From IMG/VR virus record IMGVR_UViG_3300021962_000091, positions 2,749 through 66,748 of that record: a DNA stretch of 64,000 nt. The stretch is one strand, 5' to 3'. Origin of the DNA: a virus. This document shows, piece by piece, positions 1-64,000 of this stretch. Under the pieces are notes generated by a model, which was not told where the DNA came from, did no database searches, and saw nothing but the letters and a program-made list of their open reading frames with translations. Numbering within the stretch: the first letter of the stretch is position 1; every line of letters begins with the position of its first letter. The position numbers and the translations under genes were made by a program.

Positions 1-327
1 GGCCCACTTCGCCCAGTATTCGTCCAAGAAATGTTGCAGCATATACCCACCTTCGGGCCAGGCCATCAAAAATCTATTGATGCCGGCCACAACCTCGGGG
101 GTCATATATTCCATGCCATCTTTCATTGGATTTGACGGAGAGGCCACTTGATCGGGAGTGTATTGTTTATCTTGACACACGGCAACCGCCCCATCGCACA
201 GGGTCAGCTCGGTTGTAGGTGTGAGTTTTTTCCACCCATACTTTTCACGTAAAATTTCTCCAATTACGTGTGAATCATATCCATCAGCTTGGGGTTTGGC
301 AACCCGTTTCCATTCAATTTGCATCAT
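1..327 (-). CDS. Partial gene (3' end lies beyond the left window edge); possible alpha-ketoglutarate-dependent HExxH-type peptide beta-hydroxylase
   Basis: Absent from the ORF track. Manual translation gives an open frame from ATG 327/324 to position 1: MMQIEWKRVAKPQADGYDSHVIGEILREKYGW...WPEGGYMLQHFLDEYWAKWA. GAGGTGG RBS at 328-334 and TATAAATA late promoter at 340-347. The family guess rests only on the recalled W-x-R-x-A-x-PQ-x-DGYD N-terminus and on context; the HExxH motif is not in the window. Confidence 0.6.
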   Translation of the reverse strand, partial: MMQIEWKRVAKPQADGYDSHVIGEILREKYGWKKLTPTTELTLCDGAVAVCQDKQYTPDQVASPSNPMKDGMEYMTPEVVAGINRFLMAWPEGGYMLQHFLDEYWAKWA

Positions 328-339
328 CCACCTCAATTA

Positions 340-347
340 TATTTATA
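340..347 (-). promoter_or_regulatory. T4-type late promoter (TATAAATA)
   Basis: Exact T4 gp55 consensus 13-16 nt upstream of the start of the edge gene; gp33 is encoded in the window. Confidence 0.7.
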
Positions 348-355
348 TGGCGATA

Positions 356-1888
356 TTACACAACTTCAGGTTTATCGATATGTGTTACGTCACTGTGCAG
401 GTCCGTGTGAGCCGTGTCCGTGTGTAAGTCGGTATGGGCCGTGTCGGTATGAAGATCGGTATGCGCCGTGTCGGTATGAAGATCGGTATGTGCCGTATCT
501 GTGTGTAAGTCAGTATGCGGTACATCGCTGTGCGTATTGACGAACGACACGTCGCTATGACTATTCACAAAGGACACGTCGGTGTGAGACACAACTTGCG
601 CCACGTTTGTATGCGAACTACTGAACGGAGCATCGTAATGCGCATTACTGTGCGAACTACTGAACGGAGCATCGTAATGCGCATTACTGTGCGAACTACT
701 GAACGGCGCATCATAGTGCAAGTTGCTATGCGAACTGCTGAACGGGGCGTCATAATGCGCACTACTGAACGGCGCATCATAGTGCAGGTTACTATGTGAG
801 TTAACGAACGGAATGTCCTCGTGGGGGTAATCCGTATACGCATTACCAAACGGTGTATCAGTATACGCATTACCAAACGGTGGACTGTTTGTATAACAGG
901 TGCCGTCAGTGTGGTCGGCATACTCTTGCCACGACGACGGAAAATTAACTAGCGTATCGGTATAACAGCCATCGTTATGGGGATACTCATACGCCGGACC
1001 TTCATCGTCATGAAAAACTTCATACGTTGCCGGATGATCGCTATAATCACCATACGCCACGTCATTGTGACTGTTTACGAACGCCACATCGTAGTGTGAG
1101 TCAATAAAGTAACTATCACTAAACGCCACATCGTAATGTGCATTGCTATGCGAACTACTAAACGGGGCGTCATAATGCGAACTACTGAACGGCGCATCAT
1201 AGTGCAGGTTACTGTGCGAACTGCTGAACGGCGCATCATAGTGCAGGTTACTGTGCGAACTGCTGAACGGCGCATCATAGTGCAAGTTGCTATGCGAACT
1301 ACTAAACGGGGCATCGTAATGGGCATCACTATGTGCAATGTCGGTATGGGCATCACTATGCGCGGTATCGGTGTGGGCATCAGTGTGGGCCGTGTCGGTA
1401 TGCGCATCCGAATGCGATACGTCGCTATGGCTATTCACAAAGGACACGTCATTATGGCTGTTGACGAACGACACGTCATTGTGGGTGTTGACAAAGGACA
1501 CGTCATTATGGCTGTTGACGAACGATACGTCATTGTGGGTATTCACAAATGCCGTATCATTGTGCGCCCAATGTTCGTGCTGTGCAGCTCCAATAAAATG
1601 CAACTGCCCATTAGCACTCGACGGCGCATAGGACGTTTCGATCCACATCGACCCCGCCAATGCACCCGCGCCGGCACGGTCGGCGACATACGGGCCATCC
1701 ACATATCGCTGAACCCCCGAGGCATCAATATAGTGAATGGTGTTTGCCGACATCCACATCGATCCGATTGCGGCACCTGCGGGAGATGCAACAGACGTGC
1801 CTAAAAATCGAAACTGCGTGTTACTGGCATTCATCCAATGTAGGTAAGATCCGCTAACCCACATCGAACCATTTGCTTCATTCGCCAT
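356..1888 (-). CDS. His-x-Asp/aromatic-x-(D/N/S) repeat protein, 510 aa (putative fibre-tip adhesin and radical SAM substrate), paralog 1
   Basis: N-terminal domain of about 110 aa with three GSMW pseudo-repeats, then tandem HNDVSFVNS, HTDTAHTDL and HYDAPFSSSHSNL repeats around a unique Cys/Tyr-containing centre; ends HIDKPEVV. Confidence 0.8.
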   Translation of the reverse strand: MANEANGSMWVSGSYLHWMNASNTQFRFLGTSVASPAGAAIGSMWMSANTIHYIDASGVQRYVDGPYVADRAGAGALAGSMWIETSYAPSSANGQLHFIGAAQHEHWAHNDTAFVNTHNDVSFVNSHNDVSFVNTHNDVSFVNSHNDVSFVNSHSDVSHSDAHTDTAHTDAHTDTAHSDAHTDIAHSDAHYDAPFSSSHSNLHYDAPFSSSHSNLHYDAPFSSSHSNLHYDAPFSSSHYDAPFSSSHSNAHYDVAFSDSYFIDSHYDVAFVNSHNDVAYGDYSDHPATYEVFHDDEGPAYEYPHNDGCYTDTLVNFPSSWQEYADHTDGTCYTNSPPFGNAYTDTPFGNAYTDYPHEDIPFVNSHSNLHYDAPFSSAHYDAPFSSSHSNLHYDAPFSSSHSNAHYDAPFSSSHSNAHYDAPFSSSHTNVAQVVSHTDVSFVNSHSDVSFVNTHSDVPHTDLHTDTAHTDLHTDTAHTDLHTDTAHTDLHTDTAHTDLHSDVTHIDKPEVV

Positions 1889-1911
1889 ATGTTTGTGTCC
1901 CGTTTAATGAA

Positions 1912-3072
1912 CTATGTCGCCCACAAGTTAGTGCCAACCGGCAGCACAAAACGGCCGTTCGTCGTATTTAGAGTCATTTTTGCATTGACCGTCGCGACAC
2001 CCGAGCACAATAATGTGCTGCTGAGTGTGGTCGCTCCCGTGAACGTTTTCGCACCGGCAAAACTCTGTGTGGTCGTATCCACCACACCATTGGCACTCGC
2101 ACTCGCCGACGACAACCGCGCCAACGGCACAGTTCCTGTACTCAGCGCCGAGGCATTGATACCCGTGGTCGAAATTGTGGTGAGAAGTGTTCCATAGTTT
2201 GTTCCGTCGCTCGTCACTTCCCAGTTATCGCCCATTTCATTCCAACGGAGGTAGGTGTTCGCCGACGATCCGCGATTGATTTCAATACCCGCATTTTCTG
2301 AAGGTGCGGTAATTGCAGGCAAATCCGCATTCAGCGCAATGATGTTATCACCGATTTGCAGATTGGTAGTATTGATGTAGGTCGTGGTTCCACTGACGGT
2401 CAAGCTTCCGGTAATCGTCACATCTTGGGCGAACGTTGCGTTGCCCGAGACACCCAGCGTACCCAGCGCGTTTGCCGCGCCGGTAATACTCACGGTGTTA
2501 CTGAATGATGTAGTATTCTGGAATGTCTTGTTCCCCACAAAGGTTTGGGTGTTCGTATCTACGACGCCGTTCGCACTCGTGTTTGCTGATGTTAATCGAT
2601 CAAGCGGTACTGTCCCTGTCGCCAAGTTACTGGCATTGGTATAGTAGGAACCCGGCTGACTGTTGAGGTTCGTCGCGTTGGTGGCCTGAGTGGCCGTCGT
2701 AGCACTATTGACGTTCAGTGCTCCTTCGCTCTTACCAAAGGCATAGGTGCTGTTGTTGGCTGTAATGAGCGTATAGGTGCCTGACAACCGACCATCGGGC
2801 ACGGTACCCGTGGCTAACGCCGAGGCATTCATTGTCGTCAGAGATACGCCGTTTCCCGAAAACACATTGGCGGTGACGGTGCCATTGGCAGTCACGGTCA
2901 CAATCGTCATGGTGCCGTTGATGGATACGTTCCCCGAACTGGTTGCCGGTGTCGCATTTTGTGCAACAAGAATGTATTCGCTTGTGTTACCAACGGCGGT
3001 AATAATTTGGTTAGTCGTATTGACCCACTGACCAAAGGTATTCGATAACTGAACTTGTGACGGTAAGGGCAT
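1912..3072 (-). CDS. Tail fibre-like virion protein, 386 aa
   Basis: N-terminal SNTFGQWVNTTN baseplate-anchor-like motif seen in T4-like fibre proteins; T/N/S/G-rich beta repeats; GSLTVSGTTTYINTTNLQIGDNII...AGIEINRG fibre motif. Confidence 0.75.
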   Translation of the reverse strand: MPLPSQVQLSNTFGQWVNTTNQIITAVGNTSEYILVAQNATPATSSGNVSINGTMTIVTVTANGTVTANVFSGNGVSLTTMNASALATGTVPDGRLSGTYTLITANNSTYAFGKSEGALNVNSATTATQATNATNLNSQPGSYYTNASNLATGTVPLDRLTSANTSANGVVDTNTQTFVGNKTFQNTTSFSNTVSITGAANALGTLGVSGNATFAQDVTITGSLTVSGTTTYINTTNLQIGDNIIALNADLPAITAPSENAGIEINRGSSANTYLRWNEMGDNWEVTSDGTNYGTLLTTISTTGINASALSTGTVPLARLSSASASANGVVDTTTQSFAGAKTFTGATTLSSTLLCSGVATVNAKMTLNTTNGRFVLPVGTNLWAT

Positions 3073-3110
3073 AGCGTCTCCAATAAAGAAGAATAATTGA
3101 TATTCCTCTC

Positions 3111-4196
3111 TTATTTAGTATTGTGACTCGTTATACCCCAGACCTCATCGAATAGTTGACGAATAAGACGGTGTGGTGCGGCAGCGCGCATTCGTGACTG
3201 TGCGTTTTTCGCAATCGTCACCGCCGCCGACTGATTATCCCGCAGTTCTCGATACCGTGCCAACAGCGCAGCGGCGGCCGCTTTGGGGTCGCGGGGGCGT
3301 CCCACATTATCCGTTCCCCCCGGTGCGTCCACGGCGGCATAGTGCAAGTCGGGAATCAACGGCACCATCAGAGGATGTCGCGGATAAGTAAACCCGATGG
3401 TCGCGCACCCTAATGTCCACAGCTCATGCTCTCGATTACACCACGGACCCCCCGCCAAAAATAAGTTCCAGCGATGCTGACTGGCGAGCTTCCACCAGTC
3501 CTCGCGGGCGAGCTTTTGATGGCGGTCCCACATAACCACTTCCTCGGGCGCAAGGTCATATAAGTACAACCCCACCTCACGCCAAGGGCGGCGTTCCCCT
3601 GACTCGTTAGTATAGGAATACGAATACGTCTCGGACGAACCAATAGTGCCGGCAAAAAACAACCGCAAGTCGGTCGCAGTTTCGGCGGGTAATGCCGGTA
3701 ATGCATCCGCATACGCCACGGTCTCATCGGGATACATGGTAAAATACCCAAAGGGTCGATATTTTTCTGGAGCTTTGGTATGCTGATACACCCAGTCGCG
3801 TTCATACATGGTCATATAGACCGCGAGACACTTGGGGCTGGCCGACCATTCACGACCAAACGTCGGATAGTCCTGCATGTCGATGAGACAAAACGTATCC
3901 GAGTCTACCTCTCGAATACAGACGACATCACTATTATACACCCCACGGGTGGTAATGCCATCAGAGATAAAAGATGAGATGTAATGTTCGTCGCGGTCGG
4001 GTGGCGCGATGGACTCTCCCGTAACTTCATATCCACAGGCATGAAGATATTGCGCCATCTCCGCGACGAGCACATAGTTATAGCGGCGATGCTGGTGCAA
4101 CAGTGTCGTCGGAAGTTGATACACATTTCCGTCTGGCAATAGAATATCACCAGGCGGAAACGCATGAACATCATACGAGGTAATATGAAATTTCAT
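3111..4196 (-). CDS. Putative glycosyltransferase (GT-B/exostosin-like C-terminus), 361 aa
   Basis: LFFAG and the C-terminal WNLFLAGGPWCNREHELWTLGCATI...PLIPDLHY segment resemble phage glycosyltransferase-like proteins. Confidence 0.45.
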   Translation of the reverse strand: MKFHITSYDVHAFPPGDILLPDGNVYQLPTTLLHQHRRYNYVLVAEMAQYLHACGYEVTGESIAPPDRDEHYISSFISDGITTRGVYNSDVVCIREVDSDTFCLIDMQDYPTFGREWSASPKCLAVYMTMYERDWVYQHTKAPEKYRPFGYFTMYPDETVAYADALPALPAETATDLRLFFAGTIGSSETYSYSYTNESGERRPWREVGLYLYDLAPEEVVMWDRHQKLAREDWWKLASQHRWNLFLAGGPWCNREHELWTLGCATIGFTYPRHPLMVPLIPDLHYAAVDAPGGTDNVGRPRDPKAAAAALLARYRELRDNQSAAVTIAKNAQSRMRAAAPHRLIRQLFDEVWGITSHNTK

Positions 4197-4197
4197 G

Positions 4198-5577
4198 TTA
4201 CCTCATATCAATAATACCTACAGCGACGTCACGGGCGGATTCGTTGCATATCACGGTGAGTTGATCGACAGAAAACCCTGCCATCTCTACCCATTCCTGT
4301 AGTGGATGTTTTCGCAGGTTGTCCCCATACACATAGACAAGATGAAGTTTATACGGGTCGAGTGCGGCCCGCGTGGCCGTAGCTTCGTCCTCACTCATCT
4401 CCGTCAGTCGAACGGGGCACGATACCACGACGGTGCTATCCGGCTGAAACCACTCGACCCACGTCAAATCTTGAATGCGCGCCGCACTCCATTTTCCGAC
4501 TAACCCCGACTGCGCCGACGTGATAGCGGCCTCATTAATATCCACTCCACCAATTTTAATGTCGGGTCGATTCAGCTTGAGTGTCTTGAGCAGACGACCG
4601 TTTCCGCATCCCAAATCAAGCACCGCACAATTTTCTGGGGCAAGAGTTTTCAACTCGTGTAGAATCGGCGCGTGTGACTCTAACATGCCTGTATAGGAAG
4701 AAAATCCGTTATGCTTCCAAATATCTTCCGTGGGTTTGGAGTAGACCCCCTTGCGATGAAAATATCGTTTATCGGTCGGTGGTGCCCAATCGGTGCGCGT
4801 CGAAATCTTGAGTGCTGGTCCGACAATTTCACCGATACCATTGACGCCACTCCATCGAACCGGCCACGACAGCACCGCATCAATAATTTTTGCTTCTTCA
4901 ACAAAGCCGTGCTTCTTGGCCGCCTCGCGCGTTTTTCGTCCAATTTCTACCGTGGCTTCACATTGGAATGAGCACGGCAAATGGGATACCCACCGAATCG
5001 CTTTCCACCGCCACAACATATTCGCTTCGATAGGACCATCCGCATTCCCCGTTTCGGCATACTGCTCCCATGTCGTATCCACCTGACCCGCGCCCCATGT
5101 GCGATGGAAAAATTCACGACAGCACTTAGGATAGCCCAAGACCTGACCGAGCACTTCGTTATTGTGGGCAATGTCTGGGGTATTCGAGACGAGCGAGAGC
5201 ACTTCGGGTCGCACAATCAGGACACGATACTCCCACGGCTTGGACGGATCAAATCCCGACGCTCCACTGGCAGACGAGTATCCATCAGACGACTGTCGGT
5301 TGACTTGCGTCACCGGCACAGCGGTAAGTCCATGAGATGCCGCACGGGCGCCCACCGTCATCAATTGGTCGGGTCGCACAAACGTATACATGCCGGGACG
5401 AATGCCCTCAATGACGGTCAGCCATTCAATCTCCTCACGCGCTTTTGAGACTTTATCAAATAACGGAAGCCAATATTCTCGCTCGGTCATTGAGGCCCAT
5501 GCCCATCGAGTCCACTCGGGCAACACGGGTCGGTTGGGGTCTAATACTGAAGTGGTAATTGCGGCCATATTATTCAT
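4198..5577 (-). CDS. DUF483-like Cys-containing domain fused to a class I SAM-dependent methyltransferase, 459 aa
   Basis: LGYPKCC and HLPCSFQC motifs in the N-terminal part; VLDLGCGNG SAM-binding motif I and GVDIN in the C-terminal part; start overlaps the upstream radical SAM stop. Confidence 0.65.
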   Translation of the reverse strand: MNNMAAITTSVLDPNRPVLPEWTRWAWASMTEREYWLPLFDKVSKAREEIEWLTVIEGIRPGMYTFVRPDQLMTVGARAASHGLTAVPVTQVNRQSSDGYSSASGASGFDPSKPWEYRVLIVRPEVLSLVSNTPDIAHNNEVLGQVLGYPKCCREFFHRTWGAGQVDTTWEQYAETGNADGPIEANMLWRWKAIRWVSHLPCSFQCEATVEIGRKTREAAKKHGFVEEAKIIDAVLSWPVRWSGVNGIGEIVGPALKISTRTDWAPPTDKRYFHRKGVYSKPTEDIWKHNGFSSYTGMLESHAPILHELKTLAPENCAVLDLGCGNGRLLKTLKLNRPDIKIGGVDINEAAITSAQSGLVGKWSAARIQDLTWVEWFQPDSTVVVSCPVRLTEMSEDEATATRAALDPYKLHLVYVYGDNLRKHPLQEWVEMAGFSVDQLTVICNESARDVAVGIIDMR

Positions 5578-6931
5578 CCTTTACAAGTGACATATCCGTG
5601 TGATCACCATGCGGCACCATATCCGTATGGTCGCCGTGACTATTTGCATGCTGACCGTATTGATGTGAATTCATATATGTATTAGCGTCCATTCCCGACT
5701 GCACGGCGCTGACCGCAGCGTTCAAATGAATACTCTTTCCCTGTGACCATACAGTATACATCAATTTTTCAATTTTTTCTCTGTCGGGGGATAATGTAAT
5801 CGGCAATTCTCCCACGCCGCGCAGTTTCTTTTCTTGAGACGCGAATTGTTCCTTGAGCACCGCACAATGCGTAGACCGTAATCTCCAGTCTCCTTCATAC
5901 CCGTCTTCAAATTCTTCACCCGTGCCGGGACAGTGGCCTGTGCACACCACAAAAAAGCGACATCCCTGACACCCCCCGTGTTCTTGGGGTGTCACATACA
6001 GCGACAACTGTCGAATGTGCGCGCGGGTGCTTGGAAACCCCTCACCAATTTGCCATCGAGCGTTATATCCAAACCCCTCTCCTGGCAACCAATCAATACC
6101 ATCCTTGACGGCTCGGGTGCAATTGCCCGGCGCACCGTCAGCACCAATACCCTGCACGGCGGCCGTGCTCCAGCCATCACACGCCGCATATACACACATT
6201 GCTTTGGACGCATCGCCGCGTAACAGTTGAATGGCTTCATCGAAGTTCAAAAACTTCATCTGGGTCAGTTCGCGACTTAGCTCAGCCAATTCTTTTATCG
6301 CCTGTTTTAATTCTGCATCTGGCAAATACCATTTACCCGCATGATGATCCATTTCAAGAAAATGGAAATTAATAAAACACACGCCTTTTTGGTCTAACTC
6401 ACGAATCCACTGCTTAAATCGAGGCAATACCGCCGGTGCGCAGTTTCCCGAGTGGAGCGTCACGATAAGTGTTGGTCCGTGTCCCCAATAGGCCCCAGGC
6501 TCCTGTTGAAGCGCACACACCATATCAATTGCTCGTAGCGTTTTTTCAGTGGCTTTACGTGTTGCTTCAATTGTGCCCGCCCATCGAGAATCATTCAGGT
6601 CATCGGGACCGTCCAAACTAATACCGACCTGTGTATGATACTTGCGAAACAAGTCAATATGTTTGGGAGTAATCAATGATCCGTTTGTCTGGAGTCCTGA
6701 TTGACCCCATTGGTCAAACGAGAGCTTTAATAGCTCTTCGAGGTCTTTCAGGTTCAACAATAACGGTTCGCCGCCAAACAGTTGCCAAAACCCCTTTGAC
6801 TGTGACGCCGCTTGAAGAACTTTTTCGCGTTGATATTTTGCCGTTGGAGTGACGCGACGACCCGCTTCTTCATAGCAGTAGTCGCAGCGTAAATTACAAG
6901 TAACGCCAACGGGTAAAACTTCAATTGACAT
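5570..6931 (-). CDS. Radical SAM/SPASM-domain peptide/protein maturase, 453 aa
   Basis: CNLRCDYC (CxxxCxxC), FGGEPLL, QTNG, GISLDG; C-terminal Cys set MCVYAAC...NC...CQGCRFFVVCTGHCP...C typical of SPASM; short tail with two HGDHTD copies. Confidence 0.9.
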   Translation of the reverse strand: MSIEVLPVGVTCNLRCDYCYEEAGRRVTPTAKYQREKVLQAASQSKGFWQLFGGEPLLLNLKDLEELLKLSFDQWGQSGLQTNGSLITPKHIDLFRKYHTQVGISLDGPDDLNDSRWAGTIEATRKATEKTLRAIDMVCALQQEPGAYWGHGPTLIVTLHSGNCAPAVLPRFKQWIRELDQKGVCFINFHFLEMDHHAGKWYLPDAELKQAIKELAELSRELTQMKFLNFDEAIQLLRGDASKAMCVYAACDGWSTAAVQGIGADGAPGNCTRAVKDGIDWLPGEGFGYNARWQIGEGFPSTRAHIRQLSLYVTPQEHGGCQGCRFFVVCTGHCPGTGEEFEDGYEGDWRLRSTHCAVLKEQFASQEKKLRGVGELPITLSPDREKIEKLMYTVWSQGKSIHLNAAVSAVQSGMDANTYMNSHQYGQHANSHGDHTDMVPHGDHTDMSLVKDE

Positions 6932-6937
6932 ACACTA

Positions 6938-8959
6938 TCACCATAATTTTTTTTCTGACCCATCAGGTAAAACGGCGCTTCGCGTGGGATCAGTATATGT
7001 TTTTTGTGTCACATCAGTATGGTCCCCGTGTTTATCGCCGTGCGGCCGATACTGATTAGATCCAGATGCTTGCAGAGTTTTATTCCATGCGGGCTGCAAA
7101 TTTTCCAAATGGGATGGGTGATCGTCAATATGATCCCCATGCTCAATAACATCGGTATGGTCACCGTGCGGCACCATATCAACGTGGTCGCCATGAGGAA
7201 CAGTGTCTCCCTCGACACACTCCACCGGCGCCGGCGGCAGAGGCGCAGGGGGTGACGATGGCCCTGTCCACAGGGTTTTTAATTTAGCGACCCACGCCCA
7301 TACAACCGCCATTCCACGACGAACAATAGCGATCACCCGTGCGACACGGGATGGGGATTGGTGCGTCAATATTACAGGAAGTGTCATATCTGTATGATCA
7401 CCATGCGGCACCACATCGGTGTGGTCGCCATGGGGAACCGTCACATCATCCGTGTGGTCGCCATGCGATGTTGTTGGTATCAACATGTCGGTATGATCGC
7501 CGTGTGGGATTATCGTTTCCACGGGTTCGACCACCGGAGCGACTCCCGTGTCTACATGGTCACCGTGGGGAACGTCGCGAATCGTCGTATCGACGTGATC
7601 ACCATGCGCATCGCCGTGTGGAATGTTTGCTACTTCGCGCGGCGGATTTGCATCATAATGATCCCCGTGAAGCTGCCCGCCCAAACCCGATGTAATATGT
7701 TCGTACTTCATTTTTCCCTCGACAATTTTAAGGGCCGTCGCTAAACTGATTTCTTTATTTTCCACCCATCCTCGATACATGAGGTGCTCGATCTCTTTTA
7801 ATTTTGGATGATGTGATAGGGGCAGTTCACCGACATCAATAAGACGACGCTCGGCTTCTTCTAACATATCCTTCCATGTTTGACAGTAGGTCGATCGTAA
7901 CCGCCAATCCCCATAGGTGCCGTGCGATTCTTCACCCGTGCCGGGGCAATGACCCGTGCACATAGACCAAAACCGACAATCCTTACATCCGCCGTGCTCC
8001 TGTGGTGTCACATAGAGAGAAAGCTGTCGTTCATGATAGCGCCGCGAGTCTTTGAACGTTCCAATTTGCCAGGGCGCATACACCCCCTGATTCTCTGGGC
8101 CTTCGGCGGGAATCCAATCGATTCCGTCCTTATTCGTGCGGGTGCAATGCGACGGGGATCCATCCCCCTCTAATCCTTGCACCGCCGACGTGTTCCACGG
8201 ATCACACGAATGCCAGACGCACATGACATCATCCGCCCCACGAAGTCGTTTGACATATTCGGCAAAGTTGGTGATTTGCGTGGTTTCAAATTCGGTGCTC
8301 AACTCCCACAAATCCAACATGACTTCTTTCATTCGGTCGTGGGGCACATACCATTCACTATCTTTCGTCGCTTCGTGATCCAGTTCCATTGTATGAAAAT
8401 TGATACTACGAATACCTCGACGATCGCAGTCCACAAGCCATGCCCGCATCTTTGGCCAGGCTTCGACTGAGCAATTTTTCGCATGAAGCGTAATAATGAG
8501 GCTGGGAATTAATACCGGATTATTTTGTTCTTTGGCCGCCGTCAGCAGCATATCAATCGCGGCGTGCGTTCGTGCCGTCGCTTTTCGTGTGGCGTCCAAT
8601 GTTCCTGCCCAGCGGGAGTCATTAAGTTCGTCGGGACCATCCAAACTAATACCCACGTTTGTTCTATATTTGGTAAATAATTCAATGTGGGCGGGAGTGA
8701 TTAATGTGCCGTTGGTCTGGACACCGGAACTTCCCCATTTATCGTGGGCGAGTTTGAGTAACTCTTCTAATTCTGGTAGAGGAATAATTAATGCTTCGCC
8801 GCCAAATAAGGACCAGCGTCCCGTCACATGCTCTAACTGGGCCAAGACTTTCGTGCGATCATATTTGTGCACGGGCTGAATGTCTCGAATTGGCTGCTCG
8901 TAGCAATATGCACATCGTAAATTGCACGTCACTCCCACGGGTCGAACTTCAATACTCAT
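6938..8959 (-). CDS. Radical SAM/SPASM maturase with a long C-terminal (P)HGDHxD repeat tail, 673 aa
   Basis: CNLRCAYC, FGGEA, QTNG, GISLDG, SPASM CKDCRFWSMCTGHCP; clear paralog of 5570..6931; about 13 HGD motifs in the last ~240 aa. Confidence 0.9.
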   Translation of the reverse strand: MSIEVRPVGVTCNLRCAYCYEQPIRDIQPVHKYDRTKVLAQLEHVTGRWSLFGGEALIIPLPELEELLKLAHDKWGSSGVQTNGTLITPAHIELFTKYRTNVGISLDGPDELNDSRWAGTLDATRKATARTHAAIDMLLTAAKEQNNPVLIPSLIITLHAKNCSVEAWPKMRAWLVDCDRRGIRSINFHTMELDHEATKDSEWYVPHDRMKEVMLDLWELSTEFETTQITNFAEYVKRLRGADDVMCVWHSCDPWNTSAVQGLEGDGSPSHCTRTNKDGIDWIPAEGPENQGVYAPWQIGTFKDSRRYHERQLSLYVTPQEHGGCKDCRFWSMCTGHCPGTGEESHGTYGDWRLRSTYCQTWKDMLEEAERRLIDVGELPLSHHPKLKEIEHLMYRGWVENKEISLATALKIVEGKMKYEHITSGLGGQLHGDHYDANPPREVANIPHGDAHGDHVDTTIRDVPHGDHVDTGVAPVVEPVETIIPHGDHTDMLIPTTSHGDHTDDVTVPHGDHTDVVPHGDHTDMTLPVILTHQSPSRVARVIAIVRRGMAVVWAWVAKLKTLWTGPSSPPAPLPPAPVECVEGDTVPHGDHVDMVPHGDHTDVIEHGDHIDDHPSHLENLQPAWNKTLQASGSNQYRPHGDKHGDHTDVTQKTYTDPTRSAVLPDGSEKKLW

Positions 8960-8976
8960 CGTATATCCTCTGTCAT

Positions 8977-8984
8977 TATTTAGT
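8977..8984 (-). promoter_or_regulatory. Late-promoter-like motif (ACTAAATA) upstream of the radical SAM genes
   Basis: The same xxTAAATA motif precedes structural genes elsewhere (3112, 11874, 20311, 25493, 29937, 32947, 34170); followed by a GAGGA RBS. Confidence 0.6.
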
Positions 8985-8989
8985 ATGTG

Positions 8990-10198
8990 TTATATCGACT
9001 GTGGTTTGTCAATATGCGTGATGTCGCTATGGAGGTCCGTGTGTGCCGTATCGGTATGCGCATCACTGTGCGCCGTGTCGGTATGGAGGTCGGTATGGGC
9101 CGTGTCGGTATGGAGGTCGGTATGGGCCGTGTCGGTATGGAGGTCGGTATGGGCCGTGTCGGTATGGAGGTCGGTATGGGCCGTATCGGTATGGAGGTCG
9201 GTATGGGCCGTATCGGTGTGCGCATCACTATGCGCGGTATCTGTGTGCAGGTCAGTATGCGAATTCACAAACTCCTGATCGGAATATTCGTCGGCGTGCG
9301 ATACGTCGCTATGACTATCAATGAACGGTGTATCAGTATACGCATTACTAAATGGTGGACTGTTTGTATAACAGGTGCCGTCGGTGTGGGCGACATACAA
9401 CTCAAATCCACCGTACTGCTCCGGAAACACAACTGTCTCATCGGTATGACAAAAATCGTTATGGGGATACTCACACCACGGACCTTCTACATCGTTATGA
9501 CAAACTTCATACGTTGCCGGATGATCGCTATAATCACCATACGGCACATCAGTGTGATCGTTATAATATTCATCCGTGTGTAAGTCGGTATGCGATACGT
9601 CGCTATGCGTATTGTTGAACGACACATCGGTGTGGTCGTCAAGATGTGTGTTCACGAAGGACACGTCATTATGCGTGTTGACAAACGATACATCATTATG
9701 CGTGTTGACAAACGATACATCATTATGCGTGTTGACAAACGACACGTCGCTATGGCTGTTGACAAACGATACATCATTATGCGTGTTGACAAACGACACG
9801 TCGCTATGGCTGTTGACGAACGATACATCATTATGCGTATTGACAAACGACACGTCGCTATGACTGCTCACAAATGCCGTATCGTCGTGCACCCAATTTT
9901 CATATTGTGTTTCGCCTAAAAAGTGTAGCTGCCCGTTAGCACTCGACGGCGCATAGGCAGTCTCAATCCACATCGATCCGGCTTTTCCCGTTTGTGGCGC
10001 AACGGGAGCACCGTTTGCGCGACGTTCGACTCCCGAGGCGTCAATATAATGCACATTATTCGCCTCAATCCAAATGCTTCCGGCTTTGGCACCTGCGGGA
10101 CTTCCGAGAGACGTGCCATCATAACGGAATCGCGTATTGGCAGAATTTCTCCAATAGAGGTAAATCCCCTCAATCCACATCGACCCGTTAGCTGCCAT
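8990..10198 (-). CDS. His-x-Asp/aromatic-x-(D/N/S) repeat protein, 402 aa, paralog 2
   Basis: Same architecture as 356..1888: three GS(M/I)W repeats, about 9-10 H(N/S)DVSFVN(T/S) copies, shared centre YGDYSDHPATYEV...HTDGTCYTNSPPF, about 8 HTDTAHTDL copies, ends HIDKPQSI. Confidence 0.8.
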   Translation of the reverse strand: MAANGSMWIEGIYLYWRNSANTRFRYDGTSLGSPAGAKAGSIWIEANNVHYIDASGVERRANGAPVAPQTGKAGSMWIETAYAPSSANGQLHFLGETQYENWVHDDTAFVSSHSDVSFVNTHNDVSFVNSHSDVSFVNTHNDVSFVNSHSDVSFVNTHNDVSFVNTHNDVSFVNTHNDVSFVNTHLDDHTDVSFNNTHSDVSHTDLHTDEYYNDHTDVPYGDYSDHPATYEVCHNDVEGPWCEYPHNDFCHTDETVVFPEQYGGFELYVAHTDGTCYTNSPPFSNAYTDTPFIDSHSDVSHADEYSDQEFVNSHTDLHTDTAHSDAHTDTAHTDLHTDTAHTDLHTDTAHTDLHTDTAHTDLHTDTAHTDLHTDTAHSDAHTDTAHTDLHSDITHIDKPQSI

Positions 10199-10201
10199 GT
10201 T

Positions 10202-11599
10202 TTATACACTCCACTTATCTGCGCCCACCGGCAATACCAGACGACCATACGTGCTATTGTTCAAGTCCACGGTGTTTGCGACGTATAGTATACCACTAAC
10301 GTTGACAGCACCGCTGAACGTCGCCGCTCCAGCGGAGGACAGGGTCATGCGCGTCGTGTTGTTTGTCAGAAACGCCAGGTCGCCCGTAGCTCCCGTGATC
10401 CCAATTTGCATCCCGGCTGTTGTGGCTGACAAAATGTTTGTAAAGTCGGTGCCGGTGAACGAGAGTTCATTAGTGCCCGATGCGTTGACGATACTGACTG
10501 GACCCGTGAATGTTTTGGCCCCCGCAAAACTTTGCGTCGTGGTAGTCACATACCCATTGGCCGTGGTATTCGCTTCGGGAAACGATGTTCCAATCACGCG
10601 CCAACGAGTAATCGTTGTATCATAATACAAATGTGCGGCGCCCTGTCGCGGCAACAACGCGTTGGTGTTGGCCGCACAATAAAAGGCATTTGTTGTTGCC
10701 CCAGTATTCGCGTGCTCTAAAAATACATCCGTATCACCAACATTGACCAGAATCAACGATCGCGGCTGTGCCGTATTCGCCTGTTCCACGCCGGCGATAG
10801 ACTTGGAGACCGCACTAGAAAACCGATAGACCGAGGTGTTGGCCTGAACCGGCAGCGGAGCGGCGGTGCCGGCACCCGTTAATGCCGCATCGGTTTCAAT
10901 AAACGTGCTCTTCCATTCAATCGGACCCCCAAGCACCATGCCCGCATTGAAGGTCGTTGTGCCGGTGATGGCCAAAGTATTACTGAGCGTGGTGGCACCG
11001 GTGACGCCGAGAGTATTACTGAGCGTGGCCGCGCCCGTGACCCCGAGGGTATTACTGAGCGTGGTGGCGCCTGTCACGGCTAATGTATTACTAAACGTGG
11101 TGTTGCCCGTGACGGCAAGAGTATTACTAAACGTGGTGTTCCCCGTGACGGCAAGAGTATTACTAAACGTAGTATTACCCGTGACGACAATGGTATTACT
11201 AAACGTCGCACCAAGTGTGACCGCCAAATTTCCTGTGAGGGTTGTTTTTCCGTTAATAACCGTATTGGGAGCAATCGTTAAATCGGTTCCTGATATAACC
11301 GTATTAGTCGCGGCGATGCTGACGTTAGACGCAATGATAGCTGCGGTATCACTCACCCCATTTGTGGTTAATTTAAACACTGGTGTGGTACAGCCCGTGG
11401 TCAATCCCCCGAGCACCACGTTGCCGTTTGCCACTAACGTGGCGGTCGTCACGGTTCCAGTGACCGATACATTTCCTTGTGCGGTATTATTGACCAAGAC
11501 ATACGCACTGGTATTGGACACATGGCTAATTAAATTATTCGTCGCGTCAAACCATGTATTAAACGTATCGGTTGGTTGAATTATGGGCGGTAAAGACAT
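10202..11599 (-). CDS. Tail fibre-like virion protein, 465 aa
   Basis: N-terminal TDTFNTWFDATN anchor motif; 12-aa NTLAVTGNTTFS repeats; shares TTTQSFAGAKTFTG and the C-terminal GRxVLPVGxxxW with 1912..3072. Confidence 0.75.
   Translation of the reverse strand: MSLPPIIQPTDTFNTWFDATNNLISHVSNTSAYVLVNNTAQGNVSVTGTVTTATLVANGNVVLGGLTTGCTTPVFKLTTNGVSDTAAIIASNVSIAATNTVISGTDLTIAPNTVINGKTTLTGNLAVTLGATFSNTIVVTGNTTFSNTLAVTGNTTFSNTLAVTGNTTFSNTLAVTGATTLSNTLGVTGAATLSNTLGVTGATTLSNTLAITGTTTFNAGMVLGGPIEWKSTFIETDAALTGAGTAAPLPVQANTSVYRFSSAVSKSIAGVEQANTAQPRSLILVNVGDTDVFLEHANTGATTNAFYCAANTNALLPRQGAAHLYYDTTITRWRVIGTSFPEANTTANGYVTTTTQSFAGAKTFTGPVSIVNASGTNELSFTGTDFTNILSATTAGMQIGITGATGDLAFLTNNTTRMTLSSAGAATFSGAVNVSGILYVANTVDLNNSTYGRLVLPVGADKWSV
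10975..11210 (-). repeat. 36-nt coding tandem repeat (NTLxVTGxTTxS), about 6-7 copies
   Basis: Recurring gtattact(a/g)a(a/g)cgt units at 36-nt spacing within the fibre gene. Confidence 0.8.
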
Positions 11600-11601
11600 G
11601 G

Positions 11602-11868
11602 TTAATCTCGCTTAGAAAGAGGGTCCGAATATTTAGCCGTCAATGCCGAAACATGCTGTACCAATTCCAGTAATAAACTTTCGCACCGATCTAACCGACC
11701 ATGAATTATCTCAAACCGCGCATCCACATCCCGTTGTTGTTGCTTTAATTGTTTGAGCGTGGTGCGCGACCGACGATGTCGCTCTAGATCATCAAGATTT
11801 GTAGGCAATAATGCTCGCGTTTCCGTATCACGCACTACCCGAGGGTCGTCAGTTTGTACTAAAGCCAT
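11602..11868 (-). CDS. Small conserved T4-like virion-region protein with coiled coil, 88 aa
   Basis: VRDTETRALL motif plus a coiled coil, directly after the DUF4815-type gene as in cyanophage-like myoviruses. Confidence 0.65.
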   Translation of the reverse strand: MALVQTDDPRVVRDTETRALLPTNLDDLERHRRSRTTLKQLKQQQRDVDARFEIIHGRLDRCESLLLELVQHVSALTAKYSDPLSKRD

Positions 11869-11883
11869 ACACGTATTTATCCT

Positions 11884-14800
11884 TTACTCATCTAACGCAA
11901 TCGCGCGCAGATTAGAAATTACTGGTACCGACACGGTATCGGCGGTATACGGGTCATTACCTTGCCCCGACCGCAACACAATTTTAATAGCAAATGTATG
12001 GAACCGTGTAAAGGTTGTGCCATTGGACGTATACGACGCGGTACTACCCACCGTCGTGTATTCGTATTCTCGCTTTGTTCGAGCGGACGTCGAATAGGCC
12101 GACGCTTGTTCGGGTTTGAGTTGCATCAAGACCCACGGTTTTTGTGCAAACGTCTCCGTGTCTCCCGTCGCCATCACCTTGTAATAGACTTCAATATTAT
12201 GCTGCGGCCCTCGGCTGGCCGAGAGATAGACCTTCAAGTCCGACGCATCAAACCCATCGGCCAAGCTAATCGCGCGTGTCGTGTATCGCGCTTTCTTCTC
12301 CCCAACAATCGCCGAATTTGGACTGGTTTCACCGACATACGTAAAGGTCGGTTGCACCGTGAAGTCCGTATTGGCCGCCAAAGAAATGACGGGGGTTTCG
12401 GTATACCCATATCCCGCATTTGCGACAGTGATGCTGGTGACATATCCCGTACTGTTGGTCACGGCTGAAATTGTTGCGCCGGTACCGGTTGCGCTGGTGA
12501 CTGTGAGGGGATAGGTATTCGGTGACGTTCCCGTTCCAGATGGCGTGCCTGTGGTAAACACAAACCCGTTGGCATATAAACACCCGTTATCAATATAATT
12601 TTCAATAGTTCTGACACTGGTGCGATCCACATCATATATCGGCGAAACGTGTGGGTTTGTGGTACGAAGCCGTGCGCGAACGCGAACCGATCCCGCAGTA
12701 TTCGCACTTACTTCCATACGTTCAGGCATCACCAAGTTTTGATTGGGTATCATTGTCAATGTCGAACTTGTACTATCAGTCGTCACGGTTGATACGGTAA
12801 ACTGCGTATTATTACGAGTTGAGTCGAAGTCCAGATAATCCATGCCCACGTTCAACAAATCATACGACGCCGATTCAACCGAGTGATAGGTATTGTTTGC
12901 TAACTCGAATACCGCATATCCTTCGGAGGTCGCAAATTGGGCGCGATGGAGCACGAACATCAAATCTTCCAGTGGCTCCGCCACCCATGTGCGCGCATTC
13001 TGTGATTTGAATAACGAACCTCCGTGGGGTTGTTCGGTAATAATAGCGGCACTTCCAATCAGTTTCTTTCCAAGTTCGCCAACAAACACTTCATACTCGT
13101 TACTCTGAGAGAGCACGACTAACGCATACTCGGCATTGGGCGCCAAATATTCCGGTCGTTCAAACTCAAATCGCGTATAATGGTCAGCATTACCAATGTT
13201 TGGTGTTACACCCTCGGGCACCAGTTTAATTTTACTGGCCGGAAGTTCTACTTTAGCCAGTATCTCATCGGATGACGGATAGCCATTCACGGTACGACGC
13301 AGTTGCACCTCTACGGGCATACCACTTGTACCTTTTTTCGCAAAGAATAAGTCCGCGTGAGTTGCAAAGACCCCCTCGGGATACTGGTCATTTTGAACCA
13401 CAAATGTTTGGGCTAATGGATCATAATACCCAACAGTCTCTGTGGTGGTCGTAGACTGATCGATGGTTGACGTACCGAACGTTTCAACCGTTCCAGTGAT
13501 TCGACTATCAATTATTTGGCGCGTGCGAAGTAACGTGCGCTCTTTGGTTATAGTGGATCCCTGCGACACAAACGATTGACGGGCTTGAGAATCCGTATCA
13601 CTGCTAATATTCATCAATTTGAAGATACGAGACCCCGTATTGAATTGCACCGAGCTACTAAGGGCGCGTTCATCGGGCGTCGTCGTCGGACGATATCCAG
13701 GCACACGGAACATTCCATAAAAAGTTCCGGGCACCACTAAAATACCAGTGCCCGTCGTGCTTGTCTCTGGGCGACCAATACTGTATCGAATCGGATGCGC
13801 GGTGGTATAACTAGTACGCTGTGCCGTAAACGCGTCCGTTGCTTCAGGCGACAAGCTTTCTAATGTTACGGTGCGCGTGGCCGCATCGTAGCTTCGAATG
13901 GTTGCGGTGGTGCCGCCAACACCTGTTGGTGTATCAAGTACCGCAGGTCGAAGGAGACCCTCGTTTAAATTAATTCGGCTATTGTATCCACCATCCGTGA
14001 AGTAAATGACCTTTCCCGTATACGGATCGCCGGTTGTTGGAGCACCGGCATCTAATTGAACCGTCCAATATCCACCGGAGGAACCGACGGACTGTGCTCG
14101 TCCGTGCCAGTGCGTATATCCCGACACCGTGATGGAACTGGGCGCCGAGGAACGGCTGGTTACATTAATAGTCGCGCCGGTAAATATCCCCGTCACGCCC
14201 GATACGTGCAATATTCCCGTGTTTCCACTCGTGCTAATACCGACAACTCGCGCGTCCCCACCGGCACTTGATTTAATAATATCGCCAATACGGAACGATT
14301 CAGCCGTGACAGCGGTTGTTGTTATTTCATTGGCACGTTCGACATAGGCAGTCACATCAATATCATCAAACGTCGCTTGAAGTTGTGCACCAGGCAACAA
14401 TCCCCGCGCCGCAATGTCCACGTCGATGCCGCGCATTTTTGGCGCAATAGAGGTATCGACTATACGGTCCCCACCATCGGTCGTCGTAAATGAAAGACTT
14501 CGCTGTGTTTGTTGCAGTCGTCGGAAATTCGTCGTCGTCGTGGTTGTCGTTAACGTCACATCTTGTTGAATTGGACGACCAAAATTAACGCCGTCGTCAA
14601 CAAAAAAATCAAAACTTTCGACGTACTCTAACGGACCCCGTGTTTCGACCGGTGCACCCGTGGATGACGTAGACCAGTAATCCCAATGCGATTCAATGAC
14701 CCCTTCAGCAACACCGTCGTTTTCATTAAATAAATTTAACGTAACGTCGGGGCGGGTAATTGTATCAATCCACGTATCACTGGAGGGCAACAACTCAATA

Positions 14801-17800
14801 GACCCGCGCCATGAAAACACGTTGAATGGGTTGATATTGACCGACTTTGACGCCAACGGCTGTTTTGTCAATATTTCGGTGGTGTAGGGTAGCGCAATCA
14901 ATCCCGACCGCGCGGCCAGATGATTTGTGCCAAACGCTGCAACGTTTGATGAATTGGTTGTATCTAACTGCACATTGTATGCACGATTGACTCGACCTAA
15001 TGGACGCATTTCGTTATTGCGCGAATCAATGGCAATTTTGGTCTCGGGGTTTTTATAATTCACCACCCCGTGATTACTAAACATATCCGTGACAATACCA
15101 TTCTTAAATCGCTCGTTATTGCTCTCATCAAACTCGGGACTGTTGAGCGACTGTAAGTCCATCGTGGATAGTGACGCATAGTATTCCAAATTTTCAATAC
15201 GTTTTTCCAGTTTGCCAATATCTTTCATCGTGTATCGTTTGTATTCAAACGGCGTTACTGTCACAGCATCTGGGGTGGCGGTATAGGCCGGGAAATTTAA
15301 AATGTATAACGTAATCCCCGACGCAGAGTCTACAGGCATTTCAGGATTCTTACTCGGCAATCCCGTAATGACTTGGAACCGCTTATCTTTTGTTACGACC
15401 AGCTTGTCAATACGCGGTAAGTAATACGCATAGTCGGCACGATACACTCCGTCAGCAATCGGCAATACCGTGGTTTCAAACGTCGTGTCGATTGAGTTGT
15501 ACGGATTTGTGGCGGTATTCGCGTAGGTTAAGTTGGCGGCACGCACGGGACGGAAATCGACATAGTTGGCTAACGACACCGTATTACCCGTCTTGGGATT
15601 GATAAAGGACGGAATGTCTTCCAACTCCATTGCGGTATTGCTCGCCGTTCTATAACTCGCCGGACTAAAATACGATAGGTTGGCAGCCGCGGCACTGTGC
15701 GCAAACATATCCACGACCACCAAGTACTGCGAACAGTTGGTGGTGTAATGCACATACCCAGGCTTCAACGAAATGGATGCATGATCGTAGCACCAATCGC
15801 GCTGGCCCGTATCGAGCGTATATCGACTTGTGACATCGACGATTGCGGCGGCGTTGGTAGCAATTGTATTGGCATGTTTTACCGCGTATACTTTTTGCAC
15901 ACGATGCACATCGGCAATACCCAATCCAATCACCCCATTTGATGAGGTGTTAATACTGTTAATCGCAATATGGCCTTTGTATGTTGTGGTACCGACATCG
16001 GACACCAAGTTTCCTGTCGCAACAGTTACACTCGACAGATTAGTATTACCCACATATAACGTCTTTGTGCGAGGGGCGGTATTCGCATTACTTCGTTCCA
16101 TTGGTGCATAGAAATGAAGCACCGATGATCCTGCCACTTGCGTGTTGGCAAACTGCACCGTAATAGCTGCGGTAGATACGGCTGCGTTGGCCGTCACCAA
16201 CGATAATACCTCACCGTTACTGTTACGCACCGCAATCATATGTCGCCATATGTCAAGCGTTTGGTCCGAGGACACTTCGCCGGCCGAAGGCGTGGCGTCA
16301 ATGGTGAATCCAGTCACCCCTGTCGTACCCGCATTTCCCGTGACACTGCCCACATAGCGCAACACCGAATAACTTTCGTCGCTCAATGAGGCGGGGTTAA
16401 TCGGGGTTTCGCGATACTTAAACAACATGCCCGTCATGGTCGGTGACTGCATCATGGTGTTCGCATTCGGGTCCAGCCCCACCTTTCCAAAGTAATGCAC
16501 ACTGGCACCCTTACTGGCGGCGTTGGAGTCGGCCATACCTCGAATACACTTGTCACTAAAAATCAGCGTGACATTCGCGGTGGTGTTAACTGTGGCTAAC
16601 GACTGATCTGAAGCGAGCGTGAGCGTTTGTGTGCGACCCGTCGTGGCGTTTCCACTATACGTGGACGCCAGCACGGGGTAGCGAAGGGTCGCATTTTCAG
16701 TAGTGCGTAATTCAATAATAGCCCCCACATACGCATTGTTTGCCATGGCTAATACTGACCCGTCAGATGACGCGGCATTTTGACTCAACACAATGGTTTT
16801 TGCGGTTGCATCCACCGCGACGGCCACGGTCAACCGACTATTGTTACCGGACGCGTGTCCGCTGGTGTTGACTTGCAGCGTCTTGGTTTCAAACTCTGCG
16901 CCAATCAAATACATCTTATAGGTAGTGTTGGCATCACCAATACCCGAATAGTAGGCAAACCCACGGACGCGCGCCGAACCAATTTTACTCGAATGATAAT
17001 TCCCCGACGTAGCATTAATCGCACTGGTATTGATGCCGGCAAACGGCACGCAATGGAGTTCGGCCCGCTCTAACGTGTTGGTGTTGAACAACCCTTTGTT
17101 TAAGTTCACAATGGTATAAGGACCAAACGCGGTAGACTGTGCGCCATTATTAATGTTCGCGGTGGTGCGAGCACGATTGGCCACCAGCTTGGTAGTGCCG
17201 GGGGTGCGCACTTCATACCCACGCACATACGCCACACCCTTCGACAATTCTAAATTGACTTTGTGGGGCGAAATAATGGTCGCGGGCGTATTGCTAAATT
17301 CTTGTGAAAACGCGTTGTTAACAATTAATACCGTATTATTTGTGACGGTCACTACGTCACGAGATTCTCCGTTGACAACGAGCGTATCTCCAATAGCCAC
17401 CTCAGAGGTAAACAACGTCGTTACATTGGCCGTTGACCCGTTGGCATACGTTATTGATTGAACCGTATTGGCCGCGCTAATAACGGTGCTGGTTAAATTT
17501 CCGTTGATAAACCCCGTAATATTCGGAATCGACACCGGAGGATTGTGGTCTTTGACTTGTAACAAAAATGGACTTACAACGTAATCGCCCGATTCGTCAT
17601 AGGTGCGGCGCGCCAACGTATCTTCAATAAACTCTTGCTGAAGTCGTTCGGGGATGGGTTGAATTATGCCCGCTTCAACGCGCAGTAATTCCACAAAATC
17701 CGCATCCGCATTAGGATCGATAGCATCATTTCGAATATCGCGGGCCACCAGTGTGGCGGTCAGTTTAAGACGATCTGCGCCAGGGCCGGCATAATTGGTT

Positions 17801-18507
17801 GTGCCCAGGGCGGGGTCGAGTAATGACTGATCTTCCAATGACGATACGATGGTTTCGGTGATCGCCAGACCAATGCGTTTTGATGGGCTATCCGTGGATA
17901 AACTTAAAATGATGGTTTGCTTTTGAACATCAACAAGATGTCCGCGCAAATAAAATACACCACTGGCTACCGAGAACGTACTGGCGGGCGTGGTTACTGG
18001 CGCCGTCGGTGTGCCTGGAGCCGCCACCATCGTCGCAATGGTGTCACCGCCCTCGATGGTCGAAAACTGAATACTCTCTCCACCTTCAAACTCGTTGACG
18101 TCCAATTTGGCGATCACAACGGCAGAATATGACGTACCCGTATTGGCGGTTACCTGTGTAATAATACCCGTGGCGTTACTCGTGAGTCCTCGCACATAGG
18201 CACCAACAGCCGTCTCTGTATTATAAAAATTAGTAATATTTACCGACTCGTCGCGCGTCACATATAATGCGACACACGTATTCGATAACGTCTGCTGTCC
18301 GCCGCTAACGGCCGCACCCTCTCTATAAATGCTAGAGGTAACCTGTTCAACCTGATTTTGTAAAATGGATTGAATTTGGTTTAACTCACGCGTCTGTACT
18401 GGCACACGAGGCTTAATGAGCACTCGGTGAAACCGCTTATCGCGATTGTAATCATCCCAGTAAGGCGAACTGCGTAAAACCTCTTGCGTTGTATTTGATA
18501 GCGGCAT
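11884..18507 (-). CDS. Large virion structural protein (DUF4815-type baseplate/tail-associated), 2207 aa
   Basis: SPYWDDY...FHRVL...PVQTRELNQIQSILQNQ N-terminus, LARRTYDESGDY, YTMKDIGKLEKRIENLEYY, RFKNGIVTDMF, DPLAQTF and a C-terminal FAIKIVL...NLRAIA. Confidence 0.85.
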   Translation of the reverse strand: MPLSNTTQEVLRSSPYWDDYNRDKRFHRVLIKPRVPVQTRELNQIQSILQNQVEQVTSSIYREGAAVSGGQQTLSNTCVALYVTRDESVNITNFYNTETAVGAYVRGLTSNATGIITQVTANTGTSYSAVVIAKLDVNEFEGGESIQFSTIEGGDTIATMVAAPGTPTAPVTTPASTFSVASGVFYLRGHLVDVQKQTIILSLSTDSPSKRIGLAITETIVSSLEDQSLLDPALGTTNYAGPGADRLKLTATLVARDIRNDAIDPNADADFVELLRVEAGIIQPIPERLQQEFIEDTLARRTYDESGDYVVSPFLLQVKDHNPPVSIPNITGFINGNLTSTVISAANTVQSITYANGSTANVTTLFTSEVAIGDTLVVNGESRDVVTVTNNTVLIVNNAFSQEFSNTPATIISPHKVNLELSKGVAYVRGYEVRTPGTTKLVANRARTTANINNGAQSTAFGPYTIVNLNKGLFNTNTLERAELHCVPFAGINTSAINATSGNYHSSKIGSARVRGFAYYSGIGDANTTYKMYLIGAEFETKTLQVNTSGHASGNNSRLTVAVAVDATAKTIVLSQNAASSDGSVLAMANNAYVGAIIELRTTENATLRYPVLASTYSGNATTGRTQTLTLASDQSLATVNTTANVTLIFSDKCIRGMADSNAASKGASVHYFGKVGLDPNANTMMQSPTMTGMLFKYRETPINPASLSDESYSVLRYVGSVTGNAGTTGVTGFTIDATPSAGEVSSDQTLDIWRHMIAVRNSNGEVLSLVTANAAVSTAAITVQFANTQVAGSSVLHFYAPMERSNANTAPRTKTLYVGNTNLSSVTVATGNLVSDVGTTTYKGHIAINSINTSSNGVIGLGIADVHRVQKVYAVKHANTIATNAAAIVDVTSRYTLDTGQRDWCYDHASISLKPGYVHYTTNCSQYLVVVDMFAHSAAAANLSYFSPASYRTASNTAMELEDIPSFINPKTGNTVSLANYVDFRPVRAANLTYANTATNPYNSIDTTFETTVLPIADGVYRADYAYYLPRIDKLVVTKDKRFQVITGLPSKNPEMPVDSASGITLYILNFPAYTATPDAVTVTPFEYKRYTMKDIGKLEKRIENLEYYASLSTMDLQSLNSPEFDESNNERFKNGIVTDMFSNHGVVNYKNPETKIAIDSRNNEMRPLGRVNRAYNVQLDTTNSSNVAAFGTNHLAARSGLIALPYTTEILTKQPLASKSVNINPFNVFSWRGSIELLPSSDTWIDTITRPDVTLNLFNENDGVAEGVIESHWDYWSTSSTGAPVETRGPLEYVESFDFFVDDGVNFGRPIQQDVTLTTTTTTTNFRRLQQTQRSLSFTTTDGGDRIVDTSIAPKMRGIDVDIAARGLLPGAQLQATFDDIDVTAYVERANEITTTAVTAESFRIGDIIKSSAGGDARVVGISTSGNTGILHVSGVTGIFTGATINVTSRSSAPSSITVSGYTHWHGRAQSVGSSGGYWTVQLDAGAPTTGDPYTGKVIYFTDGGYNSRINLNEGLLRPAVLDTPTGVGGTTATIRSYDAATRTVTLESLSPEATDAFTAQRTSYTTAHPIRYSIGRPETSTTGTGILVVPGTFYGMFRVPGYRPTTTPDERALSSSVQFNTGSRIFKLMNISSDTDSQARQSFVSQGSTITKERTLLRTRQIIDSRITGTVETFGTSTIDQSTTTTETVGYYDPLAQTFVVQNDQYPEGVFATHADLFFAKKGTSGMPVEVQLRRTVNGYPSSDEILAKVELPASKIKLVPEGVTPNIGNADHYTRFEFERPEYLAPNAEYALVVLSQSNEYEVFVGELGKKLIGSAAIITEQPHGGSLFKSQNARTWVAEPLEDLMFVLHRAQFATSEGYAVFELANNTYHSVESASYDLLNVGMDYLDFDSTRNNTQFTVSTVTTDSTSSTLTMIPNQNLVMPERMEVSANTAGSVRVRARLRTTNPHVSPIYDVDRTSVRTIENYIDNGCLYANGFVFTTGTPSGTGTSPNTYPLTVTSATGTGATISAVTNSTGYVTSITVANAGYGYTETPVISLAANTDFTVQPTFTYVGETSPNSAIVGEKKARYTTRAISLADGFDASDLKVYLSASRGPQHNIEVYYKVMATGDTETFAQKPWVLMQLKPEQASAYSTSARTKREYEYTTVGSTASYTSNGTTFTRFHTFAIKIVLRSGQGNDPYTADTVSVPVISNLRAIALDE

Positions 18508-18522
18508 ACTTTGATTATCCTG

Positions 18523-20289
18523 TTAGAAAGCCAAAATAGTTCGTATAACTTCTGACTGATTGTTTCCGCGCACCACAGGGCGCACATGATTCACATAAAG
18601 CACTTCACCTGTATAGGGCACAATTTTTGGTTCTGTTATCGCCAAGACCGTCGCGGTAGCTCCCGACGCTTCTACTACAGCACTCGCAAACGGTTCAGGC
18701 ATTGAAAACAAGGTATCTATTTGGGATTCATCACGCACGTCTTCAGTATTGCCGTTTCCAATCCCTTGAATAGTGGTATTAGCACCTTCTGCCGCGCTAA
18801 AAGACGTCTGTGAAAGATGGGTGAGTTTTAAGGTAGTGCTTGTTTGTTCAACAACCACGCCATAGGCGCCCGTAAGCGGTTGATATACAATTTCGTCTTT
18901 AGTAAAAGTGGCACCCGAAGAAATGGTCAAATCTAATGTCATACTGTATAGATTAGCCGTTGCAACTTCTCCGTTTTGTAACAGTGGGTTTTTTAAAATA
19001 CCAATACGTCGATACTCATTTTCTGTGGTGACATTTCCGCCTTCGTCATCGACCAGTTCTACATACAACATTACATGCTTAGCCAATAACTCATCTTTAT
19101 TACTAATGTTATGATTGGACACATAGTGCAGTCCGCTGGTATTGGCAAATGTATTCCGTGGAGAAATTATGGCTGTGGCCGTTGCCCCCGATCCACTGTT
19201 CGCAGTCGCGATCGTCACATTGGCAAAACTATAATTTTGCCCGTAATCCGTCATATAAATTCCGGCGACCGCATTTCCTGTCACCACCAGACTGGCGGCC
19301 GCACCAGATCCATCACCAGTAATGATCACGGACGGGAGATTATTCGGATTATAATTACGTCCACCCGTTTCTATTGCAATGGCATAGATAGCCCCATTTC
19401 CCGTGCTCCGTGCCTGATTAAAAGTTTGATAGAGCGCGGACGCTGACGCTTGGACATCGCCCGTTGCAGGGTCGAGCACATCGGAGGCGTCTCGCACGGG
19501 CATGTAATCACCCGTCAGATATTTTTCAATATCTTCGGTAGACAAACTATACATATATTTCCATTGGTATTCCCCGTCGTTTTCGGCAGCACTACCTATA
19601 ATGCCTGATGGGGATGGTACATCACTAATCGTTGGTTCTTCAATGCTCGCAGGAATTGATGTGGCCGTAGCATTGGTCGGATAACGGCCGTTGTGAATGC
19701 ATTTAAATACGTCATTGGTAGACGTTAATGCATACAAAAAGTGCGTCGTATTAGACAATACCGTATTGGAACTATTGCGATGGTCATACATTTGATAGGA
19801 TGACCCGTTTGTCCAGTTATGACGAGGTATTACATAAATTAAATTATCGTCCGTAATACGACGCAATGCCAACGTATCTCGCAGATAATTATATGACGTA
19901 TCCTCCACAGAATCGGTTGGAGTCTCGGGAGTTAATTCGGAATCCGGCCACGGGGTCGAACGACCAATAAACAAATAATACGAATCATACGCCGCCAGTG
20001 GTTCTCGTGTTTTGAACAACTGGGGCGATAACTCGGTCGAAAACGCCGTATTAACCGTCACCGCCGTGCCATTGGACGCGATGTTGGTGATGAGTCGCGA
20101 TTCCGCGTTCACCATCAAAATATCACCGACCCGCAACGTATTAAACACGTTGCCAGAAATAGTGAGCACCGTACTATTGGCGTTGGCCGTAATGGTATTG
20201 GCGCCATATGTGCGGAATCCCTCGGTGAGCGATTCCACAAATTGCTTCGCATTATGCGTGTGATACTTTTGCGTGGTCACGACTGGCAT
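18523..20289 (-). CDS. gp8: Baseplate wedge subunit gp8
   Basis: YYLFIGRSTPW, VIPRHNWTNG, VFKCIHNG, YQWKYMY, YRRIGILKNP and GEVLYVNHVRPVVR...QSEVIRTIL motifs; synteny. Confidence 0.85.
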   Translation of the reverse strand: MPVVTTQKYHTHNAKQFVESLTEGFRTYGANTITANANSTVLTISGNVFNTLRVGDILMVNAESRLITNIASNGTAVTVNTAFSTELSPQLFKTREPLAAYDSYYLFIGRSTPWPDSELTPETPTDSVEDTSYNYLRDTLALRRITDDNLIYVIPRHNWTNGSSYQMYDHRNSSNTVLSNTTHFLYALTSTNDVFKCIHNGRYPTNATATSIPASIEEPTISDVPSPSGIIGSAAENDGEYQWKYMYSLSTEDIEKYLTGDYMPVRDASDVLDPATGDVQASASALYQTFNQARSTGNGAIYAIAIETGGRNYNPNNLPSVIITGDGSGAAASLVVTGNAVAGIYMTDYGQNYSFANVTIATANSGSGATATAIISPRNTFANTSGLHYVSNHNISNKDELLAKHVMLYVELVDDEGGNVTTENEYRRIGILKNPLLQNGEVATANLYSMTLDLTISSGATFTKDEIVYQPLTGAYGVVVEQTSTTLKLTHLSQTSFSAAEGANTTIQGIGNGNTEDVRDESQIDTLFSMPEPFASAVVEASGATATVLAITEPKIVPYTGEVLYVNHVRPVVRGNNQSEVIRTILAF

Positions 20290-20321
20290 GTTCGCAATTC
20301 TCTCCTTGTCTATTTATACCG

Positions 20322-23129
20322 TTACACGGACGCGGGCGGCGCAGTAATTTCGATTGTAACAGCATTCCAGTTAACCGCCGTCAGCAATTCCTCTCCGTCA
20401 TACGGTAATATTGCATCTTCTCCGCGCGCAGAGATATACGTATCAAACGTTACTGACACGCTTACTGATGCGGCAAGTGATACAACCGGAGCCGTAACGG
20501 TTATGTTAGTTGATGCGGCCAATGGAATTTGACTATGCCATATTTCTTCTTCATTACGAAGGGTCAGTGTGTTGGAGTCCGTGGGTATTACTAAATGCTC
20601 GGTTTCTTCTTCATTACTAAGAACCAGTGTATTGGTGGCCGTGGGTATTACTAAATGCTCGGTTTCTTCTTCATTACGAAGGGTCAGTGTATTGGTTGTT
20701 GCCGAAACGGTTACGGGTGTTTCGACCAATACGTTGGCATTGACTACGGTCATTTCCGCCGTACTTGTAGTTCTATTAATTGATGCGTATAGCACAGCGC
20801 CGGGTGCGGTTACAGTAATTGTATATAAACTTGGGGGGTCTGCTGTCGGGTCTTCTCGAACAACAATACTTAAATCGATACCCCCAAATGTAATTGTAGA
20901 CACCAAGTCCAACTCGGTCGTAATTGTTTGTCGAGGAAGCAGTAGGCCACCGGCAGGGTGCACCAACTGTCGCACAATATCCGCATATCGCGTCAAGCTC
21001 TCTTCCACCGTCAAAATATATGAAAATGGCTGATACTTTGTTATATCTTGCAGATATTGATCGGCAGACGCAAAACTTCGCGTATTTTTAAAATACGGAA
21101 TGCCATAACTTAACGCACCCAACGTCATACCTAACTGTGCATTATTACCCGATTGTGTGGTAGACGTTGTGCTATTGACCGTAAACGCAACGTTGCTATA
21201 TCCCGTACCACCCGTAAGAACATCAACCTGACCAATCTGACCAATGTCTTTTGATACGGAGATGTCTGCGATGTCAAACTCGTCTCCAAAAATTTCTCTA
21301 TACGTTAGTGGATCGGTGCCGTCTTCATCTTTAGTAGGAACGACTGGCGTTTGCACAGCAACTGTTGGTAACCCTGCCACATACCCCGATCCAAAACTTT
21401 CTACCTGAATTGCACGAATTTCGCCGATCTCAGTTCGCACGCCATTGACGTAAATAGGATACGTTGAAAGAGATGAGGTCAGACCGATAATCGTGGATTG
21501 TAAATTGGCGCCATAAATGGCCGATCCGATAACAGCACTCCACGAACTAGCATCTAATTGAATTGCCGATTCTTGAAGCAATTGTCGGCCCTCAGTCTCA
21601 TCCACTAAATCATCCCCATCATTTTCTGGAGTGAGGGCATCGTTGAGCGAGAGTCCCCCAAACAAATCCGACAACGAAATACCCACTTGATAATAATCAA
21701 TTGCTTCACGTTCGGCGGTGTATTCACTGCCGTTATCGACAAAAGTGAGAGTATCCCCATCCGCAATGCCTGCGGTTCCATCATAGTGTAGTAGAATATT
21801 GCCAGGTGTGACTTCAGAAACATACCCCGCCAACCCCGAGCCACCACCCGTGCCGGTGTTATCGACCACCAACGGCAATCCCACATAGTAGCCCAACCCC
21901 GGATCATTAATATTAATTTCCGTCAAGTCCACATCGGTAAACGCGGCGATACGACCCACGGCACCAAACCCACCCGTGAAAGGCGCACCATTGGCATATC
22001 GAGCCGGAGGATATATCAAATCGCCAATTTGATATTGCGAGCCGCGCTGATTAATTGTGAACCCCGTAATAGATCCCAGTAGTTGACCCGTAATGGCATT
22101 AGGATCGTTGGTAGGGAGGGTCGAGATTGTCTCCCCCGCCACAAACGTGGTAGATTTGACCAACTCTTGTACTAACGAATACGTATAAACTTCACTCGCT
22201 AACCCCTCGGGAGGTATACCAAATTTAGTGGCTAGTAATTGTGTGCCATCTTCAAGTAACAGCCCACCCACCTCGCGACTAATAATAGGTTCGCTAATGG
22301 ACATGCGCACGACCCGTTGCGCACCTTCACGCGTTACCGAGGACCGCAGCACCGTTGCACGCGCATTACTGGTTAATCCAATAATTTCACGCGTCTCCAA
22401 CAGCGCCACGTTGCCGGTCACAGAGTTGGCATATGCATACCCCATTCGCAGAAGAATGGGCTTGACGTATTCATTATCGGACGTTGTAAAAACCGAGTCG
22501 CGCGGATACGAAAATTCTATCTCTTTGTCAAACACCGATCGAAACAAAAACCGATACGACTGTTCGCTGCCTTTGGCTTGATAAAAATCTAAAATGCGCG
22601 GCAATAACGTCGCGGTATCCGTCAATCCCTCGGGAATATTCCGTAGATACGTATCTCGAAAATACGCGATAAAATCATCTAACGTGTGATCGACATCGTG
22701 AATAGATAAAATTTGACGAGCCGCACCTGACGCTTGACGAATTGACCGATCGGTTTCGACGGTGTGCGTGTTGGCAAAATACGACCGAATGGGTAATTCG
22801 TACACTGTCAACGACGTATTGTTCGCAATTGAACGAATGCGAAACTGGTCGGACCCGACGCGAATCTGTACGTTATTGGCATAAATGCTGGTGTTCGCAA
22901 ATTGCGTGCTGCCACCAATAATTGTCGAATTGCCCGTTTGGACAGTGACAACGCCAGGCACACTTTCATACGTCGAAGTAGTCGGCAAATCATCGTATTG
23001 CTCAAGAAATTCATAATAGGCCGTCACAAACGACACAAACGCCGGATATTCGGACTCTACAAAATCCGGAATAATCTCGCCTATGCGAGTGCTGATTCGA
23101 TGATGAACGTCGTTGGCAAAATGTGACAT
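20322..23129 (-). CDS. Baseplate wedge protein (gp7-like), 935 aa
   Basis: IPDFVESEYPAFVSFVTAYYEFLE, FYQAKGSEQSYRFLFR, LQDITKYQPFSY...LVHPAG; lies between gp6 and gp8. Confidence 0.75.
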   Translation of the reverse strand: MSHFANDVHHRISTRIGEIIPDFVESEYPAFVSFVTAYYEFLEQYDDLPTTSTYESVPGVVTVQTGNSTIIGGSTQFANTSIYANNVQIRVGSDQFRIRSIANNTSLTVYELPIRSYFANTHTVETDRSIRQASGAARQILSIHDVDHTLDDFIAYFRDTYLRNIPEGLTDTATLLPRILDFYQAKGSEQSYRFLFRSVFDKEIEFSYPRDSVFTTSDNEYVKPILLRMGYAYANSVTGNVALLETREIIGLTSNARATVLRSSVTREGAQRVVRMSISEPIISREVGGLLLEDGTQLLATKFGIPPEGLASEVYTYSLVQELVKSTTFVAGETISTLPTNDPNAITGQLLGSITGFTINQRGSQYQIGDLIYPPARYANGAPFTGGFGAVGRIAAFTDVDLTEININDPGLGYYVGLPLVVDNTGTGGGSGLAGYVSEVTPGNILLHYDGTAGIADGDTLTFVDNGSEYTAEREAIDYYQVGISLSDLFGGLSLNDALTPENDGDDLVDETEGRQLLQESAIQLDASSWSAVIGSAIYGANLQSTIIGLTSSLSTYPIYVNGVRTEIGEIRAIQVESFGSGYVAGLPTVAVQTPVVPTKDEDGTDPLTYREIFGDEFDIADISVSKDIGQIGQVDVLTGGTGYSNVAFTVNSTTSTTQSGNNAQLGMTLGALSYGIPYFKNTRSFASADQYLQDITKYQPFSYILTVEESLTRYADIVRQLVHPAGGLLLPRQTITTELDLVSTITFGGIDLSIVVREDPTADPPSLYTITVTAPGAVLYASINRTTSTAEMTVVNANVLVETPVTVSATTNTLTLRNEEETEHLVIPTATNTLVLSNEEETEHLVIPTDSNTLTLRNEEEIWHSQIPLAASTNITVTAPVVSLAASVSVSVTFDTYISARGEDAILPYDGEELLTAVNWNAVTIEITAPPASV
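20543..20695 (-). repeat. 60-nt coding tandem repeat (TNTLxLxNEEETEHLVIPTx), about 2.5 copies
   Basis: tttcttcttcattac...gtgggtattactaaatgctcgg recurs at 60-nt spacing. Confidence 0.85.
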
Positions 23130-23135
23130 GAACGT

Positions 23136-25076
23136 CTACACTCCAAACGATCCTGCACCTAGCTGACCACCACCACTGGTTCGACCATACGTCGTGTTGC
23201 GACGATTTAACAAATCATTGACAAGCGTGATGGTAATATTTTCAGTGGGCAAAAGTACAATCTGATCTCGGTTTGGAGCAATATCCGAGTTAAGTGGAAT
23301 GGCGCGAATTTTTAATTCACTAATACGATTTGTGCTAATGTCTCTTGGCGTAAACGTTGTAAATGTCAGCGTCCCCGTCGCAAAATTGACGGTACCCACA
23401 TTTGATTTAATTCGAAGAAGCGTATCGTCGGTATCAGTTTTATAAACATGCAGGTTTACCCCGTCATTTTGAATCCAACAATGTTTTTGCGACAACCCGC
23501 CTTCATCCACATGCGTAAACAATTGCGTGCCAACTTTACTGGTTACACTAACGGTGTTCGATGACACCGCCCCAAACCGTGATTGTTGAAGGGATTGAAA
23601 AATAGGATTGGCAAATTTAACGGTGTATGTTGAAACCCCTTGGGCTACTCGTAATCGTTTTTCTAATAAAAGAGTCGTTAAATTACTAACAATACTAATT
23701 TCAGCATCATCAATCGCGGAGGATAGCTGTGAATACCGAAAGTATGAACCAAACTGCCCAAGTTGCACACGGGCGTAATCTTCCATCGCCAGCCGCACTT
23801 GCTGTTGCAGTTCTTGCACCGATAACCCCGTGCGCGCAGGGGTATATCGCACTTCAGTGTCGGCGGCCAAATAAATGTAGTCGGGATCGATGGCTTCAAA
23901 CGAGAGAATTGGCGAGGCCTTCGGGCGCAATACGCGCTGAATAATATTGGTCTTTTGCGTAGGACCAAACCGCTCGGCATCGACGGGTTTCAAACAAATA
24001 AACATTTTTCCATAAGTCGGGGGGTCGTGGTCTTCACCGCCCCACACGGTCAATGAATCAATGCCGCTGACTTCGGACAGCAGCACACTTCGTGCATCTT
24101 CTGGGGTGACCACGCGGCCCTGCGTTTGATAAATGTTCGGGGCCAACCGTTTGATGCTGTCAATACTTTCGCGCTCGGCGCCGCCATATGCGGGAATGTT
24201 CACGTTACTCAACGTCACCGTCACATTGGTCGTTTCACTGACCGCACCCAATCCGACCCCGTCATAGGTAAACGTATTTGCTCCAGTACTGGCATTTCCA
24301 CGGGACACCAAGTATTGAATCGTGACCCGCTGCCCTAAACTGAGATTGCGACCTAACCGATCGTCGCCAAACTGAATTTCATAATCGCCGGCATTTGTTT
24401 CAAACAAGAAATACACATTCGACGTTGAGTTGACCGTGACCGCCGACGTGGCGCGAGTATATTCAAACGTAATCGGGCTGTTGGCGCTTGGACTGACCAA
24501 GACCGTCATCGTGGTGGTATCCACATTGGTATTCAACACCTGTAATGTGGTGCCAGTACTACTTCGATTTTGCGTCGTGACATCATACGTTTGCGTCAGC
24601 AGTGTGCCTTCGCGCAACGGTATCCCCCGCATAGTAATTGTGGTGTTACTGTTGGGGTACACTAAGGTGTCATCGAGTGTATAAAAATTGAACCGTGTGC
24701 CGGCGGCGTTACTTTGAAACCGCGTGTATTTGGGCAATAATAGTGTGGCTTCACTTGGAGACACATTTCCTACCGTAATATCGACTTCCGCGCGCGAACC
24801 CGTCACCGACCGTGGAATATAGCCCACCTGTTTGGCCGCGGCGACAACCGAGTTGCGCAACTGTGCGGTTTGAAGAAACACCTCGTTGATGGCAAAATTG
24901 GTATACCACCCGTGGTAATACGCATCATAGGCTAGAATGTCAATGAGTAGCGACAGGGCGGACCCTTGAAAATTGTAGTCCTGAAACTCTGCGCGGTTTT
25001 CCAAAAACCGTTTAAGGTCAGCGCGTACGCGGTCAAAATCAAGCGGAACGAGTTGAATGTCGGGTGTTGATGCCAT
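23136..25076 (-). CDS. gp6: Baseplate wedge subunit gp6
   Basis: LDFDRVRADLKRFL...FQDYNFQGSALSLLIDILAY, NEVFLQTAQLRNSVV, ESIDSIK...QGRVVT, WGGEDHDPPTYGK. Confidence 0.92.
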   Translation of the reverse strand: MASTPDIQLVPLDFDRVRADLKRFLENRAEFQDYNFQGSALSLLIDILAYDAYYHGWYTNFAINEVFLQTAQLRNSVVAAAKQVGYIPRSVTGSRAEVDITVGNVSPSEATLLLPKYTRFQSNAAGTRFNFYTLDDTLVYPNSNTTITMRGIPLREGTLLTQTYDVTTQNRSSTGTTLQVLNTNVDTTTMTVLVSPSANSPITFEYTRATSAVTVNSTSNVYFLFETNAGDYEIQFGDDRLGRNLSLGQRVTIQYLVSRGNASTGANTFTYDGVGLGAVSETTNVTVTLSNVNIPAYGGAERESIDSIKRLAPNIYQTQGRVVTPEDARSVLLSEVSGIDSLTVWGGEDHDPPTYGKMFICLKPVDAERFGPTQKTNIIQRVLRPKASPILSFEAIDPDYIYLAADTEVRYTPARTGLSVQELQQQVRLAMEDYARVQLGQFGSYFRYSQLSSAIDDAEISIVSNLTTLLLEKRLRVAQGVSTYTVKFANPIFQSLQQSRFGAVSSNTVSVTSKVGTQLFTHVDEGGLSQKHCWIQNDGVNLHVYKTDTDDTLLRIKSNVGTVNFATGTLTFTTFTPRDISTNRISELKIRAIPLNSDIAPNRDQIVLLPTENITITLVNDLLNRRNTTYGRTSGGGQLGAGSFGV

Positions 25077-25082
25077 ATGTGT

Positions 25083-25487
25083 TTACCGTAAGCGGCGCAA
25101 TAACACGCCGGTTGTAACAAGAGTTGGCAAATTACGAATCATAAACGCAATTTCAATCCACAAGGTATTGGAGTCAAGATATTCCCCTGTGGGTTTTTTA
25201 TCAAAATGCATGTCCACATACTGTAACGTAATTCGGGGTTCGAATTGTTTGAGCACGTCCGCAATATATTGCGCCAACACAGCCGTAGTGACCGTATTCA
25301 ACGGTTCAAATAACACGCGGTTGACTTCACTCCCCACGCCGGGCTGAAACACCCGTTCATACAAACTGGTGAGCACTAACAGCTTCACGGACTGCTTGAC
25401 CGACTCTTCGTCCGTCACTATTGCCACGTCCTTTGTAATAGGATCGGGTAAAAATGAAATGTCCACGTCGCTGTAGATGGCTGCCAT
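25083..25487 (-). CDS. gp25: Baseplate wedge subunit gp25
   Basis: YSDVDISF...SVKQSVKLLVLT...ERVFQPGVGS...LFEP...FEPRI; adjacent to gp6. Confidence 0.92.
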   Translation of the reverse strand: MAAIYSDVDISFLPDPITKDVAIVTDEESVKQSVKLLVLTSLYERVFQPGVGSEVNRVLFEPLNTVTTAVLAQYIADVLKQFEPRITLQYVDMHFDKKPTGEYLDSNTLWIEIAFMIRNLPTLVTTGVLLRRLR

Positions 25488-25508
25488 ATGCGTATTTAGC
25501 TACTCTGC

Positions 25509-27314
25509 CTAATAACATTGGTGTGCTTGCTCACACTCAGATTTCGAAGAATAGTCGCCACAGCCATCGGTGCCGGTGCCACACTCACAATTGTCAAGAT
25601 AATCCACCCCGCCTGGAATGCGGTCTGAACCACCCCAACATCCCCCGCTAGAAGGATCGGAATCTTGACAGGGGAAGTAGTCATCACCTGATATTAAAGC
25701 GCCGGTAACGGTATCGATAATAATACCCGCTGACCCTGCCTGAGTTACATCCCCAACACCACTGCAATCTCCAGCGTTCGAACGCTGAATTCGACTTTCC
25801 CAATAGCCATTCCATCCTACGCGCCAATATCCATCACTAAATAGATCAGGATTTTGGGCTTTTTGTATCCAGTATGACACGTCAACGGGCTCACCGCATC
25901 CATCAATAATGGTTTCCGTTTCTGGATTTCTTCCATTAAACACCGTGCGAATATATGCCACAATAACCGACCGAAGATAGGATTCCGAAATATCCACCCC
26001 ATCTGGAACTTTCCACGAATACTGCGTTCCATCGGGTCGCACACGAGTCTCTCCCGGTAGGGGAATGACGGGAATACACTCTCCCGCTTGACCAGATACA
26101 CCAAATCTATTGTCCGCCATATCTTGTGGTGTGGCCGTGTCCAACCCTACTGGCTGTAACCGTTGTTGACGGTCGGCCAGCATTGTGCTAAATTGTTCAC
26201 CAGAGGCCGCCAATTCTCGCCCTTCAGCACTTGCGGGTACCCATTGATACCAATGAAGGCCCTCTACGTGCGTGTCGTTAAATGCTTTCGTGAGTACTTG
26301 TCGCCGGCGACCCTCGGCTCGAAACGACACATGAATCCATACCTGACCGCCACCACTCACATCAAAACACAAAATTAATTGATCGTAGAGAATGTGATCG
26401 CGCATCCACTGTGCCAACGCAAAACATTTGCCCGCCTCAGTTAACGACCCCGACCCAAACGTAATGTCCATTGCTTCGCCCGTTTCGTGAGGGCTGGTGG
26501 TCGAATTTTCTGCGCGAAACCCTTCTAAAATAGTTAACGACCCCCAGCCGCGGCCTATCGCATATTGATTGGTTGGGGCATACACGTTTTCGGCCAATAA
26601 TACTAACCGATACATAATTTCATCTTCAAGTAATCCTCGTTGGGGATACAGTCGCTCGATAGGGGTACTAATCTGAACGTGCTTGATGGCTTTTTCGGCA
26701 AGTTTTTTATGCGTTTCGTCAATCTGGAATGTCTGATTTAACGGATTAAAAAATCGCGGCGATTTCACTAATGACGCGGGGGTCTTAAACTGTCGGGGAA
26801 CGGTTGGAAGCCCAGACCCAAGAAATCCCGATACTAAACTTGTTGCGGCTGACGCAGCAACGGTCTTGACTAACGGTTCTGCCATGGCGGCGGCGGACGC
26901 CGACAGTCCTTCTTTTAACGGACGACGAATTTTGTCTGGATCTAATTCCTCAATAATTTTGGCGCCTAGGTCTACCCCTCCGGCGATGGCCGTGACTTTC
27001 GACGCACCCCCACCTAATTTTCCAAATCCAAATTTTGGAAGTTTCACTTTTCCAAGTAACTTGGCGGCAAATGCTCCAGCCACCGGACCCAATGCCGCGC
27101 TGGCCGCCATAGATACGGCTTTGGATTTTAAAATTTTAGAGGTGGCACCTGCGACCTTATTTTTTAATTTGGATAATTTTTTAGATGTGCCACTGGCGGT
27201 TTTAATTTGTACAGATCGTGGAGGACGGCCGGACGCCAGTAAGGCGGCTACCGATCGAATATCACGAAATGCAAATTTTTTCTTTCCTGTGGTGTCTTTG
27301 GTATCAGTTGACAT
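25509..27314 (-). CDS. Baseplate-region protein with a peptidase M15-like zinc domain, 601 aa
   Basis: EGFR...SPHETGEAMDI...YDQLIL...WIHVS matches the M15 H/D/H pattern; basic N-terminus; Cys-rich C-terminus. Confidence 0.65.
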   Translation of the reverse strand: MSTDTKDTTGKKKFAFRDIRSVAALLASGRPPRSVQIKTASGTSKKLSKLKNKVAGATSKILKSKAVSMAASAALGPVAGAFAAKLLGKVKLPKFGFGKLGGGASKVTAIAGGVDLGAKIIEELDPDKIRRPLKEGLSASAAAMAEPLVKTVAASAATSLVSGFLGSGLPTVPRQFKTPASLVKSPRFFNPLNQTFQIDETHKKLAEKAIKHVQISTPIERLYPQRGLLEDEIMYRLVLLAENVYAPTNQYAIGRGWGSLTILEGFRAENSTTSPHETGEAMDITFGSGSLTEAGKCFALAQWMRDHILYDQLILCFDVSGGGQVWIHVSFRAEGRRRQVLTKAFNDTHVEGLHWYQWVPASAEGRELAASGEQFSTMLADRQQRLQPVGLDTATPQDMADNRFGVSGQAGECIPVIPLPGETRVRPDGTQYSWKVPDGVDISESYLRSVIVAYIRTVFNGRNPETETIIDGCGEPVDVSYWIQKAQNPDLFSDGYWRVGWNGYWESRIQRSNAGDCSGVGDVTQAGSAGIIIDTVTGALISGDDYFPCQDSDPSSGGCWGGSDRIPGGVDYLDNCECGTGTDGCGDYSSKSECEQAHQCY

Positions 27315-27320
27315 TGTCGA

Positions 27321-29531
27321 TTATCCTTTTCCACCCCATCGCGATCCGTTATCGGGAGCACATACCGGTACAAACTGTGGGCGCGCCTCTGGACTATCCA
27401 CAGAGAAAATAATATCCACTGGTTGATATTGTAGTCCATTGTACAATGGTACCGGGCTGCGATACATAATGGCATCAACGGCATGACCGTTGTATTGATT
27501 TTGCCCGCTGGTTTTATTAATATGACCCCATTCTGATCCTGAGTGTTCAATCACATATTCCGTAAACCGTCCCGCACCCGCATGGGTTCGAATATCATAT
27601 TTGTCCGGATCTAGACCACTGGCGTCGTTATACAGTTTAACAATATCTAATGCCGGAATGTTTGCGGGAGTACCGCAAACACCTTCACCGCTGCTGACCC
27701 CTGCTCGACTTGATACCGTCAACATAGCCGTATTAATTTGCGGCACTTCAATGACCGGACTGGTAAAGTTAACCATCATATCTCGTAGGTGCAACCCACT
27801 ATGGCCCAGCGGGTCGGTATCCGAATACATAAATTTTCCAAAATAGTGTTGCAGCGGTCGAAGCCGATACACTTGCAATGTTCCTGTTTGCGACGTCTGT
27901 CCCCACGGTGCCGTCAAAATAGCGACGGTATTGGATGCAACAGATTCTATTATCGCATTGGTGCCATTCAACTCAACGGTATCTCCAACCTCAAGGTCTT
28001 CATCAAATATCGTATTAGTGCCGCGCAGTTCACGGCTTCCCTCAGTCACTCGCACCGTGCCTCCCGATGGTAGTGGGAATGCGTGAGCGGGTTTGGGTTC
28101 AGCCGCGGGCGGAGTGGTATCGGATTGTAGAATTTGTCCAGCTTCGGCTTTATCCTTTTGTTGAAAATCGCCCAGCTCCACACTCAGATTAATATGCGTG
28201 TTATAACTTTCTATATTACCCACATCCTCTGGCGTGTCAAAGGCCCGACCGCGCAATTTCTGATACACCGTCGGCGTAGACGCCGAACCCGTTTGTTGTC
28301 CTGCGCCCAGCACTTGCGCGGATCGATACAAGGTAGGATTCGACAGCGGTAGCTCGCCTGGCTGTTCGGTCAGTAAAGAAATCGCCGGCTCGCCCGACGC
28401 ATCCATCGAGTTTTCTTTGAGAGCTTTGGCAATGGCCGCATCGAGCACACTTAATGTCGCCGTGGGCGCCGGTGTCTGTAGTCCATTATAGAGTAGCGTG
28501 GCTGCCTTTGTGGTGAGTGCGAGTTTTTCCACGGTATTAGCAGTATTGTTGGCGGCCGTGAGCGTCGTAGATACCCCATTAAATCGAATATCGGGAGCAC
28601 CACTCGCTTGTTTAATGGCCGCCAACCCCTTAGCGTTAATCGGTAGATTAACCTTCGGCACAAACGTTGGGTCGAGTGGATACTTATCATTAATCACTAC
28701 ACCGCCAGGCAACGACATCATGGGCGTGCCACCCGGACTAATTCCACCAATATCCACTTTTGGTGCATTTAAAAATATCTTATTGATGGCTTTCATTTCA
28801 ATGTTATCGGCCTGTATTTTTAATTTTCCTTTAACATTAATTGCGGCATCGTCCTTGGCGTCAATGATTAATTCGCCTTTTCGAACGTGTAGTGTATATC
28901 CACCTTCTACCACAATATTATAATCGCCGGAGATAAGAACTTCATTATCGCCTATGGTGACATCTTGACGTTTTTTTACAGACTTATACTTTACACCACC
29001 ATCGGGTCGCATTTCAATGTGCGACCCCGACCGATGATAAATGTGTATCCGCTCGGCGCCAGGGCTATCATCAACTTCAATAAGATGCCCAGCTTCGGAT
29101 TCAACCAATACCGTATTATATGGATATGTTGGATTATACGACGGGGCGTCTTCTTCAATCGAGCCGGATCCACTCCCCATTCCAACCGCTGCGGCTATGG
29201 CCCCATTTTTAGCAATCGCCGATTTTAATGCTCCGGCACGCGATACCGTAGCACCGACCGCCGGCGCACCGGACCCCGTGGGTGTGCCGGTGCCTCCGGT
29301 GGTATCCGTAACCGTGAGCGCATTTAATACCGAGGCGGTAGGAGAAATGGTCTGATAGGGGCGAAATACCCGCGTATTTTTGTTTAACGCAGATGTGGGT
29401 TGTGCACTCGGTAATGGCGGCGCGGGTGCCGGCGGTGACCCTGTGGGGGTCAGTGGGCTTGGTTCGACCATCGACACCGGAGGAACAGTTACATCCGGGT
29501 CTTCTAGCTCTTCTTTGGTTAGTGGCGACAT
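27321..29531 (-). CDS. gp5: gp5-like baseplate spike, C-terminal part (beta-helix plus extension), 736 aa
   Basis: YPYNTVLVESEAGHLIEVDDSPGAERIHIYHRSGSHIEMRPDG followed by VxG-type beta-helix repeats; has its own GAGGA RBS. Confidence 0.8.
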   Translation of the reverse strand: MSPLTKEELEDPDVTVPPVSMVEPSPLTPTGSPPAPAPPLPSAQPTSALNKNTRVFRPYQTISPTASVLNALTVTDTTGGTGTPTGSGAPAVGATVSRAGALKSAIAKNGAIAAAVGMGSGSGSIEEDAPSYNPTYPYNTVLVESEAGHLIEVDDSPGAERIHIYHRSGSHIEMRPDGGVKYKSVKKRQDVTIGDNEVLISGDYNIVVEGGYTLHVRKGELIIDAKDDAAINVKGKLKIQADNIEMKAINKIFLNAPKVDIGGISPGGTPMMSLPGGVVINDKYPLDPTFVPKVNLPINAKGLAAIKQASGAPDIRFNGVSTTLTAANNTANTVEKLALTTKAATLLYNGLQTPAPTATLSVLDAAIAKALKENSMDASGEPAISLLTEQPGELPLSNPTLYRSAQVLGAGQQTGSASTPTVYQKLRGRAFDTPEDVGNIESYNTHINLSVELGDFQQKDKAEAGQILQSDTTPPAAEPKPAHAFPLPSGGTVRVTEGSRELRGTNTIFDEDLEVGDTVELNGTNAIIESVASNTVAILTAPWGQTSQTGTLQVYRLRPLQHYFGKFMYSDTDPLGHSGLHLRDMMVNFTSPVIEVPQINTAMLTVSSRAGVSSGEGVCGTPANIPALDIVKLYNDASGLDPDKYDIRTHAGAGRFTEYVIEHSGSEWGHINKTSGQNQYNGHAVDAIMYRSPVPLYNGLQYQPVDIIFSVDSPEARPQFVPVCAPDNGSRWGGKG

Positions 29532-29546
29532 CTATTTCCTCGCATT

Positions 29547-29930
29547 CTAAATGTCCATTTCGGGATACCTATTAAACTGCTTGGCGTCAATCACATCGCG
29601 CATTCGCACACCAGGCAATACTCCAAGCATGACTGGTTGTTGTGCAATTTGACCATCCAGAAAAAACCCCAAGACCCACGAGGACTCTGCGGGAGACTTC
29701 ACGCCGTATGGGTTGTTTAATGGTGCAACGGGAAGTGCCCACGGCAACTCTTCGGTAGGTAATAGCGTCTGGTCAGAGGTATGATAGCCAAAGATTCGCA
29801 CTTTCGCTCGACCAATCTTCAACGGGTCGTTGCGGTCTTCGACCACACCAATCCACCAAAAGAACCCATTTTTACCCATAAAGTCATGGGCGCTAATTGA
29901 GCCAATGCGGTGGTTTTCTTGAAACTCCAT
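29547..29930 (-). CDS. gp5: gp5 N-terminal OB-fold domain encoded as a separate ORF, 127 aa
   Basis: FMGKNGFFWWIGVVEDRNDPLKIGRAKVRIFGYH...LPWA...WVLGFFLDG..AQQPVMLG. Confidence 0.88.
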   Translation of the reverse strand: MEFQENHRIGSISAHDFMGKNGFFWWIGVVEDRNDPLKIGRAKVRIFGYHTSDQTLLPTEELPWALPVAPLNNPYGVKSPAESSWVLGFFLDGQIAQQPVMLGVLPGVRMRDVIDAKQFNRYPEMDI

Positions 29931-29944
29931 ACAAAATATTTAGA

Positions 29945-31324
29945 CTACAACAAAGAATCGGTTACGGCTTCAAATGTGGTTTCGTACAAAAATGACTGAC
30001 CTTTTCCATCACTGACCAGCGAATGTTTCGCACTAATAATAATATATCGACCCGACGCAATATCCATAACGGGTGCGCCAAGATTTTTATTGTTAATTGT
30101 TGTAGGAAATTCAATATTAACAATGCTTCCCGCATGAAGTTCTGGAGCGCCGGCCACACTACCACGAACACATCGTAACTGTAACCCAAGCAATTCGCGA
30201 TTTCGGCCATCTAACGTTTGTGCAATAAAATTGTTGCGGTATTGCGCATCGGGATCTAAGTCAGTGACTCTAGGATTTTTTGCGCTAATATGTGTTGTAG
30301 GAATTAAAAATATGCGAGATGTTGCTGGTGTGCCTTGCCCCATAATCGGGGGATAAAAATCTCGACGATTTAATTTTTGGCGGTCGGCATATTCTACTGT
30401 GGATCCTGTTTGCGCAATACTAGACACTTCGACACTACACTGTCCTGATAATACATCAGGTCCGATAGTCACAGAAGAAAAATATCCCCGCGCTAACGCA
30501 TACATGATATCAAATCCAGAAACGACTTGTAGTTGTTCGGCTTTAATTCGCGTCTTAGTGTTGCCTTGGTCGCGTAATCCCGCAAGCTCCGTATATAGTG
30601 TAGGAATATCTGGATTTTGTTTTGCAAGTTCTAACAATCGACGAAATGATGTAAAATGATATCCTTCTAATGTTTCAAAAAACATGTAGTTGGTTTCATT
30701 GGTTGCAGTTTGTCCTTGTAGCATCAGAAGTTGAATAACTTCCAACGGCCGCATATATGGCACAACAAACCGTATTTCTTTGTTTGTGGGTTCTCGTTCA
30801 ACAAACTTTTTTGTACTAGCTAATCCATATGGTTGTTCTACAATATCTCGAACAATATTCTCAGGCTTGTCCCAATAAGAACGAGAAATTTTTCTGCCAG
30901 TAGAAGTTATAACTTCAGGGCTACAAATGCCTAACGTATATTCTTCATTGGCTCTATTGACTGGCGACCGATTAGATTGGTTATACACAGAAAACCCGTG
31001 TGGTCCAAATTTTCGTCGTTGTCCTGTTTCTCTATCTGGCACCGAAAATTCTAACCGTAACTGATCTAGTCCTCGCATAAATGCTAAGTTAGTAAGAGAT
31101 TGAGTATCTCTAAAATATACTTGTCCCGTTAATCCTGGCGTAAACATATCTTCAAAAATGTCAATGCGGTTGACATATGACCGCACATCATCAAGAATTG
31201 CCTTTATTTTTTTTAAGTCGGGATCAGTAGGGTTGAGCAACAACGGCGATAATAGTTGCAACCGATCCATCGAAACCGTTTTATCGGCTGCGGGAGATGT
31301 GGCCACAGAAGAGTTTACAGTCAT
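29945..31324 (-). CDS. Baseplate hub protein (gp27-like), 459 aa
   Basis: IDIFEDMFTPGLTG, YMFFETLEGYHFTSF, SGRYIIISAKH; lies between gp53 and gp5. Confidence 0.7.
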   Translation of the reverse strand: MTVNSSVATSPAADKTVSMDRLQLLSPLLLNPTDPDLKKIKAILDDVRSYVNRIDIFEDMFTPGLTGQVYFRDTQSLTNLAFMRGLDQLRLEFSVPDRETGQRRKFGPHGFSVYNQSNRSPVNRANEEYTLGICSPEVITSTGRKISRSYWDKPENIVRDIVEQPYGLASTKKFVEREPTNKEIRFVVPYMRPLEVIQLLMLQGQTATNETNYMFFETLEGYHFTSFRRLLELAKQNPDIPTLYTELAGLRDQGNTKTRIKAEQLQVVSGFDIMYALARGYFSSVTIGPDVLSGQCSVEVSSIAQTGSTVEYADRQKLNRRDFYPPIMGQGTPATSRIFLIPTTHISAKNPRVTDLDPDAQYRNNFIAQTLDGRNRELLGLQLRCVRGSVAGAPELHAGSIVNIEFPTTINNKNLGAPVMDIASGRYIIISAKHSLVSDGKGQSFLYETTFEAVTDSLL

Positions 31325-31325
31325 C

Positions 31326-31883
31326 TTATTTTACCAATGCATTAAATTGCGATACAAATTGCTGAAATGTTGGCAGCGATAACCGTTTAATAGCCCGTCG
31401 TTGATTGTTTAATGACGTTTCATAATCAAATATGCTAATGGTGCGGCGTGTTGACGGCATTTGGTTATTATACAATTCTTCGTCCACCACAAACTCTTGG
31501 TTAGTTGTCGTCTCTCGCCACAAATATTGATAAACTTGCGAATTACTTGCTGTCACGCCGTTATTGGCTCCAGGCGCAGATTCATATTTCATATTCATAT
31601 AATTATAAAATTGCACCTCGCTCATTGGCCAATCATACAAATCTTTCATGCCATTGGATAGCATTACAACCCAAGCATACTCGGACGATCCATACCATTG
31701 GGCCGCCAAAGTATCGGGCCGATCACGGTCTTGAATTATATACGTTTCATAAGACCCCGCTTCAAAATCAACTAAAAATTGCAATGCCATATTTGGCACC
31801 GTACGCACAAACTCTTGGGCCACTCCATTAATAATTTCGGTGGTGTGATATTTAACGGCGGGAAAATTTTGAAAGTATCGCAT
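31326..31883 (-). CDS. gp53: Baseplate wedge protein gp53
   Basis: MRYFQNFP, YIIQDRDRPDTLAAQWYG...WVVMLSN...DWP, YETSLNNQRRAIK. Confidence 0.88.
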   Translation of the reverse strand: MRYFQNFPAVKYHTTEIINGVAQEFVRTVPNMALQFLVDFEAGSYETYIIQDRDRPDTLAAQWYGSSEYAWVVMLSNGMKDLYDWPMSEVQFYNYMNMKYESAPGANNGVTASNSQVYQYLWRETTTNQEFVVDEELYNNQMPSTRRTISIFDYETSLNNQRRAIKRLSLPTFQQFVSQFNALVK

Positions 31884-31894
31884 ATACTACTCAG

Positions 31895-32935
31895 TTAGAA
31901 TCGAAACCGCAATCCCGTAGGCGCTGTTCCTTCAATATTGGTAACAATTGGGTCTATTCGTGCTTTATCTCCCGTAATACGATCTCGTGTCAGTAATACC
32001 ATTTCTTTGAACGTCATATCTAACGTAATTTTGGCAGGATACTGTTGTTTGTTATTTTGTGGCACTAATAACTTTGGACTGTCGGCGCCACCACTGTAAT
32101 CTACATTTAACGATTCGAGCACCGACGGCAATAACGTAAACGTCGTATCTTGAACAGAGTGTGTAATTTGAAATTCAAACGGAAAATCAAAAAACCCTCC
32201 GGCGCTTGTCAGTGCACCCGTTCCGGGTCTTGGATGCATTGCATACTTGAACACCGTAATAATGTCGTCAATAATCAAAGATTCATTTAGACTTCGTGGC
32301 ATAAACACATACGAAAATGTGTGGTTTCGAAACCCCATATTTTGAAATACGTTTTCGGTATACGGATTATCAGCCACACCAAAAAACACGTTTAACGCTT
32401 GTGACGCATTCGACCCACCAGTTTGATTTGCAAAGTCATTAATCACCCCTGACACGGCCGATTGAATTCCTATTGCACCTTGACTTACCGCGGTTTTTGC
32501 CACGGCTTCACCCAGACCCTTAGCCAAATTTCCAAGACCGGCATCGTTTGCTTGTGCTTTACCCGCAAGTTCTGCTAATACATTTCCCGCAGCACCCAAT
32601 GACTGACCCAACTTAAACTCGCTATACGTAGCTGTATAATCGGTCTTTAACGCACTGGTTGGCGTTGGCAACGCAATCGCATACGTGGGTTGTGGTAAGT
32701 TGGTAAACAGCGCATCCGTCGTTTGAGTAGAATACAATCCGGCGGCTGCTCTCTTATACGGCATAAACAGCGTAAACGGAATTGTTTGAAGTGGAGTGCG
32801 GCCTTCAACGAGACGACCCCCAAGCCCCTCGGGATACGCAAGAACAGATCCGCTAGATGTAGTCGGTAGATTATTCAACGAACGACTTTGATACGCTCCG
32901 TTGTCTAGGTATTGCGTAAAGACGTTACTTGCCAT
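31895..32935 (-). CDS. gp48: Baseplate tail-tube cap (gp48-like); start corrected to ATG 32935
   Basis: NPYTENVFQNMGFRNHTFSYVFMPRS...VLESLNVDY...LDMTFKE. GAGGA RBS before MASNVF; the longer ORF-track start would overlap gp4. Confidence 0.78.
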   Translation of the reverse strand: MASNVFTQYLDNGAYQSRSLNNLPTTSSGSVLAYPEGLGGRLVEGRTPLQTIPFTLFMPYKRAAAGLYSTQTTDALFTNLPQPTYAIALPTPTSALKTDYTATYSEFKLGQSLGAAGNVLAELAGKAQANDAGLGNLAKGLGEAVAKTAVSQGAIGIQSAVSGVINDFANQTGGSNASQALNVFFGVADNPYTENVFQNMGFRNHTFSYVFMPRSLNESLIIDDIITVFKYAMHPRPGTGALTSAGGFFDFPFEFQITHSVQDTTFTLLPSVLESLNVDYSGGADSPKLLVPQNNKQQYPAKITLDMTFKEMVLLTRDRITGDKARIDPIVTNIEGTAPTGLRFRF

Positions 32936-32975
32936 ATATCCTCGCTCTAAATAGAAGGGGCATCTTATTCTATAT

Positions 32976-33425
32976 ATGGCACTCAAAGGACGTTTCTTTC
33001 CGCGCAACCCGCACAAATACCTCGGGAATCCACAGAACATTGTGTTCCGTAGTGCCTGGGAACGCACCTTCATGGAATACTGTGATACGCAACAAAGCAT
33101 TCTGCAATGGGCGTCCGAAGAGATGACCGTGCCGTATTACTTCACGGGCGACAGCAAATGGCATCGCTATTACCCCGACTTTGTGGTCAACGTCATAACC
33201 AAAGACAACGAACGTCAAACATGGATGGTCGAGATTAAACCGTCCAAACAGGTCGCGCCACCGGTCACGCGATCGCGCGGCGGCAATCAGCGTCGCTATC
33301 TACGCGAAGCCGTCGAGTATGCCCGTAATCAAGCCAAGTGGACGGCGGCCAGAGCGTTTTGTGCCAACAAAGGCTGGAAGTTTGTCATCATTACCGAGAA
33401 GGACTTGTATCCCAATGCCCGATAA
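32976..33425 (+). CDS. gp4: Head completion nuclease gp4 (TnsA-like)
   Basis: GRFFPRNPHKYLGNPQNIVFRSAWE...WASEE...HRYYPDF...EIKP...NQAKWTAA...F.IITEKDL. Confidence 0.93.
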   Translation: MALKGRFFPRNPHKYLGNPQNIVFRSAWERTFMEYCDTQQSILQWASEEMTVPYYFTGDSKWHRYYPDFVVNVITKDNERQTWMVEIKPSKQVAPPVTRSRGGNQRRYLREAVEYARNQAKWTAARAFCANKGWKFVIITEKDLYPNAR

Positions 33426-34161
33426 CATGCTCGACCTCATTATCGCTCGGTACCTGCGTGGTGGGGTCAATGTGCGGGGAGCACTCCACGACTCGGTTCC
33501 TACGGAAAGTCCCGCCACGGGAGCGCCAGCGACGGCCAATACACTACCTACGACACTGGGGGTCTCGTTCGTTCCTCTAACCAACCAGATTGGTTCCTCT
33601 CCGACCACCCTCGTGAGCGATTCGTCGGTACTGTGGGCACGACACGCGACCGAGATTCTGGGCGGCATTAAGGGGAGTGATCAAGCCGATATTATTGCCA
33701 AATACAGTGAGATGCGCAGTATGCTCATTGACCCGCGCGGCGTGGTGCCGGGGTTCTTCTATACGTTTCGCTATGAAGCGAAAACGGTGGACCAGTATGA
33801 TCGCTATCCGCTAATGCTGGCCCTCAAGAAAGACAACAAGGGTATTTTTGGCATGAACTTTCATTACCTACCCCTCAAGCTGCGGTTTGCGTTGTTTGAA
33901 GCCATGATGCCCCTGATTGTGCCGTTACCCGTGCAACAAATGAGTCTCATTTATCTGACCTATGAAAAACTGAAGCGCCGGCGAATGGTCGGCAAATACC
34001 CGACCCTCAAGCGATATAGCTTTGCACAAATCAAAAGTCGCATGGTGTTTATCTCACCGTTGGAGTGGGCGGTGGCGCTGGCGTATCCGAGTGAGCGGTT
34101 TATGCACACGACCCAAACTCGCGTATGGAACGAAAGCCGGAAAAACCTCAAGAGCTTATAA
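33415..34161 (+). CDS. gp2: DNA end protector gp2 (probable start ATG 33415)
   Basis: PGFFYTFRYEAK...YDRYPL...GMNFHYLPLKLR...LKRY...VWNES; follows gp4. Confidence 0.82.
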   Translation: MPDNMLDLIIARYLRGGVNVRGALHDSVPTESPATGAPATANTLPTTLGVSFVPLTNQIGSSPTTLVSDSSVLWARHATEILGGIKGSDQADIIAKYSEMRSMLIDPRGVVPGFFYTFRYEAKTVDQYDRYPLMLALKKDNKGIFGMNFHYLPLKLRFALFEAMMPLIVPLPVQQMSLIYLTYEKLKRRRMVGKYPTLKRYSFAQIKSRMVFISPLEWAVALAYPSERFMHTTQTRVWNESRKNLKSL

Positions 34162-34182
34162 CGAACCGCACTAAATATTCAT

Positions 34183-34830
34183 ATGGCAAATCTTTTCGAC
34201 CCTAACGCGTTTTTTCAAAAAACGGCATACTATGCCAGTCAGGGGCGGGGTGTATTTAAGCTCAACACGGTGCCTGGGGTATTACAAGCTGCCGGTATTA
34301 CGGCAAATTCTCCAACATGGGCACTCTGTGCTAATGGATTGATGGCCAAATCCGTCAGCACGCCTGGCTATTCCCTTGCTACATTTGAAGAGTTTAGCTA
34401 TATTGGACCGACACGCAAACACGCCCACACACAAATTTTCGGTCCTCTGACAATTGAATTTTTCTTGATGGGGCAGACGCCACAAGAAGCCGAATCTATT
34501 TTCAACATCTTTACGCTATGGCAAGAAAAAATTGCCGGAGCACGGTGGGGAGCAAACGAAGCTGCACGAGGCTCGCGATCGGACTCTACATTTTTTGCGG
34601 TTGAATATTATGATAACTACCATACAGACGCAACGTTTGAAATTTATAGTCCGCACATAAGCCCTGGCGGCATTGATAAAGAAATTAAACCTATCATCTC
34701 AGTTAAGTATTTCGAGGTGTGGCCGCAAGCCATCGGGGGGTTTAATACATCGTGGGAGTCACAAGATACTCCAGCGACACTTTCGGTTACTTTTGAATAC
34801 TTTCATTCAATTTCTCGTCCATCTACTTAA
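34183..34830 (+). CDS. Tail tube-like/baseplate tube initiator (gp19/gp54 family), 215 aa
   Basis: SVSTPG, YYDNY, EVWPQAIG...LSVTFEY tube-fold motifs; lies between gp2 and gp26. Confidence 0.7.
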   Translation: MANLFDPNAFFQKTAYYASQGRGVFKLNTVPGVLQAAGITANSPTWALCANGLMAKSVSTPGYSLATFEEFSYIGPTRKHAHTQIFGPLTIEFFLMGQTPQEAESIFNIFTLWQEKIAGARWGANEAARGSRSDSTFFAVEYYDNYHTDATFEIYSPHISPGGIDKEIKPIISVKYFEVWPQAIGGFNTSWESQDTPATLSVTFEYFHSISRPST

Positions 34831-34846
34831 TGTGTGAGGTTCAGTT

Positions 34847-35602
34847 ATGAAATTACCCGTGCTCGATACGTATGCGTTCCCTATTACTTTGCCGTCATCT
34901 GGAAAAATTGTGAATCTTCGCCCGTTTTTAGTGCGCGAAGAAAAATTGTTGCTTATGGCACAAGAATCCGACAATTATGATGACCACATTGAAGCGATTG
35001 CTCAAATTATTAAAAACTGTTCTAACGATGAGGTTGATCCTCGATTAGCGCCCTATTTTGATATTGAATACTTGTTGCTTCAGCTACGCGCCCGCAGCGT
35101 GGGAGAAATTGCAACCCCCGTATATGTGTGCCATAACAAACCCAACGGAGATGATATTGAATGTGGTGCGCGCACACCCGTCAACATCAACCTCACCGAA
35201 ATTCCCGTGGAGCACATTAACACCGACCCCGAGGCGTTTTTGTTAAAGCTATCGGATAAGTATACGCTGCATTTGAAATATCCGACTGTCTACACCATCC
35301 ATCACCTTATTCTTGCCGCACAAAACGAGGGGCAAATTGGCGCTCAATCATTTTTGACGGCGTTGTGTGATGTATTTGATACGCTCGAAAACACCGAAAC
35401 TCACGACACCTATAATTTTACAGATTATACAAGCGAAGAAAAAATGGAGTTCTTAGAATCGCTGTCGCCGCGCAACTACGCCGAATTAATTGAGTTCTTG
35501 GATACTCTTCCGACTGTGGAAAAGAATATTACTTTTACTTGCGAAAAATGTCAGTTTGAACATCATCTGTCGCTGTCGGGAGTCACGGATTTTTTAGACT
35601 AG
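34847..35602 (+). CDS. gp26: Baseplate hub assembly protein gp26
   Basis: LPSSGKIVNLRPFLVREEKLLLMA...FDIEYLLLQLRARSVGE...C..C.....L.G..DF. Confidence 0.9.
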   Translation: MKLPVLDTYAFPITLPSSGKIVNLRPFLVREEKLLLMAQESDNYDDHIEAIAQIIKNCSNDEVDPRLAPYFDIEYLLLQLRARSVGEIATPVYVCHNKPNGDDIECGARTPVNINLTEIPVEHINTDPEAFLLKLSDKYTLHLKYPTVYTIHHLILAAQNEGQIGAQSFLTALCDVFDTLENTETHDTYNFTDYTSEEKMEFLESLSPRNYAELIEFLDTLPTVEKNITFTCEKCQFEHHLSLSGVTDFLD

Positions 35603-35796
35603 TGGCGCGGTATGATACCCTCGCCAACCATTATCAGACTATTTTTACCTTAATGCAGGAACATCGCTGGTCGTGGGGAGACATTCAAAACATGATTCCG
35701 TTCGAGCGCGACATTTATATTATCCTGTTAAAACAATGGGTAGACAAGAAAAACGAGGAAATTGCACAGCAGCAGCAATCTCGGCAACTACGATAA
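35602..35796 (+). CDS. gp51: Baseplate hub assembly catalyst gp51
   Basis: LANHYQTIFTLMQEHRWSWGDIQNMIPFERDIYIILL. Confidence 0.88.
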   Translation: MARYDTLANHYQTIFTLMQEHRWSWGDIQNMIPFERDIYIILLKQWVDKKNEEIAQQQQSRQLR

Positions 35797-35805
35797 ATAA
35801 ACAAT

Positions 35806-38800
35806 ATGGCAAAAGGTTTACCTAAATTTAGCGAAGACGACATTCTCAAAGCGTTGCAGGAGCGCAAACGCACCGTAGACGCCACCCGAGCACTTAGAGG
35901 TGGCATGGTCGCGACGCTTGAAATTAAAAGTCAGTTTGATGACAGTCGAATGGACGTTATTCGTGATATGAGCCAAAAAGAGGCGGATCGTATCATAGGC
36001 GTTGTCCGTAATGAAGAAATGAAACTGGCCGGCGCAATGAAAAGTGCCGCAACAAATCAAAACCAGCCACTAATTCAATTATTAAATTTTTATCGTGATA
36101 GCTTACAACGGATATATTATCAATCTACACAACAAAAAACTGCCGTAATTGGCGAGAGTGAAATTGAGCAAACGTATTTACCGCAAATTGAAAAACTCAT
36201 TCAAGCTATTAAACAAGATAAAATTTTAAAAGAATATAAAGTCACTACGACTGTATTACAGTTGGCAGAAAAAATTAAACAAGAGTTAGTTAATCGCACC
36301 AAATTAAAAACCAAGTTAAAAGATTCGGCTAAAAATAAAATTTCTGGATTTTTAGGTAAAGACTCTGCATTTAGCAAGTCCAATTTAGTTGGATTAGCCC
36401 TAAGCGCATTTTTAAATCGAAAACAATCTAAAAATTCATATGCAATTGCGGCACAAAATAATCAACAAAATTTAAATACGCAACAGGCGCAAACTCGTGC
36501 CGAAACTGACGCGGTTGAATTTGAACAGCAAAAACAGGATGCGGCCAAAAAAGAACGGGACGCAATTGCAGAAAAGGCGCGCCGGCAACGAGCAAAAAAA
36601 GGAAAAGGAGCCACGCCTGAAGCAACCACCACCAAAGTGAGCGACACTAATATGGGGGTCAGCCCCATTCTTACTGCGGACGGAACAACACAACCGGCGG
36701 TTACTCCCGGTGGGTCGGGTCTAGTAGGTGCAGACGGTCAACCTCTTTCCTCATTGCCAACCGCTCCAGAATTAAGTGCCCCCGTCTCTAGTTCGTTGGA
36801 CGGGAGTGGCTCGGAGATCGTGAAAATTTTGTCGCAACACACATCATTGCTCGGCAAAATTTTTGGTGTCAACTCGCAAATGCTCAAGCTCCAGCAAGAC
36901 AAAATGGCCAAAGATGCGGCGGCGGCTGAAGAGTCCGGACTTGAAACACAAGGTGGAGGCAAAGAAAGAACAGGTCTATTACCAACCGCCACGAAAGAAG
37001 AAGAAGAACAAGGTGGCGGCGGATTCATGGGATTAGCGATGAATTTGTTATCCAGTCGCTTTCCGATGTTACGTGGATTACGTGGAGCAGGTGGGTTACT
37101 TCGTGGTGGTGCTCGGCTCGGTGGTGGGTTACTTCGTGGTGGTGCTCGGCTCGGTGGTCGATTGGCGGGGTTAGGATTAGGCGCCGCGGCGGGCGCCACT
37201 GCAACTGCGGTCGCATCCAGTAGTGCAGATGATATTGCTAAAACCGCTACAAAAGCAATTGGCACAGAAACCGCCGAGGCCGCTACAAAAACATTAGGGA
37301 AAAAAGCCGCAGAAACTGGTGCTAAAAAAGGAATATCTGCGTCCATCAAAGGACTAATCAAAAAGAAAGTGCCTTCAACTATTGGAAAAATAGTTGGTAA
37401 AGGAATTCCGGGTCTAGGTTGGCTTATTGGTGGTGGATTTGCGATTAGTCGTCTCGTGAAAGGTGACGTGGTTGGTGCGGGCCTTGAACTAGGCGCGAGT
37501 GCAGGATCATTACTTACCTCAATTCCGCTTACAATTGTTTCATTAACACGAGACGTTTATACCGAATCATACGGCACTCCACCAGAAATAGATTCGGAAG
37601 CTGCCCCGCGATTAGGAGAAATTAAAACAGGAGTCACCGAAGCAGTTGATGAAGAACTTGAAAAATTAGGATTAAAAGAAAAAAAGAAAGACGACGCGGT
37701 CATACAAAAAAGCGAACAAGACCTTGAAAGTGCAAAAGCAGAAACACCACCACCCACCAGTGGGGAAACAACGCCTACAGCAACTGAAGCGCCACCAGCA
37801 CCCTCAAGCGCGCCGCCGACGGCGGGCCCGGCGGGCGGGCCAGCACCGACAACGACGGACGCGCCCGCACCTTCGGCCCCACCGGCACCAAAACCTTCGG
37901 GGTTTTTTGGTCGTCTTGTCAAAGGAGCTACGAAAGCTCTTCAGTATGCAACTCCAATTGGATTAACATATACCGCAACTAAAAAAATGATGTCGGATAA
38001 ATTATTTGGTGGTGGACAATCGGGCGGTGGCGGAGCCACTGGTTCATTTGCTGGTAATCCATCAGAAGTATTAGAATTTGGTGGGGAATCGGGTCAATTA
38101 CAAAATTTTCAAGGTCTACATCCTGCCATTCAAAATAAAGTGCTGGCCGCGGGGCAGGAATATCTTCAAAAAACAAAAAAGAAACTTAAAGTTAATAGTG
38201 CCAAACGAGATCCCGCAAAACAACAGCAACTGTGGGATGAATCCGTTAAAGCCGGACGTCCCGGACGTGGGCCTAGTGGAATGGCCATCGCTAGACCGGG
38301 AAGAAGTCGTCACGAACGTGGTTTAGCTATAGACATTCAAAATTATAGAGATCCAATTGCGGTTGCAGCATTAAATCGACAGGGTCTTTTTCAAGGCGTT
38401 CCGGGCGACCCAGTGCACTTTCAGCTTGATGGAAATCCATCACTCGATCAACCAGTAAGCCCCGCAGAGGGTGCTACAGATACCGGTGCGAGTCAATCTA
38501 CCGGAGCGGCAACACAAGCACCACCAAATGTCGCAGAAACTGGTGGAGGAAACGCCGGCTCGGCCCCACCCGCTCCCACCACAGCGAGTGCGGGGGGTGA
38601 TACCACCGCGACAGGTCGTGCGGTGATTGCAGGAAGTATTGCAGCTCCTGCCGCGGCCCCCGCTGGTGGTGGAGGCGGCAATGTCACCAACATTATGCAA
38701 GGGGGAACGACTCTCGCCGGTGGTGGCGGTGGTGGTTCGGCATCAACGCCAATTCCTGCACCCATCGACCGCGAACCCACCATCCGTCGCATTCTCGACG

Positions 38801-38814
38801 GTGCGCTGACCTAA
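35806..38814 (+). CDS. Tape-measure/hub (gp29-like) protein with a C-terminal M15-like peptidase, 1002 aa
   Basis: Follows gp26-gp51; helical and G/A-rich regions; K.IPGLGWLIG hydrophobic segment; VNSAKR...Q..LW...PGRSRHERGLAIDI...DPVHF peptidase motif. Confidence 0.7.
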   Translation: MAKGLPKFSEDDILKALQERKRTVDATRALRGGMVATLEIKSQFDDSRMDVIRDMSQKEADRIIGVVRNEEMKLAGAMKSAATNQNQPLIQLLNFYRDSLQRIYYQSTQQKTAVIGESEIEQTYLPQIEKLIQAIKQDKILKEYKVTTTVLQLAEKIKQELVNRTKLKTKLKDSAKNKISGFLGKDSAFSKSNLVGLALSAFLNRKQSKNSYAIAAQNNQQNLNTQQAQTRAETDAVEFEQQKQDAAKKERDAIAEKARRQRAKKGKGATPEATTTKVSDTNMGVSPILTADGTTQPAVTPGGSGLVGADGQPLSSLPTAPELSAPVSSSLDGSGSEIVKILSQHTSLLGKIFGVNSQMLKLQQDKMAKDAAAAEESGLETQGGGKERTGLLPTATKEEEEQGGGGFMGLAMNLLSSRFPMLRGLRGAGGLLRGGARLGGGLLRGGARLGGRLAGLGLGAAAGATATAVASSSADDIAKTATKAIGTETAEAATKTLGKKAAETGAKKGISASIKGLIKKKVPSTIGKIVGKGIPGLGWLIGGGFAISRLVKGDVVGAGLELGASAGSLLTSIPLTIVSLTRDVYTESYGTPPEIDSEAAPRLGEIKTGVTEAVDEELEKLGLKEKKKDDAVIQKSEQDLESAKAETPPPTSGETTPTATEAPPAPSSAPPTAGPAGGPAPTTTDAPAPSAPPAPKPSGFFGRLVKGATKALQYATPIGLTYTATKKMMSDKLFGGGQSGGGGATGSFAGNPSEVLEFGGESGQLQNFQGLHPAIQNKVLAAGQEYLQKTKKKLKVNSAKRDPAKQQQLWDESVKAGRPGRGPSGMAIARPGRSRHERGLAIDIQNYRDPIAVAALNRQGLFQGVPGDPVHFQLDGNPSLDQPVSPAEGATDTGASQSTGAATQAPPNVAETGGGNAGSAPPAPTTASAGGDTTATGRAVIAGSIAAPAAAPAGGGGGNVTNIMQGGTTLAGGGGGGSASTPIPAPIDREPTIRRILDGALT

Positions 38815-38815
38815 C

Positions 38816-38848
38816 AAAAAAACCCCACGGATGTTGCCATCCGTGGGG
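38816..38848 (-). terminator. Intrinsic terminator after gp32, between convergent genes
   Basis: 11-bp stem ccccacggatg/catccgtgggg, GCAA loop on the minus strand, followed by a T7 run. Confidence 0.85.
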
Positions 38849-38874
38849 CTTCTCATACTCAACACGCGCGTGAA

Positions 38875-39795
38875 TTATTCGTCGTCAAACTTCGACAACC
38901 GCGAATCCACATCCTCATCCTCATCATCAGACACCGCAGGCGGCGTCCACGGGCGTGCAGCCGACGGCGCAGGTGCCGCCAGTTCTTCCGTGCGACCCAA
39001 CGACCGACGCACGGGAGCTTCGCTAGGCGCATCGTTCGGGGTGAGATACGCACTCGTATCAAACCCCATGACGCGATCCAACTTCTTCTTCAGGTCATCG
39101 TAGGCCTTGAACTTCTCGGGTGCCACGATCTCCGTGAGCGACCGCAGGTTGTTCAGGGTCTGAAGAATGGCCTTCTCGTCACCCTTCAGGAGCGGCGACG
39201 GTGACTCAAACACCGAGTCATCATAGTTGGGATACCCTGCCTGCTTCTTCTGACGCAGACGGAAGTTGGCTCCCTCAATGACGTGGAACGGATCAAACGG
39301 CGTATCCTGCTCGTATTCCGGTTCGATGGCCTTCTTGATCTTCTCGAAAATCTTCTTGCCATAGCGGAACAGAAACACCTTGCCTTCATTCTCGGGGTTG
39401 CCCTTGTCCTGAATGACATAGATGTTGGACACGTAGGTCTGCTTACGGGACTGCTTGCGCACCTGATCGCGCAGGGCTTCGTCCTTCGTGCCCCACAGAC
39501 GGCTGTTGTATTCGCCGAGCGGATCGTTCTCTCCGAGCGTGGTGCGGCTCAGCTCGATATACCAGCCATTCGGGCCTTCAAACGCATGACGATAGAACGT
39601 CACGAACGGCAACGACTCGGGAGGCGGTGCCGGCAGAAAACGAATAATGGCGCTGCCATTACCCGCCTTATCGACGGTCGGCTTCCAATAGCCTTCATCG
39701 GAGTTAGAGTTTTCCCCCGTGGTCGTTTTAACGGCGGCACGGAGCTTATCGAGCGAGGTGGATTTCAAAAGTGAGTGAAACTGTGACGGGGACAT
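38875..39795 (-). CDS. gp32: Single-stranded DNA-binding protein gp32
   Basis: WKPTVDKAGNGSAIIRFLPAP...HAFEGP.GWYIE...NIYVIQD..NPENEGKVFLFRYGKKIF...GANF...NYD.S.F; acidic tail. Confidence 0.96.
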   Translation of the reverse strand: MSPSQFHSLLKSTSLDKLRAAVKTTTGENSNSDEGYWKPTVDKAGNGSAIIRFLPAPPPESLPFVTFYRHAFEGPNGWYIELSRTTLGENDPLGEYNSRLWGTKDEALRDQVRKQSRKQTYVSNIYVIQDKGNPENEGKVFLFRYGKKIFEKIKKAIEPEYEQDTPFDPFHVIEGANFRLRQKKQAGYPNYDDSVFESPSPLLKGDEKAILQTLNNLRSLTEIVAPEKFKAYDDLKKKLDRVMGFDTSAYLTPNDAPSEAPVRRSLGRTEELAAPAPSAARPWTPPAVSDDEDEDVDSRLSKFDDE

Positions 39796-39868
39796 ACAGA
39801 CTTTCCTTTCAAATAAAATGACATAGGTAACATAGGTTCATCGGTAACAAACAGCGCATAGTATACCA

Positions 39869-40150
39869 CTAACCCAACTTATCTTGCAAGAACGAATTAT
39901 CTTTGAGCATCCGTTTTTGTGCCAATTCCTCCATGAGCGCGACTTTGAGTTTTGACGTGAGTAATTTTTTGATGGATTCGTATTCCCGATCGTGATGTTC
40001 ACACAGGGCCAAAATGGCATCAAAATAGGAAAGGTGATACCGACGCACCAGCGTTTCTACCACACGCGTGAATTCCTCGGGTGTCGGCACTGGTGCCGTT
40101 AAACACTCATCGGGGCGAGTAAACATTTTGCCATAACCATTCATACGCAA
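39869..40150 (-). CDS. gp33: Late transcription coactivator gp33
   Basis: F...VE.LV....LSYFDAI...CE...E.ESIKKLL...LK..L..E; immediately upstream of gp32. Confidence 0.8.
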   Translation of the reverse strand: MRMNGYGKMFTRPDECLTAPVPTPEEFTRVVETLVRRYHLSYFDAILALCEHHDREYESIKKLLTSKLKVALMEELAQKRMLKDNSFLQDKLG

Positions 40151-40156
40151 TCCACA

Positions 40157-40759
40157 TTATAATCCATAAAATCGATGTTGCCCTACGGTCGCCACATACG
40201 TCAGGGTCTGTGACCACTTGGGAGAAATATCCACGCGATGAAAATGGGTCACGGGATATTCTTCGGTAATTATATCACGTTCTCGCAGAAGTTGACGTGC
40301 CAATTGCACAAACGACGCCGGCGGACGGCGTGACCAGTTTCGATAATTCAACGTCCATGAATACTGATACGGCTGATAGACGACGCCACACACGGACTGT
40401 GGATAATTCGCACTTGTCATGCGATTGAATACCGTGGCCGCCACCGCCACAATTCCTTCATGCGGTTCGCCCCTCGCTTCAAAATAGAGATTCTGGGCCA
40501 AGCACACGATGGACTGTGTGGGTCGTTTGGGGGCCGCAGGAGTCTTGGTGGATGGTCGTGCCGGCGCCGACGAGACCGGCGCCACGCGGGCATCGAGTCC
40601 GTCGCGCAGAACTCCAGCGGTGGACGTCTGTGCGGGGGACAACACATAGGCGGGCAGAAAGCATAGCAATACTATTCCACACGCCAACATACGACTTCCC
40701 CATATACGAAGTGCGTTGATCATACAAACTCCTTTCGAGGAAATGCGAACGATTATCAT
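40157..40759 (-). CDS. Cell wall hydrolase (SleB/Hydrolase_2) with an N-terminal signal/TM segment (start may be ATG 40723)
   Basis: CLAQNLYFEARGEP...AVA....NR....YP.SVCGVVYQPYQYSW...HFH...P.W...G.H.FY. Confidence 0.88.
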   Translation of the reverse strand: MIIVRISSKGVCMINALRIWGSRMLACGIVLLCFLPAYVLSPAQTSTAGVLRDGLDARVAPVSSAPARPSTKTPAAPKRPTQSIVCLAQNLYFEARGEPHEGIVAVAATVFNRMTSANYPQSVCGVVYQPYQYSWTLNYRNWSRRPPASFVQLARQLLRERDIITEEYPVTHFHRVDISPKWSQTLTYVATVGQHRFYGL

Positions 40760-40802
40760 ACACTATACTCACTCACTGTACACGCGGTCGTGCCGCGCCA
40801 AT

Positions 40803-40835
40803 AAAAAATGCCGGGTTGGGTGCAGCGGAGCCGGC
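40803..40835 (-). terminator. Probable terminator at the tmRNA 3' end
   Basis: gccgg...ccggc stem followed by a T6 run on the minus strand. Confidence 0.55.
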
Positions 40836-41100
40836 GCGCTGTTGTGAACACTTCTGTTGCCAGGTGGCTCACGGGAACCCCTGATACCCGTAGGTATCAA
40901 GTAGCAGCACTAGGCTGCCATAGCGAACTGATATTGGTCAGTTCTGGGTGTCTCTGTTTAACGACAGCGACTTGTCGAGTGCCTCCATCGCATTCCAACT
41001 CCGCCGAATCGATTCTACGTCACCCCCGTAACTGGATTGGTGGAGGTGTCGGGCTCTGCCCCCGAGTCTTCTTGCGGTCAAACACGACTTCATCGAACAC
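40810..41100 (-). ncRNA. ssrA: Circularly permuted (two-piece) tmRNA; tag peptide (A)DQYQFAMAA
   Basis: Minus-strand order: T-arm TCGGG-GGCAGAG-CCCGA and CACCTCC-ACCA (CCA ends at 41038), a 10-nt spacer, then GGGGGTG (41027-41021). These form a 7-bp acceptor stem with the G3.U70 Ala determinant. Tag ORF GAC CAA TAT CAG TTC GCT ATG GCA GCC TAG at 40939-40910. Outer ends are approximate. Confidence 0.9.
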
Positions 41101-41110
41101 TATACTCTAT

Positions 41111-41314
41111 TTAGACGACCTCATCCCCAATATGTTCCTCGGGTGTGTCAATCAACTCGTGGCCTTCCTCCAGATGCAGCACTGAGGCAATTTTGCTCAC
41201 GGCGTCGGCAATGGCCTGATTGTTACCGGCAATATTGGCGTAGTAAATCTTCGTGATGATGCTGTCACACCACGCGTGATATTCTGCAATCGTGCGAAAT
41301 TTTCCTCTCGGCAT
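41111..41314 (-). CDS. Hypothetical protein, 67 aa
   Basis: ORF packed tightly between the exonuclease and the tmRNA. Confidence 0.55.
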   Translation of the reverse strand: MPRGKFRTIAEYHAWCDSIITKIYYANIAGNNQAIADAVSKIASVLHLEEGHELIDTPEEHIGDEVV

Positions 41315-41318
41315 AGGG

Positions 41319-42080
41319 TTATCCTAACTGCGTGTTCACTAAGGTGGCAAATTTGTCAATCCGTTCGCGCAACAACGGACGATGCACCGCCACATCACTT
41401 TCTTGCCAGAGAATACGATCCGGTAACAACTGCGCAATCACAATAGTATCAATGATACCAGACTTCCAGTGTTCTGTCAACGCATCGGCATAAAACGCGG
41501 CTTGAATGCCGTAGTTCTGCAAGCGATTGCCGGTCTTCGGTTTTTTGCCGGTCTTGAAATCCAGAATCGCATACCGGCCGTCGTGCAACTGAATGGCCAT
41601 ATCCAAGCGACCCGCCAGCCCATACGTCGAGGACACCACCCGCGTTTCCGAGGCAATGACGGACGCAATCCGCGCATTCAACGTCTGCCCCAGCAACGCC
41701 GCATACGATATATCGTTGGGTTCGGTCAAATTGGCCCACGCCACGGGCTGTCGAGCGACGAACTGTTCGCAGAAGGTATGCCATTGCGTGCCTCGCCTTG
41801 CGGCGGTGGATGTAATGCGCGTCGCGGCGTCATGCCCCACGGCGGTGCGCCACTGTTTCAACGCGTTATTGCCTTCGTCATCGGTGGCACTAATCATTGT
41901 CGTGATCGACGGATAGTATTCCCCCTGATACACATACCAACGTTTGCCGTCGCGCATCGTTTCATTGAGCGTGATCGGCAACGACACCGGCGCAAACGTA
42001 ATCTGCGACGGCGGCAACACCGCCGCGTGCGGTGCCGGCTGAAACGGAATCGAGGTGGAGCGCCAGAGGGTCGTCGTCAT
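41319..42080 (-). CDS. PD-(D/E)xK exonuclease (T4-like cyanophage type)
   Basis: YPSITT, L..WR..VG, RGT..H..CE, AGRLD...ILDFKT...Y.IQ...YA. Confidence 0.85.
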   Translation of the reverse strand: MTTTLWRSTSIPFQPAPHAAVLPPSQITFAPVSLPITLNETMRDGKRWYVYQGEYYPSITTMISATDDEGNNALKQWRTAVGHDAATRITSTAARRGTQWHTFCEQFVARQPVAWANLTEPNDISYAALLGQTLNARIASVIASETRVVSSTYGLAGRLDMAIQLHDGRYAILDFKTGKKPKTGNRLQNYGIQAAFYADALTEHWKSGIIDTIVIAQLLPDRILWQESDVAVHRPLLRERIDKFATLVNTQLG

Positions 42081-42130
42081 ATGGCACCTAGTATAGCACG
42101 GATTCCTAAATAGCGTATAAGGAGACGTCT

Positions 42131-42319
42131 ATGGATATTCATGCTCTTGCTGTTATTGGTATCGCGTTTGTTCTTGGCTGGGCCACGTCCCGCATCGTGT
42201 CCTCATGGACGCGCACACGCACCCTTGATTTACCGCACATGCCGCCGGGGCCGGATGGCGGAGATCTGGGCGATATCGACGACATCGACGACGGGAACAC
42301 GCCGCCGCTGGCACGATAA
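42131..42319 (+). CDS. Small membrane-anchored protein, 62 aa
   Basis: AGGAG RBS, CTAAATA motif upstream, N-terminal TM helix, acidic tail. Confidence 0.55.
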   Translation: MDIHALAVIGIAFVLGWATSRIVSSWTRTRTLDLPHMPPGPDGGDLGDIDDIDDGNTPPLAR

Positions 42320-42330
42320 CATCGGCCGTA

Positions 42331-42609
42331 TTAGATCATTCGTTTGCCTGGCACAGGCACGTGCATCGTGCTTCGATGATGCTTTGATTTAATTTGTGAT
42401 AATTTATCGGTCCATGCCGAGGGAAGCTGTGTGCGTCCCAGTCGCATGGCATCGCCAATATTCGGTGCCGACACACATAACTCGACCGTCTCGGTGTGTT
42501 CACACAGCGGACAGGGTTCCTGTGTCGGTTGCTCGCGTTGTGCAATGGGTAATAATACGTCGAGAAAAACCGCATCACAATGTCGGCATCGATAATCATA
42601 CATGGGCAT
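42331..42609 (-). CDS. FmdB-family zinc-ribbon protein
   Basis: MPMYDYRCRHC...PCPLC; TATAAATA at 42666-42673 upstream. Confidence 0.8.
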   Translation of the reverse strand: MPMYDYRCRHCDAVFLDVLLPIAQREQPTQEPCPLCEHTETVELCVSAPNIGDAMRLGRTQLPSAWTDKLSQIKSKHHRSTMHVPVPGKRMI

Positions 42610-42684
42610 ACGTTAGAACTTTCTCAAAAAAAGAAAATCGCCATACCGGATCATAGGTACATTAGTATTTATATGATATCTGTA

Positions 42685-43030
42685 TGATGACTTGCTAGGT
42701 TGCGGGTGAGGACACCTCTCCCATTACGGGAGTAAGTGTACCTCACGACTTGCTTCGGCGCGGTGCCATCAGTCGGATCACTGGTAAGAGGAGATTACTG
42801 CCGGCGGTTATCCTGTACCGGCCCACGGTCGAACAATGGCTCCAGCCTCTCGCATTACTGCACAACGGGATGACAAACAACCATTACCAGCTAATCATTT
42901 GTCACTGTGGGTCGTCAGGCGTGACGTGGTCCACATCTTTGTCGTTCATTATGATGTTCCCATCATACACGCGGGGTCTCCGCTCGCACGGGTTAAACGG
43001 GCATAATAGCCGTCGCACCGTACTGACTGT
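42685..43030 (-). ncRNA. Candidate structured non-coding RNA, about 340 nt
   Basis: No credible ORF; several hairpins; sigma70-type promoter immediately upstream on the minus strand. Confidence 0.4.
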
Positions 43031-43035
43031 GTTAT

Positions 43036-43064
43036 AGCATACTAAACAATTACGTCACTGTCAA
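43036..43064 (-). promoter_or_regulatory. Sigma70-type promoter TTGACA-N17-TATGCT
   Basis: TTGACA at 43064-43059, a 17-nt spacer, TATGCT at 43041-43036. Confidence 0.7.
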
Positions 43065-43073
43065 GCGATTTGT

Positions 43074-44336
43074 TTACCGAAATCGCCCTTGCGTTAAATT
43101 TAATCTCGAAAACTCTGCCCGGTCTACTAATTTGACAAAGTTTCCCCGACGATCGGAGGCGACAAACCCTTCATGGTTTCCCGCCACCATCCCCATATCT
43201 GACGTATAGAACGTCTCTAAGGTTCCCACCGTATTGAGTTTTTGAATGACAAACGTTTTAATCGTGGTGATCGCCTGCTGCCAGGCTAACACCTCCACGA
43301 GCGCATCTTCCTGTTCCATCACCAGTTTGCCGAGCAGCGCATACTTCTCGGTCGCCGTTTGTTTGCCGGCGGCGCTACTCTTTTTTGCGGCATCCTGCTC
43401 ACCGCGCGTGGTCAGATGGGACACAAACCGCGCCACAAACACTTTGGGGCTCAGCGTAATCGGATCGCCGCCGCGCACCAACGCATTTTGAAAAATCATA
43501 AACTCGGATTGCAGTAATGGCGTGTTTCGCAGGGCCGACAGAAATCCATTCCCCGAGAGTTTTGTGGTGCGACTCTTTGCGTCGGCAATCAACGTGTTGA
43601 GCGTTTGCGTCTCGGATGCGGTGAAACTCAGCGACCCCGATAAATCCTGATAGCGCGACGAAATGAGCACGACCGTACGTGGGGGTCTCAGCGTCGAGAT
43701 CTCCGCGCCAGGCGCAGCGTGGAGGGTCGCCAGCGAGCTTCCAGTGTAGGTGGTGTGAAAGCAGACACCAAACGTTGCAGCCGTAATTTGTTTGCCAAAT
43801 ACACTGTCGCTCGGGACACCATACACGATGGTATTGGGTTTGAAGGTGACATACGAGCGACCCTCAATTTCTTGTGTTTTCTTCAATGCGGGCGTGAAGA
43901 GCACGTCCCCTTGTAGAATGCGGGGAAACGTCATGCCCTTGAGTGCCGTGAAGGCCACCGTCATGGTGTCAATCAAGCCATCTTTGCCTGCGTAGAGCGT
44001 TTTGATGTCGTCCACCGACTTAGCAATGCGAGGCGTTTTCGCAAACGCACCTTTGGTGCCGACAAAAAAGCGGCCATCCGCAGGGTCATTCCCGACCACG
44101 ATGGCCGGTGCCCCATCCACCTTGACGGTCAGGTTGACAGGTGCGTTTGCGTGACCCGCGAAGAATGCTGTGAGACCGTTCAGCATCGTGATAGCACGAT
44201 TGGCGCCCGCCGCATAGTCGGTAATAACCAAATCTTCGATGTGGGTCAAATGCGTAATGACATTTCGACTCGATGCTTCACGAAGCACCGGCGCGACATG
44301 AACGGTGTTCCACACAGAAAAGGGGAGGACGTTCAT
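43074..44336 (-). CDS. Conserved T4-like protein (DUF6267-like) with ligase/nucleotidyltransferase motifs, 420 aa
   Basis: HLTHIED, TVKVDGAPA (KxDG), QGDVLF, F.PNTI.Y, HEGFV, VKLVDRAEFS..N. Confidence 0.7.
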   Translation of the reverse strand: MNVLPFSVWNTVHVAPVLREASSRNVITHLTHIEDLVITDYAAGANRAITMLNGLTAFFAGHANAPVNLTVKVDGAPAIVVGNDPADGRFFVGTKGAFAKTPRIAKSVDDIKTLYAGKDGLIDTMTVAFTALKGMTFPRILQGDVLFTPALKKTQEIEGRSYVTFKPNTIVYGVPSDSVFGKQITAATFGVCFHTTYTGSSLATLHAAPGAEISTLRPPRTVVLISSRYQDLSGSLSFTASETQTLNTLIADAKSRTTKLSGNGFLSALRNTPLLQSEFMIFQNALVRGGDPITLSPKVFVARFVSHLTTRGEQDAAKKSSAAGKQTATEKYALLGKLVMEQEDALVEVLAWQQAITTIKTFVIQKLNTVGTLETFYTSDMGMVAGNHEGFVASDRRGNFVKLVDRAEFSRLNLTQGRFR

Positions 44337-44337
44337 A

Positions 44338-44793
44338 TTAGGATATGTCCTTCAGGGCGGAACGGAGTTTCCATGCCCACTTGTCGTGGGCGAAGATACG
44401 GTCTTGTAGCTTATTCTCTATGCCCGTATCTCCCACCGCCGCGGCGGCGTCTTTAGCGCGACGAAGGGATTCCAGCACGACGGTGTTCGCCTGAGACAGG
44501 TCGTCGAGTAAGAGCTTGGGCGCGCCGGAGTTAAGCGGAAGGGCATGCACGGTGCTGAGGGCCGCAATTGCGTGAATAGAGTCGGGGGCATAGTGCGAAT
44601 GAAACCGAATCGCTTCCGCAATCATGTCCACCGAATCGAAGGTGTCCTGATACAGTTCTTCGAAGAAGGTATGCAGCGGACCAAACAGCGGACCCTCGAC
44701 ATTCCAATGGGCACTATGCGCACGAAAATACATGCCATAGACGTTGGCCAATAAGTCAGATAGGGTTCCAATAAATGTTGTGGTTTGCTCCAT
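44338..44793 (-). CDS. dps: Dps-family ferritin-like DNA protection protein
   Basis: AHWNVEGPLFGPLH.FFEELY...D.IAE.IR...HDKWAWKLRS; TATAAATA upstream (44809-44816). Confidence 0.9.
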   Translation of the reverse strand: MEQTTTFIGTLSDLLANVYGMYFRAHSAHWNVEGPLFGPLHTFFEELYQDTFDSVDMIAEAIRFHSHYAPDSIHAIAALSTVHALPLNSGAPKLLLDDLSQANTVVLESLRRAKDAAAAVGDTGIENKLQDRIFAHDKWAWKLRSALKDIS

Positions 44794-44814
44794 TTGGTGC
44801 TCTCACTCTATTTA

Positions 44815-44848
44815 TAAAAAACAACGGGGGGAACTTGCGTTCCCCCCG
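44815..44848 (-). terminator. Intrinsic terminator after hsp20
   Basis: 10-bp stem cggggggaac/gttccccccg, GCAA loop, then ttgtttttt. Confidence 0.85.
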
Positions 44849-44855
44849 ATTCATG

Positions 44856-45338
44856 CTATACCGCAGCCGATAGCGTCTGAGAGATAGGAATGGTTCGTTT
44901 GCGGTCCTTTTCGGGAAGCACGTTCTCCACGGTAATCGTGAGAATACCGTCCTCTAGGGATGCGTTCCGCACTTCGGCGGTTTCCACAAGGGGAATATGC
45001 TTTTCAAACGAGCGCAGCGCCAATCCTCGATAGAGGTATTCCTGTTCGGCGGACGGGGCGGGTTTGGTGCCAACAATCGAGAGCACTTGCTTTTCGACGG
45101 TAATCTGCAAGTCGGACTCACGAAATCCCGCGACGGCAATATCCAACGCATACAGGTGTTCTCCGACCTTTCGAATATTATGCGGCGGATAGTTGGTCGT
45201 GGATTCGTTGACATACGAAATGTTTCGTCGTAGGTCATCGAGCAAACGGTCAAACCCAACCGTATGCTGATAGAGTTCCGCAGGAACGGAGTGGTCTTGC
45301 AGGGCATTAAACAACGAACGAAGGGCGAGCTGAGTCAT
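44856..45338 (-). CDS. hsp20: Small heat-shock protein Hsp20 (IbpA-like); start corrected to ATG 45338
   Basis: VGFDRL, NYPPHNI, IAVAGF, YLYRGLA.R.F, A.LEDGIL.I; AGGAGG RBS. Confidence 0.92.
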   Translation of the reverse strand: MTQLALRSLFNALQDHSVPAELYQHTVGFDRLLDDLRRNISYVNESTTNYPPHNIRKVGEHLYALDIAVAGFRESDLQITVEKQVLSIVGTKPAPSAEQEYLYRGLALRSFEKHIPLVETAEVRNASLEDGILTITVENVLPEKDRKRTIPISQTLSAAV

Positions 45339-45341
45339 AAT

Positions 45342-45401
45342 AGTCCTCCTTTTGAGCGACTGTAATTCGTTCACTGCCCCCGAAGGCAACAGTGAACTAC
45401 G
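45342..45401 (-). promoter_or_regulatory. Structured hsp20 5' UTR; ROSE-like RNA thermometer candidate
   Basis: Hairpin with a cUUCGg loop (45369-45397), then AGUC-G-CUC-AAAAG-GAG-GACU pairing part of the SD; contains UCGCU. Confidence 0.45.
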
Positions 45402-45410
45402 GTTATACTA

Positions 45411-45920
45411 TTATATAGCAGTTTGTGCACATACTGACTGCATAAATGTCGGCACGTCACGTTTTTTCCACGAGGCAAATCCACGTTTATATTCGCGGTA
45501 GTATTGCTGGTAGGCCGCAATGGTGGCATCCCAACTATTTCCCGGAACTCGGCAATCGTCCGGCATACATTGCGGTGGCGGCACCGCAGCCCCACCCCCC
45601 ACAATGGACGGCGTCACGGCCAGCAGGTCGCGTAGTCGTGCGGTGCTGTGCACTTTTCCATAGCGATACGTATACTCATCGAGCAGCGCACAGTAGAGCT
45701 GATATGCCCATGCATAGTGTTCGGGATGGTCACCCACCCACTTGGTCGAGGGATGGTTCTTGTGTGTGACTTTATACAGCGACTCGGCCAGCGGAGAGTT
45801 CCAGCGATGATGCGCCGACGACAGCAGTTGCGCGGTTTCAAGAATCATTTTAACTACGTGTTTATCAACGTGTAGTTCGGCTGCACGAACGGGATTGTGA
45901 TCGAGCACAAAAATATTCAT
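45411..45920 (-). CDS. Pyrimidine-dimer glycosylase/endonuclease V-like family protein
   Basis: MNIFVLD...A...H.DKHVVKMILETAQLLS.AH...YK.TH.NHPS..W...EY..RYGK.H...PQCMPD...AY..YY. Confidence 0.75.
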   Translation of the reverse strand: MNIFVLDHNPVRAAELHVDKHVVKMILETAQLLSSAHHRWNSPLAESLYKVTHKNHPSTKWVGDHPEHYAWAYQLYCALLDEYTYRYGKVHSTARLRDLLAVTPSIVGGGAAVPPPQCMPDDCRVPGNSWDATIAAYQQYYREYKRGFASWKKRDVPTFMQSVCAQTAI

Positions 45921-45932
45921 GTCAATAGTATA

Positions 45933-46367
45933 TCACTCTTGTGGAGCATCCGGTGGTGTAGGATTACATTTGCCACAAACACATGGACACGATTTCTTTT
46001 CAAAATTTGTGCCAAGTAGTCGCGCTTCTTCGTCCGGTGTCACATATCGCATGAACGCGACGACATACTTGCCGTCATCGTCTTTCGCGACTTCAACCGC
46101 CCAATTATATCTTGGAGGAGGATTCCAGCCAAAATATGCGCCGATTTGGTCAATAAATTTGCCACGGTCAGATTCGGAAATTTTTTCGGCACCTGCCCGT
46201 GGACCCGCGTCAAACCCAAACTGGGTGACCCAATTTCGCAGCATGGGTCAATCGAAGCCGTCGGACGTAATTCCTCCAAAGCCTCCATGTGCTGTTAGAA
46301 TGTTTGTCAGCAGCTTGTAGCCACCAGAACTTTTTAATCCGACGATGGGCTTATTGGTCTCAGACAT
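45933..46367 (-). CDS. Hypothetical protein interrupted by an in-frame TGA (46250-46248), or two adjacent ORFs of 39 aa and 103 aa
   Basis: AGGAG RBS and ATG at 46367 give MSETNK...SDGFD*PMLRNWV..., continuing in frame into ORF 45933..46244. Confidence 0.5.
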
Positions 46368-46375
46368 ATGTCTCC

Positions 46376-47134
46376 TTATAGTAAATCAGGAAATGCTTTC
46401 TTGACAAGGTCTTTCGTAATAGGAAACGCTTTATTCAACGTTTTGTTTTTGGCCCCGAGTAACACTTTGACCTCGTCGGGGTGCAGGGATTCGAGCAGTT
46501 GAATGAACTGCATTTCCAGTCGATACTTTGGCACGTTGCGGTGCTGGTCGGGTGTGCTACGGTTCATGAGTTCCGCATTCGCCCCGAGCATTGACTGGCG
46601 CACATTGCCCACATACCGATTGAGTTGCTCAACCTTGGCGTTGAACTCTTGCCCTTCTTTCTGAAGCGTCTTGGCCCGTTCAATCGCCTTATTCAGTCGC
46701 ACCTTCGCTTGCTCAATCGCCTCGCGGGCGTCGGTGATTTCTTGTTCGGCTGCACGATACGCAGCAATCATTTCCTGAAGTTCCTTGCCCTTCTCTTCTT
46801 GTTGGGCTTCAAGTTCTTCCAGTTGAGTGCGCTGTGTCTGCGTCAGGTCTTCCAGTGCCGAATCACTCGCTTGCAACCATAGATAGCCGAGCTTGCGGGT
46901 TTCCGCAAACAACGTGGTTTCCGTCTGGTCAATCTGATTCTTGTTGGGGGTGAATGGAGGGTCACCCTCGGGGAGATTATACGCAATTGAGGGGTCGAAC
47001 GCGTGCTTGAGCATCAGGCGTAGCGTCGTGCTATCATTTTGACGGAGCCACTCGACCTTCTTTGCGACGGCACCTTCCCCCGTAAAATCTTTAAGTTTGC
47101 TGAGAATCTCCGAAATCTGTAGCTTCATCGCCAT
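46376..47134 (-). CDS. Conserved T4-like protein (DUF6433-like) with a coiled-coil insertion
   Basis: ISEIL...K...LR...L...FD......LPEG.PPF and FIQLLESLHPDE...L...K.K.L...ITKDLVK.AFP. Confidence 0.7.
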   Translation of the reverse strand: MAMKLQISEILSKLKDFTGEGAVAKKVEWLRQNDSTTLRLMLKHAFDPSIAYNLPEGDPPFTPNKNQIDQTETTLFAETRKLGYLWLQASDSALEDLTQTQRTQLEELEAQQEEKGKELQEMIAAYRAAEQEITDAREAIEQAKVRLNKAIERAKTLQKEGQEFNAKVEQLNRYVGNVRQSMLGANAELMNRSTPDQHRNVPKYRLEMQFIQLLESLHPDEVKVLLGAKNKTLNKAFPITKDLVKKAFPDLL

Positions 47135-47204
47135 ACATATCCTTTTCTGCTCACAAGAGCATGATATAGATTACCTACGAGTATTTAGACATCTCGCCAA
47201 TTGC

Positions 47205-47789
47205 TCACGATAGCCAGATCGAGCGCGACAAGCTCATCATTGTATGCCACATTGCGATACCGGCCGCGGTTGACACATTGAGCGACCGCAGAATGCCAGG
47301 TTGCGGAATTGTATAACAGAGTTCCGCACGACACACCTCTTCAGGAATGCCCTGTTCTTCTGACCCAAAAACCAAGCAGGTGGGCGTAGCAATACTTTCG
47401 GGCTTAAAGTCATAGACGGGAGCACCGCCCTGTTCAATGATGATAGGTGTGTACCCGTTCACGCGAATAATTTGCATGGCCTCAGACCAGTCAAAAAGTT
47501 CCGTTTCGGTGGGCGACTCAAAGTGCGCCAGTTCGATGTAGTTGTGGGCACCGACAGTGCTACGCCGGTCGTATTTCTTTTTGCCAAAAATAAACACCCG
47601 CTCGGCACCAAGCACACACGCGGTGCGAATGATCACCCCCGTATTGAGATCGCCGGTGATATTGGCCAATGCGACCGCATATGGTAGCTGCCGTGTTTTG
47701 GCGACTTCACGCAGATCTTCCACCGAAAGGTGCTGCAACTCGGTCATAACATTGAACGGGGTGAGTTTAGGCGGTGAATCCGTGTGCAT
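47205..47789 (-). CDS. SpoU/TrmH-family (SPOUT) RNA methyltransferase
   Basis: N.G..IRTA..LG, LVFGSEEQGI, IPQ.G..RSLNVSTAAGI. Confidence 0.9.
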   Translation of the reverse strand: MHTDSPPKLTPFNVMTELQHLSVEDLREVAKTRQLPYAVALANITGDLNTGVIIRTACVLGAERVFIFGKKKYDRRSTVGAHNYIELAHFESPTETELFDWSEAMQIIRVNGYTPIIIEQGGAPVYDFKPESIATPTCLVFGSEEQGIPEEVCRAELCYTIPQPGILRSLNVSTAAGIAMWHTMMSLSRSIWLS

Positions 47790-47793
47790 GATA

Positions 47794-47976
47794 TTATTTT
47801 TTACTGTAATGATTCTTGGCGTTATAGCCGTTCACGACAAAACTTCCGGCGGCGGGTTGCCGCACGACGGGCGCGTGACAGTGAGGGCACACGGCGTTTT
47901 CAGAGGCCGCATAGGAGGGAAAGAACAGCTCCGATGTGCGGTTGCATGTCGCGCAGAAAAAATCCCACAGAGGCAT
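47794..47976 (-). CDS. FmdB-family zinc-ribbon protein, 60 aa
   Basis: MPLWDFFCATC...CPHC...F...GY....Y. Confidence 0.75.
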   Translation of the reverse strand: MPLWDFFCATCNRTSELFFPSYAASENAVCPHCHAPVVRQPAAGSFVVNGYNAKNHYSKK

Positions 47977-47977
47977 A

Positions 47978-48181
47978 TTAGCGTCCGTCGTTCATGCAAT
48001 GCCACGCCGAATAGCACACCTTTGAACAAAACACATGCGTGTCCCACTCGCCAGTTTTTTCATTGATGTACTGATAATTCATCGGTTGATCTTTGCTGTT
48101 ACTTTTCGCGCGGCCACAAAATTCACAATCACGAAATGCATTACCGTGTACAGAACGACGTGTCAAAGTTTCAGTTGCCAT
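47978..48181 (-). CDS. Small Cys-rich (CxxC...FCSxxC) metal-binding protein
   Basis: GAGGAG RBS before MATETL at 48181; CEFC and FCSKVC. Confidence 0.55.
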   Translation of the reverse strand: MATETLTRRSVHGNAFRDCEFCGRAKSNSKDQPMNYQYINEKTGEWDTHVFCSKVCYSAWHCMNDGR

Positions 48182-48221
48182 GATACTCCTCAAAAAATCA
48201 CAGGTGCATAGTATATCAAAA

Positions 48222-49118
48222 TTATTCGAATTTGCGAAGAAGATGTTCGGGAACGTCAGTGCGGTTACGACTGTTCGGCTCGGAGGCAATACTGAAAGAT
48301 TGCTCTTCTGCCGATAGTATTGTGGGTGGTAAGACTGAAGACGAGGGGGCATCCAACGTATTGCGAGTGAAAAGAATATTTGCGGCAAGTAATAGCATGA
48401 TGGCCAAGGGGTCAAACACTGATATCAGAATGAGGGTAAGCCAGACCACCGATTGGCGCACGGTTTCAACGTCGTCGGTGCCGTAGAGTGTTTGCGCCAC
48501 ATACCGAAGCGGTCCAATATCTGCGGTGGCTTTGTTTGATTCCGTTTCTGTGGTCACGCGCTCTTGCTGCACGGCACTCAGTTGGGCATTCAGCCCTCGA
48601 AGCTCATCAAATAACACATTACGGCGATTGGCGTTTTCTCGTTGCACATTTACCGCGCCCTGCGCCGTGGTTAATCGTTGTGTCGCCGTTAATTGTGAAA
48701 TGATCGACGTAGATTGTTCGTTCAGGATTTTAATCTCAGTGTTTATTTGGTCTATCTGACTTTTGAGTTGTCCTTCTCGCTGACGAATTTCGTCTAACGT
48801 AAGTTGCGCCGTCATATAGGTGCTTTCGCTCTCGACGTGCGCGCGAGTCAGATACCCAAAAATGCCCATTGATGTAATGAGCATAAGCACAATCGTCGCG
48901 GTATAAAAATATAAACGGATCCACCGTCCCGCAAGATAACGATATCGGTACATCCACGAAACGGCCACCAGTTTCGAGAGTTCCAATATACTCGCCAAGA
49001 CAATGACCGGCACAAACGCACCAGAAAAAATCATTGCCAACCCGATCACCGAATAGAATCCCGCGACGGCCGAAAGTGCAAGACCTGTGCCAAAGGTTAA
49101 CCAGGCAAATTTACGCAT
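48222..49118 (-). CDS. Membrane protein with a central coiled coil, 298 aa
   Basis: Three N-terminal TM segments, LMLITSMGIFGYL, a coiled coil, then IGPLRYVA...VFDPLAI and a TM segment. Confidence 0.75.
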   Translation of the reverse strand: MRKFAWLTFGTGLALSAVAGFYSVIGLAMIFSGAFVPVIVLASILELSKLVAVSWMYRYRYLAGRWIRLYFYTATIVLMLITSMGIFGYLTRAHVESESTYMTAQLTLDEIRQREGQLKSQIDQINTEIKILNEQSTSIISQLTATQRLTTAQGAVNVQRENANRRNVLFDELRGLNAQLSAVQQERVTTETESNKATADIGPLRYVAQTLYGTDDVETVRQSVVWLTLILISVFDPLAIMLLLAANILFTRNTLDAPSSSVLPPTILSAEEQSFSIASEPNSRNRTDVPEHLLRKFE

Positions 49119-49171
49119 ATAAGATATTTAGGGATATTCGGCAACCAACAGACGTTGGCGGGTGGGAGTAA

Positions 49172-49588
49172 TTACCGTTGACCACCGCGTCGAATTGGAG
49201 GCGTCGGAATCACCGCTGGACAGGGATCCGGCGAATCACACGCACCGAGCCACGCACGGTCATCGACCTGACCCTGACCCCCACGTCCCCCACGACCCGC
49301 AGGAGGACGAGGAACCGCGACGGACGGGGGTGCGGTGCGCGGACGCCGCATCGCAGGAGGCATATTCGGTATGCCGCGGCGCAGACCGGGGGTCGGTACA
49401 CAAATCCAGCCGGTCTCCCAGTAGGACGAAATCCAAACCCACTGACACGGTGGTGCCGGCACGTGGCGATGGGCGCTCGGCCGATAGGCGATATCGACAT
49501 ACGCATCCGTGTGGACGCGCAGACCCGCACACGCAGACGAGAGCACGAGGGTGGTGAGCAATGTGGCGAACAGCAAACGTGAGGTCAT
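49172..49588 (-). CDS. Putative lipoprotein, 138 aa
   Basis: Signal peptide ending in an LSSAC lipobox-like motif; Pro/Arg-rich; overlapping alternative frames make the call uncertain. Confidence 0.45.
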   Translation of the reverse strand: MTSRLLFATLLTTLVLSSACAGLRVHTDAYVDIAYRPSAHRHVPAPPCQWVWISSYWETGWICVPTPGLRRGIPNMPPAMRRPRTAPPSVAVPRPPAGRGGRGGQGQVDDRAWLGACDSPDPCPAVIPTPPIRRGGQR

Positions 49589-49619
49589 ACAGGTGCCCTT
49601 ATTATTGAAGAATATAATG

Positions 49620-50108
49620 TTACTTCACATCAACCGGAATAACTTTTCCAGACGGACCAATCAGCGACTTGATAGCGGGATGATTCTTGACCTTCTCGAC
49701 CGCTTGCGTATCCGTAAGACGACCCGGGTTGTTCCACGCTGCCATGTGCAGACCCACCGTGCGATTGCTCGGAAAATACCAGAGTTCGACGGCGAGTGCG
49801 TTTGAAAAATTCACGGAGATTTTTTGCTCCCGTGCGGATTTCTGCACCGCTTGTTCCACGTTCATGTGGTCGTCGGAAGACGCAGACCAAATGAAGAGCT
49901 GCTTGTCGGTGACCCATCCGCGGCAATAATACGCGGTCGGCGCCGGCGCTCCGACAAAGTGGGCGTCTACCCGTATCTGTCGCTTTCGCGCAGCTTCAGC
50001 CACTTCATTGGACGTGGGGTCGATCCAAACTTCAGTATAGCCCATATAGCCGTGGCCTTCGTAGCCATCGAAGAACTTTTCTGTGAGAAACTCTTTGAAT
50101 GACCGCAT
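49620..50108 (-). CDS. Putative internal head protein (N-terminus MRSFKEFLTE)
   Basis: The N-terminus resembles the T4 capsid-targeting sequence; start corrected to ATG 50108. Confidence 0.6.
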   Translation of the reverse strand: MRSFKEFLTEKFFDGYEGHGYMGYTEVWIDPTSNEVAEAARKRQIRVDAHFVGAPAPTAYYCRGWVTDKQLFIWSASSDDHMNVEQAVQKSAREQKISVNFSNALAVELWYFPSNRTVGLHMAAWNNPGRLTDTQAVEKVKNHPAIKSLIGPSGKVIPVDVK

Positions 50109-50109
50109 G

Positions 50110-50367
50110 TTACTTCCAATCTTTCGTTTTCCTATAATGCGTGGCGTGCACCGCGTTCCAGTAGCGGGTGAAGTGTGCAAACGACGACTCCCATCGTTTG
50201 TCCATCGGCAGACCGTGCGTGTCCATGCCACCCTTGACGGATGCGCGATAGACCTCGGTGCCGATTTTCCAGAACCCTTTGCCGTCGCCGTGATGCGGAT
50301 CTTTCGGGACCGCAATCAACACGGCGTTTTGACTCGCTTCGTGAAGATACTCGTGAAAGGTGATCAT
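50110..50367 (-). CDS. Putative internal head protein (N-terminus MITFHEYLHEA)
   Basis: Capsid-targeting-like N-terminus at ATG 50367. Confidence 0.55.
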   Translation of the reverse strand: MITFHEYLHEASQNAVLIAVPKDPHHGDGKGFWKIGTEVYRASVKGGMDTHGLPMDKRWESSFAHFTRYWNAVHATHYRKTKDWK

Positions 50368-50368
50368 C

Positions 50369-50479
50369 TTACGCATCCACGCTCGTGGGGTTGATCCAGA
50401 CTTCAGTATAGCCCATGTAGCCGTGGCCTTCGTAGCCGTCGAAGAACTTTTCTGTGAGGAACTCTTTGAAAGACCGCAT
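50369..50479 (-). CDS. 36-aa truncated duplicate of the 49620..50108 N-terminus
   Basis: MRSFKEFLTEKFFDGYEGHGYMGYTEVWINPTSVDA*, with an AAGGA RBS; found by manual translation. Confidence 0.5.
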   Translation of the reverse strand: MRSFKEFLTEKFFDGYEGHGYMGYTEVWINPTSVDA

Positions 50480-50497
50480 ATTATTTCCTTTGTGTGG

Positions 50498-52888
50498 TTA
50501 GCGGAGAGTATAGCCCATGTCCTTGAGTACCGCGACATGGGAGAGCGGATTGTTAATGTCGGTCAGTGTGTTACGCGGTTCCGTTGTACCACGCGTAGAC
50601 GCTGGCAGTTCTGTCCACGAGACTGGCGCGGTGCCGGTAGCATCCGCCGGAAACACGTACGTTTCCCATCCCGTATGCGGCACATGAGTCGTGGAGAGAA
50701 TGACGTACTGATAGGAACGGTTGCGGTGGTCGTGTGGATTCTTGTAGGGCGGATCAAGTTTGTATTTTGCCGCCGTCGCCAACGTGAATTTCGGCAACTT
50801 CTGGTTGACGCGTGTAGCAGTATTCGTGTTCGTCGCCTCGCGCATTTCTTTCATGATCTTCACTTCAAGGCTGGGGTGCAGACGCTGATCGATATCGTCG
50901 TAGCGATAGAGCTTCATCGCATACGCGAGAGCTTTATCCAGTGCCGCTTTTGCGGATTTTGCGTCGATGGTATAGGGTGTGCGCTTTGAACTCCATGATC
51001 CGCGCTCGTCCTGTACGGAAAAATCGATGAGAATACGATACCGTTCATTAATAGGAAACCCCGCCTCAGTCATCTTGCTCACGGAGGTATCTGACCACAT
51101 GCGACAGGACCAGTAGTTCGCCTTCCACTTGGGACCGGGGTCCGAGCAGTTGTGCCGATCGCGATACGCTTTACGGCGGTCAGGGTCATCCCGCTTGATT
51201 TCCATGTTGGGGTCACCGAAGCCGAGCTTGATGACGTTGCCCTTGTCGTTCTGCACATACACGTAGAACTTGTGCTTTCCGTCACTGCTCCGAAACGGAT
51301 CGTTGAGCGTGACTTTACGCCCTTGATATTCGGCTTCTTCGAGCGGCTGCACACTTTCCCCGATCGGCTTTCCAGAGCTATCCAGAAAATCCACATTCAG
51401 TAGAATGACTTCTTCTTTGGGATGACGCTTTCGCAGATACGCTAAGACGGCCGACTCCGAACGTGCTTGTGGGCGCGCCAAGTTAGAGACCGCCAAGACT
51501 GAACGTGTCTGCGCCATTGACCCACCCGCTTTTCCGTGCATATAGTCTACCACAACACGACTAATCGGTTTCTTGGGAACGCTCAGAGCTTCCTTGACGG
51601 GTTCATCGCATCCACAATCCTCGGTGGTGTAGGCATCAGTCCAGCGAACATCTTCGTCATACACATCATCGCTATCTTTGCCCCATATCTTGCCTTTGTT
51701 CTTCTTGATGCAGGCATCACACACGCGGGCGCCGAGCTTGAGTTCACGCGGAGAGAGTTTCTTCTTGCACTGCTGGCAGGTCGTAATCTTTTCCCACGCG
51801 TCACTGAGGGAGAGAAGTTCTGTAAGAGCAACCGCTTCCTTTAACTTCTCAATACTATCGCCCCCCGACCCTCCCGAAAAGCGAATGGCGGCGTATTGGT
51901 CATCTGAGGCATTAATGACAATCGAATCACGCCGAGCACCAAACACGGTAATCGGTTTATCCAACTTGACATAAAAGATTTGGATTTTGTGATTTATCGA
52001 ATGGGGTCGTTGGTCGTACACTTTTCCCGTGAACGGGAACTGGTTCATATAGCGACCTTTGACACGATCCCCTGTCTCGATCTGGTGAATGCTGGGCTTC
52101 GCCGCTTCTTCGAGTTCACCCGGCGTATCCATCTTGTAAATTTTGGTGAGCGAGTCCGTGCCCCACTCGCGGTCGGCTGAGGTGTTTTCAGCAAGACGCG
52201 TTTCTAACCACTTGATCGCATCGTCTTCGTTGTTGTCCCAGCCGAGAAACGAATGCACTTTGGTCGTTCCCTCATACCCATACCAATTTCCCCAGGCATT
52301 TGAACGGACACTGATGCTTTTTCCCGACTTTGTTCGCCCGCGATATTCCATTTGACCCGCGCTTCCCATCACCTTACTGGTGTAGGGAGATTTCTTGGCT
52401 TCGTCAACTTTTGTGGAAAGATTCTCTTCGTTTTTTGGCACACAGTTCGGCACTTCTTTTCCGTCCTTCATTTTCATGCCAACCATTTCGTAGCCATCCC
52501 AACACGGCGCCGGAGCGATCTCTTCACTGACGTCTACTGTATCAGTTTTGACAGTGTTTGATGCGTACTCACCGCCGTGTTTTACATACCAGTCTACGGC
52601 AAACTTGGTCGATTCAGGAGTGGGATGATCGGGATATTCGTCCTTCGCCATCTCTTGGGCGGCGGCCCACAGCTCGACATCCAGCGGTGTCTGTTCTTCC
52701 GTGAGGCCACTCGGCACCAGTTCTTTGGGAACGTGGAGTTCGGCTTTTTGCTGGTCCTGCGTCCGCTTCTTCTTTCGCGCCCGCATGTCCACACCGGGTT
52801 CGCCGTCGGGCCCGACACCGATACCAGCAATCTGACCAGACCCCGCGCTCATGGTGGGAACATCTTCGTGTAGTTTGAATGATTTCAT
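50498..52888 (-). CDS. Multi-module putative internal head protein (start ATG 52888, MKSFKLHE)
   Basis: Modules such as PCWDGYEMVGMK...VPNCVP, REWGTDSLTKIYK.DTPG and EAEYQGRKVTLN.P...KF.VYV...FGDP...RHNC...YWSC, separated by (L/V/M)xEA motifs. Confidence 0.65.
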   Translation of the reverse strand: MKSFKLHEDVPTMSAGSGQIAGIGVGPDGEPGVDMRARKKKRTQDQQKAELHVPKELVPSGLTEEQTPLDVELWAAAQEMAKDEYPDHPTPESTKFAVDWYVKHGGEYASNTVKTDTVDVSEEIAPAPCWDGYEMVGMKMKDGKEVPNCVPKNEENLSTKVDEAKKSPYTSKVMGSAGQMEYRGRTKSGKSISVRSNAWGNWYGYEGTTKVHSFLGWDNNEDDAIKWLETRLAENTSADREWGTDSLTKIYKMDTPGELEEAAKPSIHQIETGDRVKGRYMNQFPFTGKVYDQRPHSINHKIQIFYVKLDKPITVFGARRDSIVINASDDQYAAIRFSGGSGGDSIEKLKEAVALTELLSLSDAWEKITTCQQCKKKLSPRELKLGARVCDACIKKNKGKIWGKDSDDVYDEDVRWTDAYTTEDCGCDEPVKEALSVPKKPISRVVVDYMHGKAGGSMAQTRSVLAVSNLARPQARSESAVLAYLRKRHPKEEVILLNVDFLDSSGKPIGESVQPLEEAEYQGRKVTLNDPFRSSDGKHKFYVYVQNDKGNVIKLGFGDPNMEIKRDDPDRRKAYRDRHNCSDPGPKWKANYWSCRMWSDTSVSKMTEAGFPINERYRILIDFSVQDERGSWSSKRTPYTIDAKSAKAALDKALAYAMKLYRYDDIDQRLHPSLEVKIMKEMREATNTNTATRVNQKLPKFTLATAAKYKLDPPYKNPHDHRNRSYQYVILSTTHVPHTGWETYVFPADATGTAPVSWTELPASTRGTTEPRNTLTDINNPLSHVAVLKDMGYTLR

Positions 52889-52899
52889 ATGTGCCTCGT

Positions 52900-54066
52900 T
52901 TAGACCCACAAGTAGTTGGTGCGACCGTAGGTGCGACTCGCGGCTAACGGTTTCTTTTCCGCAGGTTTCTTTTCCGACTTTTCGGCACCTTCCGCACTCG
53001 CGCCCATGCCCTTCCGTTCAAGACCATACTTGTCGCCAAACGCATTCGACGCATCGACGAGTTCCTCGATGTCCATGTTGATCTTGATCACCGGCACGTC
53101 GGTCGGTGTTTTTTCTCCTCGCATCACATCATAGGTGGCGAGCGCCGCCCACCGATGGTGCCCGTCGAGCACATACCCGTCGTTAGACACAATCAGCGGT
53201 TGACGGAGCGGATGCTTCGGATCTTTGGTCGCTTCATTCGAATACAACGCCCACGCCATGCCTGCGACCTTATCCGCATTCAGTTGGTTCTGCGTGGCCT
53301 TCATCTCTGTCGCGGGCATACTTTCACCGCGAGTGACTTCGACGCCCTGTTTGCCAAGATATTCAAGGAACGCATTCTCCGCGTTGATTTCCACATCTTT
53401 CGGGTCGATACCCTTTTTCTTGGCTTCTTCTTCCGCTTTCTTCCATGCGGGCGTGCCTGGCACCGCTTTGGTCTTGAGTTGCGGCATATTATCGCGGGGA
53501 ATTTCCTTGTTACCACTACAGAACAGGTTCGTGCCGGGAATACTGACCGCGCACAAATCATAACTCGGGGGCTTCGGAACGCCACGCTTCTTGACCTCGG
53601 CCTTGGCCGCGTCTTGAAGTTCCTCATCCGACATGTTCGGATTCTTTTGCTTGAGTTCGGTTGCTGCGGCCTTGACGGCGGTCAGATAATCGGCGGATGC
53701 TTTTCCGAGTTGCGCCATGCGGGTCGCCAGTCGCTTTTCGGCTTTGGGTTTAGTTCCAATCGCTTGTTCGGGAGACTCGGGACCGATATCCTTAGGAACG
53801 CGAATTTTCTTCACGGACGCGACCGCGGCCGGATCCGCCTTTTTATTAGCCTTGAGTTCTTTTTTTCCTTGCGCGGCACGTGCTTTTTGGCGTCCTGACT
53901 CAAAGTCTTGAATGTCTTTGTGCGAGAGATTCGGCTTGACCAGTTCATGCTTGACTGGATTGACTCGCTTGACTATGTAGGTTGCCCCCGACACTTTGTT
54001 GGTGACCAAATCATCTTCTTGGAGCATTTGCTCCAATAAGGTATCGATAATTCGAAATGTGCCCAT
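52900..54066 (-). CDS. ParB/Srx-like domain protein, 388 aa
   Basis: MKATQ...PLIVSNDGYVLDGHHRWAA; IPRDNMPQL. Confidence 0.7.
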   Translation of the reverse strand: MGTFRIIDTLLEQMLQEDDLVTNKVSGATYIVKRVNPVKHELVKPNLSHKDIQDFESGRQKARAAQGKKELKANKKADPAAVASVKKIRVPKDIGPESPEQAIGTKPKAEKRLATRMAQLGKASADYLTAVKAAATELKQKNPNMSDEELQDAAKAEVKKRGVPKPPSYDLCAVSIPGTNLFCSGNKEIPRDNMPQLKTKAVPGTPAWKKAEEEAKKKGIDPKDVEINAENAFLEYLGKQGVEVTRGESMPATEMKATQNQLNADKVAGMAWALYSNEATKDPKHPLRQPLIVSNDGYVLDGHHRWAALATYDVMRGEKTPTDVPVIKINMDIEELVDASNAFGDKYGLERKGMGASAEGAEKSEKKPAEKKPLAASRTYGRTNYLWV

Positions 54067-54089
54067 ATTCGTATCTATCCTCGCAAAAA

Positions 54090-56150
54090 TTAACGGCGGC
54101 CCTTTGCTTGCTGTGCTTGTTGGCGTTTGATTTGCTGCTGACGAATTTTTTCTTCAGCATCTTTTTCCTGCTGCACGGCCTTTTCACGTTCCTGACGGAG
54201 AGCTAACTGATCTTTTTCGAGGGCTTGTCGTTGACGCAGGGTATCCATGCCCGAGGGTGCGCTCCCTTCGGCTTCGCCCAGACCGAGCTTCTTCAGCGTT
54301 ATCGGTGCGAGCTTCCCTTTGAGAAGTTTCTCGTCCCAGTTGATGCCCATGTGCTTCGCGAGCTTGAGCATCTTTGCACCGAGCGCCCAGCCTTCGTTCG
54401 TGTGACTCCCCTGTAACCACACACGAATCGCTTGATTGACGATGGACTCGGGCGACCCCCCAGAAATTTTGATATCGGGAGCTATTTGACCTGTCCCCTT
54501 GACGCTGCCCAGTGACTTTGCAATCACCATCGCGGCTTGCAACCGCATCGGAACGACAGGATCTTCGGCTTCCTTGAGCGGCTCGTCTTCATGCGAGACA
54601 ATCGGGTCAGACTCTTCGAACATCATGTAGTCCAGAATGGCCGTGATATCGGCAATCGCGGTTGCGACTTTGGTCTGAATCCACGCAGGAATATCACGAT
54701 GGTCGGCCGTCTTTAATAGCTCATGAATCGTGGCCGACTTGGTCGCCAGTGCATGAAGCTGTGAGGACATCATGTCTTGGTCATCCGACGCACGGTACGA
54801 TTCCGCTTCCGTCATCGTATCGACTTCAAATGACTTCATCGTTTCGGTCTTCGCGCTGTAGCCCGCATCGACGGCCTTAAAGAAGTCATCCTTTTTGTCG
54901 TCGGGAATATCAGCGGGGGAGTCGTAGCCGTGCTTCTTCAACTGCGCACGGAAGTATTCCTGATACTTGGTGTCCTCTTCTTTTAGTGCGGTCAGTTGAC
55001 GATAGTATTTCTGGTGCAACTGATCGACCACGTTCACGAGACTCTTATATTTACCGACATTAATTCCACCTTCCTTCTCGCGAATCTTATATAACTTCTC
55101 AACGACGGCGATTTCCTGTGGAGTGCCGAACAAACGGGCGAGGAGCAGCGCATTGCCGGTGTGGTCGTTTTCGGCTTCGTTTTGACGGTAGACGCGCACC
55201 AACACGGCTTTGGGGATATCGACCGCTTCTTGGAGCGAGACATTCTTGATGGGGGCTTTGATAATACGGTCACCCCACTTGGCGATCGGGTCATTATTGA
55301 ATCGCACGGACTTATCTTTATTGACATTTACATACACATAGTTGCCGTCAATCTTGTCCACGCGACCCGAGAATCCGGCACCACCCTTGACGGCAAGTCC
55401 AGCGTGCACATAATCTCCGACCTTGAGTGGTCGCTCGACAGCCTCACCCATCGCTTGCTTGGTCGCGGTCGCATACATGACTTCCTTCCAGCGGTCGCCG
55501 TAGCGATCCTTGAAGTCCGCTTCCTTGTCCTTCATGGACTTGACGATCTCTTCGCGCTTCTTCATCTGCGCGTCGGTCATCTCGGCTTCGGTGATGGCGG
55601 CGCCCGGCTTGAACACCTTCACGATTCTTCCGCCCTGATTCTCAACCGAGATGGTCGCTTTCGGATGTTCCTTACGCGCCATTTTGGCAGCTAATCCAAT
55701 TTCATTTTTGGCTAATCCCCACATCTGCCACACCACTTTTTGTTCGGGGGTATGTCCGGAGCCTTGTTTCCACACGGGTGAGGGGTCATCAATCGCCATC
55801 ACCGCAAAGGTTTCGGGCGCTTCCATCAGGGCGGATTCGACCACCGGAGACTCGGGGTGTACACGATCCACAGGAACTTTGACGGATTCATATTCGCCAG
55901 TGTCAATGACATAGAAGGGCCATCCACCCGTTCGCACGCCTGGAACATACCCACCCTTATCAAACCGCACGACTTTTCCGCTCACCATGCGACCCCGATG
56001 CGGCACGCGCACACGCGTTCCCTTAGACAGAATCGGTGAACGGGGAGTGAGGCGATCCGCATTCCCGAACCCCGGGCTGTAGTGCGCTTCCCGTAAATTT
56101 GACGGCGATTCCTGACGAATAAGTTCAGACCACAGCGGAAATTCAGACAT
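54090..56150 (-). CDS. Multi-module putative internal head/prohead core protein, 686 aa
   Basis: AGGAG RBS; modules such as KREEIVKSMK....FK.RYG.....VMYATATK, Y..YF...LKK.G..SP.D....KK..FF..VD and PAWIQ.K, separated by xxEA motifs. Confidence 0.65.
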   Translation of the reverse strand: MSEFPLWSELIRQESPSNLREAHYSPGFGNADRLTPRSPILSKGTRVRVPHRGRMVSGKVVRFDKGGYVPGVRTGGWPFYVIDTGEYESVKVPVDRVHPESPVVESALMEAPETFAVMAIDDPSPVWKQGSGHTPEQKVVWQMWGLAKNEIGLAAKMARKEHPKATISVENQGGRIVKVFKPGAAITEAEMTDAQMKKREEIVKSMKDKEADFKDRYGDRWKEVMYATATKQAMGEAVERPLKVGDYVHAGLAVKGGAGFSGRVDKIDGNYVYVNVNKDKSVRFNNDPIAKWGDRIIKAPIKNVSLQEAVDIPKAVLVRVYRQNEAENDHTGNALLLARLFGTPQEIAVVEKLYKIREKEGGINVGKYKSLVNVVDQLHQKYYRQLTALKEEDTKYQEYFRAQLKKHGYDSPADIPDDKKDDFFKAVDAGYSAKTETMKSFEVDTMTEAESYRASDDQDMMSSQLHALATKSATIHELLKTADHRDIPAWIQTKVATAIADITAILDYMMFEESDPIVSHEDEPLKEAEDPVVPMRLQAAMVIAKSLGSVKGTGQIAPDIKISGGSPESIVNQAIRVWLQGSHTNEGWALGAKMLKLAKHMGINWDEKLLKGKLAPITLKKLGLGEAEGSAPSGMDTLRQRQALEKDQLALRQEREKAVQQEKDAEEKIRQQQIKRQQAQQAKGRR

Positions 56151-56220
56151 AGTAGCTCCTTGAGACCTGTCACATGACAGGGATGACGATTCTATGTCTT
56201 ATTTAGTGTTTAGAAAGAGT

Positions 56221-56460
56221 TTACCGCGACCACTTAGCCTTGGGGCACGCAGCGGGTCCGACCACGGGAGAGAATATCTTTTTATGTAATGGGCACCCAC
56301 ATGCCCCACACTTATAGCTATTTCGCGACGGGACTGCGGTTTTATATTCACAAGTATCACACACCGTCAATCGTTCCAGTGCAATCTCTTGTTGTTCCAC
56401 GGTTGGATTTGCGGCGCGATACCAGGCAATGGCAATCTCCCCTAAATCACTGAACCTCAC
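56221..56460 (-). CDS. Small Cys-rich protein (CxxC...CxxCGC...CPxxKW)
   Basis: Cys pattern common in large phages; ATGA overlap with the upstream gene. Confidence 0.7.
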   Translation of the reverse strand: MRFSDLGEIAIAWYRAANPTVEQQEIALERLTVCDTCEYKTAVPSRNSYKCGACGCPLHKKIFSPVVGPAACPKAKWSR

Positions 56461-56708
56461 TTTATGTTCCTCGCTTCCGTAAACGACATTTCATCAATCA
56501 ACATGATTGGGCCGTCGGTTTCAATCCATGCGCGGGCTCCACAGCTTAATTGACGACCAGTATACACAAGACGGCTCGGTCCATTGATATGCACTTCTCG
56601 CGCATACCGAGTGCTCCGTCCCGTTTTAATGGTATAGACGGGTCGGTTTTTTCCGTCCTTTGCATTCATCGCAATGTGCTGTCGATTCACATGAATGATG
56701 TGCCGCAT
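56457..56708 (-). CDS. Conserved phage hypothetical protein, 83 aa
   Basis: IHVN.H.I..N.K.G...PV.TIK......YA.EV.I.GP...VY....LSCGARAWIET. Confidence 0.7.
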   Translation of the reverse strand: MRHIIHVNRQHIAMNAKDGKNRPVYTIKTGRSTRYAREVHINGPSRLVYTGRQLSCGARAWIETDGPIMLIDEMSFTEARNIK

Positions 56709-56711
56709 AGA

Positions 56712-57338
56712 TTATGCTCGGGTTTTGGTATAGGCCCACTTCCGTGTGGTTTGCTGGTAGCATGACCATCCAAGTATTTGGAGATACGCATCAATTTCCG
56801 AGTGGTTATATAATGCCACGTCATCAAACACCCACACGGCTCCAAGAGGAGATCGCGAATGGAAAAAATCAATTTCTGTTTCAACGTGACGAACGGTATG
56901 GGGCCCATCAAAATGCACGAACGCATACTGATTGATAAGCTGTTTTTCTTCGTTGTATACCGGCACGCCATCTGCGAACCGAGTAAAAAATTCCGTATCC
57001 TCTAAGTTAAAGAAAAGAAACGGCATTTTCTGTATCCGACAATACAGATACATGTTGATAAGGCACATATTACGCATATCATTGGTGTAATCTAATTGTA
57101 ATACTTCACCCGCATCACCTTCGGGATATGCAATATGCCCATACGGATCAATTGCGATATGCGTTTTATTTTGCTGTGTGTTTCTGAGCGTTTCCATAAT
57201 ATGAAAACTGCCGCCCCCGCGACGTAGTCCAATTTCACACGTCAACCCCTCAATAGCAGCCACTTTTTCGACACCGGTGACTAATACGTCATAGTTATCG
57301 CTGTCGCATTCAAACTCGGGAACAATATCGACCTTCAT
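56712..57338 (-). CDS. Class I SAM-dependent methyltransferase (Methyltransf_24-like)
   Basis: CEIGLRRGGGS, IAIDPY, VHFDGPH, VFDD. Confidence 0.8.
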   Translation of the reverse strand: MKVDIVPEFECDSDNYDVLVTGVEKVAAIEGLTCEIGLRRGGGSFHIMETLRNTQQNKTHIAIDPYGHIAYPEGDAGEVLQLDYTNDMRNMCLINMYLYCRIQKMPFLFFNLEDTEFFTRFADGVPVYNEEKQLINQYAFVHFDGPHTVRHVETEIDFFHSRSPLGAVWVFDDVALYNHSEIDAYLQILGWSCYQQTTRKWAYTKTRA

Positions 57339-57343
57339 CTTAC

Positions 57344-57937
57344 CTACCTCCTGTTTGTTTGTAATAGTTTAGCCAGGGCGTGCATAATCGCCCCATGCAC
57401 ATCTTCAACCGCTTCATATTCTGTGAGATTGACGTGGAGGTTGACGTCACTCAAACTGCGGAGCGGTTCGCCTAAAAATCCGGTCAAACTAATAAGACGT
57501 ATATTTGGTCGTTCATGTTTTACAAAATTGGCCGTGTGCACCACATTCGGGGATTTGCCACTCGCGCTAATCAACACCACCACCCCTTCGCTGTGTTTGC
57601 GCGTCTGGTGCTTCAGTTGATCGGTAAACACACGGTCGTATCCCAAATCATTGCCAATCGCTGTGAGTAGCGCGATATTACTCGACAGACTAATCACATT
57701 ATGGGAGATGAGTTCTCCCGACGCGCCCTTGAGGTGGTCGCACGCCCAATGCTGTGAGAGGGCCGCTGACGCCCCATTTCCCGCGACAAACACGGGGGCA
57801 CCAGCCTCGGCGGCATCCAGTAAGAGCTGGGCCGCGTCTTCAAGGTCATGCGGTGTAATTTGATGCAGTCCGAGAATGAGCGCCGACTTATGCTGTTCCC
57901 ATTGCGCCTCAATTATGTCGCGTGTCATCATAGACAA
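57344..57937 (-). CDS. gmhA: Phosphoheptose (sedoheptulose-7-P) isomerase, SIS domain
   Basis: AGNGASAA.SQH...D, TAIGNDLGY..VF..Q, ISASGKSPNV, LTGF, EDVH..I.H. Confidence 0.85.
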   Translation of the reverse strand: MSMMTRDIIEAQWEQHKSALILGLHQITPHDLEDAAQLLLDAAEAGAPVFVAGNGASAALSQHWACDHLKGASGELISHNVISLSSNIALLTAIGNDLGYDRVFTDQLKHQTRKHSEGVVVLISASGKSPNVVHTANFVKHERPNIRLISLTGFLGEPLRSLSDVNLHVNLTEYEAVEDVHGAIMHALAKLLQTNRR

Positions 57938-58907
57938 TCTCCACTCCTGTGTGTGTTGGACTTACATTATACCACACATGGTCGGCAAACACCGTGCGTT
58001 GAATGTGCTGTTTTTCCTCGGGAGACTTCGCGCAGAGTAGCAGATAGCCGCCATTCCCCGCCCCCAGTAGTTTTCCCCCAAGCACCCCCGCCCGACGCGC
58101 ACGGTCGTAGGCCTCGTCGATGTCGGGGGTCGAAATGGCCGAGTGCATTTGCTTCTTCTGCATCCACCCTTCGTGCAACAGCTCCCCAAAACCAGCAATA
58201 TGTTGGCGCTCGAACAGCGGCTTGGCTTGATACGCCATATTCACCAGTCGTTCGACGTGCGTCGAAGACATGCCCTGTTGTAGTATTTGATTTGCACTTA
58301 TTTGTCGGCTCGGCATTTTCACGAGAAACAAACACGCAAATAATTCGGGGGCGGGGGCCAGACGCGTCACCGTAAAGGGATGGGTAAAGGGAGGGGTCGT
58401 CATCGGGTTTGCATGATATTCCACAAACAGCGAGCCTCCATACGCGGCGGCCATATGGTCTTGATACCCAATAGGCGAACCGACGTCATGAATTTCCAAA
58501 TGCCCTGCGGTCGTGGCCGCCCAATAGGGGTCGGGGGGAAATGGCGTGTTATACACATAGCGTTGCAGTCCCGACAATAATGCGACAATGAAGGCGCTGC
58601 TGGCGCCAAGTCCCGTCCCAATGGTCGGGATATCCGCAAACGAACTGATCTCAATGTGTTGTGCAATCTTGGCCCAGCGAAGGGCGGAACGCACGCTGTT
58701 ATGTCGCACGGACTCGGCAGTATCATGATACTCCGTAGTAGAGTAGGCAACTTTGACGTGCGGCTGCGGAGTATGGATAATGGTTGCGTACACCCACTTA
58801 TCAAACGTTGCCGAGAGTGTGGCTCCCCCGTAGGTCTCAAAGTAGGACGGAATATCCGACCCTCCGCCGAAGAAACTGAGGCGAAGCGGCGCCTTGACAA
58901 GAATCAT
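57909..58907 (-). CDS. hddA: D-glycero-alpha-D-manno-heptose-7-phosphate kinase (GHMP family)
   Basis: APLRLSFFGGGSD, ADIP..GTGLGASS, G.QD..AAAYGG, W..KK.....IS...ID..Y..A...G..GGKLLGAGNGG. Confidence 0.85.
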   Translation of the reverse strand: MILVKAPLRLSFFGGGSDIPSYFETYGGATLSATFDKWVYATIIHTPQPHVKVAYSTTEYHDTAESVRHNSVRSALRWAKIAQHIEISSFADIPTIGTGLGASSAFIVALLSGLQRYVYNTPFPPDPYWAATTAGHLEIHDVGSPIGYQDHMAAAYGGSLFVEYHANPMTTPPFTHPFTVTRLAPAPELFACLFLVKMPSRQISANQILQQGMSSTHVERLVNMAYQAKPLFERQHIAGFGELLHEGWMQKKQMHSAISTPDIDEAYDRARRAGVLGGKLLGAGNGGYLLLCAKSPEEKQHIQRTVFADHVWYNVSPTHTGVEIVYDDTRHN

Positions 58908-58908
58908 G

Positions 58909-59907
58909 TTAGACCGCCTTTACTTCTGCGATCAGATTCTTCCACTTGCGAATGACTGTGGGCCATCCGAAACGGGTTGTGGCGACCGTGTGCGCGATCT
59001 TACGACGATTGGTGAGACCGGTGCTCTCCCACACATCCGTGGTGCGCAGCACATTGATAATTTGCGCCAGCACTTCGGCGAACTTTGTCGCATGGGCCTG
59101 TGCGTTCTCATCGCCATCATACCAGTCCGTCAACCCACTGCTGGTGTCGGGTAAGGCGGCATAGTTGGGATGGACACAGAGACATCCCGCCATCATCGCT
59201 TCAATCAAGCAGCGACAGGAGGTCTCCGGCCAAATCGACGGATAGGCAAAAATATGGGCGTCCTGATAGGCTTTGGTGATGGTCTCACGATCGACGGTGC
59301 CGTGATAGCGAATCTGAGGATGTGATTTGCACCGCTCGAAGAGCTTTTCATACTGCTTGTCGCGTTCATCCCACCCGTAGAGCTTGAAGGATGAATAGAC
59401 ATCCAATTCAATAAACGGAAAGAGGTCCGCCAAGCGTTCAAAGACGGGCACCAAAATTTCCAGTCCGCGATGCGGTGTTGACGTGTAGATGAGACGAATC
59501 GGATTGGTGCGTGGGTCGGTCTTCTCCGCAAACGGAATCGGCTCCACACCGGTTTCAATCACGCGGCACTGGTCAGAAAACGGCAGTTTGAGTGTGGTGA
59601 TAAATTGCTGATATTGCCAGTTTGACGAAAACACGATGCGGTCAAAACGGTCACGCGAGGCTTGGTCGCGCAGATGTGCGGCTTCGGGGTCGCCGGGTAA
59701 ATCGTGAAGATGGTAGATACGAACGGCATCGGGGTCGAGATCGCGCACCCGCGACGTAATAATCTGGATTCCGTCGAGTTCTTCAGGTGACAAATAGTGA
59801 AAGAGTTCTCTGGTCGTCACCTCGGTGCCGCCATTGGCGTTTTTGTTGAGTTCGTTTTTGCCGATAAGGTTTTGATTGCGAAGTTCAGAAACAGGTGGTA
59901 GCGCCAT
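58909..59907 (-). CDS. Glycosyltransferase family 4 (GT-B)
   Basis: GGTE, LIYTSTPHRGLEIL, HIFAYPSIWPETSC..LIEAMMAG. Confidence 0.88.
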   Translation of the reverse strand: MALPPVSELRNQNLIGKNELNKNANGGTEVTTRELFHYLSPEELDGIQIITSRVRDLDPDAVRIYHLHDLPGDPEAAHLRDQASRDRFDRIVFSSNWQYQQFITTLKLPFSDQCRVIETGVEPIPFAEKTDPRTNPIRLIYTSTPHRGLEILVPVFERLADLFPFIELDVYSSFKLYGWDERDKQYEKLFERCKSHPQIRYHGTVDRETITKAYQDAHIFAYPSIWPETSCRCLIEAMMAGCLCVHPNYAALPDTSSGLTDWYDGDENAQAHATKFAEVLAQIINVLRTTDVWESTGLTNRRKIAHTVATTRFGWPTVIRKWKNLIAEVKAV

Positions 59908-59967
59908 TATGAAATCTCCATTCCGTAGTAGTATAGCACATCATCCGATGTTGCCGCATCAAATCAA

Positions 59968-59982
59968 CTAAATAGTATTTAG
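59968..59982. promoter_or_regulatory. Palindromic pair of late-promoter motifs (CTAAATA-G-TATTTAG)
   Basis: Perfect inverted repeat placing a TAAATA motif on each strand, between the GT4 gene and the endonuclease. Confidence 0.55.
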
Positions 59983-60047
59983 AGCGGGTAGAAATGAGCA
60001 GGAACTCATCTCTACCCTAAACGCTAACAACCTGATCGGAGGCTGTC

Positions 60048-60647
60048 ATGTCTGCTATTATTTATCTTCTCACCAATACCATCAACGGAAAACAATACGT
60101 CGGGCAAACTGTCTATAGTCTAAAAAACCGATGGTGGAAACACTGTTGGAGTGTGAGAAATGGTTCTAACTTACACCTACACAATGCCATGCGGAAATAC
60201 GGACCCGATGCCTTCACCCGAGAGATACTGGAACACACGACCATTGAGGATGTGAATGCTCGTGAAACCTATTGGATCGCGGAACTGAATACGCGGGAGC
60301 ACGGCTATAATATGACGGAGGGTGGAGAGGGCACCCGCGGCATCATACGGAGTGAAGAATATCGGGCAAAACAACGGGTGGCTAAGACAGGCAAAAAATA
60401 TTCTAACGAAACTCGGTCGAGGATGAGCGCAGCACACATAGGCAAGAGATTCTCTGATGAAAGCCGAGCGAGAATGTGCATCGCGCAAAAAGGTCGAAGA
60501 AAGTCAGCCGAACATCGAGCGAAGTTGAGCGCAGCAAATATGGGCAAGAAACTTTCACCCGAGACTATCGCAAAGCGCACGGCCACCTATAAACTTCACC
60601 GACGCATGAAGAAGTTTATGGCTCCGCCCGCGACGATTGTTTCATAA
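60048..60647 (+). mobile_element. Free-standing GIY-YIG homing endonuclease with NUMOD3 repeats, antisense to the cluster
   Basis: IIYLLTNTINGKQYVGQT...R...H...E..WI......GYN...GG; repeated (H/Y)S.E.R.(K/R)MS motifs; GGAGG RBS. Confidence 0.9.
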
Positions 60648-61167
60648 TGAGTTCACACGCATCATAAATGTCGAGGGCTTGATAATCGGGAAGAATATCC
60701 TGATACGGAGATTCTCCACACACATATTTAGACCCCACAAATATCGTGCGTGTTCCCGCATTACGTCCGCATACGATGTCCTTCCAGCGGTCGCCAATCA
60801 TGTAGTGCTGTCGCATCACGCGTGAGAGTTGATGCCGCGCGACTAAATCCAATATCATGCCATGATTCGGTTTGTAGTGGGAACTGCCTTGTACGGAGCA
60901 GTAGGCAATTTCACGAATCTCCGGCACCCAGTGTTGGAGTTGAGCGTTGATGACGTCCATATCGTTCTCTGTCATCTCATGGCCGACATGGGGTTGATTG
61001 GTGACGACAAAGCACTGGTAGTGTGGCGCGACAAGCGCAAACGCGTCTTGCACACGCGGAAGCAGCACGAATTCGTCGATGCACCACGGAGAGGTCATGC
61101 GACCGTCCGCCCGTGGAATCAGTGGGTTAATTACTCCATCACGGTCGAAGAAGATGGCACGGTGCAT
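60616..61167 (-). CDS. gmhB: D,D-heptose-1,7-bisphosphate phosphatase (HAD family)
   Basis: AIFFDRDGVIN, VVTNQP, KPNHGM, MIGDRWKDI..G. Confidence 0.85.
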   Translation of the reverse strand: MHRAIFFDRDGVINPLIPRADGRMTSPWCIDEFVLLPRVQDAFALVAPHYQCFVVTNQPHVGHEMTENDMDVINAQLQHWVPEIREIAYCSVQGSSHYKPNHGMILDLVARHQLSRVMRQHYMIGDRWKDIVCGRNAGTRTIFVGSKYVCGESPYQDILPDYQALDIYDACELIMKQSSRAEP

Positions 61168-61592
61168 GAGGCGGCCTCCAATAAACGAGTGCGAATACTA
61201 CTGGAGCTAAACGAGTGATGTCGCGGCACATAGATGGTCGTCATGTTCAACTGCTGACACAATTCTTTGGCAGTATAATACTGACGCCCCGCATAGTCGG
61301 TGCCCAAAAACCGCACCTGAACATCAACCGTCGCAAACAAATTCTTGAGATCGTCTTCGGTGTCGTAGGGAATAATTTCGTCGATATATTTGACGGCGGA
61401 TAGTTGCTTCCAGCGTTCAAACGTGGTTTGGACGGGCATATTCTTCTCGCGGCGATCCCGTTGGGGATTCGTATGGAGCCCGACGATGAGATAATCACAG
61501 TGCCGCTTGGCGAATTCGAACAGATAAAGGTGCCCCGGATGAAGCAGATCGAACGCGCCGCACGTAAATCCGCGTGCCATGATTACCGCCAC
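61131..61592 (-). CDS. HxGH cytidylyltransferase-family nucleotidyltransferase (TagD/RfaE-II-like)
   Basis: GFTCGAFDLLHPGH, LIVGL, ER..QL.AVKYIDEI, R.H.FSSS.IR. Confidence 0.85.
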   Translation of the reverse strand: MAVIMARGFTCGAFDLLHPGHLYLFEFAKRHCDYLIVGLHTNPQRDRREKNMPVQTTFERWKQLSAVKYIDEIIPYDTEDDLKNLFATVDVQVRFLGTDYAGRQYYTAKELCQQLNMTTIYVPRHHSFSSSSIRTRLLEAASCTVPSSSTVME

Positions 61593-62161
61593 TCTGGACC
61601 TTCAACCCAGGCCACTAAGGATTTTCGAACCCCTTTGGTCACGGGAGTGACGCCGTGCAATATCCACGACGGAAAGATGAGCGCATCACCTTTGACGCGT
61701 GACGCAACGACGGGTGCGCGACTGTTCATTTTGAGTTGAAGATCTCCGCCGGCGTATTCCGTATCATCGGTGAGTTGAACCGAGACGCTTAATTTTCGCG
61801 CCCGAATGACGCCGGGGCTCAAATCCAGATGGTCATCATAGGTGCCGGATTCTTCGGCGTGGTATTCCGTATATTGAATGGTTTGAATGGCCTCAATATC
61901 TACGTTAAAATATTTTTTATTCGCTTCCCCCACGAATAGCGCCATTTTATCATAGAGCCAGCGCGTCTCAGGAGTCGTGGGAATAAAAAATACTTTGCTT
62001 CGACGAATTTCTTGATCGATTTTTCCGGCGGTGAGTTGACCCGCTGTAACAGGTTGCTCGGAAAGATATTTTGTAAGCGTAGCAATTTCCACGTTCGAAA
62101 AAACGCCGCTATATTGAGCAAACACGGACTTCATGCGGGGGGGTGTCAAGTGATAACTCAT
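61583..62161 (-). CDS. 2OG-Fe(II) oxygenase (PKHD/prolyl-hydroxylase-like)
   Basis: QYTEY....YDDHLD...RKLSVSVQL....Y.GGDL...FPSW..H.VTPVTKG.RKSLV.W. Confidence 0.9.
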   Translation of the reverse strand: MSYHLTPPRMKSVFAQYSGVFSNVEIATLTKYLSEQPVTAGQLTAGKIDQEIRRSKVFFIPTTPETRWLYDKMALFVGEANKKYFNVDIEAIQTIQYTEYHAEESGTYDDHLDLSPGVIRARKLSVSVQLTDDTEYAGGDLQLKMNSRAPVVASRVKGDALIFPSWILHGVTPVTKGVRKSLVAWVEGPEWR

Positions 62162-62177
62162 AGTTTAACCTCAGTCA

Positions 62178-62468
62178 TTATTTATCGTCAGTATTATCGG
62201 TGGTATCAATCGTCTGCAACCAGTCGCGCACTTTCGCGACAGATTCTTTCGTCAACACGGTATCGACGGGCGACCCAAACCCCAACCAAACAAAAAATGT
62301 CAATGCCCCTGCGCCAAACAAGGAGTGTGTGGGGGCGTTGCCGCGTGTCAACAATATAACACCCAAATTGAGGGAAGCTATCGCAAAAATCACACGAAGA
62401 ATTTTTCTGGGGTTGTATCGCGTTTCATATTCCAACTTCAAGATATTTTCTAAATCTTCGGGTGTCAT
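62178..62468 (-). CDS. Small protein with two TM segments
   Basis: Two hydrophobic segments; fits the gene order. Confidence 0.55.
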   Translation of the reverse strand: MTPEDLENILKLEYETRYNPRKILRVIFAIASLNLGVILLTRGNAPTHSLFGAGALTFFVWLGFGSPVDTVLTKESVAKVRDWLQTIDTTDNTDDK

Positions 62469-62488
62469 ATCAGTTCTCTTTCACAAAA

Positions 62489-62572
62489 TGGCGGTGAGGA
62501 CAGGAATCGAACCCGCTACCGGTTGTCCGGCGACAGCTTTCAAGGCTGCGTCCCACCATTAGGCTCCTCACC
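62489..62572 (-). tRNA. tRNA-Ser (anticodon TGA)
   Basis: GGTGAGG/CCTCACC acceptor stem, GCAGC-CT-TGA-AA-GCTGT anticodon arm, long variable arm, TTCGATT T-loop, G73 and an encoded CCA. Confidence 0.88.
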
Positions 62573-62600
62573 TTACCCCTCTAGTATACAATATGGACGG

Positions 62601-63095
62601 TCAGTCCCATAGTGATTCCCACATCGGTTCGATCTCTTTGAGCGCCTGATGAAGGTTGGCACGCCGGCGGTCTTCTTCGGCCTTGTGCGCCGCATAGTTG
62701 TTGTCGCGATCGTAGATGTCAACATCCTGTGGGTCTTCACCAAACGCGAGTGCCCAGCGCCGCAACTCCGCATTCCATCGATAGCATTCATTATCCGTCG
62801 CGGAGTCGTCAACGTATTCCGATGGGCACCCGTGAGTATGCTCTGCGAGATGTGTCAGCGATCCGGCCAATACGCGGTTCAAATAGGCATCCAAACTCCA
62901 TGTATCTCGCGGCGCCCAGCCGTAGCGTCCGCGATGATAGAAGGTATAGATGTCACGACACCAGCCTGGGCTACGCCACGCGACCGGCAACTTTCCCGGC
63001 AGATGGAGACCAGTGGCATACCACAGCACATCTCTCCACCAATATGACGAAAACCAACGATACCCACCAAATGACGAAAACCGAATAGCGTCCAT
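62601..63095 (-). CDS. Hypothetical protein, 164 aa
   Basis: RGRYGWAPRDTWSLDAYL...HTHG.P...LWD pattern typical of proteins in phage tRNA regions. Confidence 0.6.
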   Translation of the reverse strand: MDAIRFSSFGGYRWFSSYWWRDVLWYATGLHLPGKLPVAWRSPGWCRDIYTFYHRGRYGWAPRDTWSLDAYLNRVLAGSLTHLAEHTHGCPSEYVDDSATDNECYRWNAELRRWALAFGEDPQDVDIYDRDNNYAAHKAEEDRRRANLHQALKEIEPMWESLWD

Positions 63096-63107
63096 AATAA
63101 CGATATC

Positions 63108-63485
63108 TTAAATGTTCACGACTTCCCATGTATAGGCGGTCGTGAGACGCACCGCATGAAGAAATCCCGACCAAAAGGTCTGTCGTGGGGATACGAGCGA
63201 GAGAAACCGACCACCGGAAGATCTTTCGTAGAGATAATATATTTGCCCAATTGCCGGTTCAAACCGAATCTCGCTATCGTAGACGAGTTTGTTCAACGCA
63301 TACTGCTCCAACAACGCGTCGTATTCGCGCCGTAGTTCTTCATAGCGTTCGAGAAAATGATGCGCGACTTCAGGGTGTGTGCGGCTGCGCCACTTCTGAA
63401 TGTCAGGAAGCGAGATCGCGGGTGCGCTAGGCACGAGCCCGTATTCCAATCCCGAGGCGAATTTTTGAATGGCGGTGTTGGACAT
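63108..63485 (-). CDS. DUF2452-like protein (start corrected to ATG 63485)
   Basis: VY.SEIRFEP.IGQIYYLYER....FLSLVSP..W; the longer ORF-track start lies inside a tRNA. Confidence 0.65.
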   Translation of the reverse strand: MSNTAIQKFASGLEYGLVPSAPAISLPDIQKWRSRTHPEVAHHFLERYEELRREYDALLEQYALNKLVYDSEIRFEPAIGQIYYLYERSSGGRFLSLVSPRQTFWSGFLHAVRLTTAYTWEVVNI

Positions 63486-63491
63486 AATAAG

Positions 63492-63576
63492 TGGCGGAGA
63501 GGACAGGAATCGAACCTGCAAGTGTTTTACCACGGCGGGTTAGTAATCCGCTGCCTTACCGTTAGGCTACCTCTCC
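63492..63576 (-). tRNA. tRNA-Ser with atypical anticodon ACT
   Basis: GGAGAGG/CCTCTCC acceptor stem, GCGGA-TT-ACT-AA-CCCGC anticodon arm (A31-C39 mismatch), long variable arm, TTCGATT T-loop, G73 and CCA. Confidence 0.8.
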
Positions 63577-63579
63577 GTA

Positions 63580-63918
63580 TTAGGACACTTCTTTCGGCCC
63601 CGAGGGACCATTAATGCGGCGATACGGACGTGCGTCCCATCCCATCTCGGTAAAAATTGCGCGCAGTTCGTCGGTAACATGGCCTTCGTTGCCGCTGCAA
63701 TAATAATCCAGATAGTCCCCGCCGGTATTTTCTATGTTTGCGAGAATGCCTCCAGCATACCGCCACGAACAGCCCCACGGCTCGTCCAACGCAGCATGAT
63801 GAAACTCGGTGTTGCACAGTGCCGCATAGAGCGACTTGGCAAACTCGCGGTCGGTCTGCACTCGTTCACAGATACTGATGTTGCGAATAAGATCATGTTC
63901 AAGGTTAGGTCGTGTCAT
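63580..63918 (-). CDS. Conserved phage hypothetical protein, 112 aa
   Basis: LYAALCN..F......WGCSWRYAGGI.A......DYLDYYCSG.EG.VT.E......MGW. Confidence 0.7.
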   Translation of the reverse strand: MTRPNLEHDLIRNISICERVQTDREFAKSLYAALCNTEFHHAALDEPWGCSWRYAGGILANIENTGGDYLDYYCSGNEGHVTDELRAIFTEMGWDARPYRRINGPSGPKEVS

Positions 63919-63933
63919 AATAGCTCTAGTGTT

Positions 63934-64000
63934 TGGTAGCGGTAATGGGAATCGAACCCATCTTCCAGCCTTGAAAGGGCTGTGTCCTAGCCGATAGACG
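63934..64000 (-). tRNA. tRNA-Glu (anticodon TTC); 5' end beyond the window
   Basis: CAGCC-CT-TTC-AA-GGCTG anticodon arm, ATGGG-TTCGATT-CCCAT T-arm, ACCA end. Confidence 0.88.

What the first reader, a model, noticed from the sequence alone, without database searches (positions are those of the whole stretch)
1..11599. Phage-encoded RiPP-like radical SAM system that appears to modify tail-associated proteins
SEEN: the cassette lies directly downstream of the baseplate genes. Its order is fibre A (10202-11599), repeat protein A (8990-10198), rSAM/SPASM 1, rSAM/SPASM 2, DUF483-like/methyltransferase, glycosyltransferase-like, fibre B (1912-3072), repeat protein B (356-1888), then a further enzyme-like gene. 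The repeat proteins consist largely of aromatic-X-(Asp/Asn/Ser) tripeptides (HxD, HxN, FVN, FSS, YxD, YxN), and both enzymes carry HGDHxD in their own tails. KNOWN: SPASM-type triceptide maturases (XyeB, FxsB, GrrM and His-targeting relatives) cross-link an aromatic residue to the beta-carbon of residue +2 in such Omega-X-X motifs (for example FxN, FxS), normally on short precursor peptides. INFERENCE: the substrates here are 400-500 aa virion proteins with dozens of sites each, which would give a poly-cyclophane, rigid and possibly protease-resistant or metal-binding fibre tip. No precursor-sized peptide, transporter or leader peptidase is visible in the cassette. I know of no described case of such cross-linking in a phage structural protein.
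Basis: partly seen in the sequence, partly recalled or inferred. Interest (0 to 1): 0.95.

Follow-up and report, generated by a model that had tools for sequence, protein, structure and literature searches.

The report
Phage fibre-tip repeat proteins with radical-SAM maturases
A T4-like phage encodes two tail-fibre tip proteins built from dozens of His/Phe-x-Asp/Asn triplets together with a dedicated set of peptide-modifying enzymes, so it probably modifies a part of its own particle chemically, which has not been shown by experiment for any virus.

Summary
All nine genes lie where stated, on the minus strand between the baseplate and neck genes. In repeat protein A, 40 of 43 His sit in H-x-D/N/S triplets; in B, 53 of 59.

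The link between enzymes and repeats is strongly supported. Of 49 viral loci with a full-length relative of these radical SAM enzymes, 45 carry a DUF483-like partner and 45 a His-x-Asp array. Most generic radical-SAM control loci carry neither. Bacterial loci carry short HxD peptides instead.

- The edge gene is an aKG-HExxH oxygenase. Its only significant structural matches are ChlH and SjiH.
- A complex model places one repeat protein's three-repeat N-domain on the three C-terminal tails of a fibre trimer. The score is 0.84 against a best control of 0.00.
- The DUF483-like fold has no clear solved relative.

The chemistry (aromatic-to-C-beta cyclophanes) is inferred, not shown. The enzymes pass no curated family cut-off, and their best full-length solved relative is anSME. 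Also, 11 of 23 bacterial rSAM-DUF483 loci show no array nearby.

This scan noted the same cassette earlier in at least 12 other genomes. The one paper found that mentions the module guessed DNA modification.

The parts
10202..11599 (-). Fibre A (465 aa), Thr/Asn/Gly-rich shaft. The C-terminus carries the conserved LVLPVG-x-D-K-W tail.
   Evidence: ORF. Weak PHROG tail-fibre hits (phrog_4549, E 2.4e-4). The C-terminal motif is shared with 25 of 44 ORFs directly upstream of cap-domain proteins, against 50 of 12578 ORFs overall. In the complex model, residues 108-120 of the 120-aa C-terminal piece form the interface.
8990..10198 (-). Repeat protein A (402 aa). It has an N-terminal cap domain (about residues 1-105, three GS-x-W-I/V-E pseudo-repeats), then FVN/HxD nonamer arrays, a non-repetitive centre, and an HTDLHTDTA array.
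   Evidence: 40 of 43 His in H-x-[DNS]. Cap-domain alignment A5 shows G-S-x-W conserved three times. Complex model.
6938..8959 (-). rSAM1 (673 aa). It has a CX3CX2C core, eight further conserved Cys including CX2CX5CX3C, and a long C-terminal tail with 11 HGD motifs.
   Evidence: Pfam Radical_SAM 47.5 bits. Invariant Cys in alignment A1. Tail motifs. Orthologous to the first rSAM of loci L090 and L091 (61-69% identity).
5570..6931 (-). rSAM2 (453 aa), a paralogue about 54% identical to rSAM1, with two HGDHTD motifs at its C-terminus.
   Evidence: The family profile aligns to anSME 4k36 over its full length (E 1.8e-20).
4198..5577 (-). DUF483-like domain (about residues 1-300; conserved CC...PC..C cysteines) fused to a SAM methyltransferase domain (about residues 305-459).
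   Evidence: Pfam. Alignments A2 and A3 show C152, C153, P201 and C206 nearly invariant. AF2 model pLDDT 90. No clear solved fold relative.
3111..4196 (-). 361-aa protein of unknown family; glycosyltransferase-like only as a lead.
   Evidence: No HMM hit. Atlas look-alikes partly carry Glyco_trans_1_2/GT90. Among my loci it is found only in the window's near-identical contig L008.
1912..3072 (-). Fibre B (386 aa) with the same C-terminal FVLPVG-x-N-L-W tail.
356..1888 (-). Repeat protein B (510 aa). It has a cap domain, then arrays of three block types on either side of a centre shared with repeat A.
   Evidence: 53 of 59 His in H-x-[DNS]; 90 aromatic-x-[DNS] triplets.
1..336 (-). N-terminal 112 aa of a 371-aa aKG-HExxH-type oxygenase-like protein. 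The gene continues upstream of the window, at G000:C1:1969-3084.
   Evidence: Full ORF. NCBIfam TIGR04267 gives 27.6 bits (cut-off 40), and homologues in related loci pass. HExxH plus N, S, D, R, P and Y are invariant in A6. Foldseek finds only SjiH (22ob) and the ChlBHExxH domain (8s5f) at E<=0.001.
11602..11868 (-). 88-aa protein directly upstream of fibre A, conserved in the same place in related phages.
   Evidence: phrog_473 'virion structural protein', E 0.001. phmmer hits directly upstream of the fibre gene in L090 and L091, and just before the ORF upstream of the cap protein in L093.

Best explanation
This is a duplicated tail-fibre tip module with its own maturation enzymes.

Step 1, assembly (modelled). 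Each fibre, presumably a trimer, ends in a conserved LV(I/L)PVG-x-D/N-x-W tail. One copy of the repeat protein encoded next to it caps the three tails with a pseudo-threefold N-terminal domain made of three GS-x-W-I/V-E repeats. This is a 3:1 adaptor, as gp38 sits on gp37 in T2/S16-type phages.

Step 2, modification. Genomic linkage supports the arrays as substrate; the reaction itself is inferred. The 300-400-residue arrays of aromatic-x-Asp/Asn/Ser triplets are the substrate of the two SPASM-type radical SAM enzymes, which work with the DUF483-like partner. The most likely reaction is H-abstraction at C-beta of residue 3 and coupling to the His/Phe/Tyr ring of residue 1, giving three-residue cyclophanes as in triceptides.

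Step 3, tailoring (inferred from family). The aKG-HExxH oxygenase would hydroxylate the beta-carbon of His/Asp. The fused methyltransferase would methylate. The 361-aa protein may glycosylate.

Step 4, result (speculative). The product is a heavily cross-linked, rigid distal fibre tip used in host recognition.

My odds: arrays are the enzymes' substrate 0.75; repeat proteins sit on fibre tips 0.75; the chemistry is aromatic-to-C-beta cyclophane 0.4.
For: Linkage:
- Of 49 viral loci with a full-length family rSAM, 45 have a DUF483-like gene, 45 have at least 6 H-x-[DNS] in a 60-aa window on the same strand within 5 kb, and 35 have the cap domain.
- The few positives among the 31 viral and 57 genomic generic-rSAM loci (DUF483-like in 3 and 5; arrays in 7 and 4) are mostly split, truncated or divergent family members. 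L150, L163 and L165, each with 6 motifs, were not examined.
- Bacterial loci carry 60-220-aa HxD peptides next to the pair, for example in L012, L013, L015, L016, L019 and L020. Two archaeal loci (L036, L037) carry a cap/HxD protein with rSAM and DUF483; L037 also has the fibre-tail ORF directly upstream.
- Thermus phage Cumys has the order fibre-tail protein, HxD protein, rSAM, DUF483.

Aromatic residue rather than metal ligand:
- L105 has the same cap domain, rSAM and DUF483, but its array holds 37 FxN and only 6 HxD.

Motif:
- Of 3067 His in 90 array ORFs, position +2 is D in 79% and N in 14%. Position +1 is variable, and the commonest spacing is 5.

Enzymes:
- CX3CX2C plus eight invariant Cys including CX2CX5CX3C.
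- The best NCBIfam hits are anSME and cyclophane/ether maturases.
- Fusions exist: rSAM-DUF483 (L014, L016, L017, L019, L020) and rSAM with methyltransferases, 2OG oxygenases and an NCBI-named aKG-HExxH hydroxylase.

HExxH protein:
- It hits TIGR04267, and its fold matches only SjiH and ChlH at E<=0.001.
- ChlH hydroxylates His and Asp on a pre-installed cyclophane (PMC12636437, passages read).

Fibre cap:
- 25 of 44 ORFs upstream of cap proteins end in the P-[VILF]-G..[WFY] motif, against 50 of 12578 ORFs overall.
- The complex model scored ipSAE 0.84 against a best of 0.00 for 3 controls. The mark was reached by 58 of 80 solved complexes and 2 of 110 mismatched pairs. The runs agree in at least 98% of contacts, and the partner's pLDDT is at least 84. 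Each fibre tail contacts one GS-x-W repeat. The calibration holds only roughly for this multi-copy job with my own alignments.
Against: - No chemistry is shown.
- The rSAMs score 27-64 bits against curated cut-offs of 310-450 for XyeB, GrrM, FxsB, YhhB, AmcB, DynA and anSME. Most of these hits cover only the N-terminal ~140 residues.
- The only full-length solved relative by sequence is anSME, an oxidising rather than cross-linking enzyme. The triceptide synthase ChlB matches only profile positions 9-115.
- The Pfam SPASM model did not hit at E<=0.01.
- H-x-D is also a classical metal-binding pattern.
- 11 of 23 bacterial rSAM-DUF483 loci, and viral L115, show no array within 4-5 kb on either strand. 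The pair can therefore occur without an adjacent array.
- The cap domain also occurs without arrays: 36 of the 120 top representatives of 150 aa or more. I could not examine their neighbourhoods.
- The window's own HExxH copy is below the NCBIfam cut-off (27.6 against 40).
- Loci were not de-replicated. L121/L122 and L125/L126 carry identical repeat proteins, and those of L108/L132 are near-identical.
- No proteomic evidence that the repeat proteins are in virions was seen.
Confidence: 0.55

Rival explanations
1. The arrays are modified by the rSAMs, but by other chemistry. Candidates are anSME-like oxidation at C-beta, epimerisation at C-alpha, or another cross-link. The mature arrays might then act mainly as metal-binding His/Asp ladders.
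For: - The best full-length solved relative is anSME (E 1.8e-20, profile positions 2-367).
- No triceptide family cut-off is reached.
- Arrays are 13% Asp and 12% His.
- Some rSAM relatives are fused to PF04016; its description as a putative heavy-metal chelation domain is from my recall.
- Bacterial HxD peptides carry what looks to me like a twin-arginine signal (my reading of L013 and L015; no tool was used).
- Recalled from the field: SPASM-type epimerases exist. Search listing only: PMC13012085 on EpeE.
Against: - Arrays made almost wholly of Phe-x-Asn keep the same enzymes (L105), and Phe cannot bind a metal.
- The constraint is on the aromatic residue and position +2, exactly the triceptide register.
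- The accompanying HExxH oxygenase family is known from cyclophane pathways.
Confidence: 0.28
2. The rSAM and DUF483 pair modifies DNA or a nucleotide, as suggested for the Thermus phage 'rSAM module'. On this view the HxD proteins are unrelated neighbours.
For: PMC11437467 (passages read) reports rSAM/DUF483 homologues in cyanobacterial genomes beside deazapurine DNA-modification genes. 11 of 23 bacterial loci have no array nearby.
Against: - Adjacency to arrays holds in 45 of 49 viral loci.
- The enzymes carry HGDHxD tails that resemble the arrays: 42 of 49 viral family rSAMs have H-x-D in their last 60 residues.
- The accessory enzymes are peptide hydroxylase-type.
- Nucleotide and cofactor rSAM families score lower than protein maturases.
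- I did not examine the cyanobacterial context myself.
Confidence: 0.05
3. The arrays function unmodified, as a fibre-tip adhesin or metal-dependent binder. The enzymes act on their own HGDHxD tails or on a host target.
For: The HGD(H)xD tail is nearly invariant in the 18-sequence alignment (H432, G433, D434). It is expanded to 11 motifs in rSAM1.
Against: Many bacterial family rSAMs lack the tail but still sit beside HxD peptides, for example L012, L015, L016, L019 and L020. The linkage statistics are as above.
Confidence: 0.1

Closest known systems
Triceptide (three-residue cyclophane) pathways: rSAM/SPASM synthases such as HaaB (HAA), YhhB (HNR), HtkB (HTK) and ChlB, with the aKG-HExxH hydroxylase ChlH (PMC11499958 and PMC12636437, passages read)
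   Same: - rSAM core starting at about residue 10 with no N-terminal recognition domain (alignments).
- SPASM-type cysteines.
- Substrates with repeated aromatic-X-X triplets, including His-first motifs.
- An aKG-HExxH oxygenase partner with the ChlH/SjiH fold; fused rSAM-HExxH forms exist.
   Different: - The substrates are 400-500-aa fibre-tip proteins with 63 and 90 triplets, not short leader/core peptides.
- No leader peptidase or exporter is present.
- Position 3 is mostly Asp or Asn.
- There is an obligatory DUF483-like partner of unknown fold.
- The enzymes reach no curated family cut-off, and the product is unknown.
'rSAM module' of Thermus phages Cumys and phiMa (Viruses 2024, PMC11437467)
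   Same: The same three genes in the same order after the tail genes: HxD protein, rSAM at 36-40% identity over 98% of rSAM2, and a DUF483 protein.
   Different: That paper names the third gene only as unknown and proposes DNA modification. It mentions no repeats, no fibre cap and no peptide chemistry (passages read). The window has two rSAMs, two fibre/repeat pairs, a fused methyltransferase and an HExxH oxygenase.
Anaerobic sulfatase-maturating enzyme (anSME, PDB 4k36)
   Same: It is the best solved relative over the full length (E 1.8e-20). Recalled: it abstracts a C-beta hydrogen from a residue of a full-size protein substrate.
   Different: TIGR03942 scores 58.6-63.6 bits against a cut-off of 349. 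No gene of the cassette was identified as a sulfatase. Recalled: anSME makes formylglycine at one site.
gp37/gp38 fibre-adhesin arrangement of T2/S16-type phages (recalled; no paper read here)
   Same: The gene order is fibre then tip protein. A single tip protein is modelled on a trimeric fibre end.
   Different: No sequence or fold relation was tested. The tip protein here carries aromatic-x-D/N arrays rather than glycine-rich motifs.

Membership tests
Radical SAM superfamily (PF04055) | CX3CX2C cluster motif and a Pfam score above the gathering cut-off | tested here: met
   47.5 and 56.4 bits against a cut-off of 29.5. C12, C16 and C19 are invariant in 18 sequences.
SPASM subfamily of radical SAM enzymes | C-terminal auxiliary-cluster cysteines including CX2CX5CX3C | tested here: met
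   C246, C251, C271, C321, C324, C330, C334 and C356 are invariant. Full-length alignment to anSME. The Pfam SPASM model itself was not among the hits at E<=0.01.
Named triceptide/cyclophane synthase families (XyeB, GrrM/OscB, FxsB, YhhB, AmcB) | Score above the curated NCBIfam cut-off | tested here: not met
   Best scores are 27-60 bits against cut-offs of 310-450. Matches are limited to about the first 140-160 residues.
Triceptide systems | Adjacent substrate with aromatic-X-X motifs | tested here: met
   63 and 90 aromatic-x-[DNS] triplets in the two repeat proteins. Arrays lie next to the rSAM in 45 of 49 viral loci.
Triceptide systems | Aromatic-ring to C-beta cross-link in the product (-2 Da per motif) | not testable with these tools
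   Needs co-expression followed by MS and NMR.
anSME (TIGR03942) | Score above the curated cut-off | tested here: not met
   63.6 and 58.6 bits against a cut-off of 349.45.
aKG-HExxH-type peptide beta-hydroxylase (TIGR04267) | HMM score above the cut-off of 40 bits | tested here: not met
   The window's copy scores 27.6 bits (E 2.5e-6). 6 of the 9 proteins scanned (the window's copy and 8 homologues from related loci) pass, at 45.8-78.6 bits.
aKG-HExxH-type peptide beta-hydroxylase | HExxH motif and the fold of ChlH/SjiH | tested here: met
   H163, E164 and H167 are invariant. AF2 model pLDDT 81. Foldseek gives SjiH 22ob at E 1.6e-5 and 8s5f at E 2.2e-5 to 9.9e-5, prob 1.00, with about 235 aligned columns. 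No other hit has E<=0.001.
DUF483 (PF04467) | Pfam score above the gathering cut-off | tested here: inconclusive
   24.8 bits against a cut-off of 25 (E 2.3e-5). The phiLo homologue scores 20.4 bits and the Cumys homologue has no hit.
RiPP in the strict sense | Short precursor with a leader and a released core peptide; a leader peptidase or exporter | tested here: not met
   No gene in 1-11868 matched a peptidase or transporter family in Pfam, NCBIfam or PHROGs; I did not look for short ORFs in the window. The HExxH gene is oxygenase-type. The substrates are 402 and 510 aa.

The most novel reading that the evidence does not exclude
Phages, and some archaeal viruses, build the distal tip of a tail fibre from a single protein carrying dozens of enzymatically installed three-residue cyclophane rings that are further hydroxylated or methylated. 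A pseudo-threefold cap holds it on the fibre trimer. This would be the first radical-SAM cross-linked structural protein of a virus particle. It would also show that triceptide-type chemistry works on whole proteins. Bacterial HxD peptides next to the same enzyme pair would be the small-peptide branch of the same, so far undescribed, family.
Probability: 0.35. Interest if true: 0.9.

Novelty: new variant of a known kind. Interest (0 to 1): 0.8.

Why it matters
If the arrays are cross-linked, this extends peptide-natural-product chemistry to a virion structural protein with tens of sites per chain. It would be a new way for phages to make a stable receptor-binding tip.

It would also assign a role to DUF483 and to a large uncharacterised branch of rSAM/SPASM enzymes. 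That branch has more than 120 clusters at E below 1e-114. The cap domain has 581 representative clusters.

The idea is directly testable, because the same module occurs in culturable Thermus phages. The heavily modified, modular arrays could also interest protein engineers.

Tried and rejected
- One rSAM per motif type. Rejected as a requirement: FxN-rich arrays also occur in single-rSAM loci (L099, L105, L107). The two paralogues do form two orthologous groups across the window, L090 and L091.

- A function for the DUF483-like domain from its fold. Foldseek against the PDB gave no match at E<=0.001. The wide VIA search gave as best 2guk (unknown function; Z 7.7, rmsd 3.1, 100 residues aligned) and NleE (Z 3.8); both are below a convincing level. 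I therefore assign no function.

- Glycosyltransferase identity of the 361-aa protein. There is no HMM hit even at E<=1 apart from a chance-level T6SS-SciN hit. Only the atlas lead remains.

- N-terminal parts of long HxD-array proteins from other loci. Of 8 proteins scanned against PHROGs, 7 of which were also scanned against Pfam, only L102 and L113 showed a Laminin_G_3 lectin domain, and L102 a 'virion structural protein' PHROG. The other six had nothing.

P0157 gave no locus, and P0130 gave one locus at a contig edge. This is unresolved.

- Near-identical DNA among isolated phages: none.

- Isolated phages with the rSAM or the cap domain: only Thermus phages phiMa, Cumys and phiLo.

- Literature searches. 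'DUF483' gave one relevant paper, the Thermus one. 'triceptide' with 'bacteriophage' gave 0 papers. 'radical SAM' + 'tail fiber' + 'phage' + 'SPASM' gave 3 papers, none relevant by title or abstract. 'radical SAM', 'virion', 'post-translational', 'tail fiber' and 'crosslink' gave 11 papers, none relevant by title or abstract. Supplementary files were not opened. The supplement of PMC11437467 (its Figure 3B loci) and the cyclophane-synthase network of PMC11499958 may bear on membership.

- Paper PMC12186529 (Asp to aminomalonate): only the abstract was read, and it is unrelated.

- Script one search stopped with an error after printing its lists of loci. I made the family counts (7 of 23 and 7 of 49) by hand from those lists and the groups.

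Full report
WHAT IS THERE

The window is bases 2749-66748 of a 66.7-kb IMG/VR viral contig. PHROG hits to baseplate wedge, hub and tube-cap proteins at 18.5-33 kb, to a gp32-type ssDNA-binding protein and to a DNA end protector mark it as a T4-like myovirus.

On the minus strand, after a 2207-aa protein of unknown function (phrog_358) and an 88-aa protein, come in order:
- fibre A (10202-11599)
- repeat protein A (8990-10198)
- rSAM1 (6938-8959)
- rSAM2 (5570-6931)
- a DUF483-like/methyltransferase fusion (4198-5577)
- a 361-aa protein (3111-4196)
- fibre B (1912-3072)
- repeat protein B (356-1888)
- a gene that runs off the window (1-336)

On the contig that last gene is 371 aa. It is followed by a head-tail adaptor (phrog_211) and a T4 neck protein. 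The cassette therefore lies inside the structural module.

THE REPEATS ARE REAL

Repeat A has 40 of 43 His in H-x-[DNS]; 1000 shuffles gave a mean of 12.7 and a maximum of 23. Repeat B has 53 of 59 (shuffle mean 19.4, maximum 30). Counting all aromatic residues, there are 63 and 90 triplets. The fibres themselves have almost none. rSAM1 carries 11 HGD motifs in its tail and rSAM2 carries 2.

THE ENZYMES

Both rSAMs pass Pfam Radical_SAM. An alignment of 18 family members shows invariant CX3CX2C, eight further invariant cysteines including CX2CX5CX3C, and a nearly invariant C-terminal H-G-D.

Against NCBIfam, the best hits are anSME and the cyclophane- or ether-forming maturases AmcB, DynA and YhhB, at 55-64 bits. 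All lie far below the curated cut-offs of 340-450 bits, and most cover only the first ~140 residues. Cofactor and nucleotide families (NirJ, AhbC/D, MoaA) score lower, at about 30-39 bits.

A family profile searched against PDB sequences aligns over its full length only to anSME (E 1.8e-20). The triceptide synthase ChlB matches profile positions 9-115 only. The family is therefore a distinct branch of protein/peptide-modifying SPASM enzymes and not a member of any named one.

THE LINK BETWEEN ENZYMES AND REPEATS

The family is large: more than 120 clusters at E below 1e-114. I fetched 80 loci from genomes and 80 from viral contigs with the family alignment. About half of them match only the generic rSAM core, and I used those as controls.

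I called ORFs in all loci and searched them with my own HMMs for the rSAM, the DUF483-like protein, the repeat proteins' N-terminal domain and the fibre C-terminus.

Viral loci with a full-length family rSAM (n = 49):
- 45 have a DUF483-like gene.
- 35 have the N-terminal domain.
- 45 have at least 6 H-x-[DNS] in some 60-aa window on the same strand within 5 kb.
- The four negatives are two loci cut at the contig edge (L097, L101), one whose array is made of Phe-x-Asn (L105), and L115.

Control loci:
- Among 31 viral controls, 3 have a DUF483-like gene and 7 have arrays. Four of those seven (L123, L138, L141, L166) are family members with a split or divergent rSAM. The other three (L150, L163, L165) each have 6 motifs, and I did not examine them.
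- Among 57 genomic controls, 5 have a DUF483-like gene and 4 have arrays. All four array-positive loci (L027, L034, L036, L037) are family members whose rSAM is split, divergent or cut off by a contig end.

Genomic family loci (n = 23):
- 22 have the DUF483-like gene.
- 12 have a same-strand array, and 2 more have one on the other strand.
- 11 have none on the same strand within 5 kb; two of them, L021 and L028, are the loci with an array on the other strand. A separate look at small ORFs in 13 array-poor genomic loci found none on either strand within 4-5 kb in 11 of them.

Loci were not de-replicated. L121/L122 and L125/L126 carry identical repeat proteins, and L108/L132 carry near-identical ones.

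In bacteria the arrays are short proteins of about 60-220 aa beside the enzyme pair, for example in L012, L013, L015, L016, L019 and L020. In five loci the rSAM and DUF483 are fused. Two archaeal loci carry the same set of cap/HxD protein, rSAM and DUF483: a Halorubellus genome, which also has the fibre-tail ORF, and a nanohaloarchaeal MAG.

Among 50,697 isolated phage records, only Thermus phages phiMa, Cumys and phiLo carry the rSAM (36-40% identity, 98% coverage). In Cumys the order is tail collar fibre, a 97-aa protein ending in the fibre tail motif, a 343-aa HxD protein with the same N-terminal domain, the rSAM with an HGD tail, then DUF483.

WHAT THE MOTIF IS

Over 90 array ORFs from these loci there are 3067 His. 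Position +2 is Asp in 79% and Asn in 14%. Position +1 is variable (Thr 23%, Ser 21%, Gly 12%). The commonest spacing between motifs is 5 residues. These ORFs were chosen by motif density and not curated.

L105 is telling. It has the same cap domain, rSAM and DUF483, but its array is almost pure Pro-Phe-x-Asn-Thr pentamers, with 37 FxN and 6 HxD. The shared feature is therefore an aromatic ring with Asp/Asn two residues on. That is the register of triceptide motifs (aromatic1-X2-X3, ring to C-beta of X3; PMC11499958, passages read) rather than a metal-ligand pair.

THE EDGE GENE IS AN OXYGENASE OF THE CYCLOPHANE-PATHWAY TYPE

The 371-aa protein has an HExxH motif. Its relatives occur in 7 of 23 genomic and 7 of 49 viral family loci, and are fused to rSAM-DUF483 in Nannocystis.

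Its only hit in NCBIfam is TIGR04267, 'aKG-HExxH-type peptide beta-hydroxylase'. The window's copy scores 27.6 bits, below the cut-off of 40. Six of the nine proteins scanned (the window's copy and eight homologues) pass.

An AlphaFold2 model (pLDDT 81) finds only two things in the PDB at E<=0.001: SjiH, and the HExxH domain of ChlBHExxH, 'a novel alpha-ketoglutarate dependent oxygenase' (E 1.6e-5 to 9.9e-5, about 235 columns). According to passages of PMC12636437, ChlH adds beta-hydroxyl groups to Asp and His of a precursor that already carries a cyclophane, and rSAM-fused HExxH enzymes form the largest cluster of that family.

This evidence is independent of the rSAM comparison and points to the same kind of pathway. 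Further long fusions of the rSAM carry methyltransferase, 2OG-oxygenase, PhyH and PF04016 domains (35 proteins at E<=1e-30).

THE REPEAT PROTEINS AS FIBRE CAPS

The N-terminal ~100 residues of the repeat proteins contain three G-S-x-W-(I/V)-E pseudo-repeats.

All 44 distinct proteins with this domain have an ORF ending 0-150 bp upstream. In 25 of them that ORF ends in P-[VILF]-G-x2-3-[WFY], against 50 of 12578 ORFs overall. P and G are invariant in the 23-sequence alignment.

I sent three copies of the last 120 residues of fibre A and one copy of residues 1-105 of repeat A, each with its alignment, to complex prediction. The results:
- ipSAE was 0.84, the median of three runs.
- The best of three controls scored 0.00.
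- The mark was reached by 58 of 80 solved complexes and 2 of 110 mismatched pairs in the calibration.
- The runs agree in at least 98% of contacts, and the partner's pLDDT is at least 84.
- Each fibre tail (residues 108-120) contacts one of the three pseudo-repeats (around residues 5-9, 40-43 and 74-78).

The tool warns that its calibration holds only roughly for a multi-copy job with my own alignments, and that a model is not a measurement. This supports, but does not show, a 3:1 cap like gp38 on gp37 (that comparison is recalled).

The cap domain has 581 representative clusters at E<=0.001. Of the top 150:
- 76 carry HxD arrays.
- 8 carry aromatic arrays with few His.
- 36 carry other C-terminal domains.
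- 30 are shorter than 150 aa.

The cap is thus a general adaptor, and the arrays are its commonest payload.

THE PARTNER PROTEIN

The DUF483-like domain folds confidently (pLDDT 90). Its nearly invariant residues include C152, C153, P201 and C206, which suggests a metal site. No clear solved relative was found: Foldseek gave nothing at E<=0.001, and the best wide-search match was 2guk at Z 7.7, a protein of unknown function. Its role is open. It could recognise the substrate or carry out a second reaction.

HOW IT MOST LIKELY WORKS

- Shown by sequence and linkage: the parts list and the association of arrays, rSAM and DUF483.
- Modelled: the cap on the fibre.
- Inferred from family: radical H-abstraction at C-beta of residue 3 and coupling to the ring of residue 1, followed by hydroxylation and methylation.
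- Speculative: a rigid tip used for host recognition; the role of the enzymes' own HGDHxD tails (decoy, self-substrate or tether); and the pairing of FVN nonamers with HTD nonamers across the shared centre.

The two rSAMs fall into two orthologous groups shared with L090 and L091. Identity is 61-69% and 59-79% within groups and 52-57% between them. The duplication is therefore old and probably reflects a division of labour. It is not simply His against Phe motifs, since single-rSAM loci also handle FxN.

WHAT SPEAKS AGAINST

- No product is known.
- The closest full-length solved relative oxidises rather than cross-links.
- H-x-D could bind metal.
- About half of the bacterial loci lack a nearby array.
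- The only paper that mentions the module proposes DNA modification, citing cyanobacterial homologues beside deazapurine genes (PMC11437467). I did not check that context.

NOVELTY

My searches of the held library found no paper linking triceptides or rSAM cross-links with phage particles. This scan has reported the same cassette earlier on at least 12 other genomes, each time as 'partly supported'. I tested the first two here, and they hold as far as computation can tell.

Noticed in passing
window 56712-62161: A first-reader note describes an NDP-heptose pathway with a glycosyltransferase here. I saw only that 58909-59907 hits phrog_2170 (glycosyltransferase, E 7.8e-44). A phage-made sugar donor could feed the possible glycosyltransferase of the cassette. 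This is untested.
   Followed up: partly
window 40810-41100: A first-reader note proposes a permuted two-piece tmRNA here. ARAGORN on the whole window listed only two tRNA-Ser genes (62489-62572 and 63492-63576) and no tmRNA.
   Followed up: partly
window 35806-38814: A 1002-aa Ala/Gly-rich protein with an endolysin-type domain near residues 765-907 (phrog_2649, E 2.6e-10) and long low-complexity stretches. It looks like a tape-measure or injected lysin-type protein. The region shows a strong AT skew.
   Followed up: no
L025:6841-9975 (Fulvivirga genome locus): The 1044-aa protein directly upstream of the family rSAM ends in a short run of His-x-Lys repeats instead of His-x-Asp. This recalls the HTK motif of HtkB and suggests that position 3 varies within the family.
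   Followed up: no
L013:12784-13206 and L015:12219-12500 (bacterial loci): The short HxD proteins next to rSAM/DUF483 begin with what looks like a twin-arginine export signal (my reading; no signal predictor was run). This would fit modification in the cytoplasm before export.
   Followed up: no
repeat proteins of many loci, last 14 residues: 39 of 46 cap-domain proteins end in a shared [HY]-x-[DN]-x-P motif just before the stop. It may be a terminal cap of the array; its role is unknown.
   Followed up: partly
window 11884-18507: A 2207-aa protein between the baseplate genes and the cassette matches phrog_358 (1091 bits, unknown function) and phrog_877. It is a very large conserved virion-module protein without an assigned role.
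   Followed up: no

What the first reader, a model, noticed from the sequence alone, without database searches (positions are those of the whole stretch)
40810..41100. Circularly permuted two-piece tmRNA in a phage
SEEN: the acceptor 3' half with CCA comes before a 10-nt spacer and the GGGGGUG 5' half; the stem has G3.U70; the T-loop is GGCAGAG instead of UUCRANY; the tag reads (A)DQYQFAMAA-stop; a CTAAATA motif lies upstream and a terminator-like hairpin downstream. KNOWN: permuted tmRNAs occur in Alphaproteobacteria (GGCRGUA-type T-loop), some Betaproteobacteria and some cyanobacteria; tags ending in AA are ClpXP degrons; the phage tmRNAs I know of are mostly one-piece. INFERENCE: a functional phage ribosome-rescue RNA, perhaps expressed late. 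The T-loop hints at an alphaproteobacterial-type origin or an independent permutation, which is a possible host clue.
Basis: partly seen in the sequence, partly recalled or inferred. Interest (0 to 1): 0.78.

Follow-up and report, generated by a model that had tools for sequence, protein, structure and literature searches.

The report
Two-piece tmRNA gene in aquatic phage
A T4-like water phage carries a real gene for a two-piece ribosome-rescue RNA (tmRNA), but such genes are already described in related phages at the same genome position, so this is a new example of a known kind.

Summary
On the minus strand, 41101..40843, lies a circularly permuted tmRNA gene. Rfam scores it 71.9 bits (tmRNA_permuted, cut-off 47) and 68.1 bits (alpha_tmRNA, cut-off 50). 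CCA at 41040-41038, the 10-nt spacer, GGGGGUG at 41027-41021, G3.U70, T-loop GGCAGAG and the tag (A)DQYQFAMAA-UAG are all as described. Eight phage homologues show covariation.

The window is a fragment of a T4-like myovirus. The gene lies between a PD-(D/E)XK nuclease and the gp33-like late coactivator. The published two-piece ssrA of phage Melnitz occupies the same slot (PMC9004378). That paper counted 53 two-piece forms among 133 unique phage tmRNAs, so the kind is known. This scan has also reported phage two-piece tmRNAs on other DNA.

Smaller new points:
- CTAAATA is probably this phage's late promoter (Aeh1 precedent, PMC1524935).
- There is no glutamine riboswitch.
- The resume codon is Asp and the tag ends AMAA; neither occurs in the 54 bacterial tags compared.
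- Default ARAGORN misses the gene.

The host clue is weak. RNA processing and tagging remain untested.

The parts
41108..41114 (-). CTAAATA, a late-promoter-like motif. It overlaps the TAA stop of the upstream 67-codon ORF. With C at -12, as described for phage Aeh1, the predicted start is 41102/41101, which is the first base of the outer helix.
   Evidence: Precedent in the PMC1524935 passage. Same position in L080; TATAAATA at that position in Melnitz and L004.
41038..41101 (-). Acceptor piece (64 nt): 5' strand of the inter-piece helices (41101-41069), T-arm 41065-41049 (loop GGCAGAG), acceptor 3' strand 41048-41042, and encoded ACCA 41041-41038.
   Evidence: Rfam alignments, pair list, covariation.
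41028..41037 (-). Intervening spacer AUCCAGUUAC (10 nt), presumably removed by RNase P and 3' trimming.
   Evidence: In 58 bacterial tmRNAs with the same T-arm the spacers run from 5 to 230 nt, median 38, and 10 of 58 are 12 nt or shorter.
40843..41027 (-). Coding piece: acceptor 5' strand GGGGGUG (41027-41021), 3' strands of the inter-piece helices (41008-40978), first stem of pseudoknot 1 (40977-40962), tag frame, post-tag hairpin (40901-40880), and the alpha-type 3' hairpin with the GGCAACAGAA loop (40872-40844). The true 3' end is unknown and may extend to the U-run.
40910..40939 (-). Tag reading frame GAC CAA UAU CAG UUC GCU AUG GCA GCC UAG, giving (A)DQYQFAMAA-stop.
   Evidence: ARAGORN at -ps90. 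L080 encodes DNYSYAMAA, with three synonymous third-base differences in conserved residues.
40800..40835 (-). Short GC stem (GCCGG/CCGGC, 16-nt loop) followed by a run of six U. A possible terminator, conserved in L080 but weak by energy.
   Evidence: Not reported by the consensus scan. Single copy in the window.
41111..41314 (-). Upstream 67-codon ORF with no family match and no similarity to the Melnitz ORF in the same position.
41319..42080 (-). PD-(D/E)XK nuclease, the upstream boundary of the conserved slot.
   Evidence: Pfam PF12705 and PHROG 298. 32% identical to Melnitz gene 83.
40157..40759 (-). Cell-wall hydrolase (Hydrolase_2), immediately downstream of the tmRNA.
   Evidence: 49% identical homologue follows the tmRNA in L080.
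39869..40150 (-). gp33-like late-transcription coactivator, the downstream boundary of the conserved slot.
   Evidence: Pfam PF16805. 35% identical to the Melnitz coactivator.
40808..41185 (+). Spurious 125-codon ORF antisense to the tmRNA. It is likely to be called a hypothetical protein by gene finders.
   Evidence: It overlaps the whole RNA gene.

Best explanation
This is a complete alphaproteobacterial-type, circularly permuted (two-piece) tmRNA gene resident in a T4-like, Kyanoviridae-like aquatic myovirus. It is the positional counterpart of the published ssrA of phage Melnitz.

Inferred mechanism:
1. A precursor of about 260-300 nt is transcribed from the CTAAATA late-type promoter, starting at about 41101.
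2. Host tRNA-processing enzymes cut 5' of G41027 and trim to the encoded CCA at 41038, removing the 10-nt spacer.
3. The 64-nt acceptor piece and the roughly 185-225-nt coding piece stay together through the 7-bp acceptor stem and about 15 bp of inter-piece helices.
4. Host AlaRS charges the RNA through G3.U70.
5. Host SmpB and EF-Tu deliver it to stalled ribosomes.
6. Translation resumes at GAC and adds (A)DQYQFAMAA before UAG. This frees the ribosome and marks the peptide for host proteases.

Shown here: the sequence, the fit to the family models, covariation, synteny, and conservation of the gene and its tag.

Inferred only: transcription timing, processing, charging, tagging, and the benefit to the phage. 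One possible benefit is keeping ribosomes free while host RNA is being destroyed.
For: - Rfam: RF04321 71.9 bits and RF01849 68.1 bits, both full length and above gathering score.
- Acceptor stem: all 7 pairs standard, with G3.U70. G.U is present in 8 of 8 homologues.
- Covariation on 8 phage sequences and 31 pairs: 77.7% of cells paired against 64.5 +/- 2.1 in shuffles (0 of 500 reach it) and 39-49% when partners are slid. 18 of 31 pairs change on both sides.
- Tag frame conserved in L080, with 3 synonymous changes.
- The gene is 100% identical in two other IMG/VR contigs. It shows no difference across 40843-41101 in contigs of 4 runs from 4 studies.
- Phage context: baseplate wedge and hub, gp32, gp33. 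The record is classed as a virus at 37% completeness.
- Same slot as Melnitz ssrA: nuclease, small ORFs, tmRNA, coactivator, ssDNA-binding protein.
- CTAAATA: 17 sites against 5.17 expected (0 of 100 shuffles reach 17). 13 of 17 lie within 76 nt upstream of a same-strand ORF, including baseplate and tail-tube genes. CTAAATA is the reported late promoter of T4-like phage Aeh1.
- No SmpB in this record or in 5 other tmRNA-carrying phage records. This fits dependence on host SmpB.
Against: - No RNA evidence exists. No RNA run holds the stretch, so transcription, the two cuts and the timing are untested.
- Single-sequence folding gives no support: z +0.54 for the tRNA-like half.
- The inter-piece duplex energy is only modestly better than shuffles: 17 of 200 shuffles are as low for the window, and 107 of 200 for L004.
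- The two outer inter-piece helices pair in only 52% and 45% of cells on the MAFFT alignment. The covariance model marked three non-standard pairs that I had to shift by one base to repair.
- ARAGORN at default settings does not call the gene.
- The terminator is weak.
- The resume codon is Asp rather than Ala, and the AMAA ending is found in none of 54 bacterial tags compared. Recognition of this tag by host proteases is assumed, not shown.
- The record is only 37% complete, so the absence of smpB from it is not informative on its own.
Confidence: 0.8

Rival explanations
1. The RNA is a decoy that titrates host SmpB or AlaRS and so inhibits host trans-translation, as proposed for the TLD-only molecule of mycobacteriophage DS6A. 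On this reading it is not a working rescue RNA.
For: The PMC4131195 passage states that a TLD-only molecule strongly inhibits tmRNA. No phage smpB was found. The tag is atypical: Asp resume codon and AMAA ending.
Against: The full tag frame, pseudoknot-1 stem, post-tag hairpin and alpha-type 3' hairpin are all kept. The tag is conserved at the amino-acid level, with synonymous changes in L080. That is not expected of a decoy needing only the tRNA-like domain.
Confidence: 0.07
2. The gene is a recent capture from the current host, or an ssrA fragment left by imprecise prophage excision. If so, its type would name the host as an alphaproteobacterium.
For: The T-arm/acceptor pattern is found in 60 genome contigs, almost all titled as Alphaproteobacteria or families within that class. 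Some small-genome alphaproteobacteria share a short spacer.
Against: - 54 of 401 sampled alphaproteobacterial genomes match, but every match covers only query positions 34-93, and the best is 84% over 60 nt.
- The gene is complete, not a fragment.
- It sits in the same slot as in Melnitz, whose nuclease is only 32% identical. This argues for long residence in phages.
- Relatives L080 and L082 have other T-loops.
- Melnitz infects a non-alphaproteobacterial host.
- I did not search for an integrase.
Confidence: 0.1
3. The stretch is an assembly chimera: a bacterial tmRNA gene joined to phage DNA.
For: The record is a metagenomic fragment.
Against: The same junctions occur in two other IMG/VR contigs from other samples. 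They also occur in single contigs that span the whole 701 nt in two runs of different studies, one of 12,556 nt and one of 2,351 nt. Phage genes flank the RNA on both sides. A related contig, L080, has the same arrangement.
Confidence: 0.01

Closest known systems
ssrA of Methylophilales phage Melnitz EXVC044M (MZ577097) and related pelagimyophage tmRNAs (Buchholz et al. 2022, PMC9004378)
   Same: - Alpha-type two-piece tmRNA in a T4-like aquatic myovirus.
- Same genomic slot between the PD-(D/E)XK nuclease and the late-transcription coactivator.
- Shared 3' AACAGAA hairpin.
- No phage smpB.
   Different: - The spacer is 10 nt here and 142 nt in Melnitz.
- There is no glutamine riboswitch here; Melnitz has one.
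- Melnitz has TTGACA-17-TATAAA upstream and is described as early-expressed. This phage has only CTAAATA.
- The tag is DQYQFAMAA here and ANDNYVPVDYALAA in Melnitz.
- A cell-wall hydrolase gene lies between the tmRNA and gp33 here.
- The flanking proteins are only 32-35% identical.
Two-piece tmRNA of Caulobacter and other Alphaproteobacteria (Rfam RF01849; Keiler, Shapiro and Williams 2000, seen only as reference 73 of PMC9004378 and otherwise recalled)
   Same: Permuted gene order, GGCRG-type T-loop, G3.U70, encoded CCA, inter-piece helices and the 3' hairpin. The model matches over its full length.
   Different: - It is phage-borne.
- The score of 68.1 bits is modest.
- The resume codon is Asp. 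53 of 54 bacterial tags compared start with Ala, and none starts with Asp or ends in AMAA.
- The tag is short: 9 encoded residues.
One-piece tmRNAs of mycobacteriophages (Bxz1 group), Bacillus phage G, and the TLD-only RNA of DS6A (PMC4131195)
   Same: Phage-encoded tmRNA genes without a phage smpB being reported in the passages I read.
   Different: Those have the standard gene order or are TLD-only. This one is permuted and complete.
Phage two-piece tmRNAs with a protein gene in the spacer
   Same: The same kind of gene in large aquatic phages. Relative L080 has a 93-nt spacer from which a 57-codon ORF starts.
   Different: The window's spacer is only 10 nt and cannot hold a gene.

Membership tests
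Permuted (two-piece) tmRNA, alphaproteobacterial type (Rfam RF04321 / RF01849) | Scores above the curated gathering thresholds over the full model | tested here: met
   71.9 bits against 47 and 68.1 bits against 50. Model positions 1-213 and 1-355 are both covered.
Permuted (two-piece) tmRNA, alphaproteobacterial type (Rfam RF04321 / RF01849) | Permuted order: T-arm, acceptor 3' strand and CCA lie upstream of the acceptor 5' strand and the tag frame | tested here: met
   CCA at 41040-41038, then a 10-nt spacer, then GGGGGUG at 41027.
Permuted (two-piece) tmRNA, alphaproteobacterial type (Rfam RF04321 / RF01849) | 7-bp acceptor stem with G3.U70 (alanine identity) | tested here: met
   7 of 7 pairs are standard. 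The stem is 100% paired, and the G.U pair is present in 8 of 8 homologues.
Permuted (two-piece) tmRNA, alphaproteobacterial type (Rfam RF04321 / RF01849) | T-arm with the alpha-type GGCRG.. loop | tested here: met
   The loop is GGCAGAG, against the model consensus GGCgGUA. The same arm occurs in 60 genome contigs, nearly all alphaproteobacterial by title. It also occurs in 5 viral contigs that score as beta-type, so the loop alone is not diagnostic.
Permuted (two-piece) tmRNA, alphaproteobacterial type (Rfam RF04321 / RF01849) | Helices joining the two pieces, supported by covariation | tested here: met
   In the inner helices, 6 of 6 pairs change on both sides and 72.9% of cells are paired. 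The outer helices reach only 52% and 45% on the MAFFT alignment. A duplex is predicted at the same register in 6 of 8 homologues.
Permuted (two-piece) tmRNA, alphaproteobacterial type (Rfam RF04321 / RF01849) | Tag reading frame with resume codon, stop codon and a hydrophobic ..AA end | tested here: met
   DQYQFAMAA-UAG, conserved in L080 with synonymous changes. The resume codon is GAC rather than GCN.
Permuted (two-piece) tmRNA, alphaproteobacterial type (Rfam RF04321 / RF01849) | Pseudoknot 1 upstream of the tag | tested here: inconclusive
   Only the first stem was counted, with 58-87% of cells paired. The second stem was not modelled.
Permuted (two-piece) tmRNA, alphaproteobacterial type (Rfam RF04321 / RF01849) | Maturation into two RNA pieces; alanylation; SmpB-dependent tagging | not testable with these tools
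   No RNA run holds the stretch. These features need bench work.
Melnitz/pelagimyophage-type phage ssrA (PMC9004378) | Located in a T4-like myovirus between the PD-(D/E)XK nuclease and the late-transcription coactivator | tested here: met
   The cyanophage S-SRM01 has the two genes adjacent with no tmRNA between them.
Melnitz/pelagimyophage-type phage ssrA (PMC9004378) | Glutamine riboswitch at the 3' end (called common but not defining in the paper) | tested here: not met
   No glnA-type match at E up to 1 in 40500-41500.
T4-type late promoter, Aeh1 variant CTAAATA (PMC1524935) | Motif enriched upstream of virion genes, about 12 nt before the start site | tested here: met
   17 sites against 5.17 expected. 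13 of 17 lie within 76 nt upstream of a same-strand ORF, including baseplate wedge, baseplate hub and tail-tube genes. Start sites themselves are not testable here.

The most novel reading that the evidence does not exclude
The tmRNA is not a host-derived passenger. It belongs to an old tmRNA lineage that evolves inside phages. The lineage has been held in the nuclease-gp33 slot across Kyanoviridae-like phages whose flanking proteins are only about 32-35% identical.

In this branch (window, L080, perhaps L082) the gene has been re-tailored in three ways:
- late-promoter control;
- an Asp resume codon;
- a short D-x-Y-x-[FY]-AMAA tag not seen in the bacterial tags compared.

The spacer is either reduced to 10-11 nt (window, L082) or long enough for an ORF to start in it (L080).

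If this is right, the tmRNA type says little about the host. Phage tagging during late infection would serve a phage-specific purpose. Censuses made with default ARAGORN would also undercount these genes: here it called 2 of 8 homologues, and none of the alpha-type viral loci that share this T-arm.
Probability: 0.3. Interest if true: 0.4.

Novelty: new member of a known kind. Interest (0 to 1): 0.22.

Why it matters
The finding adds a well-supported example, from freshwater, estuarine and marine samples, to the known class of phage two-piece tmRNAs. It also yields four practical points:
- The nuclease-gp33 slot is a conserved home for this gene in distantly related T4-like phages.
- In this phage the gene sits behind a late-type CTAAATA promoter, whereas an early promoter was reported for Melnitz.
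- The tmRNA type and T-loop are poor host markers.
- Default ARAGORN misses this gene and most of its relatives, while gene callers see a 125-codon antisense ORF in its place. Covariance models should therefore be used when annotating viral contigs.

It does not open a new question about trans-translation.

Tried and rejected
- ARAGORN at default settings on the window found no tmRNA. Lowering the threshold to 90% recovered it.
- blastn of 601 nt against 50,697 phage records found no match, so no isolate has a closely similar tmRNA at DNA level.
- Single-sequence folding did not separate the tRNA-like half from shuffles (z +0.54), nor the terminator hairpin (z +1.05). I do not use either as support.
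- A sigma-70 promoter was not found in front of the gene.
- The exact 10-mer GAGTATAGTG occurs at 41098-41107 and 40761-40770. With one mismatch allowed the count is not above chance (4 matches; 15 of 100 shuffles reach 4).
- The stem motif GCCGGCTCNGCTG is single-copy in the window.
- Neighbour-protein searches in IMG/VR found only the two identical contigs, one 49%-identical relative (L080) and one weak hit (L081) without a tmRNA.
- The 17-mer scan gave one spurious AT-rich locus (L084). I judged it unrelated by eye and left it out.
- The truncated loci L002 and L005 were left out of the alignment.
- No RNA holder was listed for the stretch, so expression and processing could not be examined. 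The one read-laying run used DNA contigs only.
- I did not scan metagenome contigs and built no covariance model of my own.
- I did not search for an integrase or for gp55.
It may already list relatives of this gene.
- I considered and rejected an independent permutation event. The full-length alpha model fits, including the 3' hairpin.

Full report
**1. The observation**

Read on the minus strand, the stretch contains the following, in order:
- an outer helix starting at A41101;
- a T-arm at 41065-41049 with loop GGCAGAG;
- the acceptor 3' strand CACCUCC, followed by ACCA ending at 41038;
- a 10-nt spacer AUCCAGUUAC (41037-41028);
- the acceptor 5' strand GGGGGUG (41027-41021);
- further on, the frame GAC CAA UAU CAG UUC GCU AUG GCA GCC UAG (40939-40910).

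All seven acceptor pairs are standard, with G3.U70. CTAAATA lies at 41114-41108.

Rfam matches two models over their full length and above their curated cut-offs. tmRNA_permuted scores 71.9 bits against 47 (E 7.4e-12). alpha_tmRNA scores 68.1 bits against 50 (E 1.8e-16).

ARAGORN at default settings did not call the gene. At a 90% threshold it calls a permuted tmRNA at about 41131-40819 with the tag DQYQFAMAA.

The downstream 'terminator' is a 5-bp GC stem with a 16-nt loop, followed by a run of six U. It is no more stable than shuffles (z +1.05) and was not picked up by the consensus scan. It is conserved in a related contig.

**2. What the DNA is**

The window is positions 2749-66748 of a 66,748-bp IMG/VR virus record. 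The record is linear and estimated 37% complete.

PHROG and Pfam hits identify a T4-like myovirus: baseplate wedge and hub, tail tube, gp32, gp33-like coactivator and a PD-(D/E)XK nuclease. The nearest isolates are cyanomyophages and other Kyanoviridae, at about 27% (baseplate wedge) to 53% (gp32) amino-acid identity.

The 701-nt stretch around the gene is held by 20 listed sequencing runs from 11 studies. The samples are marine, estuary, freshwater, lake and drinking-water metagenomes. Three of these runs may be the source samples.

Contigs of four runs from four studies show no difference within 40843-41101. Two single contigs span the whole stretch. Two other IMG/VR contigs carry the gene 100% identical over 321 nt. 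A chimera is therefore excluded for practical purposes.

**3. Comparative support**

The T-arm/acceptor pattern occurs in 14 viral contigs. All 14 carry permuted tmRNAs by Rfam, some alpha-type and five beta-type.

A relative, L080, has a tmRNA in the same place, again preceded by CTAAATA. Its cell-wall hydrolase is 49% identical to the window's. Its tmRNA differs in three ways:
- a canonical T-loop UUCGACU;
- a 93-nt spacer;
- the tag DNYSYAMAA.

Compared with the window, three of the conserved tag residues use synonymous codons, as expected of a translated frame.

L082 shares the conserved leader before the tag, has an 11-nt spacer, and has a frame ending DNFALAA.

I aligned eight phage sequences: the window, L080, L082, Melnitz, L004, L008, L009 and L010. 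The structure was taken from the window's fit to the model, with one helix shifted by one base. Results:
- 77.7% of cells are paired, against 64.5 +/- 2.1 in shuffles (0 of 500 reach it) and 39-49% when partners are slid.
- 18 of 31 pairs change on both sides.
- The acceptor stem is 100% paired, with G.U in 8 of 8.
- The T-arm is 94.9% paired and the inner inter-piece helices 72.9%.
- The two outer helices reach only 52% and 45%. I attribute this at least partly to gaps in the MAFFT alignment.

This test is biased towards a structure derived from one of its own rows.

Thermodynamics alone is unhelpful.

**4. Relation to what is published**

Buchholz et al. 2022 (PMC9004378; passages read) describe a two-piece, alpha-type ssrA in the OM43 myophage Melnitz and in pelagimyophages. 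Their counts are:
- 402 of 18,146 phage genomes carry a tmRNA;
- these give 133 unique structures, 53 of them two-piece by ARAGORN;
- 50 of those 53 come from marine or aquatic phages.

The Melnitz record shows this gene order: PDDEXK nuclease, two small ORFs, tmRNA, late-transcription coactivator, further genes, ssDNA-binding protein. The window shows nuclease, 67-codon ORF, tmRNA, cell-wall hydrolase, coactivator, gp32.

The nucleases are 32% identical and the coactivators 35%. The small ORFs are unrelated. In cyanophage S-SRM01 the nuclease and coactivator genes abut, with no tmRNA between them.

The 2025 tmRNA database paper (PMC11915505; passages read) lists 79 unique bacteriophage sequences and 11,946 permuted ones. 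Earlier notes of this scan also report many phage two-piece tmRNAs on other DNA. The kind is therefore known, and this is a new member.

**5. What differs here**

(a) Promoter.
- CTAAATA occurs 17 times in the window against 5.17 +/- 2.06 expected. None of 100 shuffles reaches 17.
- 10 of the 17 sites are intergenic, although a greedy ORF set covers 96.9% of the window.
- 13 of 17 lie within 76 nt upstream of a same-strand ORF. These ORFs include baseplate wedge, baseplate hub and tail-tube genes.
- TATAAATA occurs four times, always intergenic.
- In T4-like phage Aeh1, CTAAATA beginning at -12 is the reported late promoter (PMC1524935; one passage read). That spacing puts the start at 41102/41101, the first base of the outer helix.
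- Melnitz instead has TTGACA-17-TATAAA and was described as early.

(b) No glutamine riboswitch.

(c) Spacer. It is 10 nt here, against 29-158 nt in the other phage homologues except L082. This is not unprecedented: 10 of 58 bacterial tmRNAs with this T-arm have spacers of 12 nt or less.

(d) Tag. Of 54 bacterial tags called at the 90% threshold, 53 start with Ala and one with Val. None starts with Asp and none ends in AMAA. The phage homologues start with Asp, Val or Ala, and three end in AMAA.

(e) Detection. Default ARAGORN called 2 of the 8 phage homologues. It called 5 of the 14 viral loci, all beta-type, and 50 of the 60 bacterial loci.

**6. Host**

The alpha type is clear, but it is a weak host marker, for three reasons:
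- 54 of 401 sampled alphaproteobacterial genomes match, but only over query positions 34-93, the tRNA-like core. The best match is 84% over 60 nt.
- The nearest phage relatives have different T-loops.
- Melnitz is a published case of an alpha-type tmRNA in a phage of a non-alphaproteobacterial host.

**7. Mechanism and limits**

No smpB is present in this fragment. None was found in five other tmRNA-bearing phage records either. Two of those are 100% complete by CheckV, and two are isolate genome records. The RNA must therefore use host SmpB, AlaRS, EF-Tu and processing enzymes.

Transcription timing, the two cuts, charging, tagging and the benefit to the phage are all inferences. No RNA data were available.

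**8. Verdict**

Novelty: a new member of a known kind. Interest is low to moderate.

Noticed in passing
L080:3309-3482 (+): In the related contig, a 57-codon ORF (MITFGICWGILAAV...) starts inside the 93-nt tmRNA spacer. It runs through the acceptor 5' strand and pseudoknot 1 and ends at the UGA that overlaps the resume codon. The hydrophobic start resembles the small spacer genes reported in earlier notes of this scan. I did not test whether it is selected.
   Followed up: partly
window 63492-63576 (-): A long-arm tRNA (Rfam 55.8 bits) has the anticodon loop UUACUAA, which ARAGORN reads as Ser with anticodon ACU. The closing pair of the anticodon stem is an A-C mismatch. From recall, A at position 34 is unusual outside tRNA-Arg. 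Two further tRNA genes lie nearby, at 62489-62572 and at 63937-64000 (cut by the window end).
   Followed up: no
L006, L007, L011, L012, L013: Five viral contigs carry beta-type permuted tmRNAs (86-139 bits on RF01850) with the same GGCAGAG T-arm. In the genome collection that pattern was found almost only in genomes titled as Alphaproteobacteria or families within that class. This T-loop therefore crosses tmRNA subtypes in phages.
   Followed up: no
KU682439.2 102838-103059 (locus L089): Stenotrophomonas phage DLP_6, a T4-like relative by gp32, has a strong permuted tmRNA match (136.8 bits on RF04321). From recall, its gammaproteobacterial host group has one-piece tmRNA. The gene is not in the gp33 slot shown.
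   Followed up: no
window 41098-41107 and 40761-40770 (-): The exact 10-mer GAGTATAGTG occurs twice. One copy is at the tmRNA start. The other is about 40 nt upstream of the likely start of the hydrolase gene (the ATG that follows AAAGGAG). It may be a shared start-region element, or it may be chance.
   Followed up: partly
window 40808-41185 (+): A 125-codon ORF runs antisense across the whole tmRNA gene. Gene callers will probably annotate it as a hypothetical protein.
   Followed up: yes
window 40903-40988, contigs of runs X4 and X19: Other contigs in the same metagenomes match only the pseudoknot-1 and tag part, with 11 differences in 86 nt and 8 in 63 nt, then diverge. This indicates further members of this tmRNA branch in freshwater and drinking-water samples.
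   Followed up: no
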